A stretch of 64,000 bases of DNA, from positions 377,890,001 through 377,954,000 of the forward strand of contig OZ024741.1 in the NCBI GenBank assembly GCA_964016885.1. Reading direction: 5' to 3'. The notes under the pieces were generated by a model. That model worked only from the letters and a program-made list of their open reading frames with translations, had not been told where the DNA came from and made no database searches. Below, in pieces: positions 1-64,000 of the stretch. Numbering within the stretch: the first letter of the stretch is position 1; each line of letters begins with the position of its first letter. This DNA is from Eledone cirrhosa. Its lineage: Eukaryota. The translations under genes and the position numbers were made by a program.

Positions 1-123
1 CACTTCTGCACCAAACAGCTGAAAGCCTTCCTCACAAATTAACACCTCACACCGACACCACCATTGTAAATGTTACTACGTTTGCCAACACAAAAAAAAT
101 ATAAGCAGTAGCAATATTTTAAC

Positions 124-1503
124 TTGTCTCAGGCAGACATTCATTTCCCGCCATTACCAATGACTGCAGGTGTTAAAGCCTCCACCACCACCACCACCGC
201 GATAACCACCACCCCCACCACCACCGCGACAACAGAAACAAAAGAAGAAAAAAATAAATTAACTCGTGATGTCGAAATGAAATCAAGCAGAATGGACTCT
301 TCCGCACCAAAGACGACTGACGTCACCACCACCACCACAACTGAAACTAACATTAATATTAACACAAATAACGATAGCAACAACAACAACAATGACATTA
401 TAAAACCGACCCTCAGTTTCGCCATAGTAGCAAAACAGTTCGAATCATTCACGGTAACTCAGGAGGATTTAGAAAATGCCAAACAAATGGTAAAGAAAGA
501 TGGGTACAGGGTCAGCCTCAGCGCCCCCCCCCCACCTAATAAAATGGAGCATCGGCGCCTATACACCGTGTCGTATAGAAAAATAAATGTAAAATCGCGC
601 ATAGTGGAACGGGAATCCGAGTCCCAAATCCAAAAAGCTTTGGGACATGTGTGGGCAAGAAAAACCCACATCAGACGTGGGCAAAAGTATGGAACCGTGG
701 ATGTGTTCTTTGAAACACCAGAGGAGGCTAGAGAACACTCCATGGCCCCATTAAAAAGTGACGACTTCACACTCGTCCCAAGCTATTGTGGCCAGAGACT
801 CGTAAAGATCAGGGTGACCCACGTTCCACCGGCCATCGAAATTCCCTGGCTAATAGCGGTTGTCCTCGCCGGCATCGGAGCCAACACGAAAATAATAGAA
901 ATAGCAAAAGAAAAGCAGGAAAACTGGTCCGGATCTGGGATGGAGCTCCTGATCCAAGCGGACCAAAAAAGCATTGAGGAGATCCCAGAGGTAATAGACC
1001 TCACTGACGGCATCCACCTTACGGTAATTGTCGAGAGCAGAAGACCTAGGTGTGTCGTTTGTGGTGAAGGAACCCACCTAAGGGCTTTCTGCCCTCAGGC
1101 TAAAAGGTTGAGGCCACCTCTCCTACCCACCCCAGTGACACAACCATCAACACCACCAGTAGCAGAGATGGCAGCAACAAATGTAGCCACAACAACAGAA
1201 GCAACTATAACAGCAACAACCCCAGCAACAGTAGAAAAACCAACACCACCACCACCACCAGCAAAACCAACACCACCACCACCCAACGCTTCAGAACTAG
1301 CACCAGCGCCTACACCATCCACCACGCCACAACCAAAACTAACGCCTGTGGAGGATTTTCCACTCCCCGGCCTATCACAACTGGAGACATATTGTGACGA
1401 CGAGGAGTGGGAAACGATATCCGGAAAGAAAAAAAAGAAACCAAAAAAGAAAAAATTCTCTTCCTTCCCCCTTCAAAAACAAAATACAGAGGGAAACAAA
1501 TAA
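124..1503 (+). CDS. ORF1 (gag-like nucleic-acid-binding protein), main part
   Basis: CX2CX4HX4C knuckle CVVCGEGTHLRAFC, T/N- and P/T-rich regions, basic tract. By comparison with the copy 2 ATG (5895), the true start lies just before base 1; 124 is a TTG. Confidence 0.8.
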   Translation: MSQADIHFPPLPMTAGVKASTTTTTAITTTPTTTATTETKEEKNKLTRDVEMKSSRMDSSAPKTTDVTTTTTTETNININTNNDSNNNNNDIIKPTLSFAIVAKQFESFTVTQEDLENAKQMVKKDGYRVSLSAPPPPNKMEHRRLYTVSYRKINVKSRIVERESESQIQKALGHVWARKTHIRRGQKYGTVDVFFETPEEAREHSMAPLKSDDFTLVPSYCGQRLVKIRVTHVPPAIEIPWLIAVVLAGIGANTKIIEIAKEKQENWSGSGMELLIQADQKSIEEIPEVIDLTDGIHLTVIVESRRPRCVVCGEGTHLRAFCPQAKRLRPPLLPTPVTQPSTPPVAEMAATNVATTTEATITATTPATVEKPTPPPPPAKPTPPPPNASELAPAPTPSTTPQPKLTPVEDFPLPGLSQLETYCDDEEWETISGKKKKKPKKKKFSSFPLQKQNTEGNK

Positions 1504-1966
1504 ACTAAGAAACAAAAAAGTTAGGACAGATATGCCACCATCCACACTAGCATCACCAACCCCATCAACCCAAACACCAACACCATCACCTACACCACAA
1601 AAGTCACCAAAATGCGAAACAGAAACAAAACCACAACAAACGCAAACAAAACAAAACAACCAAAACGATACACACTACACAGCATCAAATTTGAACAACA
1701 AGCAATTATTTCACTACATCCAACACAACACCAGCATCACAGAAAAAGACTACACAACAACCCCCAAATTCACAACACCTCCACACATACAAATCACTCG
1801 CATCACACAGAAAACGTACATGACACTAAAAAAACAATTCCCCAAAGACATCGGAGACTTCCGACAAGCACTCTGCAGGAGGATTTTTAAGGACATCCTT
1901 CCTGAGGAGGCCACAAGCAGTGAAAAGGAAGAAAAAACCGTCCTTCCCCTACGAGAAGTAAGGTAA
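1440..1966 (+). CDS. C-terminal segment of ORF1, in the +1 frame
   Basis: HYTASNLNNKQLFHYIQHNTSITEK..IGDFRQALCRRIFKDIL matches KYTAINIAKKELIKYIKQHTDITEK..VGDFRGTVTKSIYTDIL of family B (13722-14020). Confidence 0.7.
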
Positions 1967-2000
1967 GTGGTCTTTCCCATCTTTTCCACTCCTTTTCAAC

Positions 2001-5000
2001 ATGACCTCACTCAGAATAGGCAGCATAAATGCGCGTGGTTTGGGGTCGTCATGGAAGCAGGGCCACCTGCTCAACGACCTCAGGTCACTAAACATAGATG
2101 TAGTGGACATCAGCGAGACAAGAATCTCCGAAGCACAGGCTTTTGCACCGATCTTCGGCGGCTACGATGTGTACGCATCTCCCAGCCGTCCAGGATCGGG
2201 GGGAGGAGTTGCTGTGCTTTTTCGGAGCGGTTTGGATCTTGCCATACGGGCCATGTTCCTGGACCCAGAAGGTAAGTTGGTGGTGCTGGACATGACCAGC
2301 GGAGACGGGCAAGCTTTCAGGTTAGTGGCCGTCTATGCCCCGACAGGAGCAGGGCGGCCTGATTTCTTCCGGCGTCTGGAGAAATTTCTTGGAACGTCCC
2401 GCTCTTTAGTGTTAGTGGGCGACTGGAACGGGATCTTAGATGCACGCTGGGATTGTGTGGGATTAGTGGATAGGGAAGGAGGGTGGAAGAGTCTCACCAA
2501 CCTGCTCAGACGTTTTGAACTGTCTGACAGGTACCGAATGGATTTCCCGAATGTACCAATGTGGACTTGGACAAATCGCATAGGGTCATCCAGATCATAT
2601 CTAGATAGAGTATGTTGTAGGGAAATAGATAGGTCTAGCATAGGCTGTCCACAATTCAAGATAGTCAGTTACACGGACCACAAATTCGTGATCTGTGTGC
2701 TTGAATTAGATAGGCTTCATAGACGAGGACCCGGCTACTGGAAGCTATACGCGTCCTTACCAGCGCGCAAGGCCTACAGAGACCGGATTAGCGAACTAGT
2801 TAAGCGGGCGTTGACAGGGGCCATCGTCAACAACAAGTGGTGGTTTGCTCTGAAACGAGCAATTAGAATAGAGTCCATTAGGTTTAGTAAGACTTTAGCA
2901 ATAGAGAAAAATAGAGCAGAGGGAGAATTAGCTAGAAAATTAGATGGGGCGCTTAGCAAAGGCATCGCGACCGACGTACTTGCGGCGAAATTGGCCCTTG
3001 ACCAATTCTTCAATGCAAAGCACGAAGGCTGCGTTGTCACAGCTAGGGTGCGTGCTCTCAGACACGAGGGAACGAAAGCCGTTCAATGGGCCCGAGTGGC
3101 GGAGGCGCGTCGTGGCAACAAAGCCACGATCCGGTCTTTGGTGGACCACAACGGGCGCATGCTACTCGATCCCGAGCAAATGTGTGAAGAGTTTCAGCGA
3201 CACTTCGCTCAACTGTTCGGGGGCAGTGGCGGGCCGGATCGAGGGATGGATTTTAGTGTCTACCTCGACGGACTGCCGCGGCTTTCGGCCACTGAGGCGG
3301 AGTGTTGCGAAAAGCCGATAACAACCGCTGAAGTACGGGATGCAATGACTAGTTGCACAAGGGGTAAATCGCCTGGTTTGGATGGTCTGCCCTATGAACT
3401 TTACTTACAAATGCCAAACTTGTTCGGAGGCCTCTTGGCGGACGTCTACTGCAACTGAGAACAGAACGGGAGAATTCCCAGCTCTGTGAGCCGAGGAGCG
3501 GTGGCGCTGCTGAGAAAGGATCCGAACAAGGGGGATAACATAGATAATTTTAGGCCCATAACTCTGCTAAACACAGAGTTCAAGATTTTGGCCAAGGTGC
3601 TAGCAAAGAGGTTGGCGCTTGTCGTTGGTGGTCTGGTGGGAGAGGCACAGATATGCGCCATTCCCGACAGATCAATCCACCACAACCTCCACCTCATGCG
3701 ATACATCGTAGAGAGGGTAGCTAGGGAACCTGGCACGGGTGGGTCTTTGATCAATTTAGATCAGTCGAAAGCCTTCGATAGGTTCGACCATCGGTACCTA
3801 GCGGCAGTCCTGAGGGCGGCTGGCTTTGGGCCCGTCTTCAGAGGCTGGATCGCTGCCATGCACAGCGACATCTGCTCTGTAGTGAGAGTGAACGGTCACC
3901 TTTCGGAACAGTTCAACATCATGCGCTCGGTCCGCCAAGGATGTCCCCTCTCGTCCCTATTGTACGTATTGACTCTCGAGCAATTACTACACAAACTGGA
4001 GACGTTGAGGGGGGTCCTGCGCGAACTAGGATGCGGAAGATCCGTGTCAGCATATGCCGACGATGTCACCGTAGTGGTGTCGAACGCCGAACACATCGAG
4101 GCGATCGGCACTACACTAAGAGAATACGAAGCGGTGACAGGAGCAATGATCAACCAGGAAAAGTCAGTGGACCTGCAGCTCGGCACCTGGAGAGGCAGGT
4201 CCATTCCGTCCAACAGCGTCGTCGGACGCTGGACGGACGGACCGGTTAAATTGCTAGGGTCTGGTTCGGTCCAGACCTCCAGACGGACAAAAACTGGGAC
4301 GAGGTGACGAGCAGGGTGGCTTCTCTCACCCAGAAATGGGCCGAGAGGAAGCTATCCCTGAAAGGTCGAGCGGAGGTGGCGAATGCGTACATCGCATCCG
4401 TCATCTACTACCGCCTGACCGTCGTACCTTGTCCTAAGCCCCGCCTGACTGCGCTGGAGCGTCTGCTCTTTCTTCTTGTGGAAGGGACGCGCTCCAATGG
4501 TCAGGCGGTCCATCTGCTGTCAACAACTACTACGTGGAGGGCTGGGCATGCCGTGGTTGATGATGCGCAGACACGCGCTCAGGCTACGACATCTCCACCT
4601 CTTCCTCGACGGTGATCAGGTGTGGTCGCCGTTTGCTAGACACGTTTTTCCCCAGCTCGTCTCCTTGACGGAGCTGCAGTCCTGGGTCAAGCGAAGACCG
4701 AAAGGGAGCGCTTGGAGACTGGAATGTCTTCAGGCGTTCACAGCCCTCGACCAATCGGGCAATGTGATCGGTGGAAACTCCACCTTGGCGTTCTATAGGG
4801 GATTAGTGGAAGGGAAGAGCGACGACGTACTTGGAGAAACTCTAGGCGTCGACGAAAATCAACTAGCCATCTTTCGGAAGGACTTTCGGGCCGGGGCCTA
4901 TGGACAACTTCCAGAAATCCCTGGCCTGGCAGTGCTACCGAGGAGCCTTGCCAGTTCGGGATAAACTCTACAGGCATGGAGGTGCCGTCAGCCGGGCATG

Positions 5001-5414
5001 TCCGAGATGCGCGCAGGGCGACGAAACCGTCCTGCACGCACTTGTCCAGTGTCCGAGCATTGCTGACTTGTGGGTTTATGTCGAACACCTGCTGTCACGT
5101 GTAGGACGGATCCAGCTATCAGCTGAGTCCATCGTGAGGATTGCCCCGCCCCCTTCCTTTAGCCTGGAAGGCAGGCAGTTTTTATCTGTCTGGTGGCCAT
5201 GGCGAAAGAGATAGTATGTTGGACACGTTTGAAAGGGCTGAAGACGAGCACTTACCTCTTCGGTGATGCCCTGATTAACTTTTTCAAATTTCATTTGAAA
5301 GGGAAAATCAGGGTAGAGAGGGAAGTGCTCTCTTCCCAGCATTTTGTTGAAAGATGGGTGAGAGAAGCAAGTTTGGCCCGAATGAATGGGCCTTCTCTGA
5401 GTATGTGTCTGTAA
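2001..5414 (+). pseudogene. ORF2 (APE endonuclease-reverse transcriptase), disrupted
   Basis: SINARG, SET, VYAP, GDWN, LDR, TDH (APE); GPGYWK; FRPITLLN, DQSKAFDR, RQGCPLS, YADD (RT); CPRC..ETVLHALVQC. Stop at 3456-3458 and frameshifts near 4258, 4470, 4868 and 5170. Confidence 0.92.
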
Positions 5415-5658
5415 ATTAAAGGTGGAAAACTGGGAGAGGGCACTTGCCCTGGTGGTCAGGGCCACTGTGGTCTTTTAATGGGCTTTCTCCACAAATGTCC
5501 CTTGGAAGTCTCCCCCCTATTGGGGAATTTTTCTTTGTTATTTTATTTCAACCTCTGTTTTTTTTACACGCAGAAATGCCCATTTGTACCGTCCTGTATT
5601 GTCATGTACTGTCCTTAATGTCTGCTTTATGTGAACCCTTGTGGTTAATAAAGAAAAC

Positions 5659-5685
5659 ATTATTATTATTATTATTATTATTATT
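5659..5685 (+). repeat. (ATT)9 tract joining copy 1 and copy 2
   Basis: Read directly from the sequence. Confidence 0.95.
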
Positions 5686-5894
5686 GGCGACCTACGTAGG
5701 AAATCGTATTATCGTGAGCTCCGCAAAGGTTTGTTATTTCCGTTTGTTTAAAAATTGCCATTTATGGAAAATTTTATTGTAAACTGTTTATAAGCACACA
5801 TACATTGTTTTCCGAAAAGGACACCCAAAAAGATTGGGGCCTTGTGCCCAAAATTTTAACTTTTATTATTATCCAAAAATTTCTTTGAAAAAAA

Positions 5895-7885
5895 ATGGCT
5901 AATTCCCCTCTGCACGAAGCAGCTGAAAGCCTTCCTCACAAAATAACACCTCACACCGACACCACCATTGTAAATGTTACTACGTTTGCCAACACAAAAA
6001 AAAATATAAGCAGTAGCAATATTTTAAATTTGTCTCAGGCAGACATTCATTTCCCGCCATTACCAATGACTGCAGGTGTTAAACCCTCCACCACCACCAC
6101 CACCGCGACAACCACCACCACCACCACCACCGCGACAACAGAAACAAAAGAAGAAAAAAATAAAGTAACTCGTGACGTCGAAATGAAATCAAGCAAAATG
6201 GACTCTTCCCCACCGAAGACGACTGACGTCAGCACCACCACAACTGAAAATAAAATTAATATTAACGCTAGCAACAACAACAACAATGACATTATAAAAC
6301 CGACCCTCAGTTTCGCCATCGTAGCAAAACAATTCGAAGCGTTCACGGTAACTCAAGAAGATTTAGAAAATGCCAAACAAATGGTAAAGAAAGATGGGTA
6401 CAGGGTCAGCCTCACCCCCCCCCCCCCCCACCTAATAAAATGGAGCATCGGCGCCTATGCACCGTGTCGTATAGAACAATAAATGTAAAATCGCGCCGAG
6501 TGGAACGTGCATGCGAGTCCCAAATCCAAAAAGCTTTGGGACATGTGTGGGCAAGAAAAACCCACATCAGACGTGGGCAAAAGTATGGAACCGTGGATGT
6601 GTTCTTTGAAACACCAGAGGAGGCTAGAGAACACTCCATGGCCCCATTAAAAAGTGACAACTTCACACTCGTCCCAAGCTATTGTGGCCAGAGACTCGTA
6701 AAGATCAGGGTGACCCACGTTCCACCGGCCATCGAAATTCCCTGGCTAATAGCGGCTGTCATCGCCGGCATCGAGGCCAACACGAAAATAATAACAATAG
6801 CAAAAGAAAAGCAGGAAAACTGGTCCGGATCTGGGATGGAGCTCCTGATCCAAGCGGACCAAAAAAGCATTGAGGAGATCCCAGAGGTAATAGACCTCAC
6901 TGACGGCAGCCACCTCACGGTAATTGTCGAGGGCAGAAGACCTAGGTGTGTCGTTTGTGGTGAAGGAACCCACCTAAGGGCTTTCTGCCCTCAGGCTAAA
7001 AGGTTGAGGCCACCTATCCTACCCACCCCAGTGACACAACCATCAACACCACCAGTAGCAGAGATGCCAGCAACAACTGTAGCAGCAACGACAGAAGCAA
7101 CTATAACAGCAACAACCCCAGCAACAGTAGCAAAACCAACACCACTACCACCACCAGCAAAACCAACACCACCACCACCCAACGCTTCAGAACTAGCACC
7201 AGCGCCTACACCATCCACCACACCACAACCAAAACTAACGGCTGTGGAGGATTTTCAACTCCCCGGCCTATCACAACTGGAGACAAATTGTGACGACGAG
7301 GAGTGGGAAACGATATCCGGAAAAAAAAAGAAACCAAAAAAGAAAAAATTCTCTTCCTTCCCCCTCCAAAAACAAAATACAGAGGGAAACAAATAAACTA
7401 AGAAACAAAAAAGTTAGGACAGATAAGCCACCATCCACACCAGCATCACCAACCCATCAACCCAAACACCAACACCATCACCATCATTATCCCCAGCACC
7501 ACCATCACCTACACCACAAAAGTCACCAAAATGCGAAACAGAAACAAACCCACAAATAACGCAAACAAAACAAAACAACCAAAACGATATACACTACACA
7601 GCATTAAATTTGAACAACAAGCAATTATTACACTACATCCAACACAACACCAGCATCACAGAAAAAAACTACACAACAACCCCAAAATTCACACCACCTC
7701 CACACATACAAATCACTCGCATCACACAGAAAACGTACATGACACTAAAACAAAAATTCCCCAAAGACATCGGAGGCTTCCGACAAGCACTCTCCAGGAG
7801 GATTTATAAGGACATCCTTCCTGAGGAGGCCACAAGCAGTGAAAAGGATGGAAAAGCCGTCCTTCCCCTACGAGAAGTAAGGTAA
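5895..7885 (+). pseudogene. ORF1 of copy 2, frameshifted
   Basis: ORFs 5895-6482, 6440-7396, 7290-7559 and 7610-7885 are successive pieces; shifts at the poly-C run (~6414-6429), the A-rich tract (~7320-7345) and ~7455. Confidence 0.85.
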
Positions 7886-7919
7886 GTGGTCTTTCCCATC
7901 TTTTCCACTCCTTTTCAAC

Positions 7920-10900
7920 ATGACCTCACTCAGAATAGGCAGCATAAATGCGCGTGGCTTGGGGTCGTCATGGAAGCAGGGCCACCTGCTCAACGACCTC
8001 AGGTCACTAAATATAGATGTAGTGGCCATCAGCGAGACCAGAATCTCCGAAGCACAGGCTTTCGCACCGATCTTCGGCGGCTACGATGTGTACGCATCTC
8101 CCAGCCGTCCGGGATCGGGGGGGAGGAGTTGCTGTGCTTTTTCGGAGCGGTTTGGATCTTGCCCTACGGGCCATGTTCCTGGACCCAGAAGGTAAGTTGG
8201 TGGTGCTGGACGTGACCAGCGGAAACGGGCAAGCTTTCAGGTTAGTGGCCGTCTATGCCCCGACAGGAGCAGGGCGGCCTGATTTCTTCCGGCGTCTGGA
8301 GAAATTTCTTGGAACGTCCCGCTCTTTAGTGTTAGTGGGCGACTGGAACGGGATCTTAGATGCACGCTGGGATTGTGTGGGATTAGTGAATAGGGAAGGA
8401 GGGTGCAAGAGTCTCACCAACCTGCTCAGACGTTTTGAACTGTCTGACAGGTACCGAATGGATTTCCCGAATGTACCAATGTGGACTTGGACAAATCGCA
8501 TAGGGTCATCCAGATCATATCTAGATAGAGTATGTTGTAGGGAAATAGATAGGTCTAGCATAGGCTGTCCACAATTCAAGATAGTCAGCTACACGGACCA
8601 CAAATTCGTGATCTGTGTGCTTGACTTAGAGAGGCTTCATAGACGAGGACCCGGCTACTGGAAGTTAAACGCGTCCTTACCAGCGCGCAAGGCCTACAGA
8701 GACCGGATTAGCGAACTAGTTAAGCGGGCGTTGACGGGGGCCATCGTCAACAACAAGTGGTGGTTTGCTCTGAAAAGAGCAATTAGAATAGAGTCCATTA
8801 GGTTTAGTAAGACTTTAGCAATAGAGAAAAATAGAGCAGAGGGAGAATTAGTTAGAAAATTAGATGAGGCGCTTTGCAAAGGCATCGCGACCGACGTAGC
8901 GAACTAGTTAAGCGGGCGTTGAAGGTGGCCATCGTCAACAACAAGTGGTGGTTTGCTCTGAAAAGAGCAATTAGTATAGAGTCCATTAGGTTTAGTAAGG
9001 CTTTAGCAATAGAGAAAAATAGAGCAGAGAGAGAATTAGTTAGAAAATTAGACGAGGCGCCTAGCAAAGGCCGACGTACTTGCGGCGAAATTGGCCCTTG
9101 ACCAATTATTCAATGCAAAGCACGAAGGCTGCGTTGTCAGAGCTAGGTTGCGTGCTCTCATACACGAGGGGACGAAAGCCGTTCAATGGGCCCGAGTGGC
9201 GGAGGCGCGTATTGGCAACAAAGCCACGATCCGGTCTTTGGTGGACCACGACGGGCGCATGCTACTCGATCCCGGGAAAATGTGTGAAGCTTTTCAGCGA
9301 CACTTCGCTCAGCTGTTCGGGGGCGGCGGTTGACCGGGTCGATGGATGGACTTTAGTGTCTACCTCGACGGACTTCCGCGGCTCTCGGCCACTGAGGCGC
9401 AGTGTTACGAAAAACAGATAACAGCCGCTGAAGTACGGGAGGCATTGACTGGCTGCACAAGGGGTAAATTGTCTGGTTTGGGATGGTCTGCCCTATGAAC
9501 TTTACGTAAAGATGCCAGACTTGTTCGGGGGCCTCTTGGCGGACGTCTACTGCAACTGGCAACAGAACGGGAGAATTTCCAGCTCTGTGAGCCGAGGAGC
9601 TGTGGCGCTGCTGAGAAAGGATCCGAACAAGGGGGATAACATAGATAGTTTTAGGCTCATAACTCTGCTAAACACAGAGTTCAAGATTTTGGCCAAGGTG
9701 CTAGCAAAGAGTTTGGCGCTTGTCGTTGGTGGTCTGGTGGGAGAGGCGCAGACATGCGCCATTCCCGACAGATCCATCCACGACAACCTCCACCTCATGC
9801 GATACATCGTAGAGATGGTAGCTAGGGAAACTAGCACGGGTTGGTCCTTGATCAATTAATATCAGTTGAAAGCTTTCGATAGGGTCGACCATCGTTACCT
9901 AGCGGCAGTACTGATGGCGGCTAACTTTGGGCCCGTCTTCAGAGGCTGGATCGCTGCCATGCACAGCGACATCTGCTCTGTGGTGAGAGTGAACGGTCAC
10001 CTTTCGGAACCGTTCAACGTCAAGCGCTCGGTCCGCCAAGGATGTCCCCTCTCGTCCCTCTTGTACGTATTGACTCTCGAGACATTACTACATAAACTGG
10101 AGACGTTGAGGGGAGCCCTGCGCGAACTAGGATGCGGAAGATCCGTGTCAGCATATGCCGACGATGTCACCTGTATTGGTGTCGAACGCCAAACACATCG
10201 AGGCGATCGGCACTACACTAAGAGAATACGAAGCGTTGAGAGGAGCAATGAACAACCTGGAAAAGTCAGTGAGCCTGCCGCTCCGCACCTGGAGAGGCAA
10301 GTCTATGCCGTCCAAAAGCGTCGTCAGGTGCTGGACGGACGGACCGATTAAATTGCTAGGGGTCTGGTTCGGTCCAGACCTCCAGACGGACAAAAACTGG
10401 GACGAGGTGACGAGCAGCGTGGCTTCTCTCACCCAGAAATGGGCCGAGAGGAAGCTATCCCTGAAAGATCGAGCGGAGGTGGCTAACTTTACATCGCGTC
10501 CGTCATCTACTACCGCCTGACCGTCGTACATTGTCCTAAGCCCCGCCTGACAGCGCTGGAGCGTTTGCTCTTTCGCTTTTTGTGGAAGAGACGCGCTCCG
10601 ATGGTCAGGCGGTCCGTCTGCTGTCAACACCCGCTACGTGGAGGGCTGGGCATGCCGTGGCTGATGATGCGCAGACACGCACTCAGGCTACGACATCTCC
10701 ACCTCTTTCTCGATGGTGATCACGTGTGGTCGCCGTTTGCTAGACACGTCTTTCCCCTGCTCGTCTCCTTGACGGAGCTGCAGTCCTGGGTCAAGCGAAG
10801 ACCGAGAGGGAGCGCTTACAGACTGGAATGTTTTCAGGCGCTCACAGCCCTCGACCAATCGGGCAATGTGATCGATGGAAGCTCCACCTTGGCATTATAT

Positions 10901-11524
10901 AGAGGATTAGTGGAGGGGAAGAGCGACGACGTACTTGGGGAAAATCTAGACGTCGACGAAAATCAACTAGCCAATCTCTTCCGAAGGACTTTCGGGCCGG
11001 GGCCTATGGACAACTTCCAGAAATCCCTGGACTGGCAGTGCTACCGGGGAGCTTTGCCAGTTCGGGATAAACTCTACAGGAATGGAGGTGCCGTCAGCCG
11101 AGCATGTCCGAGATGCGCGCAGGGCGACGAAACTGTCCTGCACGCACTCGTCCAGTGTCCGAGCATTGTTGACTTGTGGGTTTATGTCGAACACCTGCTG
11201 TCACGTGTAGGACGGATCCAGCTATCAGCTGAGACCATCGTGAGGATTGCCCCGCCCTCTTCCTTTAGCCGGGAAGGGCAGGCAGTTTTTATCTGTCTGG
11301 TGGCCATGGCGAAAGAGATAGTATGGTGGACACGTTTGAAAGGGCTGAAGACGAGCACTTACCTCTTCGGTGATGCCCTAATTAACTTTTTCTAATTTCA
11401 TTTGAAAAGTAAAATCAGGGTAGAGAGGGAAGTGCTCTCTTCCCAGCATTTTGTTGAAAGATGGGTGAGAGAAGCAAGTATGGCCCGAGTATGTGTCTGT
11501 ATGGCTCTGAGTATGTGTCTGTAA
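7920..11524 (+). pseudogene. ORF2 of copy 2, disrupted, with an internal ~188-bp duplication
   Basis: Same APE/RT/Zn motifs as copy 1; multiple stops and frameshifts. Confidence 0.9.
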
Positions 11525-11768
11525 ATTAAAGGTGGAAAACTGGGAGAGGGCACTTGCCCTGGTGGTCAGGGTCACTGTGGTCTTTTAATGGGCTTTCTCC
11601 ACAAATCTCCCTCGGAAGTCTCCCCCCTATTTGCGAAACTTTCTTTGTTATTTTATTACATCCTTTGTTTTTTTTTACACGCAGAAATGCCCATTTGTAC
11701 CGTCCTGTATTGTCTTGTACTGTCCATAATGTCTACTTTATGTAAACCCTTGTTGTTAATAAAGAAAA

Positions 11769-11769
<1 letters not shown>

Positions 11770-11802
<33 letters not shown>
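11770..11802 (+). repeat. (ATT)11 tract joining copy 2 and the family B element
   Basis: Read directly from the sequence. Confidence 0.95.
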
Positions 11803-12014
11803 GGTTGGTGAAGCCACGCTTCTTATCACCTCCAGTCTTTTTCAACGTTTTACCTCTTTTTCAACCGTTCTAAACCTTTTATTCAAGTTTTAAATTTGAT
11901 AAAAGTTTAGAAGTGACCCACCTAATACAGAGGTTCACTAGTAAATAATACGGCTCCCCTTTACTGGGTGTCGTATTCGTATTTGTGTAAAAATATTTTT
12001 TGAAAAATTTCAAC

Positions 12015-14020
12015 ATGGAGAACACAAAAAATAGAGAGGGAGACTTTATCAGATAACACAGAGAGAGGGAGACTTTAACAGCATGTCAACAAGACAGCGT
12101 TCCAGCGAATGTAAATATAAACGAAAATATTACAAAGGAAAAAAAGATTGTTACAGATTTAAAATTAACAAATATTTCTAACACAAACAACACCAACAAT
12201 AACACCAACAACATCACCAACAACAACACCAAAAATAACAGCGGTAAATCGAGAACGACAATAACAAAAATAACAGCGGTAAGGTCGAGAAAGACAATAA
12301 CAATGACAATAACAACAGCCACAACAACAATAATAGTAGGAACAGTATCAAAAAAACAACAACAATAACAACAGCCACAATAACAGTAACAGCAGCAACA
12401 GTATCAACGAAAACAACACCAACAACTGTACCAGCGAAAAGAACAACAATGACACCGATACCTGTATTAGCGACCTCAGCACCACCAGTAAGATCAGTAG
12501 CGGCAGCAATAGTGGTGCTGCTGAAAAAGGGACCACTTCTTTTGCAGGTGTCGCGCGAAATATCGAGACAGTGTTAGTCACAGAGGAGGAGATGGCAGTC
12601 GCAAGGGCCATTGTGACAAGAAGCGCAAATAGTGTTTCCCTGAAACCTCCACCCGATTTTTTCATGGACCAGCAGCTACGAACGGTGACTTACCGCACCG
12701 TAAGGAAAATCTCACATCGAGTGGAGAGAGCCACGGAGGCTCAAATCCAAAAGGCATTGGGGTGCGTCTGGGCACGCAAAACCCACATCAACCGAGGCAG
12801 AAAGTACGCCACAGTAGAAGTACTTTTCGCCACCCCCCAGGTAGCAAAGTCTCACTCTTTGGAAACCCTAAAGAGTGATGAGTTAGTCTTGGTGCCCTCC
12901 TACTGCGGGCAGAAAATTGTGAGGGTCAAAGTGACCCAGGTCCCACCTGACGTGCCCATGCCTTGGCTGGCTGCGTCTGTCCTTGCTGGAATTGAGAACA
13001 GGGCGACGATGCTGCAAGTAGAAAAAATAGGGAGAGAGAACTGGTCAGGTATAGGCATGCAAATGCTTATACAAACTGACCAGAAATGTATGGAGGCTAT
13101 CCCCGATATCATAGAATTTGAGGAAGGACTCCAACTCCCTATAAGTTAGAAGGAAGACGGCCAAAATGTTATCTCTGTGGGTCGAAAGGTCACCTCAGGG
13201 CCTTTTGCCCGCAGAAGACACCGAAGAGGGCCCCTCTCCTTCCAATACCTGGGCCGCTGCTACCGAGAGAAGGAGAGGCAACAAACGAAGAAGCCCCTTC
13301 CACGGTGGGGAGGAGGGCATCATCCGTAGCACCCGTACCAAGGCCACGGATAACTAAAGCAGCATCATCAGTAGCGGCAACACCAATAGCTACATTTGAA
13401 ATAGCTACACCAGCAACAACATTGCCGAAGAGGGCTCCACTACCACCACCAACAGCCGTGGAGCACATACCCCTCCAAGACACCACAGAATCCGACATGG
13501 TGTTTGAGGCGGGAGTGACGTGGCAAACAGTCTGCCACAAAAAAGAAAAAAGAAAAAAACCCTTAGATTCTCCCTCCAAAAGCGAAGGCATTCAAAGAGG
13601 GGTAAAGGCAGCAAGGAAACTTGCAGCAACACCACCTCAAACACCAACAACGCAAACACAAGACACAACACCATACAGCAACAAGAAGAAAACGGCAACA
13701 ACATGACCCGTCCCCTCAAAAAAGTACACAGCCATAAACATAGCAAAAAAAGAACTCATAAAATATATAAAGCAGCACACAGACATCACGGAAAAAATTA
13801 CTACACCCCACCAACACCAAGAACTCTCCCGACAAACATAAGCATCATCGAAATCTCAATAGAACAATACAAATCTTTCAAACAAAAAATCCCCAACGCA
13901 GTTGGCGACTTCAGAGGGACGGTTACCAAGAGCATATACACTGACATCCTCTTGGAAACACCCATGACCAGCGAAAGGGACGGTTCTACTGTCCCTTCAC
14001 CACACGAACAAGGTAAGTGA
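12015..14020 (+). pseudogene. ORF1 of the family B element
   Basis: ATG at 12015, N/T-rich N-terminus, core at 12571-13149, knuckle CYLCGSKGHLRAFC at ~13167-13208; stops and frameshifts present. Confidence 0.8.
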
Positions 14021-14052
14021 CCCTTTCTCATTTGCGCCGTTTCTCATCCAAC

Positions 14053-17000
14053 ATGGCTGTACTCAGAATAGACAGTATAAATGCACGTGGCCTGGGGTCA
14101 TCTTGGAAGCAGGGTCACCTGCTCAATGACCTCAGGTCACTAAACATAGATGTGTTGGCCATCAGTGAAACCAGAATCTCCGAGGCACGGGACTTCGCGC
14201 CGATCTTCGGCGGCTACGATGTATACGCATCTCCCAGCCGTCCAGGATCGGGGGGAGGAGTTGCCGTCCTTTTTCGGAGAGGCTTGGATCTCGCGATACG
14301 GGCCATCTTCCTGGACCCAGAAGGTAAGTCGGTGGTGCTGGACGTAACCGGCAGCGAAGGCCATGCATTCAGGCTAGTAGCCGTCTACGCCCCAACAGAG
14401 GCAGCACGGCCAGATTTCTTCAGACGTCTAGAGACCTTTCTTGGAACGTCCCGCTCTTATGTGTTAGTGGGCGACTGGAACGTTATCTTGGATGCACGCT
14501 GGGATCGTGTGGGGCTAGTGGATAGGGGAGGAGGGTGTAAGAACCTCACCAAACTGCTCAGACGTTTTGAACTGTCTGACAGGTATCGACTGGATCACCC
14601 GAATGTGCCAATATGGACATGGACAAACCGCATCGGGTCATCCGGATCGTATCTAGATAGGGTATTCTACAGGGAACTAGATAAGGCTAGTATAACTTGT
14701 CCACAATTTAAAATAGTCGACTACACAGACGACACATTTGTGATGTGTGAGATCGACATAGACAGACTTCATAGACAAGAGACTGGTTACTGGAAGCTGA
14801 ACGCGTCTTTCCCGGCTCACAAGGCCTGCAGGGACCGGATTAGCGTATTAGTTAAGCGGGCGTTGACGGGAGCGGTCGTCAACAACAGGTGGTGATTCGC
14901 CCTGAAAAGGGCAATTAAAGTAGAGTCGATTAGGTTTAGCAAAAGAGTAGTGATAGAGGAAAATAGAGTAGAGGGAGAGCTAGTCAGAAAGCTAGAAGAG
15001 GCGTTTAGGACAGGCATCGCAACTGACGTGCTTGCGGCGAGATTGGTACTCGACCAATTCTTCAACGCAAAACACGAAGGCTGCGTTGTCAGAGCTAGAG
15101 CGCGTGCTCTGAAACACGGGGAGACAAAAGCCGTCCAATGGGCCAGGGTTGCAGAGGCTCGACGTGGCAATAAAGCGACAATTCGGTTTTTGTCTGAACA
15201 AAACGGGTGCGTGATGCTCGAACCCGAGCGGAGTGTGAAGCTTTTCAGCAGCACTTTGCTGAACTGTTCTGGAAAGGCGGCGGCCCGGATCGGGGCATGG
15301 ACTTCAGTGCATACCTCAAAGGACTGCCTCTGCTCTCGACGACCGCAGCACAGTGTTGCGAAAAGCCAATAATAGCCGGTGAAATACGGGAAGCGATGGC
15401 TAACTGCACAAGAGGTAAATCGCCAGATTTAGATGGTCTGGCCTACGAGCTTTATGCATTTATGCCAGACTTGTTCGGTGTCCTCTTGGCAGACGTCTAC
15501 TGCAACTGGCAGCAGAACGGGAGCATTCCCAGTTTTGTGAGCCGGGAAGCAGTGGCGCTGCTGAGAAAAGACCCGAACAAGGGGGATGTTATTGATAATT
15601 TCATGCCCATAACTCTGCTAAACGCAGAGTTCAAGATTTTGTCCAAGGTGTTAGCAACGAGGTTGGCGCTTGTCATCAGGGGTCTGGAGGCAGAGGCGCA
15701 GACATGCGCCATCCCGAACAGATCCATACACGACAACCTCCACCTCATGCGATACATCATAGAGAGGGTGGTTAATGAACCTGGCAAGGGAGGGGCCCTG
15801 ATCAACTTGGATCAATCCAAAGCATTCGATATGGTCGACCATCGGTACCTGGCGGCGGTCCTCGAGGTAGCCGGTTTCGGGCACCTTTTCAGGCGTTGGA
15901 TCGCAGCAATGTACAACGACATCTGCTCAGTTGTCACGGTGAACGGTCACCTGTCGCAGCAGTCATCAATCGCTTAGTCTGTTCAGCATCATGCGCTCAG
16001 TCCGCCAGGGTTGTCCCCTCTCGTCCTTCTTGTACGTATTGGCTCTCGAGCCGTTACTGCACAAACTGGGGGCGATGAGGGGCGTCCCACGCGAACTAGG
16101 ATGCGGGAAATCCGAGTTGGCTTACGCTGACGATGTCACCAGACACGTCCAGATGCTCGGCACCGCTCTCAAGGAATATGAAGCGGTGACAGGAGCGAAG
16201 ATAAACCAGGAAAAGTCCATACCGTCCGACAGCGTCGTGGTGCGTTGGACGGCCGGACCGGTTAAATTGCTCGGGGTCTGGTTCGGACCGGACCTCCAGA
16301 TGGAGAAAAACTGGAACGAGGTGACGAGCAGGGTGGCCTCCCTCACCCAGAAATGGCCTGAGAGGAAGCTGTTCCTGAAAGGCCGGGCCGAAGTGGCGAA
16401 TGCGTACATCGCATCCGTCATCTGCTACCGCCTCACCGTCGTCCCTTGCTCCAGCCCAACTCACACCGAAATGGAGCGCCTCCCCTTCCGCTTTTTGTTG
16501 AAGGGACGCGCTCTCATGGCCAGACGATCCATCTGCTGTCAACACCCGTTGCGTGGAGGACTGGTCATGCCATGGCTGATGATGCGCAAACATGCGCTGA
16601 GGCTGCGACATCTCTGGTGCTTACTTGATGGTGAACGGGTGTGGTCGCCGTTCGCCAGGCACATTTTTCCACAGCTCGTCTCCTTGACGGAGCTGCAGTC
16701 CTGGGTCAGAAAAAGACCGAGGGATAGCGCTTGGAAACTGGAATGTCTCCAGGCGCTCACTGCCCTCTCCGAGTTGGGTACCAGTATCGGTGGAACATCC
16801 ACCTCGGCGTTCTATAGAGGACTAGTGGATGGGAAGAGCGACGACGTTCTCGGAGAGATCCTTGTTATCGAAGAAGATCAGCTGTTTGCTCTTTTCCGGA
16901 GAACTTTCAGCCCGTGGCCTATGGATAACTTCCAAAACTCCCTGGCCTGGCAGTGCTACCGGGGAGCGTTGCCGGTTCGAGATAAGCTTTACAGGCACGG

Positions 17001-17435
17001 AGGTGCCGTCAGCCGAGCCTGTCTGAGATGCGCGCATAGCGACGAAACCGTTGTGCACGTACTCGTTCAGTGCCCGAGCATTGCTGACTTGTGGAGCTAT
17101 GTCGAAAGGTGCTGTTACGTGTGGGACTGATCCGGTTGTCGACTGAGTCCATTGTGCAGAGGGTCTCGCTGTCTTCCTTTTAGGGGGAAGGGCAGGCGGT
17201 TTTCATCTGCCTGGTAGCCATGGCGAAAGAGATTGTGTGGTGGACAAGATTAAAAGGATTAAAGACAAACACTTTCCTCTTCGGCGAAGCCCTAATTAAC
17301 TTTTTCAAGTTTCACTTGAAGAGGAAAATCAGGGTGGAGAGGCAAGTGCTGCTTTCTCGCAAGTTTGTTGTAAGGTGGGTGAATGTAGCGAGAATGGTCC
17401 GAGTGAACGGTACCACTCTGAATATACGTCTGTAG
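14053..17435 (+). pseudogene. ORF2 of the family B element
   Basis: MAVLRIDSINARG, GDWN, DQSKAFD, RQGCPLS, YADD, CLRC..ETVVHVLVQC; disrupted. Confidence 0.9.
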
Positions 17436-17726
17436 TTAGAGAGATGGAAAAATTGAGAGAGGGCGCTTTCTCTGGTAGTCAGGGTGACCGTGGTCTTTTG
17501 TGTGGTTTTCCCCTCGAGTAACCCTCGGAGGTTTCCCCCCTATTGGGACATTTTTCATTGTTTCAATTTTCATTTTTATTGTTTATATATATATATGTTT
17601 TATGTCTTTTTTTCTTTTCTTATATAAATAATAAAAATATTTACACGCACAAAACCCACATCGTACCGTCCTGTTCCGCCTGTGAAGTTTTTCTTGATGT
17701 CAGCCCTTGTGGCCAATAAAGAAATC

Positions 17727-17753
17727 ATTATTATTATTATTCTTATTATTATT
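17727..17753. repeat. imperfect (ATT)n/(AAT)n tract shared by the Tx1 (+) and R4/Dong-like (-) 3' ends
   Basis: Read directly from the sequence. Confidence 0.85.
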
Positions 17754-18262
17754 CTTTGAGTCTCAGTCATTGATGTTAGTTAACTGGAAAGTTTGTTGAA
17801 ATGAATATCAAGCCACTACCTGCAGCCTCAGATATTCAGGACGTATAGGAGGGTTCTTGCTGTTCCCAGCAAGCATACCTTTTGAAGCGTTCCAAAAAGC
17901 CTGAAGGGGCCAATTTTATTTAACCATCCCTGGAAACTTTTTGAGATAGTCCCTAGTGCGCTTATGACAATCGGGATCACTTTGACTTCATGGCAGTTCC
18001 AAATCCTTTTTACCTCCCACTTAAAGTCCTGGTATCGGTTAATTTTCTCCCTCTCCTTCTCTTGCACTCTCGTGTCGAATGGGCAGGCCACATCCACAAT
18101 CAGGCACCATCTTTTTTCTTTGTCCACAACCACCAGGTCAGGTCTATTGTGTTCCAGTTTCTTGTCCATCTGTATCCTAAAATCCGACAGCAGCTTCACC
18201 TGATCGTTTTCTATCACCGACTCTGGCTTATGCTCACACCACTTCTCAGAATGTGGTAAATT
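17754..18262 (-). mobile_element. 3' fragment of an R4/Dong-like non-LTR element (restriction-like endonuclease domain)
   Basis: W.EHKPESVIEN..RPDLVVVDK..IVDVACPFD..EKINRYQD (PD..D RLE motif), short 3' UTR, (AAT)n tail. Confidence 0.82.
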
Positions 18263-18311
18263 CTTCTTCTTCTTCTTCTTCTTCTTCTTCTTCTTCTTCT
18301 TCTTCTTCTTT
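18261..18311 (-). repeat. (GAA)n tract, probably the tail of the adjacent RTE fragment
   Basis: (TTC)n on the + strand; explains the poly-K in ORF 17828..18370. Confidence 0.85.
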
Positions 18312-18900
18312 AGAAGTTCGTGTTGGCAGAGTCCGCAAACAATCGTTTCAGTGGGTCCTATAAGAAACAACGGTCTTCAACTAAACGAACTGGATAACCA
18401 TGGGAGACCAGTCAAACTAAGGGATATTAGTCAACCATCTTGCCCAGGGTATACCCGGAGTCTCCAGTCGATTCGTTTTGCCCGTAAAATCTAACTGTAT
18501 GCCTATAGTCTCAGAGCTGTGATCTCTCAAATCGGAAAGGCAGCTGATCTATATGGAATGACTCTGTCATCACTGAGCTACGCGATCGATCGAGTAACGT
18601 CACTCCCAAGACTCTTCAGAGGAACCCCATTTCGGCCGCTTTCAGTCATATTCGCGATCGTACTTTTTCTTTCATTACACAAGGTGATTCATGGCCAGAG
18701 GCAAGGGTTGACAGGAATACCAAATTGAAGATAATGAGTTTATCTCTTACACACCTTTTTCTCTGATTACCGAATGATAAAGCCCTTGCATTGCTGTACT
18801 GGTTCATGCAATTTTTGCACTTTATTCAGTCGCCTCCTGCCTTCCATTACTCGTGAACACGTGACCGAGATACTTGAACTTCTCCACCTGGTCTAATTTC
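18312..18900 (-). mobile_element. decayed 3' part of an RTE-clade (Expander/Rex3-like) LINE
   Basis: Minus-strand peptides LDQVEKFKYLGHVFTSNGR, GHE and AAEMGFL*RVLGVTLLDRSRSSV. Confidence 0.72.
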
Positions 18901-19052
18901 TATTTACGAATGTTTCAACGTATATACATTTATATCTATTAGATGCAATATTTCCCTATCATAGGTTAGCATCTTCTGACTGTGAACAAAATAAACTGAC
19001 CAATAATAATTTGTACTCTGTTCACGAGGAAATTTAGATGTTATATTACCTT

Positions 19053-19233
19053 GTGGATTGGCACTATCGGTAGAGGGTCGGACGCCATGCTTTCAAGCAT
19101 AGTTACGTCCCTTTACGATCTGAGTTCAAATCCCGCCGAGGTTGACTTTGCCTTTCATCCTTACGGGGTCGATAAAATAAAGTACCAGTAATGCACTGGG
19201 TAATTGCTGGCCTTGTGCCTAAAGTAGAAACAA
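19053..19233 (+). mobile_element. tRNA-type SINE
   Basis: A-box-like TGGCACTATCGG (19059), B-box GAGTTCAAATCC (19122), core GCCTTTCATCCTTACGGGGTCGATAAAATAAAGTACCAG, tail GGCCTTGTGCCTAAAGTAGAAAC. Near-identical copy at 43970-44154 (-). Confidence 0.85.
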
Positions 19234-20056
19234 GTATTTATTCGTACACTCTATTTTAGGGAAGTTTAAATGTAAAAATAAATGTTTGCTTTTCATAAAT
19301 GTATCCAAAAGCAATACGTTCGGCATAATTCAAAATAATCCATATATCGTATAAGTGTGTTTAGATAAAACATGTTTATTTACCTATTAAATTCATTTAT
19401 TATTAATTTTAATTTATGTAATGACGATAGATTGATAGATAAATAGATAGATATGTAGAGAAACAGTGTAACAGAAGCCGCATAATAAATAGCATGCTTT
19501 AATCCAGTTACATTCTCTTGCATTTGCTTGGAGCTATTATCAATGTGGTCTTCAAAGTTTAGTTGAAATATCTTACTGTGAATGCTATTCTCAGCAAAAT
19601 TTAATAATCAGTATATTATAGCTTTGGGCAACATAAATTGCAATGAATCATTTCATGTTTCTAATCACCCTGGTTGTACTTGCTGATAGCTCAAAGCCTT
19701 TACTGAAATCGGAGGATATATCTCAGTTGAATAATACATAACACGGATTCTAACATGGGAAATGCATGAAACCATGACAATTACCAACATTCACATATGT
19801 ATATAAGGAAATCCGCAGACAAGTAGTAGGATTATTACGTAGTATTAATATAGACAAGGGCTGATTGTTTGCAAATAGGTGCATATACTTATGGCATCCA
19901 CCATTTTACATATACTGGTTTATCTTTCATTATTTTCCGCCTTATTAAATGAAAGGGCATGTTTAAATTTACAAAAATAATACCATGTCTACCCTGATTG
20001 GATTTGTAACTGCCCATTGATATTTCGTTTCCGATTCAGAGTAATTATTTTCTTTT

Positions 20057-20268
20057 GGTTGATTGGCAGAATCAGTAGAGCGACGGACAACATGCTATGA
20101 TGCATGGAGTTACGCCCCTTTAGATTCTGATTTCAAATCTCACCGAGTTTAGCCTTGTCTTTCATCCATACGGTGTCTGTAAAATAAAGTTTCATTGAAG
20201 CTTTGGGGGTCGATATAATCTATTTTCTCATCCGACTAAATTAGCTGGCCTCTAGTTGAAATCATTAT
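20057..20268 (+). mobile_element. older copy of the same SINE group
   Basis: TTGGCAGAATC..TTCAAATCTCACCGAG..TTTCATCC..AAAATAAAGT..GCTGGCC..GAAATCATTATT. Confidence 0.7.
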
Positions 20269-22454
20269 TTTTTTTTAAATATTGCTTAATAGTATACTAT
20301 ATAATATGCTGTGTTATTTAGGGGGTCTGTACAATAACGTCGGCCATGATTTTAATATATCAACAAGTTTATAATTATAGTTGTCATTTTATACATGGCT
20401 ATAAAACACATTAGTAGAAACAGATAAATCAATTCAAAACCTAGACCTGTTTCTTATATATATTGAAATTACTTGAATAATTAATCCAACGTGCCTTTCA
20501 CTAATGTTCTATAAACGAAGTACACAAATTAATTAGATTTGTTTTATTACTTTGTCTCAGAACATTAGCGGAAAATTTGCTAGCTAAATGGAGAAAATAT
20601 TACACATGGATATCTTGTAATGTTATATTCAGGAATGTAATTATTCTTCTCTTAACTGGCTTTCAATATAATGCAATCCTATATATGATTTTCAAATTAG
20701 CATATTGTCTTTTTTTCCATGCAGCCACTGGATCATGCTAAACATGTATATCTATGTTCTATTCTCTGTTATTTTACAGACTATTGGCCATTAGTGAAAC
20801 CATCATTTTTGTTTTCATTGATATATTAATCACATTAAATTCCATAGGGTAAATGTCTTGCCTCTATTTGGGTTAGTTACAACAAAATTAGCTTTCTTTC
20901 TATGCTCTATCAAAGTTTTGAATTGTAGTAGTCCGAGAATATTGTTATCTAGTCTATTACCATAGATATTTATTCAGCAATATACAGAGTGAATCAACTT
21001 ACTGATTCAGACGCTAATAATCCACTGACCCATGTTCACCATACCTCTCAGAAACGAAATATTATAACACCAATATTTCTAAATAATTAGTTCCTAAGTG
21101 TGTTGCATAATTCCGTATTAAATTACTTAGATGATTATTATCCACACCCCAAAATCTTGCAAGCCACTCATTTGAAATGCAACAGATGGATCGCATAAAA
21201 ATTTACATGTATTGCAGCAACAGGTTTTAATTAATGTGTAAAATCTCAAATTGGTAGTGTGTGGATTGAGTTTAAATGTTAACATTCAGGCAGCAATAAA
21301 TTTATGGTTTGATGGTTAGAAAAATTATATTAGTTAGTATGATGGTCATATTTTCTCAATGGTGTAATGGCCCAAGGAATTGAATGTTTGTTGCGGTGTT
21401 GATGCATTATCAATGTAGGGATTGTACTTCGAACCTGGTCAACCTGCACACTACTATGTTTCTATAACTGTATTGTATCATTTATTATATTATTAATGCG
21501 CATTTGAGTGTTGCCTTTGCGTTTCTTATAAAGGCAGATTTCTACGCGTAACGTCAGACACCAAGCTCCCATTCCTATATCACAGTTAATTGCTTAGTAA
21601 TTAAACCAAAGCTTAACCAGTTCTTGGACATGTTTAAACAGGCAATATCATAGAACGAATAAAACCTTGAAATTACGCTTATGGAAAGTTTGCAAACGTA
21701 CAGGTCAGTAATCTGTTGCAGTTAGTAATGAGAAATGTAAACCGTAAAATTTTTATAATCTTCATCGTAATCGCCACGCAGATCATTAGCCGTTCCATTA
21801 TCTTGGTCAGAGTTAATATGTTCATGATCCACATTAAAGTGCGCCTCAGCAGCGCTAGAAGGAGAAGTACTACAATAATAGCTTCAGTGATGATCTTCGA
21901 AGAATCCATTATATTCCCATCAACCTGGCAATTATAAACTTCACCATTATTCTCATTATTTTCCTTAGCGTCATCATGTTTGTCCAATTGGATATCGTTA
22001 TTTTGATCATCAACGCTGTACTCGCATTAAAACATCATTATCAAAATCATAAACATGTTCATCATTACGATAAGCATGTGTTTTTTAGCTCAGGCTCTCA
22101 ATTCACACATTCATGGATGCTGGATTACTATCACTAAACAGTTAATATCACGTTACTGCCTTCGTGCTGGCTCCAAGACAATGAAATACAAATGTTGCTT
22201 GTACAGTAAATATCTACCATACAATACATCTGAAAAAGCCTGAAGTGTAAAAGAACCGAAACGCTGTGATATAACTTCCACGTTGAGAGGAATAATCCTG
22301 TCAGCTTTGAAATGATGATGAAAGATGCACCTCATAAAACAGTTTTAATAAAACTATTGCCTCAAATTTATAAAACAACACGTGTATTAGTCTATTTTCC
22401 GTATTGAGGAAATTCCTCGTTAATAAAGAAATTGTACTTGGGTATATTATTACT

Positions 22455-24540
22455 AATATTGTTTACTTGGAGTCTTAGCCATTGATGTTATTTAATTGGA
22501 AAGTTTGTTCAAATGTACATAAAGCTGCTACTTGCAGCCTCCGTTATTCAGGACGTATCGGAAGGTTTTTGCTATTTACAGAAAGCATGCCTTTTGAAGT
22601 GTTCCTAAAAGGGGGGCTGGACTAATATTCTTTAGCCACACTTAAAAACGCTTCGAGATAGTACCTACTGCTCCTATCACAATCGGGAAGATCTTGACTC
22701 ATGTCAGTCCCGAATCATTTTTAATTCCCACTTTAAATCCTGGTATGGGTTAATTCACTCCTCTTTTTGTTGCACTCGTGTGTCAAAGGGGAAGGCTACA
22801 TCTACTTTCAGGCATGATCTTTTCTCTTATCAAAAACCACCAGGTCAGGCCTATTGTCTTCTAATGTTTTGTCTGTCTCCATACTGAAATCCCATAGCAC
22901 CTTCACTCCATTATGTTCTCCCACCACTTCTCAGAATGTGGTAAATTATTTAATTTGCATAAATGCCTGTGAATCACCTTTCCTTTTATATCATGCCTCC
23001 ATCCTTTATAGTGAGTCTGGGATAGGTGCTTACACTCGGATACGATGTGAGCCACAGTTTCTTTACTAACTCCACAGATCCTAGAGAGTGGACTAGCATA
23101 CTCCTTCGATCAGAAGGCTTGCTCCTGTGCATCCAGGAGGATTCGCCTTGTAGCTTTAAGATCTCTTTTTAACCAGCTCCATGACAGTCGATCTTTGAAT
23201 TCCGTTTTCACAAAAAGGGGCTATGAAGATAATTTTTCATGAAGGTTGCTATTCATCTTTGCTGTTACTTTCTTCTTTGTCATCCCCTGTTCTATTGTCT
23301 ACCCCTCAGTACGACATGTTTGTGAGGACAGCTCCTATTCATTTGAACACAGTCCTCAAAGCTGATATTACCTCTTCCTCTTTCAGATCTCTTTTACTAG
23401 AGTCTATCAACATACTCCTTTTTATCCATTTCACTTTTTTTCCAGTAACGTCCCATTTGATAATTTCCGGACAACACCAAACAGCATGCATAGCTCGGTA
23501 AGCGACTACACTCATGACATTCCTACTATTTAGATGTAATTCTATCATGTTCCTTACTCTCCTTATGTATGCAGATCTTTTCAAATCCTTCTTGTTATTG
23601 TTCTTGATGTCATCTGCCTTCAGAACACACACATACCTGTCTCCCTCTTCAGTGTCTATCTCATTTATCATCTCGACCGTTGGTACCTCGATTTTGTTGC
23701 TTTTTTCCATTTACCTCACCTCATCACTCGGACTCCACGGTTATTAATACCAAATTCTGTACATATATTATTGTTGAAAATACGGACAGTGTTAACAAGT
23801 ACATGGAACTCTCCGCTTTTCCCAAATAGTCTTAGATCGTCCATGACGGGGAGGTGGTTGATGGGAGGGCTTTTCTCTTCCCAGCTTGTATCTTGCTTTC
23901 AATTTTCGCAATATTTGTCACAAGGATATGAGAGAAAGGACAAACAATAAAAGGGACAATCTATCTTATTGGAAGATACCTCCCTTGATTTTCACTCCTC
24001 CCAAGGATTCTCAACCTTATGTTAGCTCTGTCTAGCAGGTCTTGTTACTAAAAAATAAGGAACCATGTTGAATGCCTTCTTTTAGTCTATCCATCCCATG
24101 GTATGAGCAGTTTTCCTCTTCTTGCAGTTCCTTAATACCATCCTTTCAGTAAATAACTATTTTTTGGACCCCCGGACTTCTTCCGGCATAATTCATGTCC
24201 GTCTGATAATAAGTTGTTGATGTTGAGGGGATAGTAGACTTATTTAGACTAATTGATTATGGAGGACAGACATGTGATAGGCCAATATTTGGTAAAATAA
24301 TTACCCTTGATTCGGTCTTTCATTACCAGAATTGTGGTACACCAAGCAGTCATTTAACATGGCTGAGAGTTTTGGGTGGAGGGACGGTATATTTTTTCCA
24401 ATATATTGCACACTATCTGGGCATGGTGATCTCCAGTTGGTTAGTGTATTGGCCGTGATACTCAATTTCAAGTTGTTGTTGTGCTCATTCACTAATTACC
24501 TTTTTAACTACCTCAATCCACAACAACTCCAACAAGACCA
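22455..24540 (-). mobile_element. decayed R4/Dong-like element (RT + RLE), 5'-truncated
   Basis: 22465-22947 is homologous to 17754-18262. Minus-strand RT remnants: NWRSPCPD, IKGGIFQ*DRLS, INHLPVMDDLRLFG. Confidence 0.8.
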
Positions 24541-24555
24541 TTACCAACACGCATG

Positions 24556-27368
24556 GTAGACCTGGCAAGAGATGCTGGTTACGAACATATTACTAGAAGC
24601 TGAAAATATCGTTTCCGTCACGTAAAGATTACAAGGACCGGGTCACTAATTTAGTTAATTAAAAGTTGACGGGGACATGGGTCGTCAACAACATGTGGAT
24701 AAGATTATTATCGATAAGAGATTATTATTGATAAAAGTTAGTGATGACCTAGCGTTAGAGAAAGGTAGAAAGGAGGGGAGAAGGTATCTAAATTAGACGA
24801 GGTTACTTGTATTGGCATTGCCAGGGCGATAATGATAGTAAAACAACTCTTCAATGCGAATTCAGAAGATTGCATTGTCAGAATTAAGGTACGTGCACGG
24901 CAAAATGAGGACAAAAAGGTGTTCGTTGGGTGCACGTGGCAGCGGCGCAACGCGGTAACAAAACAAAATTTCTGTCGTTGACAGACCAAAACGAACCCGG
25001 TTTCCCGGCCGATGTTTGAAGCCTTCGTCAGTACTTTGCACAGCTATTCGGACGTAGCGAGAGCCGAAGATGGTGGAGTATTTTAGTTCCTACATCGATT
25101 GCCAACTGCGCTATTCGCCAGTCGATGCTTAACGCTGCGAATATCCGATAAGTTCAGCTGAGTCTCGGGATGGCCTAGTCGGCTTCACGATGCGGGACTC
25201 ACCCGTTTTTGATGTACTGACCTACCAGCATTACGTAAATATGCCATATTTGTTCTCTGATCTCGAAGTGCTCTAATGCAAATGGCAGCAAAACGGAGCT
25301 ATTCCCAGGTCTGTGACGCTGCTAAATACATGTTTTTTGGCGAACAGGTTGGCACTAGTCGATGATGTTGTAGGGTGGGCGCAAATATGTGCAATCCCGA
25401 CCATGCTCTGTCACGTCAATACTTCCCTCATGCGATACATTGAAAATAGGATAAACCGTAAACTTGGATTCTGTGGGACATTTTTGATGAATTGAAAGCT
25501 TTCGAGAGGGTCGACCTTCGATATCTGAAATCTGTCTATAATGTAGCAGTCTTCGTTCCCGTCTTGAGAGGCTGGATCTCTGTAATGCATAGCGACGTAT
25601 GCTAGGTGGGCAAAGTTAATGACCAGCTTTCAAAATAGTTTCAGATCTCACGATATATCCGTCAATGGTGTCTCCATTTCATCCTCGTGTATTTATTGTC
25701 CCTGGTGCCTTTACTGCGGAAGCTGGAGCTGTTGCATGGATTCTAGCTTCAACCAGGACATGGAAAGGGTGCCTCGGCATATGCAGACGACAACAACATA
25801 ATAGTGTGAAACACCTCGGTGAACGAGGTGGTCGGCATCTACTTGTAGGAATATGACAGGTTGACGGGAGTAAATCTAAACTCGGAAAAGTCGGTAGGCT
25901 TGCAGCTCGGCACCGTTAGAAGCAAGTCTTTGCATTTCAACTGAGTCGTCGGAGGTTTGACGGATGGACAGGTAAAGATAATCGAGTATTGTTTCGGATC
26001 GGATCTCGATGTCGATAACAATTCGGACGTGGTAACGTTCAGGGTAACCACTATGAGACACAAATAGGCTGAGAGGAAGCTGTCCCTAAAAGGTCGGTTG
26101 GAGGAAAAGTTGTATATCGCATCAGTCATCTATTACCGCCTGACCGGTGTGCCTTACCCCCGTTCACACCTCAGCAAATTATTGTGGAGGTGAGATGTTA
26201 CGTTAGTGATGTACTCCATTTGCTGCCAGCACGTTCTACGAAGAGGCCTTGGCATCGAGTCGATGATGATGTGCAAACATGCTCTGAGGCTGTGGCACCC
26301 CAAGATACTCTGCTTCAAATGTTAACAGGTGTGGTTAACTTTTGCGAGACAAGCCTTTCCGCAGCTCGTATCATTGACTGGGCTGCAGGCATGAGTCGAA
26401 AAGAACCCGAGTCTGGGCGCTTGACATCTGGAATGTTGCCAGGCACTCACTGCCCTCTACCAGGCGGGAAATGTGGTCAAGTTCTCTAGAGGATTAGTTG
26501 TGGACATGTTCCACGACGCACTTCAAGAAGCTTTGGTCGTCTACGAAGTCGAACTTACTTGTCTGTTTCGGGGGATTTTCGAGCAGGTAACTATGGATAA
26601 CAATCAGAATTCCCTCGCTTTTGCAGCCTACCGTTGCCACTGCCGGTTCGCGATAAACTCTACACACATGGACATGTTGTCAGACGGATCTACCAGAGAT
26701 GCACGCAGAACAACAAAACCGTTCTGCATGTATTAGTCTAGTGTCCGTGCATTAATGTCTTGTGAATTTCAGTCGAACAGCTTTTGTCGCATTTAGGAAG
26801 GTTTACGCTATTGACCGTGTCTACAGTGAAGACCACCCAGTCTCCTTCTATTTGACCGGGAAGGGCAGACAATTTTACCCTGTCTGGTAGTTGTAAAGTA
26901 AGATGACATGTGGTGGACCATGTTGAAAGGACTGAAGACAGACACTTTTCACTTCGCCGATCCTTCATAAACTCTTTCAAGTTTCATTTGGAAAGAGAGG
27001 TTTGGGTGGAGAGAGAAGTGCTGCTCCCCAGTTTATTTGCTAATTGGTAGATGCATGTTGCAAGATTGGTCACAGTAAATGGGCCTAGATTATGCATACA
27101 ACTGTAGGCTGGCGGATTTAAGGAGGAGTGAGATTCCCTTTCCGGGTGCTCTAGAAGCTTCGGGTGGTTCAGAACAGGTGTGGAACCTGACTAACCCTGG
27201 GTGGTTATCCCCACTATTGAGGAACTTCTGATATTTTTTTAATTTTCTTGTTTATTTCTTTCTTTTTGTTTTCATATATTTTTACTCGATTTGTGTTTAA
27301 AGCCCCCACTATCGCCGTCTATTGTGTTATCTCCTATATGTCGGCCCTTGTGGCCGATAAATGAAACC
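24556..27368 (+). mobile_element. old 5'-truncated Tx1-like element (third subfamily)
   Basis: Colinear with ORF2 of families A and B (AQICAIP, KAFERVD, GCATATGCAGACGAC = AYADD, AERKLSLKGR) and with their 3' UTR; ends GGCCCTTGTGGCCGATAAATGAAACC. Confidence 0.85.
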
Positions 27369-27375
27369 GTAAATT

Positions 27376-27383
27376 AGTAATTA

Positions 27384-27478
<95 letters not shown>

Positions 27479-27575
27479 ATAGTAGTAGCAGTAGTAGTAG
27501 TAGTAGTAGTAGTAGCAGTAGTAGTAGTAGTAGTAGTAATGGTAGTAGTAGTAGTAATATTTGGAGTAGTAGTAG
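27376..27575 (+). repeat. (AGT)n/(AGC)n microsatellite
   Basis: Read directly from the sequence. Confidence 0.95.
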
Positions 27576-27635
27576 TTATGTTTGGTGTTTGTGTTCTCTT
27601 TACATTCTTATTATAATTAGTATTATGAGCGTTGA

Positions 27636-27795
27636 TGATTGGCAGAATCGTTAGAGTGTCAGAGTAAATGGTTTATTGGACTTAGTTACCTTTCATCCTT
27701 CAGAGTTTGATAAAATATAGAGCAAGTCAAGTACTGGTTTCGTTATGATCTATTTTATATTTCCTCAAAAATTGGAGATCGTGTGCATTAATTAT
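27636..27795 (+). mobile_element. decayed, internally deleted SINE copy
   Basis: TTGGCAGAATCGTTAGAG..CCTTTCATCCTT..GATAAAAT. Confidence 0.55.
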
Positions 27796-28742
27796 TTTAT
27801 GAGAAAACACTTTCAAATAAATATGTCTCTAAGAGCTAAATCTTCCAATATAGTGGATGTCTCTATATATCAGGGAAAATTTACGTCATTACTATGTTAC
27901 ATAAAATATTATTTCTGTATACATTCGATTGTAAATACCTGCAGGAATATCAGCACACAAACAAAGAATGGGACAAAGAGAATCAAGTTTAATTATAAAG
28001 AAAATTATATTATCAACAACTAGAAAGAAGAACAAATATCCATCACTGTTTTGAGAGAAGACATTGACCATCATTAATAAATACCTAATGATAGTGTTAT
28101 CAAGGACAATGACTACAGAAACTTATACATTTAGACACAATATACGTTACATGAAAAAGCTATTAAACATATAGAGTTTTATTCACTAACGTAACCGATG
28201 CCAAATATGGCATTCAGCATTATTTTAAGATTATTGGCATTGTTATGTGACAGGGAATGGTGCATGTTTAAACGAACTCTCCACCCTAAATCGACGAAAT
28301 ATAATAATCAGCAACCTATGGCTTTCCAATAGGGATGTTGGTCCCAAAAGGAAAAGTGGTGTTACATACGGTTGAACTGGTTTCATGGGCAAAATGTAAT
28401 TCCACAATAGCATTTTAATGCTGAGTGAAAATGTTAATGAGATTGGCCATGTCTCATCGATAGTTGGTTTGTACCATCCAAACTACTAGTGAATGGCGAT
28501 ATAAAAGGTAAGGTGGGTTATCATGTGATATGTTATCTTAAACCGAACAAATGATAAAGGTGACATCCATGATTTGTTCCCAGTTGCAACATGGAGTGAA
28601 ACCAATAAGATTAAGGATGTATGGCAAGAATGTATCTTATCAATATGTGTCTGTCAAAGAACATTTGACGACATTCTGTGTGGAAGAAGTAAGAAGAAGA
28701 TGAAAAGTGAAATGCAAAACGGTTGTTTTGCTGCATATCGAT

Positions 28743-28743
<1 letters not shown>

Positions 28744-28791
<48 letters not shown>

Positions 28792-28793
28792 CG

Positions 28794-28830
<37 letters not shown>
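28744..28830. repeat. (CA)n(TA)n microsatellite
   Basis: Read directly from the sequence. Confidence 0.95.
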
Positions 28831-29127
28831 GAAATGTATTGTATAATTCATATGCCTAGCACACAACGTAATATGTACATTAACTAGAACCCTTGGCACT
28901 TATGTTATGCAAATTAGTACTTCCATTTTAGGATCCTTCTAGTCCTCAGTGAAATATGCATAACGGAGTTTGAAATAAACCTGAATCAACTGATTATGTC
29001 TCTGGACCTTTAATAATAAATAGGGCCGCGGCGGCCCCATTTATAAACGTCTCTGATCGCTTCTTTTTGTCTGCTTCACAATAGAGAGGTCATAATGTGG
29101 TGCTCCTCGTTTAACGCTATATTCTAA

Positions 29128-29149
29128 TTATATATATATATATATATAA

Positions 29150-29248
<99 letters not shown>

Positions 29249-29587
29249 GTTATGTAATAAACAACATAAGGCAATTATTTCTTAAAAGTTTCTTAAAAGC
29301 AAAAAAACATCAGAATGAAAAAATCCTGGTCTATTTATTGGTGTTGGATTTTAAAAACAAAACTATAATCTATATGAAGGTGAGGCTGGAATAGGAATAA
29401 GGAAAGGAAAAATAAAAACACAAATGCAAACACACACAAACACACACAAATATATACATACACATATATATACATACACAGATACATACACATACACACA
29501 TAAATATCAACATATCCATACATACAGATACATACAAATACACAAACGTGCATACACACACACACACACACACTCACATAATGCATA

Positions 29588-29643
<56 letters not shown>

Positions 29644-30057
29644 AACATACATACATATACACACACACATATATGTATATATATATATATATACACATAC
29701 ATATACATACATATATACATAGACATACATACATACACACAATCATACGTATATACACACGTACATACATACGCATACATACACACACCTACATACTCAC
29801 ACACAAATAAATATAAGAAAAAATATATAATAATAAAAAATAAAAATGAATATAAAGATTATTATAGTGTTGACAGCGATACAGGCAACAAATAAATGAA
29901 CAAACACACGTGGTAAGCAATACACACAAATGCCCGTACACATACATACGTAAAAATAAATACATACACACACTCTCATACATAAATATACATATACAAA
30001 TACATAAACACATACATACGCATACACATATACATACACACACACATATACATATAT

Positions 30058-30101
<44 letters not shown>
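29128..30101. repeat. (TA)n / TA-CA low-complexity region
   Basis: Read directly; source of the spurious YI/CV/HT ORFs. Confidence 0.9.
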
Positions 30102-30102
<1 letters not shown>

Positions 30103-30104
<2 letters not shown>

Positions 30105-30307
30105 GGAACGAGTAGGACCCCGACGGCTGAGCTCAAGCCGTTTCGACGGCTAATTCTGGAATGAATTAGCCGTCCAGAATTAGCCGTCGAAACGGCTTGA
30201 GCTCAGCCATCGGGGTCCTACTCGTTCTTATTACCCACTCTACTACCCTAAGTATTGAGTACTTTGGTGCGTTATGGTCCACCTGGTTCCTTACCACATT
30301 TCCTTCG

Positions 30308-30309
<2 letters not shown>
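30103..30309. mobile_element. palindromic Penelope pLTR-like remnant within (TA)n
   Basis: 58-bp inverted arms; its two ends match 56791-56836 and 57402-57478. Confidence 0.55.
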
Positions 30310-30363
<54 letters not shown>

Positions 30364-30484
30364 ATACACATATACACATATATATATACATACATATCAC
30401 AAACACATACATACAAATACAAACACACATATGTGTGTAAAACTCATTCTTAGATAATTCATATGAACCTTGTTTAACTCCAAA

Positions 30485-30517
<33 letters not shown>

Positions 30518-31132
30518 TGTGTGTATATATATATACTTTCTGTATTCAATAGACAATCTGAATTCTGACACCCCAGCCAACTAACCATATTCACTGAACT
30601 AGAACAATTCTCCCATCCAATTTCTCTTGACGATTATCATTTGCTTGTCATAAAATTTTCTAAAAAGGCTACATAATAGATTTCCAAATAAGGGCTCGAA
30701 AATTTAATGAAAACCTTGTTTACGTGACAGCCATAATTTAATTTATAACCAATCAAATTACGTTTATTTAAAAAAAAAGCCTTCGTGATCCCCCTTCTTT
30801 TTAAGTAAAAAAAAATTAAAACACTCATATATGAAAAAAACGACCTGCGTGTGTGTCCCCCCCCCCTTGTTCGAAGAACTTTGTAACGCGAACTGCCACG
30901 AAATTTATAATAATTATTGACCCAACCAATCAAATTACTTCTCTAAAAACCTGGCATTTCGAGCCACTTTTTTCCATATAAAACAAGGAACATTCAGAGA
31001 CCAACCAGATGTGAGAAAAACCACAGACCCTCCATCTCAACTCTACGTTTGAAAAGCAGAAGGACTGCGAAACCGGTAAAGGAAGCAAATAAATATATAT
31101 ATTTTTTTTAAAATATGTCTCCAGCTGCATTT

Positions 31133-31214
<82 letters not shown>

Positions 31215-31953
31215 GAGAGAGAGAGAGACCTCTACATTACAATATTATTAACTGTCTAGATTAAATATGTTAGTGCAATTAGCATTTGTTATAGCAGATT
31301 AATTAACCTTTAACACAAGTATTATTTCATATATGCATTAGAGATAATTTACTGATAGAAGACTCTATTTCACATTATGTAGCATGTGTTTATTACCAGT
31401 AATATTTACTTTCAGTCACCTCGACAATGGGAATGTCCTCACCTCTTTCTAAATAAATGCATAACATATTTCATTTGTCGTAATTTCTTAAAGTCCATGC
31501 TTTAACTGGAATATTAAGCCGTTGAATTGACAGAGCAGTTAGACCGTCGGGTTGAATGATTTGTGTTATTCCTTTCGATTGGCTGCACAACATGTTCATA
31601 TCCCATAATGATCATTTTGGCCTTACATCATTTTGAGATCGGTAAATAAAGAGCTAGTCCAGTATTAGGGTTGAATCCTCCTCTATGAGTTTCTCACTTC
31701 CTGTCTATCACAACCTGGCATTCTCTGGAAGGAGTCTGTAGAGGATAGGATCCACCAGGTGTAAACGGTTTCCATTAAAGGATGTGTGCCACCCTGTGCT
31801 TTTACGATTAGTGGATGGAGATATTTTGTTGTGTAATAAGGCAAGCAGGTTGAATCGGTTTTAGGAAAATTATGCAAAATCGACCATTGCCCAAATTTGC
31901 GAGAGCTTATATATTTCATGAAACATTTCCAAAGAGAACGTGGCATACAAATA

Positions 31954-32748
31954 TGAATTGGCAAGCGTTTTACATGTAGTAGGGACGTAAGTCAGATTGG
32001 GCTAACATATAGTATGATTTCTGTAGAAAAACAATTGTGGCAAGCATTTAAAGAGGGAACCCCGTAGCGAGAATCAGTACATAGAAACATATGCTTACAA
32101 TTGCAGCTTATAAATGTTTAAAATTTAGAAATAGAAGTAATTTCACAAACATTGTTAGAGTTCTTGAAATGATATGGAGCCCCAATAGGTATTTGGTTGT
32201 AGTATGTTTGAGATAGAAATAATTAGATGACCTTTTCTGTGAGCTATTTAGAATTTACATATATTCTCGAATATATATTAAATTGGATTCGATTCTGACT
32301 CACAATTAAACATTATAATCGTCTTACCTACAGTCATTCAGCGCTCAAACAAGAATGACTGTAGGTAAGATAAGTTGTTGACGATTATAATGTTTAATTG
32401 TGAGTCAGAATCGAATCAAATATAATATATATTCGAGAATATATGTTAATTTTTTAAATTCTAAATAGCACACTGAAAAGGTCATCTAATTAGTTCTATC
32501 TCAAACATACTACAACCAAATACCTATTGGGGCTCCATATCATTTCAGAAACTCTAACAATGTTTGTGAAATTACTTCTACTTTAAATTCTAAACATTTA
32601 TAAGTTGAATGTTTGCGTATATGTTTCTATGTACTGATTCTCGCTTCAGAGTTCCCTCTTTAAACGCTTCCCACAATTGTTCCTCCCAATCTGACTTGGG
32701 TCCCTACTACATGTAAGACGCTTGCCAATTCAGAGCTCAAACAAGAAT
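31954..32748. repeat. ~380-bp inverted duplication (fold-back)
   Basis: 31954-32339 is the reverse complement of 32353-32732. Confidence 0.9.
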
Positions 32749-34624
32749 TTTAACCAGTTCAATGATAGTTTGGGATAAATGGAGAACCTATGTTTCAAAT
32801 GAATGTTTATACTTATGTGTATTTTTCATTTGCATAGAGCTTCTTGAGAGTTTATTGATTCGGTACTGATTACGTAGTTTAGTGGGTAAAAAAGGACAAC
32901 TTAAAACACGTTATGCAATCTCCATAATGAAATATCTTCATATGCGTCTGAGTACAGATCAATGCAAATCTGCATGGGTGCTTTTAGAAGAAAATTTAAA
33001 CAACTGAATTTGAAACTAGAAACACTTAATATTTTCTGTTTCTTGTTTATAGGTGATTTTTATTTTATATTTGAGACTATCTTAAAGATCCCGATAATGT
33101 TACTATTACTGTTGGTTTACATCCACCATAATATGATTATCCTGCATTTGTTGTTACCCTGTTAGGAATCGATAATTTTGTTTTCAGAATATTCTATATG
33201 ATGTTTATAGATTTAATTTAACTTATTTTCAAAGTGCATAGTTCTTTTGCTAAACCTTGAATTATTATAATCGTATAATCTGGTATTTGCAATTATTGGT
33301 CATTTACATTTATCAAGAAAGACATTGTCGAATGTACATGTGTTGTTATTAGCAACATATATGTTCCTGAAGAAAAAGGTTATATAATCATCAATCTTAT
33401 GTTTATATCTTTTTGTATTTGGTAGTCATTTTATTTTATCATTCTATACCATCCGCCACTTTTTCTCTGTTATTCCTTTATATTTTCGAAATTCTTAAGA
33501 GAAATCAGAGAAGGTAGATGGAAGCATTATAACGATAAAACCGTCTTATTGTCATAAACATGTCCTCACTTTTAATCGCCATTTCCTTTGAATTGCTATT
33601 TGCCAGTTATTTTTAATTGCATTTGTTTTATAGTTATATTACATTTTATATCTCTTGATATATACCATTAGTAAATGTGCAATTGTGTGTATGCATATGG
33701 TCGAAGATAAAGTGCATGTATGCGCCGATCTGTGCGTCCATTTGTTGTCTGTCTTCAGGTTTTCACATTTCCTTGTTTCACTAATTTTGATTTTTTGGTT
33801 TTTGTATTTTTGAAATAATTGTTTGTGAAATGAATTGTAATCTCAAGCTATTTGGAAAGTTTTATTGCTGACGGTTTTCTACTGTTGGAGGAGAAAAAGC
33901 TGTAATTTTTAATCCGATTAAAATGATGTTTTAAACAGAAAATTTGATTTTATGCCTCCATGTTTTCCATACTCATAGTCTAAGTTTAATCAAAATGTTT
34001 TAGAAAAACTTTGATGAAAGTTTTCAATGTTTTACAACCCCTTAGGAGTAAATAAACTAATTTTAATTCTCCCAGATTAATTGTTATAAAAATTCTGCCT
34101 ATTATTTATAGAGAGCTGACGAGGCAAATTTTTTTATCTTTAGACATTATTACCAAATTTCCCACGAGATGAATATTTGCATTATTCCTTCATATTGTTG
34201 CACAGAATATAGAAGTTATCTGGTGTCCTTAATTATTTGCCAAAGAATTGCGTTCATTTTATAATATAATATATTACAAACTTCTACTTCCTTCTAATGA
34301 TAATAGAACTACCAATAAATATTCCCACTCGTTATCTGACCCCTAGGATCATACTGAAAGCAAATATAATAAAAATACACTATATTGTTATATGGATAGA
34401 ACTTGATTTCCTTTGAAAAAAAAGTTATGGGTAAGGCAAATTTACACAAACTTGACTCTTCATGGTATTTGGTATAATCGACCAGAAGTGTTGCATGTAA
34501 TTGTCCATTATATTCAGTTGCAAACCATTTTGTATTGGAAGTAAAAAGGAAATTAATTCTTTATCAGTAGTTATTCCATTTATGCTTGTTGACTTGCTTT
34601 TGGATATTAACTATATAATCAGTA

Positions 34625-34780
34625 AGGCGGTGAAGAGTCAGAGTCGTTAGATCGTCGGATAGAAATATTTATGGTATTTATTTCGGCTTACTGCTCTCCG
34701 AGGTAAAGTCCTGCTGAAGTCAGCTTTGCCTTTCATCTCTTCTAAATCGATATAACGTACCAGGCAAGTACAGAGGCCGA
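34625..34780 (+). mobile_element. decayed SINE copy
   Basis: AGGCGGTGA..GAGTCGTTAG..CTTTGCCTTTCATC..GTACCAG. Confidence 0.6.
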
Positions 34781-34799
34781 GTTTTTATATATACATATA

Positions 34800-35852
34800 T
34801 ATATATATATCCAAAATTAAATTAAGGGTGTCATGTCAGAGAGAGATGCGCCATATCTACTGTAGAATATGCTCCAAGATTCCAATGAATAGATCCGAGC
34901 ATTTTATATCAACTAGGAATTGATTGTCATATATATATCTAAAATAAACATATGAAACAATCACAGGAAATAATTTGTAAAAGTGTGTAACCACACATAG
35001 CCAGTTAGGTAACTAATTAAAGTTTAACTAGAACTTTAAACATAGATACCTTATAAATTGATTAATCTTCCTTTTATATATTTCATTAAAGAAATATATT
35101 TCACCATTAATCGATCGGTAAACCACATTAGCCAAAATCCGTATTTTCAACAAGGGAGAATATCTAACTATCTGTGTTTACACAGCACATTCAAATATGC
35201 GAATTACTAGCAGCACGTGTTGCGTTTTTTTTAAAATACACACATCGTACCTGTGATTGTTTTATGTGTTTATTATATATATATATGTCAATCAATTCCT
35301 AGTTGATATAAAATGCTCGGATCTATTCATTGGAATTTTGGAGCATATTCTACAGTGGACATGGCGCATGTCTTTCTGACATGACACCATTAATTTAATT
35401 TTGGATATATACACGGCCCCTTAATTGTAGAGCTAACTCAGTTGAAAGGACTCGGCTGCTATTTTTTAGTTATCGATAACTCTATTCACGCCACTGGGAT
35501 GAAGCTGGTACGATGTGTGTATTTAAAAGAAATGCCACACGTGCTGCCAGTCATTCGCAGATTTGAATTTGCTGTGTAAAAGCAGATAGTTGGATCTTCT
35601 CCCTTATTGAAAATTGGGAATTTGGCTACTGTGGTTTACCGATGGATTAAGGGTGAAATATATTTCTTTAATGAAATATATACAAGGAAAATTAATCAAT
35701 TGATAAGGTATCCATTTTTAAAGTTCGAGTTAAACTTTAATTAATTACCTACCTGGCTATGTGTGCTGACACACTTTTACAAATGTTTCCCCGTGATTGT
35801 TTCATATGTTTATTTTAGATATATATAAGTCAATCTATTCCTCGTTGATATA
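34800..35852. repeat. complex inverted repeat A-B-A'-C-B'
   Basis: 35249-35411 is the reverse complement of ~34803-34968; 35507-35852 is the reverse complement of ~34905-35250. Confidence 0.85.
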
Positions 35853-38800
35853 TATATATATATATATCCTTTTCACTTTCAAGCCCTCACTATGTTTCGT
35901 ACACTGGAAGAAATCTGGTGTATTCAGACTTGGAGAATATTCGGTTCCTCCAGGGTTAAAAATATCCTAGAAATCCCGTATTTAAAATTGTTGCCCCTCT
36001 GAGTCCTTCAGGAGTTACGGGATCATGCATGCATCGTCATATTCAGTAACATAATAATCGTAACATTCGATAAATTTGGAAACATTAAACAATTATTATA
36101 ACTTCATAGCTTAACCGATGTATTTTAATGTATTTATTTAGAGTGAGACATTTTCTTTGTTTTGTGTTGTTAAGATATAGATTAATGAGCTCACATTCAC
36201 GCTTTTATCCTGATGAATATAGCATAAGTATTTATGCAGAAATGTAAAACCTCTATATAAATTTACAAGAAACATCGTCAGGTCTGGATGTTTCACAGTT
36301 GGTAGATTTATCATTTACTTGATAGCATATACTTGATGCTATATTCTATGACTCTATTACGTGTCCCAGCAGAGAGACTAACGGCATTATGGGCCCCCAC
36401 CATTTATGCAACACATTCTATAGCCAGCCTTCCATGGTTGGTCATTGATGCAAAATGGAGTTTGTTGTTGCTGCTCTTATTTGTGCTTCACCACATGATG
36501 TGGGTTCATTCGGAAACGTGATCAGTAGAATGTCGGGTGGTCTCTTGAATCATCTACACGCACACCATGTAGATCTCTCAGTGTTATTGATTACTTGAAA
36601 CCAGGCTATTGCATTATGTGGCCCTTATTCTTGAGGCAACGTATGGGAACTTTAGCCCTACACAGTGGCGTTATATTTGTGTACCGGTCTTGCCTTCAAT
36701 GCCGAAGTTTGGAGCTAACTCTTCTGGGATCTTCCAGAATGCTTATGGTTAATGTACTAAGAAGTATGGTTCATATCAAGAGAGAATCTACAAATATGGT
36801 ACGGACATCACATATTTCCTATTCAATGGTCTGAAGTGAATTAATTGAATAAAACTGTATAGTTTATATAGTATATATAATAGATACATACACACAATGA
36901 AGCATACACACTCATATGCACATGTATATATATAAATGTATATATATTGGAAATGGAATACTACAAGCTTGAGCGTTACGTAAGTGGGATTGATGATTTC
37001 GGGTTCATAGAAACATATCGGACGTATTGCAGAATATCGTTCGATCTGTCCAGGTCTGTTGTTTTAACCTGATTAGTTATTTCGTTCTTTTGGTACTGTA
37101 CGGTTGGATATGGCCTACCGCAATTTTCAATTTGTCAAGCTATTTAAACTTAATGTTATTACTCTAAGGATCTACCCTTATTGAGTGCTTCGCTACTCAT
37201 TCCTTATTGTAGGTCGAATTTGCTTGGCCACAGACAAAGCTTCGATTTTACTAAGCTTCCACTTGTATTATTATCTCCTAGGCATAATAATTAATTAACT
37301 AATTAAATTAGACAATTCTGTTGATTGGTTAATTATTTGTGTTTGTTTAATAACGTCTAGTTGAGAGCTTTTATTCGGAATGTTGAGTGGAATTAATTTT
37401 CCATTGTTAACACTTTGAATTTACCCGCCAATTACCGAGGGTTGATTCCCTTATTGGAAATAACAAGTGACAACGAAATATATAAATATATATATATACA
37501 CACACACGCACATATATATATATCTATATATATATATACGGTCAGGTTAATATATTAGTGTTATTTCTCTGCTTGATCCTGACTTTTTCATCAATGTTGA
37601 TTGTCAAATCGAAATCGTCTCCGATTGTGGCTAAATACTGAGTATAATTTCTCTGTAAACCTATACAACCCCCGTTCTCCAATTGATTCAAGTTGTCGCT
37701 ATGGCTGTCTGTATAAAAATGTTGAATGTTAAATAGCTGGTGCATGCATATATTTGTTTGCCTACGAAAGGTTGGCAGGAGATAATGTGGTGACTCACTT
37801 TTTAAAATTTCACCTCTGTTCTCATATTATACATGTTTTGTACATGTTTTGTTCAACATGAGATGGAACGTATCTTATTCAGCCAGCAGATATTTACTTG
37901 TATGAGATAAGAGTTTTGTTAATGTCCTTTGAGTATTGTCACACAATTTAATGCGTTCAGAATCAGTGTGTAACTCTGTGTCTTTGAATTACAATTGCAC
38001 GTTATTTTACTACGCTTCAGTTGGTGGTAGCAGCGTGAAATAAATTATATCACTAAAGAATACTACATATAAAAGAGAATTGAGCTCCTGGTCCTATAAC
38101 CTGAGCTGAATGTATGTTTACACTTAATGTATGTTTACTATATGTACGTCTAGAATAAACGGATTATGTGAGGGTGAACGGAGATAGGATACTGTTTAAT
38201 TTAATAGCACCGCTGATTGAGAATCCTTAGATGAATATATTTCGAAATGTAACCATTCTACTTTCGTATACGTAACTCACAAGTTCAATAATCATAATAT
38301 TATTGACTACGTTCCTACTTTGTAAACAGCGACTCAAAAGAAAGCGAGCCCTCTCAAGTATCAGTGAATCTATCTTTCGGTTGTCATGCTATCTTAGAAA
38401 CAATATTTCGTCGCTTGTGTAATCGACAGGTGAACCAGAACTACAGCAAGTTTTCAGTGGTCTTACATTTATTATTCAGAAGGGATAGAAACTACAAATG
38501 GCACCAATTAGCGTAGTGATACTACGAACAAAAGTCCAGCTGCACTTATATAGCTTCTAAAAGAATATCACCTCCATGCATATAAAGCTATAAGCTTCCA
38601 CGTGAGCAATCACTCGACAATGAATTGTTATAAATACCAGGCAAATCAGGTACACATAGCAGCTTACCGTCTAAATTGTGAGAGGGTATATTTAATTATT
38701 CATTCCTAGATAACCAAAATCACAGTTCTGTAGAATTGGGATTTCCCTGCTTCGAAGTAAAAGTGTGATGAGTATCACTGCAACACAATATGAATCAAAT

Positions 38801-40354
38801 GTCATTTGGATGACACAGTGCCTTCTTGTAATGAGAAATGCACAAGGATTACGTAGTCCTCTGTACCGGGAAGATGATATCGTGATAGAGCGTCTTCAAC
38901 ACTATACTCTATCTTATACGCAAACTTTTTAAATTGGTCTATTCTGTATTATGTATCATTTTATTATTTCTAAAGAGGTGAGGGCAGTGGATTGCCAGCA
39001 TCACTAGAGCATCGGTAATTAGTAATGACTTCGAATCTTTTTAGTTGTTTATTAAAATAAAGTAACAGTAAGGCATTCCCCTCCTTTTGAAATTGCTGAT
39101 CTTGGGCTAAAAGATGATGAACTGGCAGTATTAGTAGAGTGTCGAACACAACGATTTGCGGCATTTAGTTACGACTTCTACGCAGAGAGGTCAAATTTGC
39201 CTTTTATGTTTCCGTGTTCCATAAAATTAAATAGCACTCACATATTGAGATCGAGTGCTCAACCTTTCCGTAATCTATCTTTCTTGCCTATTTCCAATGT
39301 TATGATGAACACATTTTAAAACGGTGGAACGTGATTTCAGCTAGATGTTGTTATGTCTAGCTGGACTTGCAAAGACTTAAACGATAGGCTCAAACTAGTA
39401 AACAAATTTCTTTCAATATCGAATGAATTAAAATGCGTAATATAGCAGACATCTCAGGGTCGTCAAGAAGCTATTAATTGTCTTTATCTTAATACACCTT
39501 TGTTGTAAGTGGGATTTGTGTAGTGTTCAATACCAGGTAATACTATGAGGAACTTGCAACACATCCCTAGGGCCCAATATATCATGGAAAAATGATATAT
39601 ATATGCAATAGTCCTACTGGAAAATATATACCACCAGTTATTCAATAACAAATATAAACGCATAATGATAACACTGAAATAAAGAAAAAAGTAAATAATC
39701 AGTTTAGTATAGATTTTGTAATTATAAACGAGTATTCATATATAATGATGTTACCATAGCATTATTGTTAATGGTTATTTGCAACTTTACAATAAATTAA
39801 TTATTTTCTCTGCTTTTAACTTTATTGAGTCAAATGTTAATGTTACTTTTACATGAGTTTTTGAGGAAATGCACATATCACTCTGAAATTTAGCAGTCTA
39901 TGTGATTCATTTATTAATTAATGTTCATATATCCATATCGACTAAAGAATATGTACATTAAATAAAACAGATTTCCTATCCCATTTACATTTTAGTAGAT
40001 TTAGTTTATTAGTTAATTCAATTTGTGAAGTACTTGCATTGATTCTTGATTCCGCAGATTTAATGTTTAGTTTTCATCTGGAAATTATATCAACAGCAAA
40101 TTCGTTTTGTCAAGTGAAAGAGAAAAGTGGATATTGGCACTTGTTTGCCAAGGAGAGAAACCGTACGAAATGAGTTGCGATATATAATACACAGGAATTT
40201 GCATATGCACAATATCGACTGTTTAGCTTAATATATACGTCCTATCATCATGGGTTAGTAATTATAATTCACTTTATGTTATAAGAATAGTGAGTCTGAT
40301 GTAACATTCATAACGTTAACAATGCTACACGGGTGTAATCGGACACCCACTCGC

Positions 40355-40398
<44 letters not shown>

Positions 40399-40790
40399 TC
40401 AACTATACTAAGGTTCTCACACACTTTCATATATATATATATATGTTTCTTTTATTTGCCACTAGGGCATCGAAGCAATACGCAAGGGGAAATCCGACAT
40501 GTGGCTTATGTATTGACGAACGAATAACTATTCTAAAGTGATTACGCAATAGTGATTGCCTAAACACGAGAAATTAAATTTTTACACGTTGTCCACACGT
40601 CGCTAAACACCTATTGCATAACTACAAGGCTCCGGACTGATTCTATGTAACTTTATTTTAAACCTAAAATCTTTTCGGACTTTCGCAGTTATCTCCCTTA
40701 CACCTCTCGCACGCAGTCTAGTATTGCCTGTGTGAAGTGATCGAGTTTCTGCGCATGCGCGTTCGTACGGTTGTCCTTTCTGTTTCTATA

Positions 40791-40848
40791 ACCATGCCCA
40801 TTCAGAGCTGAGGATCCGCTAAGGTGAAACTATTGTTCTCGGTATGGT
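40791..40848 (+). ncRNA. minimal type I hammerhead ribozyme-like motif
   Basis: ACCATGCC-cattca-GAG CTGAGGA tCCgctaaGGt GAAAC tatt GTT CTC GGTATGGT; stems I, II and III can all be drawn. Confidence 0.55.
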
Positions 40849-40934
40849 GAACTAACTGTTGTGTAACCACTTCAACCTAATTCGTCGGATGGACTGAGTG
40901 CTCTACCACTACGGATATTACCTTCCAGTGATCC

Positions 40935-41001
<67 letters not shown>

Positions 41002-41135
41002 TAACAATTATAACACAATGAACTGAGACCAGATGCATCACTGATTTTTCTTTTTATATTATATCACACTCTGCTCAGTAAGAACATAGAGTGCTAAACT
41101 GGCATATCGCCTATGGAAGCATCATAGCTACCATT

Positions 41136-41137
<2 letters not shown>

Positions 41138-41183
<46 letters not shown>

Positions 41184-41192
41184 ACACATACA

Positions 41193-41269
<77 letters not shown>

Positions 41270-41305
41270 TCACACACACACACATATATATATATATGTA
41301 TATAT
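41138..41305. repeat. (CA)n(TA)n microsatellite
   Basis: Read directly from the sequence. Confidence 0.95.
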
Positions 41306-41337
41306 TGGAAAGTGTATGAGAACCTTGGTACAGTTAG

Positions 41338-42221
41338 GTATATTTGAAAAAAAGGAAAATGATGACTTCACTTGTAGTGTTAACACATTTTTTGAATTAA
41401 TGTTATAATATTATAATATTATGAGTTGATAGATCCAGTAAGTTCTTTGTTAACTTCGGTGGGAAGAATTTTAGAGATTCCTGGTTTGAGAACTTTCTCG
41501 CACTCGTCTGTCTGTGGCGATTGTCAAACTGAGATCATATTGTGTTGAACTATGTGACTATATATAAAAGAGATTTGAATGTGTCTGGTGTGTAGCGTGT
41601 GGTGTTAATGAGTGTTGATGATGAAGAAGTCCGGAGGATTTAAAGTATAGCTACACACACACACGTACACACATACACGTACACACACACATACATATGC
41701 ACTAAGAAAATGGTGAGGTTACAAGAAAAGGGTGTTAGATAAGGTCGTCCTAAACATACTCTCCTGCTGGTTTTATTTAATTAACTGACCTTTGATGAGT
41801 ATATAATGGCATATCTGAATCAACTCTACCAAATCCATAAAGAATGTCTTCTACACATTTCTATATCAAATATGAATTGAGGTGCTTGTCTGGGTTTTAA
41901 TGAGGTGTAAGATACATGTCTTTTGATAAGAATGGGGTGACAGGAAAAAGAGAAAAGAAGGATAGTTTGGGAACATTTGACGAAGGTGTGTTGTTGATAT
42001 TGGTTTAGGAGAGGAAGTGTCTGTGTGTGGGGGGACATTCTGGTTCAGATATTCACTTCCCTATATGTAAATATATCTACAGTCCATATATACTACATAG
42101 AAACACATATTTACATACATATATATACAAACACACATTTTTCAAATATACAAACCCATATATATATATATATATACACATACAAACCCATATATATATA
42201 TATATATACACATACAAACCC

Positions 42222-42252
<31 letters not shown>

Positions 42253-42320
42253 CACGTACGTACACATATATACACACACACTTGTTATATATATGTTATA
42301 CTCATATATACACATACGTA

Positions 42321-42399
<79 letters not shown>

Positions 42400-43485
42400 A
42401 AGTATGTCCATAGAATCATTTGATAATATTTATACACCATCTCCTCTCCCAATCAGCATACTCAACTACACAAGCAACAATTAAATCAGGCTATAAGATT
42501 AAAAGGCTCCTATGAAGAAATAATAGATAAATAAACGACAGCCATCTATTCGCGATCAACAGATACATAATATTTACCCAGAATTTTAATAGCACGTGGA
42601 AATCGATTAAATACATCGTCAACCATACACAATTAGGTATAAAATTAAAGTTAGAATAAAAAATGTATATAAACATACCAAGATTACGTTTCTACCCCAT
42701 GGGTTTCATTCGCTTTTGGAAATATCGGATCAAGGATAAATTCACGAGCTTCCAAATCATTAGGAAACAATCTCAATTGGACGAAGATTTTTCTTAAATG
42801 ATCCCCGCAAGAAACGAATTAAAAGTGGCTAAGAACGTGGCAGTGGTCAAGTCAGAAAGAATGTGATTGGTGCCTTACGGCGAGTGGGTTGTTTGCTAGA
42901 AGGTGCAGCCTAATATTACCTAAATTGCATCTGAACCTTATGGGAGATTATCAAATATAAAGATTTACATATACACAAACTATACAAAGTCATATATATA
43001 TATATGTTCTCTTCAGCGATCGAATGTTTGAAAGTACGGGTATCATCAACTATTTTTGTTTTTCAATATCAACACTCATTAACACCACACGCCACACCCA
43101 GGCACATCCAAATCTCTCTTATATATATATATAGTCACACATTTCAACACAACCTGATCTCAGTTTGACAATCGCTACAGGCAGACGAGTGACAGAAAGT
43201 TCTCCAACCAAAGTTAACCAGGAATCTCTAAAATTCTTCCCGCCGAAGATAACTTACTGGATCTACCAACTCATAATTGTTTCTACATTTGGCACAAGGC
43301 CAGCAATTAGCCAGTGCATTTGTGGTACTTTATTTTATCTACCCCGTAATGATGAAATGCAAAGTTAACCTCGGCGGGATTTGAACTTATCTACCAACTC
43401 ATAATATTATAATATTGTAACATTAAATCAAAAAATGTGTTAAAACTACAAGTGAGGTCATTCCTTTCCTTTTTTACAAATATAT
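41338..43485. repeat. ~280-bp inverted repeat pair (41338-41620 / 43068-43485)
   Basis: Arms are reverse complements; the right arm is interrupted by a SINE fragment. Confidence 0.85.
43278..43388 (-). mobile_element. 5'-truncated SINE with 17-bp TSD
   Basis: ATCTACCAACTCATAAT at 43261-43277 and 43389-43405. Confidence 0.85.
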
Positions 43486-43501
43486 ATAAATATATATATA
43501 T

Positions 43502-43923
43502 TGACGAAACATAAGCCAATTTCATGAACTCATAATCCCTTATTTACTGATATATATATTCCGATAATAGCCATTGAATGGATATGACCTCATCAGGCAG
43601 TTAGTCAGTTCTTAGATATGCCAGCACTGTGTTTATGGTGTTGATGGTATCAGAGCCTTGGGGCATATGCGATTGTTAGGGATAATTTAATGTTGCGGTA
43701 TCACCATAAACACAGAGCTGGCATATCTAAGACCAGACTAACTGCCTGATGAGACCATAGCCAGTCAATGGCTATCATCGAAATATATATAGCAGTAAAT
43801 AAAGGATTATGAGTTCATGCAATTGACTTATGTTTCGTCACTATTATAACACCGGAACTTATAACTTCGTTGAGTGCTCCCTATCCGCATACTGAAGTAC
43901 TGGATTTTTCCAACACTTTCTTG

Positions 43924-43927
<4 letters not shown>
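43502..43927. mobile_element. inverted pair of Penelope pLTR-like units within (TA)n
   Basis: 43502-43640 is the reverse complement of 43702-43840; each arm carries a hammerhead core. Confidence 0.7.
43741..43796 (+). ncRNA. minimal type I hammerhead ribozyme
   Basis: ACTGC CTGATGA GA-cc-ATAGCCA gtcaa TGGCTAT-ca-TC GAAAT atat ATA GCAGT: intact core, G10.1-C11.1 pair, palindromic loop III. Confidence 0.75.
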
Positions 43928-43964
<37 letters not shown>

Positions 43965-43969
43965 ATAAT

Positions 43970-44154
43970 TGTTTCTACTTTAGGCACAAGGCCAGCAATT
44001 ATCCAGTGCATTACTGGTACTTTATTTGATCGACCCTGTAAGGATGAAAGGCAAAGTAAACCTCGGCGGGATTTGAACTCAGACCGTAAAGGGACGTAAC
44101 TATGCTGGAAAGCATGGCGTCCGATTCTCTACCGATGTTGCCAATCCACTGCCC
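43970..44154 (-). mobile_element. full-length SINE with ~18-bp TSD
   Basis: Reverse complement of the 19053 copy; TATATATATAGTAATAAT at 43952-43969 and 44155-44172. Confidence 0.87.
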
Positions 44155-44251
44155 TATATATATAGTAATAATAATAAATTTGAAGACTAAAATCCAAAGC
44201 TCTATAAGGATAAATATATATCAAATATATAAGAACCGTAGAGCAAATATT

Positions 44252-45707
<1,456 letters not shown>

Positions 45708-46103
45708 ATACATATATACATATATATATACATATATATATACATATAAATATATGCCCATTACGTTATCTAAGAGACTATTGCAACTGCAATCTGGAAT
45801 TTGTTAAACTCTAAAAAGGCATGTTCCTCTTATTAATACATATGCGAGTTAATGTTCGATATACGATGTGATCAATGACCGGCTTTGCTATATTAAAAAA
45901 AAAGAAAAGAAATTGAGAACAGTGAACTGTACTGCTGAAGGGTAATACCTAGAAACATTATTGTCTGCAGGTATGTCTACATGCCAACACAATAGCAAGA
46001 ATGAGGGGCTCATTCTACTGACATGGCTTAAAAAAAAGTATGTTTCCATAATTGCAAACCGAATCAATATTATTATTCATATACTAAAAAATTACATTCG
46101 TTT

Positions 46104-46836
46104 CTGACGATAGCTAATAAGCTTGAAACTACTACAGCGTTCCTTTGTCAGTGTTGAATAAAAAATGAGCAACGATGGTTGCTAGACACTGTACGGCTTA
46201 ATTCGGGATGTTTGTTTACAAACACACCGAGCATTATAATAAATGTTCGGTGAATCCATACGTACAAATATATATGTGTGCATGTATGTATATATATATA
46301 TACACACTACTATACGTCTGTATACATATATGTATGTACTATACATACTTATATTTAAGTAGCAGCCGTACTAAGAGTTAGAAATGAAATTTCGTTTAAT
46401 TTTTACCGTTTATCGTTTTCGGTACCCCGGCTGATTAACTCACTCGATATGTAAATTAGGCTGCTCAGCCGTTAATATGCATAAGGAAAGTATATACTTT
46501 CAGACGGTCAAACATTTGACAGGAAGGTATACGTTACTGACGATAGTTAATAAGCTTGAAACTAGTACAGCGTTCCTTTGTCAGTATTGAACAAATGAGC
46601 AACGATGGTTGCTAGACACTGCACGGCTTAATTCGGGATGTTTGTTTACAAACACACCGAGCGTTATAATAAATGTTCGGAGAATCCATACGTACATATA
46701 TATGTGTGCGTGTATGTATATATACATACTACTGTACGTCTGTATACATATATGTATGTACGTATACATACTTATATTTAAGTAACAGCGGTACTAAGAG
46801 TGAGAAATGAAATTTCGTTTCATTTTTTCCGTTTAC
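46104..46836 (+). repeat. partial tandem repeat, period 433 nt, each unit starting with a hammerhead core
   Basis: 46104-46412 matches 46537-46835. Confidence 0.85.
46517..46583 (+). ncRNA. minimal hammerhead ribozyme-like motif
   Basis: TGACAGGAA-ggtata-CGTTa CTGACGA tAGTTaataAGCTt GAAAC TA GTA cAGCG TTCC tt TGTCA; palindromic ACTAGT at stem III. Confidence 0.6.
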
Positions 46837-46852
46837 ATTATATATATATTAC

Positions 46853-46924
<72 letters not shown>

Positions 46925-46928
<4 letters not shown>

Positions 46929-47930
46929 TTCATTCATCATGATCATTATTTTGCGTCCATTGTTCCGTGCTTGATTAGGGTGGACTGTTCCTTCTGATTA
47001 GAGCATCTCTTTACTTTTGGCATTTATTTTTCATCGTTTCTATGAGCGTTGGCCATCTCAGATGAGCTATCTCGATTTCACTCTTGGTCTTGTTCTACTG
47101 GAGATTCCTTCCACTGGGATCACTTGTCACTTTTCACCCAGTGATTATCATCCACTTGTATCACATGTTTCTTCTTGTTTAATTTCTCTGTAGACTTCTC
47201 GTGCCTTTCTGGTGACTACCCATGAGTCACTTTCTTGCAGCATCACAACTTTGAAAAAAGATAATCCTTATATAGAAGTTCCCTTAGACTCATTTGTTAT
47301 AACTAGGATAAACAGAAGTATTCTACAAATTGAAGCCTAATTCACTTTACCTGTACCCAAAATTCGACACTAAACCCCTACCAATTCTTTTTATTACGGC
47401 TCCACTGTCCATGGCTTGCCCTGCTCTTACAAGCTATTTTTCTACATTTAGATTCCTTAAGGATCACCAGATGACAGATAGGGTTACTCTGTCAACATAT
47501 TTTACTAATTCAACAAAAGCAGAATCTAAGAACGTCTCATGTAGCTGTCACCTCAAAAGGAGCGTATCTGTGGTGCTCCACTTGGCATTAAACCGAACTG
47601 CAACTTAACTCTTTCCGTAATTAGTTTTACTATATCTCTTTCTGTCTCTTTCATAATTGATCCGTTAGTTTTATTCCTTGTTGCTGATCTCTAAAGCATC
47701 ACATTTCCCTTGAGGCCACTAATCATTATGTTGCTGTGTCACTCATTGGCTATGTGGCCCTGTCCTGTATTTTCTATTTAGTGACTAGTTCACATCCTAC
47801 CTTACTATTTTCATCTCCATGATTGCTTCTTTGAAACCACAACTGTTAATTTCAATAGATTGTCCCTCTCTTGTGCAAGTTGGTTGGTAATCACCCTTCC
47901 TGCCATTCATCAAAATCTCATTGTAGCATT
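46925..47930 (-). mobile_element. possible very decayed LINE (RTE-like) fragments
   Basis: (ATC)-rich tail-like end and LINE-like composition; no clean motif. Confidence 0.25.
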
Positions 47931-50914
47931 CTCAGCTCTCTTTCGTATATATTTTAGTTACATACATACCAGATATGTGTAGGTAGGTGGATATTTCTCA
48001 ATGATAATGTTGATTTTATTATGTCAGCCTTGATAATTAGTTATGAATCAAAGTAACTGTTTCACAACAGCTGGCACTGGAGAATGAAATTTCACCATGA
48101 AATTATCATATAGCCTACAATGCGTTCACCTACAAGCATGTGATACATTTTTTTGCGGTGAATATTATATTCTAAATGTATATTATGAATATGAGCATTC
48201 CAAAAATGTATGTTATTATCAATGGTCAAATTTCCAATAATCTCGACATTTCATTTACCATTATAATTTCATATGTATAATATGTCAAATGTGCTTTAAA
48301 CATGGACAATTTAAGTAACTCTTGTTTTCTCTTCTTCGTATTAAATACACCGTTGTTGTATGCCGAGGTGACATGAAATGTGTAAAATATCGTAATTATT
48401 GTTGTTATATAATATTTTCTAGTGTCACAAAAACTTACAAAACATATGGAAGTATATATTTAAAATATTATGTTTTCAAATATAGTATTTTGTATAAATT
48501 ACAAAAAGTAAGAATCAAGACTGATTGAATTAATGCACAAAATATGATTCGTATTTTTTGAAACAAAGTTATAAAAAACAAGTCTGATGACCACATATGT
48601 GACTATATTTAAGTCTTTGTAAATGCTATTTTTTACACATTGTTAATAAAAACAATAGAATGTAAATTTGGAATCATGATTTATTACATCAGTAGGAAAT
48701 GACAGTTAACGTCTTGAAAAAATTGGTTCCATACAGAGCCCGTGATTAATTACAAGTCTAACTGTTTTGTTATAACAATTGCCTATGACCCAATGTTTAT
48801 AGAAGACGTTGAATTCTAATCTTACAAACGTACAAACGTAAGACAAAAACAAATTGTAGTTCAAACTATTGTATAATATGCGCATGATTAATCATGTTGA
48901 CAACATGAAATGACAGATATCTTTCACACATGCACAATCTTGGTGTTGTTTCGCACATTTACATTGAAATCAATTAAATTAAACAAAGTTACATATGAAG
49001 AAATATTGAAATAGATGGATTATTCTCATTTTACATTGTAAAGTACGTTTCATGTACATCTTTCTATAGCTGAAAATATTTTACGAAACATTTCCAAGTT
49101 GGGAGGGGTTTAGGTGTTTTGAAAACATTATAACAACTAATTTTATACAAAAGCAAATAATTTACAACAAGAATGTGTACTAGATATCAAGGGGATTTTG
49201 AAATAAACTAATTTGTATCGATATGAAAGCACAACGGAAAGTCTAATTAATCTATCATCAAAAATAATGTGTGACATAACTTTACACACTTTTACGAACT
49301 AAAGAGTTTAATAAACTAAAACGTATCACCAAACGAATTCAACAGATGTAAGATGACAATTAGTTTCTATTGGCTTATATGAAATTCATATTAATGCTTT
49401 GGGTGGACGAACAATATCATCCATCAATGTATCAACATAGTAATATAAATGGTCAGTTTCTTCAGGATACGGTATGCACAAAGTCTATATATACATGATT
49501 ACGTATTACATTCAGACGTTTCCGACATACCTTAACACACTGCGTAGGTTATGACCATGAGATATATAGCAATTTATCAAATAAACACATAAATGTTAGA
49601 CGGTTTATTTAATGTTGTATTAGGCATTGCATGCACAATTCTGTGTTACAGGAATGCATCCTACGGATGTCTCCTGTTATTTTATGGATTGGAAATCGTA
49701 AATTTGAATACGGCTACACGTTGAAAGAAATTAAATTATTTAATTTATATTATACTTATCAAATACTGGATAATTTATATGAACACACACGATTAAGTGC
49801 ATTACAAAATACATTCAATTCGACACACTTAGGTCAAAATATAAACTGAGTAAATAATTTCGGGTATTGCAGCTTTATACTATGTTTACATAGCTACCGA
49901 TAATCGGGAAATTATGGTGATAGTTGAAATATAAGAATTTACTACCACACCATAAATGTTTGGACAAATGCTTATGCTACCAGTTGATTCCCTCGTTTTA
50001 GTGGTGATAGCATTGTGAAAGAAAATCTGTTCTAAACCAGCCCAACCTGGAATTGGACGCATGACATGGAATATTTCTTTAATGCCAATTCCGCACGTGA
50101 AACGATGTGGAGATATATTGAAGACAAGGTGGAGATATATTGAAAACAAGGTTGAGATGATGAAATTATTTACATGAGACTCTCTCTCTCTTATTCTCTC
50201 TCTATATATATATGTATATATATATATATATGATGGCCGCCCCATCGTTATCGAGTATGGCCATTGCACAATATACCATTATTAATAATTATTAATTAAT
50301 TCTATCGTGCAATGCCTGTGTGTAAAGATACTTTTTAAAGTGAAGAAAGACTGTGCACTGAGCCAATCCCACTCTCTGAGCGACAGTAGCTATAACCCGA
50401 AAAGAAGAATAGATCAACATCATCGGTAACTACTGAGCCGCAGGTTTTATATCGGGGTTATCACCGTTTCCTGAGTTGCCTTCTCCTAGGAAAGTGAACT
50501 GAAAAATGCCAGGGTTCCTTCACTCCCAGTGGTTTAACCGCGCGATCGGGTGTCCAGCCCGACTATTTCTATGTCCCCGCGCATATACATACACATGCAC
50601 CCATGTATATACACATATACAAACATATGTACATGTGCATATACATATTTACACATTTTGCATGGGCGTTGACTCATGAGTTCTTCCGCCCTTTGTCAGG
50701 TTTTGTTTTTTGTCATACAGCGTGTTCAAATAACCTTCCTCACCAAGTAAACTTTGCGGGGTTGCCGGTTTAGTCGCCGACGACCCGACCATTCGACAGG
50801 TTGTACTGGGTTACATGTTACCAGTAGCACTCAAGCAACAAAACAAACACACACACATACATACCCCACAAATATATACTATTAGCTTCTCGCTAAAACA
50901 ATTTCTATACCTTC

Positions 50915-50955
<41 letters not shown>

Positions 50956-51410
50956 TATGTAATGGAATGCAAATTTGGTAATATTGTATTGTATTTTGCG
51001 AACTTCAGATAGACCTTCAAAGCAAATGTGTAGAAAAATGAACATATAACTGTAAAAATTATTATGTTATATCATTCAAGATCCTCCCGATTCTATGCAA
51101 TTATTACAACACTTTCAGATTATTTTCAACTAATTCAATGATATTCTACATCAAATAATCCTTCAACGTTTGTTTTATAATGTTGTGTTTATTCAAAATA
51201 TTCTCCTTTGAAACTATTTTAAGTGATTAATTTGATAAACAAATGTTACTCTCTCTACAAATATAGGATACAAATGTACATTTAAATGTTTGCTATATGA
51301 GTATTTCTCGGTATACTATATCTCTGTCTCTGATACAATAACATATAATGTGATATAATATAATACAATATAATATAATATAATGTAATACAATATAATA
51401 TATATAATAC

Positions 51411-51462
<52 letters not shown>

Positions 51463-52574
51463 ACCTGTATATATGTATTTATTCATAGCATTGTTAAACA
51501 TAAACACATCATATTTATTTGATTGATATTAAATGATATGGTAACATTAGAAAGTTCAATGCGGACATTATTTCGAATATAATTATTCATGAACTGTTTT
51601 TTTCCAGCTTCGGGGGTGTGGGGGGGGGGGGGGGGCGTGATGCAAGATTCCACTTTGTGTAATTAGGTGTGGCGCGGATGAATTATGATGTTTATGGAAA
51701 CGTATTTATTTACAAATAGTATTTATTGAGAAATAGAATTACTTTTGAAAGTACAGTGTGGGTCAAATGAGATCGTTCTGGAGAGATCTACTACTGGGTG
51801 ATGTTGATGGTGGCGAACATTTATTTAATGGTGAGTGGTTGATAGTGATGATGTGGAGATAGGAATAGTGCATATGAAAATCCATTTCAATTCGTCTTCA
51901 CCTCACCTAGAATTAAATAATAGTGATCACTATTTCTTTTTAGCGATCTCAACAATTTTCTATGCGATTGGGAATATAGTTTTATAAAGGTTGCTTGCAA
52001 CTTCTGATTTTTGACCGCACATGTAATGTCAAGTCATCATCATTTTTAGTCCACGTATCAGAAGAAGCCTGTGGGGTTTTTCATTGTATCGGCGTCGTAA
52101 AGTTGCCCTCACACGCCGTATACCGCAAGCCGGTTGGCTTGCTTCAAAAATGTCCGTTCACACTTGTGATGTACTGCCGACTCTCGCACTTGGTCGTGAA
52201 TTTATGGTCGATTTGTTTTTGTTGCATTTCTTTTCCACCGTTGATCGTATATTTTCATGCGTTATATTTGTAAGGTTCCTATCACTCGTTAAATTTATTT
52301 ATTCACAGTTGTATAAATAACATTAAACATTTTTTCACGATTCAGTCAGAATGAAAATATACACACAAATATAAACACCAATAAAGAAATAATTATATAA
52401 ATACAAATATAAATACAAATATAAATACAAATAAAGAATTAATTATATGTATATATATTCTGGGGTGCTTGTATTGTAATTCTGAAAGAATTGTGAGAAA
52501 TGTGTAACGTTATTTATCATAATCGAAAAGAAGTTTTTTAATATGGCTAAGAATGGAGTCCTGTAAATCTTGAA

Positions 52575-52608
<34 letters not shown>

Positions 52609-54335
52609 GTGTGTCTGTGTGTGTGTATGTGTGTGTGTGTGTGCATATATATATATGTTTACCAGTATTAGAATTACCCAGTTTTTTCTAGTTACTCAAC
52701 GTCATATTGTCAGATAGATAATGTGTTATTGAATTGGTAAATTCTTACAATTACATCTGTCTGGCGTTAGAAATGACTTCAGTTTTCGGTTTGTTTGTTT
52801 TTTATGTTTTGAACGAATTAACCCTCCAGTCGGATAGAAAAGATATTATGTAAGATGTAAGAAGTTATATTGTTCACGAATAATCTGTGAAGAAGACACT
52901 TTTTATTGATGGCAGTACATGTTAAGAACTATATGCGACTAAATTTAAAACTCCTAACTACCAGATATGATAGCAAATACGACCGCCTCCCCACCAAAAT
53001 GGCTCGAAAATTAATATGGATTTATATGCAACGTTTAGGTATTTGGTAGGCTAACGATTCCTGGTATGACGGCCGACTTGGCTCATGTTGATTAGTTTAT
53101 AATTATTGAGCGATGTGTTGTTTCTAAGAAACCGGTAGGAATATATTTGACTTATCTCCAGGCTGGCTCTCAACAGGCTGTGGTACTGGTTACTTCGCTT
53201 TTTAAAGGATAATGTAATTGATTTTTAAGACTGCATAGGGAAGTCATTGTCAGCAAGCCAGATTGAAAGATAGGAAGTCGTCAGTTATTTTCATCCTTTT
53301 TGCTGCTAACTCATTGGATTTAGTTGAACAGGTTACTGCCTCATGCTGTAATGAAGCTGTCAATAATTTTTCCTTCATACAGAAGTTATACACACTATTT
53401 TTCCCCATCAACTTGCAGATGGAAGAATCTAATGAAGTCCTTGTACGATATGACAAGAGCACAAATTGAGAAGTATACGTCAAGCACACTTTAATCAGCA
53501 AGATCTGAAGCGTTCTAAGATGGGTGTAACTAGATTTAAAATATATTCTAAAATATTGAAAGTGACTTGGGAAAATAAAGAAATGGAGAACAGGCATTGG
53601 CAGACAAAGTGGATTGAGTAGAAAATTAATTTGTGTACAATTCAGCAGCACAAAGAAAGATTTTCAGCGATTTAAAATTGACCAGAGTTATTCATCTAAT
53701 TGATTTTGTAGAAACGATTCTTAAATCGATTCGTGTTACAACTGAAAGCCAGGAACGTCAACTACAAAACAAAAACAGGTAGGCCAACATTAACAATTTA
53801 AATCCAGCATGAATCTCAGAGGAAATTGTTCGTTCACCAGCAAACAAACTTTAATACATTAATAACATTTTAGATTAGGTTTGCCTTATAAAGATGCAGG
53901 TAGCCTATGAATTAATGTACGCATATATCTTTATTTGCATACTACATTTACTTATTTTCATTTATATGTTACTGGTCAGTTTTGTTTTATTTCACAGTTG
54001 TATGTATGTAGAACGTGTCAAATGCAATTACATACAATGAAAAGGGGTGATATGTAATTTTGTGGGTTTGCTGTGTATTATAATTTCGGTTAGTGCGGGT
54101 TGTACCAGGGCACGAGTGTCCTCAAACATGAACTAAATCCGGCCCTATTGTAATTACTCATATATTTTGACTTTATTCTACACATAAAAGTTATATTTTG
54201 AGTTAGATGAGGTGTTATTAAATTTCTAATTCAATTGGAAATGAAATGAGACTTTCCTGTTTATGTTTTCAACGAATCTGACCCTCATTTGCAAAGTAAC
54301 GATAAAGTTGGAGTAAGTTCGTGTACAATATACCC

Positions 54336-54422
<87 letters not shown>

Positions 54423-54424
54423 AC

Positions 54425-56130
54425 AGAAACTCGATTTCGAGAAATGCCATCGTTTGATACGTAAGCATGATCAGCACGGACGTGGCGTTTTAGTTCTGTT
54501 AGGGATTTGCACGCTCTTGCACAGATGTTACAACAACTGGGTCCTCTTGCAGTAAGTGTTAAGATCCTGTTTTTTTTTACACTTTCAAATGACGTTTTAG
54601 TCCACCAGCTGCGGCAATTTCCCACAGTCTCCATAAACAGAAATGCAATACAGTTGACAGCGTGCCCGTGTATGCGGCTTCCCCAACGACTTCCAACGCA
54701 CGACCCACTTACACATAACATGCTACAGCTTAATTCAACCTGCATGCCAAGATACTTAGCGAAACCAAGCACACTGCTCAACATGGTTTTTTCCGAATTA
54801 TCATCTCCTCCAGGAAAATCGATCTAGAGAGAGCTCCTCCCGGTCATTCTCCGACGTTTTCAACCGGGTGATTTGAATGCAATACCTGTACCTCAAATTT
54901 GGTTTGTGCGAATAGTTGTTTACCTTCGACCAGCTCATCATACAGGAACTGACTTGGGATGCGAGCATAATCCATTCTCACTGCCTGACCACACTAATTG
55001 TATCGATGTTGAAATATGAAAAACTCTATATTTGTTGACTGCCTGTGTTCAAGGATTTCATCGTCACTCACGAACATTTTCTAGTACACGCGGAAGGCTC
55101 TATTCGTGAAGGTGTTCCAACCTTTTGTAATGCCTTCGGTAAGTGACCCAAGTCTGAGATTCATACAGCAAAGATGAATAAACACAAGTATTATACACTT
55201 TTAACTTTGTTTCAATGAAAATACCATGCTGTGACCATAGATGTCCATCCAGATTTCCGAATGCACATTTAGCTTTCTTAATTCGGAGAAAGATTTCTTC
55301 ACCCAGAGTATTGATCAAACTTTCATGTTTGCATAGATATAGACATTTGTCCCCGACATTCAATCCCTAGCCATAGACATATATATTTGGCGTAGAGTAA
55401 GCTTTGCCTGGTGTAAGTTGTTACCGGAGCACTGTCTTTTTCAGACTGATTGTAAGGCCCAATATATGACATGTGATGTTTTTTGTTACTCTCGGGAAAA
55501 GCGACATGATATCAGTAGATAACATTCAGGGGGCGTATCAGCGATGGAAATGTCTTCGTTCTAGCAGGAAACATTTAACATTGAGCATCTTACATGTTGT
55601 TCGATATCGAATGTAGACTCCATGTGATAAATCCTCAAATGCCACTAAGAAAACCAAAGCAAAGTTCAATGCAAACAATGTCGGTGCAGGAATGTCTCCT
55701 TGGTTAACGTTTCAATCCCAATGGGATCAGAGAGCACGCCACCCACATTCACACTTCCTTTCATTCCATCATGGAAACCTCTCAACACAGAAGCACATTT
55801 ATGAAGACACCCGAGTATCCTGAGAATCTTTCAATGGGCAATTCTATTCATTGTATCAAAAGCCTTTGCCAGATCTTTAACCATCTTCTGCTCAATGGAT
55901 TTCTCTTGGATCTGTCTCACCGTAAATATCATGTCCGTTGTCCCCCAACCATATCGGATGTCACACTGAGATTCAGGAAGGATTTCATCTTTGATGCTTT
56001 CAATAAGCCTGTCCAGTATTATCCTACATAAGGCCTTGCCCACAACAGACTGAATGGATATCCCCCGGCAATTGCTACCGTCATACATTCCACCTGTGCC
56101 TTTATAGAAAACCAGTATTAGTGCATCTGT
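54425..56130 (-). mobile_element. decayed RTE-clade (BovB-like) LINE
   Basis: RGISIQSVVGK..LPESQC..TTDMIFTVRQIQEK..DLAKAFDT; KAKCAFGNL..TKLKVY..LLYESQTW; C-terminal CNICARACKSLTELKRH. Confidence 0.85.
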
Positions 56131-56673
56131 CTAGTCAAACAATTTGGATTACCGTCAAAGCAGTGGCAGTCGACGGAGTGATACATGCACTCCACCATAG
56201 GATTCTCGTTTAATGGTACTGGCGTCTGCAGGAGACTGGACTAGTTGTAAAATAAAATATTTAGGCAGAATTGAACTTTGTGACCATGGCATCGGACCGG
56301 TTGGGGTAAGGAAGGTTTGCTATGTAAGATACGCTGTCTATGCTGGCATAGATTTGGGTGGCAGTTGCATGGTTACTTAATCCTACCTCTCTACGCCTGC
56401 ACAAAGGGGTCGAGGGGACCTAAAATTCAGAAGGCAACGGATATCGACTATTAAAACATGATTTCTGCTCGTTCCCATGTATTTTATTTAGTTTAGATTG
56501 CCTTGGAAACGTAAACTAATTACATGACGAGGCTGTCTGATGAGATACGTGACTGGTTACATGGTTGAACAGTCACTTTGCCACTTTTTTTCATTGAAAC
56601 ATGTGTCACAGCTTCGTTAATAAAGGACTCATTATGATCTACTGCGAACGTTGCATTTTCCCAATGCCATATG

Positions 56674-56740
<67 letters not shown>

Positions 56741-56790
56741 TATGTATATATATATATATATCTGTAATATATATATATATGAAACTGTAT

Positions 56791-57477
56791 GACCCCGACG
56801 GCAGAGCTCAAGACGTTTCGACGGCTATTTCCGGACTAAATTAGAATGTTTAACCTGGTAAATAAATAGCCGAACTTTTCAAGTGGAACTTCTTTATATG
56901 GGAAGATTGTAGTTGTCAAGAGGATTGGTAAAAACATGCTTGTAAACACAATTAAGTCTATCGTGGCAGTGGGTGGGGGATGAGGGTGGCTGAACTTGGC
57001 TGTAGAGCAAAGAGGGAGTTGGTGGAGGCGGTCAAGCCTTGAAAGTGAAATCTATACAGCAAATTCTAAGGATTGTGTATGAAAGTAGACCAGAGGAAGT
57101 AGGCGAAAAAGGGTTCTGGAGAAAATAGTGGAGGGATGTTATAGAATTGGTGAAACAATTGAGATTTGGAGACAATAAAAAAATAAGAGGCAGATATATA
57201 AAAATATAAAATTGGATAGTAAGAAGTGATGAGAGACAATGACTGTGGAGTCTAAAACAGCTGCTATATTTAGCTGGTGTTGCTTTTTCGGCCAATGCTA
57301 TAGAATAGGTTAATAAGTTGAGAATAGAAGATACTAAATAAGAATTTTTGAAATTATAGAATTGGGTAGCAAAATGTAATACAAAATCTCTCGAGTCTAA
57401 CACCCACTCTACTACCCTTAGTATTGAGTACTCTGATGTGTAATGGCCCATCTGGTTCCCTAACACAATTCCTTCGT

Positions 57478-57478
<1 letters not shown>
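56791..57478. mobile_element. Penelope-like non-coding remnant related to 30103-30309
   Basis: Shared termini, (TA)n on both flanks, degenerate hammerhead on the - strand at 56815-56884. Confidence 0.55.
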
Positions 57479-57507
<29 letters not shown>

Positions 57508-57508
<1 letters not shown>

Positions 57509-58282
57509 CGTTTCTGAATTTGTTCAGCAAGATTCTTTATCTGAAAACGTGTGTTGATACCGATATTGTTATACTTTGAGAGGACCATGTTGCCAATAAG
57601 AAACACACGTACCAGCTGCTTTCACTTCAACTTATTATAAACTTCCGGTTGGTTGGTTCCTCGACCGGATGGTTGTTCATATATTGTCAAATTTCCTTCG
57701 TGACTCATTCTGTGACCTCTTTAGTGACTGGGGATTCTTTTCTTTGTTTTGTACTTCTCATTTGTTCTGTCCTACGTCATCTTGTTTTTGTGTGTGTTGT
57801 GTGCTTAGTTTGCGCATGTGTTACATCCAGGTGTCTGGGTGTGTTTTTATTTGTTTATTTATTTATTTATTTATTTATTTATGTTACTAGTTAGTTGTTT
57901 GTTCTATGTGTGTGTGTTTTCATTTTGTCCTTAATTGTAAGATGTGATGTTGCTATTCCATTCATGTTTCTATTTGATTTTGGTTGGAGTTCATTTATGT
58001 TTATTGCCTCTGTGATTTGTCTAAACATTGCGTCTTTTCTGTTTGTAGATTCTATTTTTATTTCTATGTTCTCTAATTTGCCCTTATGTTCTATTTTAGC
58101 ATGTTGGTGGAGTATTTATGATTCTTTTTTATCTTGAAGTTCTCGCCAGTGTCCATTTAACCGTTCTCCTATACTACGAGCTGTCTCACCTATGTACACT
58201 ATATTATTATCTTTACATTGTCCTTCAGTACATCTTATGCTATATATACTACATTTCTAGTTTTACAGTTAATATGGGGCCT
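57508..58282 (-). mobile_element. 3' part of a Penelope-like element with a GIY-YIG endonuclease pseudogene (~57950-58282)
   Basis: Minus-strand translation HINCKTRNVVY/IRCTEGQCKDNNIVYIGETARSIGERLNGH..ILHQHAKIEH..FRQITEAININELQP; one frameshift and one stop. Confidence 0.82.
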
Positions 58283-60485
58283 TAGTTTACAGATTATGCA
58301 TTTCTTAGTTTACAGAAATGCATAATATAAATTCATAGAAGTTAAATAAGTAAATATAACATATATAGAAATAGAATGAAGAAAAGGAAAACATGACATG
58401 ATGTTACATTGGACAAACCAAACATTATTAATGCCTTAGCAGTTAATTGAACCACTATATAAACGATTTGACATGGAGGTTCATAAATTATCTAAAGTGA
58501 TGTTTGTATGAAAAGAGTAAATTGTACTTTCATAACATTAACAAACTTCTAATAAACTAGTTGTTTTCGGTAATTAAAATGTATTTCAACATCGGTGTAT
58601 GTTATATAACTTTATCAAGTGTTCTTGCCAAAACTTTAAAATAGTTTATTTTCTTATATGTTTAATATTAATGAATATCTGACTTTGGAATCTGAAACAC
58701 TTTTCTGTGAGTAAAATAATAATAGAACGAAGAAGCCTGTTATACATTATTATATGCGAATAAGTTTCGGATTCTCAAGGGACAACACACATAGATTACA
58801 TACATACATTGATGTAATTCATATCAATTAACACTGCCAGCACACAGACACCTTCTTAAGATTGAGTATTATTGCTTGTATGTAGGTGAAATAGTATTTT
58901 AACGGTATTGTGATATAAAATTGTGAGAAAGTGTGCGTAAGCATATAAAACCTATCGTATGATTGTGACTGTATTTGCACACACATTGACATGAATGATA
59001 TATAACATAGCACGATATATAGAGAGAGATATGGGTGGGTGTTTCTATGTGTGAATCCTCTTCATACGCCTGATGCATTTCTAAGAGAATATTAAGGTGG
59101 GAGGAAAATAGCTCTCAAACTCAATGACTTAATGAATGATTAAATTAATAAGATTCCATAAAATGCTTGATCTGTTTCCATTCAATGCCAGTAAAACTGA
59201 ATGGCAATATTACAATAGAACAAATACGTAAACTGAATGCGAGTCACTGGCCTGTGAATAACATGAATGATTCATTCGAAAGGCTAATGAGTAGAAGTCA
59301 CTAAATAACTGATGCTTGATCTAGCAAATGAATTCTTTCTTAGAACTACGTTGTCTGAGTCATGACTAATTTTGATATATAAAACGTATATCTTCTCATT
59401 ATGTAAAGTAATTTTGTTGTTACATAGTGAAATTATTGTGTAAGTGGAAATAAGAAAAATAGAGTGAGATATCATGCGAGAATAAGACAGAGAGCCTGAT
59501 CAGCCTTTTCAAACAAAATATTGCTATATATTTGATGTATTGGAACTTGAATGCAAAGTTACATACGCCAATAATTTCATATTATCATATAAACACCCCT
59601 AAGTTATATCTTCCCCATTTATCTTTCTCTTTCTGCATTTGCAGCGTGTTATTCTGAAACTTCCTAGTCTACTTCCCTTTCAAATGTCAAGTATCCGCAT
59701 TTAGAGGTAAAGGAGTTCATTTCTTCTCTCTATAATCTAGGCGACAAAGACCGTGCATTCTTCTACTTACAATTCGAAAGTAACTACTTTTGTTGACATT
59801 GCTTTTCGTTGCAGCATGAATCTGTTCGTTATAGATAATTTCGGTAAGTACTTGGTTTTCTTGACACTATAATGGTTTTTTCCTATTCTGTATATTAATT
59901 TCCTGTGTCTATTCGCTACCCCCTGGAAATTTAAAAGCTTATAGTTCAACTGTAGCTACAGTCACAGTATGCATCGCATCCGGATTGTTACGTAACCTAT
60001 CTTAATTTTGCGTTAACATCCACTGATTTATTCAAGTATTTCTTAATATCTTATTCCTTTACATTTTTCAAATGTTCTAAGTCTTTGTAGCCTATAACCA
60101 CAGGATTCCTATAGACAAGCTGCTCGGCATGAACTGCATCTGTAACAGACCAGCATAATTTGCAATCTTGACCAGCTGATGAAAGTAAACATTGCTGAAT
60201 TCTAGGTCAGCAATCCACTGGGATTTCACCAAACACAATTTAGCATGATAAAATCGACGATAACATTTATATTCTAACAAAGTATGTGAAAGCCTAAGAT
60301 AACGAATTGGGTATTTAACAGTTCAACACCATTTGGACGTGAGTCTACATGTGAGAACACATATCCGAGTAGCCTCCGATTCCATGAACAAACATTATCT
60401 GTTCGTTCTTCCAGCTGATCGACAGTGAAACATATGAAATATGTAATTAAATATGTATATGATGAAATAGTGATTCTTTGTTCCC

Positions 60486-60487
<2 letters not shown>

Positions 60488-60525
<38 letters not shown>
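60488..60525 (+). repeat. (TTA)n tract upstream of Tx1 copy 4
   Basis: Read directly; no element 3' end precedes it. Confidence 0.95.
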
Positions 60526-63500
60526 GGCGACCTACGTAGTAAATCGTATCATCGTGAGCTCCGCAAAGGTTTGTTATTTTCAGTTATTTAAAATTGCCAT
60601 TTATGGAAAATTTTTATTGTTAACTATATATAAGTGCACATACATTGATTTCTGAAAAGGACACACACAAATATTGGGGCCTTGAGCCCCAAATTTAAAC
60701 TTTTTTATAATTATCAAACAAAAAATGTTTTTCTTTGAAAAATAATGGATGACTCAGATTCACTCCTTCCTCACAATCCAACATCTCACACCGACACCAC
60801 CATTATAAATATTGCTACGTTTGCCAACACTGGAATTGTAAGCAGTAGCAATATTTTAAATTTGTCTCAGACAGACGTTCATTTCCCACCATTACCAATG
60901 ATTGCAGGTGTTAAAGTAGCCACCACAACCACCACCGCGACAACCACCACCCCCACCACCAACACAGAGACAACAGAAACAAAAGAAAAAATAAATTAAC
61001 TCGTGATATCGAAATCAATTCAACCAAAATGAACTCTTCCACACCGAACACGACTGACGCCACACTACCACAACTGAAGCTAAAATTAGCAATAGCAAAA
61101 ATAACGATAATAACAACAGCAACAATGAAATTAAGAAAACTACCCTGAGTTTTGCCAGAGTAGCAAAAACGTGCGAAGCGATCCAGGTAACTCAGGAAGA
61201 ATTAGACGAAGCCAAAGGAATGGTAAAGAAAGATGGGTACAGGGGCAGCCCCCCCCCCACACACACCTAATAAAATGGGCAACGTCGCCTATGCACCGTG
61301 TCTTATCGGAGAATAAACATAAAATCGCGCCGATTGGAACGGGCATCCGAGTCCCAAATCCAAAAAGCTTTGGGATATGTGCGGGCAAACAAAACCCCAC
61401 ATCAGAGGTGGTCAGAAGTATGGAACCGTGGACGTTTTCTTTGAAACACCACAGGAGGCCAGAGAACACTCCATGGCCCCATTAAGAAGTGACGACTTCA
61501 CACTTATCCCAATCTATTGTGGCCAGAGACGTGTGAAGATCAGGGTGACCCAAGTTCCACCGGCCATCGAAATTCCCTGGCTAATGGCTGCCGACCTCGC
61601 TCGCCGGCATCGAGGCCAACACCAAAATAATAGAAATAACAAAAGAAAAGCAGAAGAACTGGTCCGGATCTGGGATGGAACTCCTGATCAAAGCGGCCCA
61701 TAAAAGCATTGAGGGGATCCCAGAGGTAATAGACCTCACAATCGGCAGCCACCTAGCCGTAATCATCGAGGGCAGAAGACCTAGGTGTGTCGTTTGTGGT
61801 GAAGGAACACAGATAAGGGGTTTCTGCCCTCAGGCTAAAAGGTTGAGGCCACCTCTCTTACCCACCCCAATGACTCAACAATCAACACCACCAGCAGCAG
61901 AAATAGCAGCAACAACTGTAGCAGCAACAAGAGAAGCAGCTGTAACAGCAACAACCCCAGCAACAGTAGCAAAGCCAACTCCACCACCACCCAACGCCCC
62001 AAAACAAGCACCAGCGCCTACACCATCCACAACGCCACAACCAAAACCAACGCCAGTGGAGGATTTTCCACTCACCGGCTTATCGCAACTGGAGACAAAT
62101 TTTGACGACGAGGAGTCAGAAAAAAAGAAAAAGAAAGATACCAAAAAAGAAAAAATTCTCTTCCTTCCCCCTCAAAAAACAAAATACAGAGGGAAATAAA
62201 TAAATTATCGAGCAAGAAAGTTAAGACGGATATGCCACCATCCACACCAGCATCACCAACCCCATCACCACAAACCGCAACACCATCACCATCATTAACC
62301 CCAACACCACCATCACCAACACCGCAAAAGTCACCAAAAAGCGTAACAGAAACAAACCCACAAAAAACGCAAACAAAACAAAACAACCAAAACGATACAC
62401 ACTACACTGCATTAACTTTGAACTACAACCAATTATTAAACTACATGCAACACAACACCAGCATCACAGAAAAAGACTACACAACAACCCAAATACAAAT
62501 CACTCGCATCACACAGAAAACGTACAGGACACTAAAACAAAATGCCCCAAATACATCGGAGACTTCCGACAAACACTCTCCAGTAGGATTTAGCAGTGAA
62601 AAGGATGGACAAACCATCCTTCCTCTACGAGAAGTAAGGTAAGTGGTCTTTCCCATCTTTTCCACTCCATTTCAACACAACCTCACTCAGAATAGGCAGC
62701 ATAAATACGCGTGGCTTGGGGTCGTCATGGAAGCAGGGTCACCTGCTCAACGACCTCAGGTCACTAAACATAGATGTAGTGGCGATCAGTGAGCCAGAAT
62801 CTCCGAAGCACGGGTCTTCGCACCGACCTTCGGCGGCTACGATGTGTACGCATCTGCCAGCCGTCCGGGATCGGGGGGAGGAGTTGCTGTGCTCTTTCGG
62901 AAAGGTTTGGAACTCGCCATACGGGCCATCTTCCTGGACCCAGAAGGTAAGTTGGTGGTGCTAGAAGTGCCAGCGGAGACGGGCAAGCTTTCAGACTAGT
63001 GGCCGTCTATGACCCGAGAGGAGCAGGGCAGCCTGATTTCTTCCGGCGTCTGGAGACCTTTCTTGGAACGTCCCGCTCTTTAGTGTTAGTGGGCGACTGG
63101 AACGGGATCTTAGATGCACGCTGGAACTGTGTGGGATTAGCGGATAGGGGCGGAGGGTGCAAGAGCCTCACCAACCTGCTCAGGCGTTTTGAACTGTCTG
63201 ACAGGTACCGATTTGATTTCCCGAATGTGCCAATGTGGATAGGACATATTGCATAGGGTCATCCAGATCATATCTAGATAAAGTATTTTGTAGAGAAATA
63301 GGTGTCTAGCATAGGCTGTACACAATTCAAGATAGTCAGCTACACGGACCAAAAATTCGTGATCTGTGTACTTGGCTAAGATAGGCTTCATAGACGATGA
63401 TCCGGCTACTGGAAGCTAAACACGTCCTTACCAGCGCGCAAGGCCTACAGAGACCGGATTAGCGAACTAGTTAAGATGGCGTAGACGGGATCCATCGTCA

Positions 63501-64000
63501 ACAACAAGTGGTGGTTTGCTCTGAAAAGAGCAATTAGAATAGAGTCCATTAGGTTTAGTGAGGCTTTAGCAATAGAGAAAAATAGAGCAGAAGGAGAATT
63601 AGTTAGAAATTTTGACGAGGCGCTTAGCAAAGGCATCGCGACCGACGTGCTTGCGGCGAAATTAGCCATTGACCAATTATTCAATGCAAAGCACGAATGC
63701 TGCGTTGTCAGAGCTAGGGTGCGTGCTCTCAGACACGAGGGGACGAAAGCCATTCAATGGGCCAGAGTGGCGGAGGCGCATCGTGGCACCAAAACCAGGA
63801 TCCGGTCTTTGGTGGACCACGACGGGCGCATGCTACTCGATCCCGGGCAAATGTGTGAAGCTTTTCAGCGACACTTCGCTCAATTGTTCGGGGGCAGCGG
63901 CGGGCCGGATCGAGGGTTGGACTTTAGTGTCTACCTCGACGGACTGCCGAGGCTCTCGGCCACTGAGGTGGAGTGTTGCGAAAAGCCGATAACAGCCGCT
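60526..64000 (+). mobile_element. Tx1-like family A copy 4 (runs off the window)
   Basis: Same 5' end GGCGACCTACGTAG; disrupted ORF1 at 60745-62642; ORF2 from ~62677 with ATG mutated to ACA. Confidence 0.92.

Follow-up and report, generated by a model that had tools for sequence, protein, structure and literature searches.

The 64,000-nucleotide stretch of DNA analysed here, hereafter called the window, contains decayed Tx1-like LINEs which, with a probability of roughly 80%, were inserted by target-primed reverse transcription with ATT repeats as the target, leaving an ATT tract on both sides. In this reading, (ATT)n is likely a fresh target for the known habit of sequence-directed insertion. 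The association of these elements with ATT repeats is not due to chance, because all four perfect ATT tracts of at least five units in the window touch one of them and because an ATT-repeat tract abuts each of the 71 sampled full-length 5' ends (39/39 for family A, 19/19 for family B and 13/13 for family C).

Consistent with the initial annotation, which had described three elements of ~6 kb from two families in one orientation, self-BLAST delineated three co-oriented non-LTR retrotransposons (A1, A2 and B1), ~6 kb each and arranged head to tail, in positions 1-17753. Their two junctions are made of nothing but ATT units, nine and eleven respectively, within the range of 9-11 first given. The features of the window are as follows:

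1..5658 (+): A1 body, family A, 93-95% identity to A2
5634..5652 (+): conserved 3' motif of A1, AACC-CTTGT-GGTT then AATAAA, 6 nt ahead of the ATT tract
5659..5685 (+): (ATT)9, junction A1/A2 (Tandem Repeats Finder and direct reading)
5686..11769 (+): A2 body, family A, starting with GGCGACCTACG
11770..11802 (+): (ATT)11, junction A2/B1 (Tandem Repeats Finder and direct reading)
11803..17726 (+): B1 body, family B, starting with GGTTGGTGAAGCC
17727..17756 (no strand): interrupted ATT tract, (ATT)5 CTT (ATT)3 (Tandem Repeats Finder and direct reading)
17757..18260 (-): 5'-truncated 3' fragment of a Dong-like LINE, with the last 144 ORF residues and the 3' UTR
24591..27375 (+): old 5'-truncated element related to the Tx1-like families, 35-45% identical to the ORF2 of family C at the amino-acid level
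60490..60525 (+): (ATT)12 before copy 4, the upstream DNA being none of these elements
60526..64000, cut by the window end (+): copy 4, A-like, 86-90% identity to A2

The 5' end of A1 (GGCGACC) lies 218 nt ahead of the window start (L001:9783) and is preceded by (ATT)19 and then by non-element DNA, so that the array has exactly three members on that side. A1 has an open ORF1 (160-1503) and keeps a single frame through its ORF2 region (~2001-5411), with 9 stop codons. A2, which measures 6117 bp with its 3' ATT tract (5686-11802), includes an internal tandem duplication of 188 bp (8709-9071), and its ORF2 (~7920-11491) shows several frame changes and 5 stops. B1 resembles A2 in ORF2 only (77-84% identity), the 5' third being unlike; its ORF2 (~14053-17432) is split into four frame pieces with 3 stops and encodes APE, RVT_1 and zf-RVT. 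Copy 4, which indeed stands behind an ATT tract with no element upstream as first noticed, has frame changes and stops in both ORFs. All copies in the window are decayed. A signature of RNA editing or of some special mutation process was considered for A1 (9 in-frame stops, no frame change) and rejected, its private substitutions corresponding to ordinary GC-to-AT-biased decay.

Tandem duplication, or unequal crossing-over, of a single element together with its tract might produce an array of this kind. We consider this improbable for the locus described here: identity between A1 and A2 is no more than 93-95%, private substitutions in the two number 104 and 165, the tracts are of unequal length (19, 9 and 11 units) and the last of the three elements comes from a second family, whose 5' third is unlike theirs. 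In addition, nearly half of the sampled A copies (19/39) have no LINE or SINE upstream. Other loci would suit duplication no less than insertion, namely L071, with an AGT-interrupted tract on either side, the pair L097/L098, which share (ATT)6, the variant head GGAGACC and 99.4% identity, and L041, whose units have an identical period of 6057 bp with 8 mismatches in 3535 nt. The initial argument that the family B member speaks against simple tandem duplication is valid for the window; at other places, duplication may contribute to the growth of some arrays. A misjoining of repeats by the assembler is conceivable at simple-repeat junctions, which assemblers handle poorly; it is nevertheless most improbable as the origin of the array, whose three members differ mutually by 5-25% and whose junctions have counterparts at dozens of loci on several contigs. 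Both flanks of the A2-B1 junction are highly repeated in the reads of four runs (the simple repeat at 11776-11809 was skipped in mapping), and the matches listed in a run search for this junction comprised no RNA run and none with half the words.

The genome-wide samples are non-random and consist of the best-scoring, youngest copies: the best 40 of 2181 candidates for family A, 40 of 622 for family B and 13 of 13 for family C, this last figure not being a copy number as the 5'-end search probably skipped very common words. The fixed 5' ends are GGCGACC (A), GGTTGGTG (B) and GAATGCC (C), and the elements have in common a fixed 3' end, ...CCTTGTGG..AATAAAGAAA[A/T]C. The 5' junction reads ATT|G in 68 of the 71 copies, the exceptions being L049 and L050 (..ATTGT|TGTTGG) and L141 (ATT|A). 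The statement that both families begin with GG after ..TTATT is correct for A and B (GG after ...ATT) and fails as a rule, for family C starts with GAATGCC and only the initial G is general. In family B, 14 of the 19 flanks show a perfect adjacent tract of at least four units and five an interrupted one. At the 3' side of family A, at least two perfect ATT units follow 36 of the 39 copies, the first units being interrupted in the other three, and the direct 3' neighbour is another Tx1-like 5' end in 11/39 cases (6 A, 4 C, 1 other). Mixed arrays are common, with A beside B in the window and A beside C elsewhere. Element orientation is constant: ATT is always on the sense strand, with ATT tracts on both sides. 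The initial annotation had held that a majority of full-length copies without 5' (ATT)n would speak against its proposal; every one of the 71 copies tabulated has ATT there.

These flanks also bear on the idea that (ATT)n is nothing more than a 3' tail belonging to the element, insertion being unspecific and the 5' ATT coming from a neighbour's tail. Some LINEs are indeed known to have simple-repeat tails without a corresponding target (I element and UnaL2, according to an excerpt of PMC3747384). However, all 39 A copies have a 5' ATT tract, although only 18 have a LINE 3' end and two a SINE within 300 nt upstream and the other 19 have neither, so that the tract is a target and not merely a neighbour's tail; likewise, 15 of the 19 B copies have no upstream element match. 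Truncated copies start at ATT units, and target-site duplications consist of ATT plus unique sequence. Restricted to the tail, this explanation is refuted by the flank counts, the truncated copies and the duplications, and we give it next to no credence.

Among the 5'-truncated A copies, seven of ten begin at, or at most 5 nt from, 2-7 ATT units; the 5' junction of the other three (L069, L084 and L095) is without ATT, which counts against ATT-directed insertion. Target-site duplications were found in two truncated copies, ATTATTAAGC in L096 and (ATT)n plus ATAAATGTAAG in L093. At short targets the duplication spans 6-20 nt, mostly with ATTAT at its start. Inspection by eye of 22 full-length copies revealed no duplicated unique sequence beyond the ATT tracts, so both cuts lie within the repeat. 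We rejected the possibility that the 5' ATT was brought in by the RNA, as unique-sequence duplications would then be expected at short sites and the 22 full-length copies have none; a few AUU units may be carried by the RNA at its 5' end. The truncated copies and the target-site duplications establish that ATT belonged to the target. The view that the tract is a target and not only a tail thus stands, with 19/39 A copies free of an upstream LINE or SINE and duplications that contain ATT, and the flanks, truncated copies and duplications together support the ATT-directed lineage first suggested, whose insertions regenerate their target.

A tRNA-like SINE of ~185 bp has a LINE-like 3' end, 92-95% identical to that of B1 over 38-39 nt. 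Duplications of at least 6 nt flank 23 of its 26 full-length copies (control 1/26), and 18 of these 23 begin with ATTAT. SINE 3' ends were matched by pattern, and 15 of the 26 had no ATT tract of at least three units within 420 nt upstream. Full-length SINEs occur at short ATTAT sites, whereas all sampled full-length LINEs lie in long tracts, a difference that counts against the main reading. The CTTGT 3' motif, with other stem letters, is present in families B and C, in the older family and in this SINE, and in A1 it could possibly fold into a 4-bp hairpin with the loop CUUGU. The SINE has probably been copied by the LINE machinery.

Based on these sequences, we propose that the ORF2 endonuclease would nick the antisense strand directly behind 5'-AATAAT, and that the nicked end would pair with (AUU)n at the 3' end of the RNA and prime cDNA synthesis at the border between body and tail. 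The second strand would be cut 6-20 nt downstream, which in a long tract is still inside the repeat. One ATT tract would become two, each new copy providing new targets, and this doubling at each insertion would lead to mixed head-to-tail arrays such as A1-A2-B1. Specificity may come from the endonuclease, from pairing of the RNA tail or from both. The poly(A) of L1 pairs at TTTT/AA nicks. By analogy, the preference could result mainly from pairing of the (AUU)n tail at any nick in AT-rich DNA, the endonuclease being loosely specific. The duplications at short sites, which require only ATTAT(T), the L1/Tx1 AP type of the endonuclease and the many SINE ATT "tails" whose length does not exceed that of the duplicated ATT, as priming by pairing predicts, are in favour of such an explanation. 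We nonetheless consider it rather unlikely as the main source of the preference: 71/71 full-length LINEs lie in tracts of ~5 or more units, although single ATTATT hexamers are surely far commoner in this DNA (33% G+C), and target choice in the Tx1 clade is credited mainly to the endonuclease (PMC4494074, excerpt), neither point being decisive.

Affinity with the Tx1 clade is suggested by best protein matches. Exo_endo_phos (AP endonuclease), RVT_1 and zf-RVT were detected in the ORF2 of the window copies and in the intact 1139-aa ORF2 of family C (P0001), which gives the trait of this clade: an N-terminal AP endonuclease, a central reverse transcriptase and a C-terminal zinc-binding motif. The best named Swiss-Prot-type match of ORF2 is the Xenopus Tx1 protein YTX2_XENLA (328 bits, E 4e-92, 29% identity over 974 aligned residues by BLASTP), by comparison with 181 bits for human L1 ORF2p and at most 79 for R2. 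There are proteins of 69-79% identity, one of them named and from Argonauta hians; at 26-31% identity, the matches also include fish RT proteins and a "pol-like protein" of Ciona. Elsewhere in the genome, a 215-bp identical 5' end common to 40 copies and many open frames of 1195-1204 aa count toward activity.

Kibi and Koshi, reportedly presented by Kojima and Fujiwara in 2004, are said to be microsatellite-specific Tx1-clade LINEs of (TC)n and (TTC)n, respectively. Other microsatellite-specific members of the clade are Tx1 families of crocodilians, which lie in (TTCC)n and (TTTC)n (Kojima 2015, PMC4494074, excerpt). Like all of these, the present elements are LINEs of the L1/Tx1 group with an AP endonuclease and one microsatellite on both sides. 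They differ in their (ATT)n repeat, absent from the Tx1 targets named in the excerpts of PMC4494074, in their octopod-like mollusc rather than vertebrate host, and in that one target is shared by at least four families whose 5' ends are unrelated, the likeness being one of description. The Target Analysis of the same article takes a microsatellite as target when it occurs in >20% of flanks, a level far exceeded by the 71/71 ATT-bearing 5' flanks of our sampled copies. As for Tx1-Mar and SINEU (PMC4494074, excerpt), a SINE partner is proposed here. Tx1L of Xenopus laevis (YTX2_XENLA) shares the ORF2 domain order and target-specific insertion, but its target is the Tx1D DNA transposon and no microsatellite, as given in the excerpt of PMC4494074, and identity is only 29%. 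No published account of an ATT-directed Tx1-like system was found in full-text searches of the literature.

The interrupted tract at 17727-17756 has two roles: on the plus strand it forms the 3' tract of B1, and on the minus strand it serves the Dong-like fragment as (AAT)n tail. Dong/R4 elements have a single ORF, with a restriction-like endonuclease behind the RT and a C-terminal PD..D..EK-like motif, lie between (TAA)n repeats and are not known to encode an AP endonuclease. A1, A2 and B1, with two ORFs and an AP endonuclease, do not fit this pattern. The Dong-like fragment (17757-18260) adjoins B1 in a tail-to-tail arrangement and has (TTC)16 (18261-18310) as its outer border. Its ORF residues are 90% identical to P0123, an intact relative of 1130 aa that shows RVT_1, a weak match to zf-RVT, no Exo_endo_phos and the motif RPDLVVVDK..IVDV..EKEREKINRY, seen by eye. 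The P0123 element has (AAT)n/(TAA)n at both ends; none of the 120 listed matches was a named Dong relative, and their names were uninformative. To our knowledge, the I factor of Drosophila is not specific for (TAA)n as a target. This factor has a (TAA)n 3' tail (PMC3747384, excerpt) and resembles our elements in this A/T-rich trinucleotide 3' repeat in place of poly(A), whereas here the repeat is also 5' of every sampled copy. Bombyx, Anopheles and the snail Biomphalaria harbour (TAA)n-specific Dong elements, which belong to the R4 clade (PMC3812793, excerpt), and "Dong-R4" is reported to be abundant in Octopus vulgaris (PMC13282606, Table 1, excerpt). The trinucleotide is the same on the other strand, and the Dong-like element of the window has tracts in common with the Tx1-like elements, which differ by their AP endonuclease and their opposite orientation on the repeat.

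We tentatively suggest, at slightly less than an even chance, that retroelements both create and exploit most of the ATT/AAT microsatellites in this octopod genome, with Tx1-like LINEs and their tRNA-like SINE on one strand and Dong-like LINEs with a short partner of their own on the other, that insertions double the landing pad for both guilds, and that Tx1-like nicking is truly (AAT)n-specific, which would be new to the clade. Target-specific LINEs are a model for retrotransposon multiplication that spares genes, and their endonucleases are natural retargeted AP nucleases. If our reading is true, (ATT)n joins the list of Tx1-clade targets, (TC)n, (TTC)n, (TTCC)n and (TTTC)n (PMC4494074, excerpt), a likely driver is found for the very abundant octopod SINE, and two LINE machineries of unrelated kinds vie for a single microsatellite from opposite strands, both of them feeding it. 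Cephalopod repeat annotation and assembly must expect long mixed arrays at ATT tracts as real features.

At the 3' end of the old copy (24591-27375) stand GGCC-CTTGT-GGCC and ATAAATGAAACC, and in place of the tail there is at present ATTA and then (TAG)n (27384-27586). A (TAG)n-targeting sister lineage was considered from this copy and rejected, TAG runs being present behind few of the other copies: this older family (35-45% protein identity) has kept the CTTGT 3' motif, with ATTATT at the 3' end in 18/29 copies. Scanned in full against Rfam with gathering thresholds, the window gave 0 matches. Pfam assigned no family to the ORF1 of family C (P0002), in which one CCHC-type motif (CFRCGSKTHLRAFC) was spotted by eye.

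ATT tracts were located by Tandem Repeats Finder and direct reading, and elements were delimited by BLAST of the window (contig C2, 377,890,001-377,954,000, in a eukaryotic genome of 3.0 Gb) against itself. Two further features were recognised by protein or sequence similarity.

Features of the window
1-5685, forward strand: element A1 (self-BLAST)
5659-5685: (ATT)9 tract (Tandem Repeats Finder, direct reading)
5686-11802, forward strand: element A2, 6117 bp (self-BLAST)
11770-11802: (ATT)11 tract (Tandem Repeats Finder, direct reading)
11803-17753, forward strand: element B1, 5951 bp (self-BLAST)
17727-17756: interrupted ATT tract (Tandem Repeats Finder, direct reading)
17757-18260, reverse strand: 3' end of a Dong-like LINE, directly beyond the B1 tract (sequence match to protein P0123)
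24591-27375: old truncated Tx1-like copy (35-45% protein identity to family C)
60490-60525: (ATT)12 tract (Tandem Repeats Finder, direct reading)
60526 to window end, forward strand: copy 4 (self-BLAST)

Self-BLAST and tract coordinates agree on three co-oriented elements of about 6 kb, from two families and joined by ATT repeats only, as the initial annotation had described. A2 is 93-95% identical to A1 and holds an internal 188-bp tandem duplication (8709-9071); B1 matches A2 at 77-84% from about position 2150 onward, its 5' third being unrelated, and copy 4 matches A2 at 86-90%. G+C content is 46-53% within the elements versus about 30-38% outside, and all four perfect tracts of at least five ATT units in the window are in contact with one of them. 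The 10 kb preceding the window show that the true start of A1 lies 218 nt before position 1, preceded by (ATT)19 and, before that, by DNA matching neither family A nor B; the array therefore has three members and starts in a plain ATT tract. An origin by tandem duplication is at odds with this locus: A1 and A2 have diverged by 5-7%, the tracts vary in length (19, 9 and 11 units) and B1 comes from another family, the point on which simple duplication had already been doubted. The same divergence, differing tracts and foreign third member, together with the recurrence of the pattern on many contigs, make an assembly artefact unlikely. Duplication may nevertheless have contributed to arrays at other loci, as suggested by an identical AGT-interrupted tract on both sides of L071, an (ATT)6 and variant head common to L097 and L098, and units of identical period at L041. 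The remainder of the window includes an AT-rich region (28700-57600, about 30-35% G+C) with many (AT)n, (AC)n and ACAT-type microsatellites, in which Rfam at gathering thresholds gave zero matches.

Open pieces of the window copies match Exo_endo_phos, RVT_1 and zf-RVT. All four copies are decayed: A1 keeps a single ORF2 frame with 9 stops, and A2, B1 and copy 4 each show several frame changes and stops. A1 has 104 private substitutions and A2 has 165, versus 13-66 in 20 other full-length A copies, with a spectrum of ordinary GC-to-AT decay. Judged from sequence, the lineage looks recently active elsewhere in the genome; a search with the first 215 bp of A2 gives 2181 first-look candidates, of which 40 were scored, all 100% identical, and one with an RT piece gives 86,717, among which open frames of 1195-1204 aa are numerous. 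A third related family, C, represented at L041 with a 6057-bp period and beginning GAATGCCATGG, has an intact ORF1 of 698 aa, for which a Pfam search matched no family, and a 1139-aa ORF2 containing APE, RT and zf-RVT. In a large protein collection, the nearest matches to this ORF2 share 79% and, for one named from Argonauta hians, 69% identity; a large set at about 40% follows, and then named matches, among them Xenopus 'Transposon TX1 149 kDa protein' (E 4e-92, 328 bits; 974 residues aligned by BLASTP at 29% identity), Polyodon 'YTX2' and Ciona 'pol-like protein'. Comparison with solved structures gives 181 bits for human L1 ORF2p and at most 79 bits for R2 proteins. These values, which are best-match scores and not a phylogeny, support membership of the L1/Tx1 group and favour a Tx1 placement within it. 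In Octopus vulgaris, repeat annotation has recorded 13 recently active families of 'L1-Tx1' and 5 of 'Dong-R4', the relevant passages stating no target for either (PMC13282606, PMC8967140). In the 3' flanks of L087 and L105, ATT tails are succeeded by yet another Tx1-like 5' end, GGTCTAAGCGGACGTATTTTGC, which probably marks a fourth family.

Flanks were tabulated for every scored copy, the window's own copies being left out. The 39 scored copies of family A (from the best 40 of 2181 candidates) all have 6-19 perfect ATT units directly 5' of GGCGACC, and upstream of these lies a related LINE 3' end in 18, a SINE in 2 and neither within 300 nt in 19. An ATT-repeat tract likewise precedes 19/19 scored copies of family B (perfect with at least 4 units in 14, interrupted in 5; an A element lies upstream in only 3 and a SINE-type match in 1) and 13/13 copies of family C, three of them from a single array. 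The initial annotation had held that its reading would fail if most full-length copies lacked a 5' (ATT)n; the opposite is seen, with ATT repeats at 71/71 sampled 5' ends. The element sense strand always reads ATT, never AAT, and the junction phase is ATT|G in 68 of the 71 (L049 and L050 read ..ATTGT|TGTTGG, and L141 ATT|A). For the full-length copies, this phase could stem from a second-strand cut made in a fixed phase or from a few AUU units at the start of the RNA, either of which would suffice.

The 39 copies gathered via the family A 3' end comprise 23 of full length, 2 with the 5' half of another family, 4 internally deleted or complex and 10 truncated at the 5' end. A 5'-truncated copy cannot bring its own 5'-terminal repeat, yet 7 of the 10 begin at, or at most 5 nt from, 2-7 ATT units (exceptions: L069, L084 and L095). 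Two of the truncated copies show target-site duplications, ATTATTAAGC at L096, made of ATT units plus unique sequence, and (ATT)n plus ATAAATGTAAG at L093. Full-length copies, 22 of them read by eye, show no unique sequence duplicated outside the ATT tracts, which indicates that both cuts fall inside the repeat and that the 5' tract is not simply RNA-borne. That the ATT is the element's own 3' tail only, as in I-factor-like elements, is excluded by the target-site duplications, which contain ATT, and by the 19 A copies without LINE or SINE upstream; the tract is thus a target as well as a tail, as first proposed. Copy L088 (C1:28986345-28993063) has (ATT)20 at its 5' junction, next to it the first 8 nt of a family C head, GAATGCTA, and of the remaining element only the final 360 nt, an internal deletion or template jump with both ends kept.

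A tRNA-like SINE of about 185 bp, with a B-box-like GAGTTCAAATCCCGCCG, occurs in many flanks (L106, L109, L110, L114, L122 and L127, among others), often directly 3' of LINE tails. Its last ~35 nt, GGC-CTTGT-GCC..AAAGTAGAAACA, are similar to the LINE 3' end, GCC-CTTGT-GGC..AATAAAGAAATC, and match B1 at 92-95% over 38-39 nt (BLAST). The stem around the constant CTTGT is AACC/GGTT in A and C, GCC/GGC in B, GGC/GCC in the SINE and GGCC/GGCC in the old Tx1-like family; as read by eye, its letters appear to vary among families with pairing preserved. In 26 full-length SINE copies, chance encounters in the flanks of other loci, duplications reach at least 6 nt in 23 and at least 10 nt in 19, against 1/26 in a shifted control; 18 of the 23 start with ATTAT, and in many copies the ATT 'tail' is no longer than the ATT portion of the duplication. 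On the inference that the LINE machinery also moves the SINE, the first nick would fall immediately before ATTAT(T) in the sense strand (immediately after AATAAT in the antisense strand), with the second cut 6-20 nt downstream.

The observed flanks, duplications and junction phase are best read as target-primed reverse transcription directed at ATT repeats, with a putative nuclease specificity, RNA pairing and mobilisation of the SINE. The antisense strand would be nicked within (AAT)n, the nicked end would base-pair with the terminal (AUU)n of the RNA, and cDNA synthesis would begin at the border between body and tail (in family A, AAUAAA lies 6 nt 5' of the ATT tract), the second strand being cut a short distance downstream. 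ATT specificity may be carried by the nuclease or by tail pairing. In a long tract, ATT would remain on both sides of the element, turning one target into two. Eleven of the 39 A copies run directly into the 5' end of a second Tx1-like element, which belongs to A in 6 cases, to C in 4 and to an additional family beginning GGTCTAAGCGG in 1. Such mixed arrays would arise because each insertion doubles the target; the common orientation of array members and the unequal junction tracts in the window would have the same origin.

B1 meets the Dong-like fragment tail to tail on one common 30-bp tract. The end of the fragment's ORF is 90% identical to the C-terminus of P0123, an intact protein of 1130 aa encoded elsewhere in the genome by a single ORF with RVT_1 and a weak zf-RVT match. 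A domain search of P0123 found no AP endonuclease, and by eye its C-terminus (RPDLVVVDK..IVDV..EKEREKINRY) is PD..D..EK-like. Intact relatives (L100:1499-4891, L101, L102) are bordered on either side by (TAA)n/(AAT)n and occur in tandem as well; the genome has 40,708 first-look candidates for this LINE. The neighbour fits a putative Dong-like (R4) element, Dong being described as targeting (TAA)n (PMC3812793); no named relative supporting this identity is among the 120 matches listed for P0123. Antisense Dong-like 3' ends lie beyond the ATT tract in 5/39 A copies and antisense 5' ends upstream of several Tx1-like copies, so two unrelated machineries appear to use one repeat on opposite strands. 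The truncated fragment is bounded by (TTC)16 at 18261-18310; (TTC)n/(CTT)n often adjoin ATT tracts as compound microsatellites (L005, L050, L058, L082, L091, L139, L102:5106 onward). The Dong-like protein has a second, more divergent relative at 22546-24507 (reverse strand, 35-58% identity in pieces), placed back to back with the old copy at 24591-27375. A repeated sequence, ACAGTTGCATTTATCTTGCTTTATGTTCATACGAG, lies 3' of ATT tracts (L001:4991, 8297 and 8728; 3' flanks of L074, L075 and L091; L100:385-424); on the opposite strand it forms the 3' terminus of another element, one tailed by (AAT)n/(TAA)n that may be a short partner to the Dong-like LINE.

Microsatellite-specific Tx1 families are already known, as is the (TAA)n-specific Dong. 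Kibi, Koshi and crocodilian families are described as targeting (TC)n, (TTC)n and (TTCC)n/(TTTC)n, respectively (PMC4494074), as against (ATT)n here; Dong (PMC3812793) belongs to an unrelated lineage. Full-text searches gave no account of an ATT-directed Tx1-type LINE or of its octopod arrays, and Repbase, Dfam or paper supplements may hold such entries; the present analysis contributes the genome-wide tabulation of flanks, the truncated copies and the target-site duplications.

The old copy at 24591-27375 has the same 3' motif, its tail region having turned into (TAG)n, with (TAG)64 and CAG patches (window 24591-27586). In 29 other copies of this family (77-84% identity), the 3' end carries ATTATT in 18, and a SINE head lies at most 80 nt downstream in 7. 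Shared motif and ATTATT ends indicate that the ATT association predates families A-C. ATT tracts also grade into TAG/CAG runs in the flanks of L072, L104, L107 and L117, as if the microsatellite unit changed with age.

Follow-up and report, generated by a model that had tools for sequence, protein, structure and literature searches.

In crocodilians, the available text of PMC4494074 assigns SINEU a Tx1 partner, Tx1-Mar, through a common target preference. SINEU as presented there combines snRNA heads with a poly(A) tail, and no shared 3' end is described in that text, whereas the SINE family analyzed here has a tRNA head, lacks poly(A), and shares a 3' hairpin with Tx1-type LINEs. In the stringent pairs eel SINE/UnaL2 and ZfL2, the accessible parts of PMC3747384 and PMC4176376 describe a shared 3' stem-loop with a conserved loop and an exchangeable stem, as found here. 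The partners in stringent pairs are, however, mostly CR1, RTE, or L2 elements, and L1-clade tails occur in only three SINEs among 58 tail-sharing pairs (PMC3747384, same accessible text). A tail-sharing pair would thus be added to the L1/Tx1 group, where such pairs are scarce.

A second line of work concerns the RNA itself. The accessible sections on human L1 "snap-velcro" (PMC4014453) and on tailless retropseudogenes (PMC5322556) establish RNA-target pairing and describe, much as proposed here, a target that depends on the 3' part of the RNA pairing with nicked DNA as well as on the endonuclease. In those systems, pairing involves poly(A) or internal stretches of the RNA, whereas here it apparently involves the source gene's own TSD, so that the preference would be inherited along the SINE lineage. 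For the first-base difference between Bov-B and Sauria SINEs, the RNA 3' repeat has likewise been proposed to influence nicking or priming; in the text available (PMC13295347) this is a comparison across families and a hypothesis without general consensus, and the in vivo role of the RNA 3' end in site choice for SINE/LINE tails is called unsettled. Here, by contrast, a single base differs between lineages of one family whose tails are the same. The accessible text of PMC4494074 presents Kibi and Koshi as Tx1 families with an APE endonuclease that insert in short tandem repeats; the LINEs described below, likened to them by description alone, target (ATT)n and (TATC)n.

Abundant tRNA SINEs have been reported in octopus (tRNA-Core/tRNA-Deu, PMC8967140; OR1/OR2), likened to the present family by description and not by sequence, and the text covered of PMC8967140 gives no partner or target for them. 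The available part of PMC13282606 lists L1-Tx1 among the recently active elements of Octopus vulgaris. A literature search, with subscription papers, Repbase, Dfam, and most supplements outside its scope, found no octopus SINE/Tx1 pair and no lineage-heritable target switch; a motif search of the literature gave unrelated primers only, among the matches listed.

The window analyzed is a 64,000-nucleotide stretch of the Eledone cirrhosa genome (contig OZ024741.1), and the focal SINE copy has the following features:

19053..19232, + strand: SINE copy, near full length (about 6 nt absent at the 5' end), with a tRNA-like head, a central body, and a 3' stem-loop tail
19209..19232, + strand: SINE tail, a 3-bp stem around a CTTGT loop, then 7 nt, GAAA, and 2 nt
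19233..19239, + strand: 3' flank AGTATTT of the copy, the variant target of its sublineage

An earlier note on this DNA had drawn the element to 19240 and written the SINE 3' end as running into ATTAT. Both points need correction: the SINE ends at 19232, its flank is AGTATTT, and no TSD was found for the copy at 19053..19232. In contigs of four runs, no joint across the insertion that would represent its empty allele was seen among the matches listed.

The family is about 185 bp long, non-coding, and high-copy, shows 5' truncations and TSDs, and carries neither poly(A) nor an internal terminator. A 33-nt tail pattern had at least 35,920 exact matches in the 3.0-Gb genome, and none for the reversed control. 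Eight 100-kb blocks (800 kb), placed irrespective of content, contained 93 tails, which extrapolates to roughly 350,000 copies; the copies from these blocks are those called random below. Four tailed copies lie in the window. The A/B-box-like motifs of the head were assigned by eye and are taken as such from general tRNA knowledge; ARAGORN and Rfam searches of the SINE returned no match, and a motif search in one of the two MetaSINE supplement files left the SINE body unmatched. The family is probably already in repeat libraries. A pattern meant to avoid SINE bodies (8,396 matches) was discarded, the 30 loci read being only SINE variants or truncated SINEs.

The window also contains several Tx1-type LINEs:

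1..5658, + strand: Tx1-type LINE, family A, its 5' part beyond the window; reading frames disrupted, 3' end at (ATT)n, and 96.6% identity to a young copy
5686..11769, + strand: full-length family-A Tx1-type LINE, flanked on both sides by (ATT)n and carrying an internal duplication of some 190 bp
5838..5861, + strand: stem-loop like the SINE tail in the 5' UTR of the preceding family-A element; exact 11-nt match to the SINE stem-loop
11803..17726, + strand: Tx1-type LINE, family C, about 80% identical to A; 3' hairpin at 17703-17726, then (ATT)n; the element with which the earlier note compared the SINE
25479..27368, + strand: family-D Tx1-type LINE, truncated at the 5' end; has the same CTTGT loop, closed by a 6-bp stem
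60526..64000, + strand: 5' part of a further family-A Tx1-type LINE, with (ATT)n upstream

The LINEs at 1-17726 encode APE endonuclease, RT, and zf-RVT domains (Pfam) in the two-ORF architecture of the L1/Tx1 group. The solved endonucleases closest to theirs are L1-derived, and the closest named relative of the window reverse transcriptase is from Argonauta hians (70%). We take these elements to be Tx1 from their architecture, their microsatellite and target specificity, and general knowledge of the clade; no Tx1 name or clade label occurred among homolog names, cluster names, or the ESM Atlas. A Tx1 3'-end pattern gave 16,285 matches genome-wide, across several families, with A, C, D, and F adjoining (ATT)n, and E and G adjoining TATCT or TATAT. 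In an endonuclease tree of 11 of 22 copies, from which most near-identical family-A loci were left out, the ATT families split from six other copies at 100/100, and four of these six were traced to TATCT ends. Family A has at least 30 ends that round to 100% identity over 791 nt. Twenty young A copies were retrieved, all adjoining (ATT)n and three with an unbroken ORF2 (1133-1139 aa). A TSD of at least 7 nt at the offset seen for the SINE was present at 16 of 48 Tx1 ends, mostly inside microsatellites and with approximate boundaries; one case, of 19 bp, is clean.

Our analysis uncovered a strong family-wide target preference of the SINE. ATTAT directly follows the tail in 78 of the 93 random copies, against a background of 0.28% for ATTAT, which places the ATT bias proposed in the earlier note far above chance. 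Among TSDs of random copies starting exactly at the element end, 27/31 begin with ATTAT. The upstream-copy consensus is Y|A(T/G)TATT over 154 TSDs of at least 10 nt (all loci in hand, of mixed ascertainment, tandem copies dropped), with C or T at position -1 in 147/154 and A at +1 in 148/154. TSD length has a median of 15 (n=138, range 9-34). Two ATT units at most were found at 47 of 58 random copies, whereas young Tx1-A copies lie in long (ATT)n runs.

The insertions on which the earlier note had relied are these:

43970..44154, - strand: full-length SINE copy; 18-bp TSD starting ATTAT (43952-43969, 44155-44172)
43278..43388, - strand: 5'-truncated SINE copy; 17-bp TSD starting ATTAT (43261-43277, 43389-43405)
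41418..41434, + strand: empty site matching the 43278 copy, located in the second arm of an inverted repeat, with one mismatch
45320..45397, + strand: 5'-truncated SINE copy; 10-bp TSD starting ATTAT (45310-45319, 45398-45407)
44414..44423, - strand: empty site matching the 45320 copy, located in the second arm of an inverted repeat

All three TSDs (17 bp at 43261/43389, 18 bp at 43952/44155, 10 bp at 45310/45398) start with ATTAT as had been reported, and both empty sites in opposite inverted-repeat arms, at 41418 and 44414, were recovered. Long inverted-repeat elements, MITE-like and some of them nested, occupy 31954-32732, 34804-35852, 43493-43848, and 44247-45599 of the window.

The focal copy belongs to a sublineage of 49 copies carrying 12C and 43A (positions counted from 19053), which differ from it by a mean of 0.6 positions. 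As our initial search query contained the AG flank (and gave 30/30 AG loci, which were not used as evidence), the lineage was re-picked genome-wide on head positions only, with a 43-nt head pattern containing just these two substitutions; all 49 copies were retrieved. Their 3' flanks read AGTAT in 43, AGTAA in two, ATTAT in three, and AATAT in one. AGTA(T/A) is therefore present at 45/49 lineage copies versus 0/93 random copies (Fisher p 9e-33), and where the TSD is resolved (33 copies), its upstream copy likewise begins AG in 31. Family-wide, an AGTAT flank was found in 667 matches, less than 2% of the 35,920. This lineage has switched its target from ATTAT to AGTAT. Segmental duplication or gene conversion does not account for it, as the 49 flanks differ and are on many chromosomes. 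Three AG insertions (L026, L233, L304) are in SINE heads whose empty site is known to contain AGTAT, so that AGTAT was present in the target before insertion.

Closely related lineages behave differently with the same tail. The 64T+148A branch of 12G+43A, equally young, is at ATTAT in 5/5 copies, as is the 12G+43C haplotype without private changes, just as young (5/5, flank-selected loci omitted). The parental pattern, 12G+43A, matched 349 times; its first 30 matches are a mixture of targets (13 AG and 15 ATTAT). Lineage and target are associated beyond the second base as well: the +7 base is T in 17/30 copies of the AG lineage (background 0.34, p 0.009) and A in 29/43 random ATTATT copies (background 0.45, p 0.002). 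The family is in effect a natural one-base control, with the same tail and the same age but a different flank and a different target, and it lends itself to a direct two-construct assay.

The 12C substitution also removes an AGTAT site from the family's own head (19060-19070 in the window), a site that is hit in parental heads, so that in the AG lineage the head itself has ceased to be a target. This loss could be chance or self-avoidance.

What would move such a lineage to a new site? We favor, with moderate confidence, a joint model in which the ORF2 protein of ATT-targeting Tx1-type LINEs would copy the tRNA-headed SINE by binding its CTTGT-loop hairpin, and the landing site would be set both by the endonuclease nick and by pairing of the nicked DNA with the first 5-7 flank nt carried on the SINE RNA. 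Pol III transcripts can extend past a gene to a run of T. Having no poly(A) and no internal terminator, the SINE would be read by Pol III past its end into the flank of the source gene, up to a T run. A rare AGTAT insertion that turned source gene would then breed further AGTAT insertions. The model also predicts lineages with other flanks, such as GTTAT and AATAT. The locus L005/L281, a full-length copy with zero differences followed by AGTA and six T, is a candidate source gene of the AG lineage, and the T bias at +7 agrees with a source flank that closes with a run of T. At two young loci with discordant TSDs (L020 and L292, the former chosen by its 3' flank), the lineage base is in the downstream copy and not in the upstream one, which may hint at bases copied from RNA at the junction.

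That pairing with the RNA caused the switch seems to us likely, with a good margin of confidence. Counting against pairing are the AG-lineage copies at ATTAT (3/49) and AATAT (1/49), and the small number of direct traces of RNA-copied junction bases, namely L020 and L292. Against the joint model count the sharing of the tail over 24-30 nt only, its best match being the TATC-targeting family E, and the location of young Tx1-A copies in long (ATT)n where SINE copies mostly are not. On balance, and somewhat cautiously, we lean toward a site preference that is heritable and written outside the element, in the TSD of the source gene, such that an RNA extension of 5-7 nt would reprogram landing with a Tx1-type ORF2p and a single flank base would have rerouted the lineage from ATTAT to AGTAT. 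The pair would then combine a SINE/Tx1 partnership of the rare tail-sharing type with an insertion system that is natural and guided in part by RNA, and its short insertion-steering extension would be relevant to retrotransposon-based gene insertion tools. A caution follows for the standard practice of assigning partner LINEs by shared target motifs, which may ride on the SINE RNA and not on the endonuclease alone.

One could instead propose that the Tx1 endonuclease alone sets the target and that the AGTAT lineage was moved by a variant endonuclease, from a distinct or mutant Tx1 copy, that chanced to be co-expressed with one SINE source gene. Endonuclease clades do track targets, endonuclease swaps alter the targets of stringent elements (accessible text of PMC4014453), and the pyrimidine at -1 in 147/154 TSDs is inexplicable by RNA pairing; we assign it to the endonuclease for the very reason that it does not match the RNA. 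This is unlikely, however, as SINE lineages of equal age that share this tail insert at ATTAT, the parental pattern is itself mixed, and the +7 base is lineage-specific too. Moreover, just 25 Tx1 ends adjoin AGTA against 16,285 in all, in a genome-wide search for AG-cutting LINEs that covered one Tx1 tail form, and all 25 are from ATT families.

To return to the Tx1-type partner of the joint model, the last 30 nt of the SINE were compared with one end from each of 12 LINE families. The parallel drawn in the earlier note between the SINE end (19209-19232) and the Tx1 end at 17703-17726 holds, with 16/24 identical positions and a shared CTTGT loop. Each has a 3-bp stem, whose middle pair is swapped between them, followed by 7 nt and by GAAA plus 2 nt; in SINE and Tx1 alike, the TSD begins two nucleotides past GAAA. 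Ungapped identity to the SINE's last 30 nt was 17/30 for Tx1 family A, 19/30 for C, 22/30 for E, and 18/30 for F; family D, with a one-base offset, reached 12/30. Shuffling of gapped scores gave p values of 0.0002-0.005 for the five Tx1 ends and of 0.08-0.77 for the seven CR1, Dong, and RTE ends, whose ungapped identities were 2/30 (CR1), 8/30 and 9/30 (two Dong), and 6-13/30 (four RTE). The loop is constant in families A, C, D, E, and F while the stem pairs change and covary, as expected for loop-specific recognition; the loop of family G is altered. Recognition of this kind has been demonstrated for L2 elements (available text of PMC4176376). A tail-like match beside a Dong-type family (17/24) proved to be internal and not a terminus.

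The tail similarity, the same junction register, TSDs of about 15 bp, and young LINE copies with unbroken ORF2 point to a Tx1-type LINE as very probably the partner of the SINE, judging from sequence comparison. A 3' terminal sequence and structure are shared, though the shared part is short (24-30 nt) and common to at least five families; since these have two targets between them, the hairpin does not narrow the candidate to one family. SINE and Tx1 also have the same insertion signature, in register and ATTAT start, the SINE being less tied to long repeats. Their activities overlap, which agrees with the age concordance that the earlier note had suggested checking: copies of the SINE sublineage differ by 0.6 positions each, and the top Tx1-A ends, selected as best matches, are 0.16% apart. 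Nick register and youth, rather than tail sequence, make it probable that the partner lies within the ATT group of Tx1. The original claim of an ATT-targeting Tx1 as tail partner thus survives as to the type of tail, but not as to the closest tail, which belongs to the TATC-targeting family E (22/30 versus 19/30 for the family ending at 17726). The claim that ATT polarity fits Tx1 and not Dong is similarly half right: Dong does have the opposite polarity, (AAT)n, but the (ATT)n terminus is also that of a CR1, and a partner cannot be named from polarity alone.

The superior match of family E raises the possibility that a TATC-group Tx1 family (E or relatives) is the driver and that the ATT target of the SINE comes wholly from RNA pairing, which appears capable of steering the target; the last six bases of the SINE are also present in some family-E copies. 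We regard this as improbable, as family-E TSDs start TAT and not A-x-TAT, sampled E copies are 88-97% alike, the youngest TATC family has a changed loop, and none of the 93 random SINE copies has a TSD starting TATCT. About as improbable is a non-Tx1 partner, most plausibly an unsampled family or the CR1 whose tail is (ATT)n, in which case the likeness to Tx1 would be left over from an earlier partnership: SINEs are most commonly partnered by CR1 and RTE (accessible text of PMC3747384), 13 CR1 families are recently active in Octopus vulgaris (available part of PMC13282606), and that CR1 has the right polarity, but the one CR1 end sampled here shows no CR1 tail in the SINE (2/30), a TSD of at least 7 bp was found in 0/13 of its copies with a mapped 5' end (a weak result, boundaries coming from one reference), and neither an RTE-like tail nor the T stretch near -10 given as an RTE signature in the available text of PMC13295347 (about 10 nt upstream of the TSD) was found, the latter in 142 SINE sites. 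Nor did scans of 864 kb and 1.97 Mb reveal a recurring non-Tx1 terminus resembling the SINE tail, so that a better-matching LINE 3' end, the refuting condition set in the earlier note, did not emerge in the 1.97 Mb sampled; this survey of LINE ends covers less than 0.1% of the genome, and L2, I/Nimbus, R2, and Hero ends are absent from the sample. With a Tx1-type LINE retained as partner, a candidate driver is at hand for one of the largest repeat classes in octopus genomes.

Several further features of the LINEs were recorded. Family G, TATC-targeting and very young (copies up to 99.6% alike), has its altered hairpin loop in the C2, C3, and C5 blocks and is found near 40440 on the minus strand. 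Stem-loops like the SINE tail, with the stem polarity of the SINE, are present in the Tx1-A 5' UTR at 5838-5861 and 60676-60700, and reach up to 19/24 identity in young copies; from their sequence, they may represent either an old SINE end that the LINE captured or an additional site for ORF2p binding. The Tx1 ends have AATAAA about 12 nt before the junction (17713-17719 in the window), a motif that the SINE does not contain. Given this position, cleavage and polyadenylation would fall in the flanking microsatellite, and the LINE RNA would gain several repeat units. Positions 1-17750 of the window hold three Tx1-type elements head to tail with (ATT)n between them, an array that terminates in the (AAT)n tail of a Dong/R4-type element on the reverse strand; Dong tails house numerous copies of Tx1 and the SINE. 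At L038, L056, and L343, SINE or Tx1 ends are arrayed in tandem with one common TSD, which suggests repeated template jumps at one nick.

Older SINE subfamilies (20058-20190 and 27637-27737 in the window, and the flanks of L346 and L349) have an extra C-rich segment, about 30 nt long, ahead of the tail, and their ends are nearer to the Tx1-C terminus than those of the young family, which looks like an internal deletion of the older form. More than half of the SINE words that were sampled occur in sequencing runs of ten other organisms, which makes the family common to several species, in which lineage target switches could be sought.
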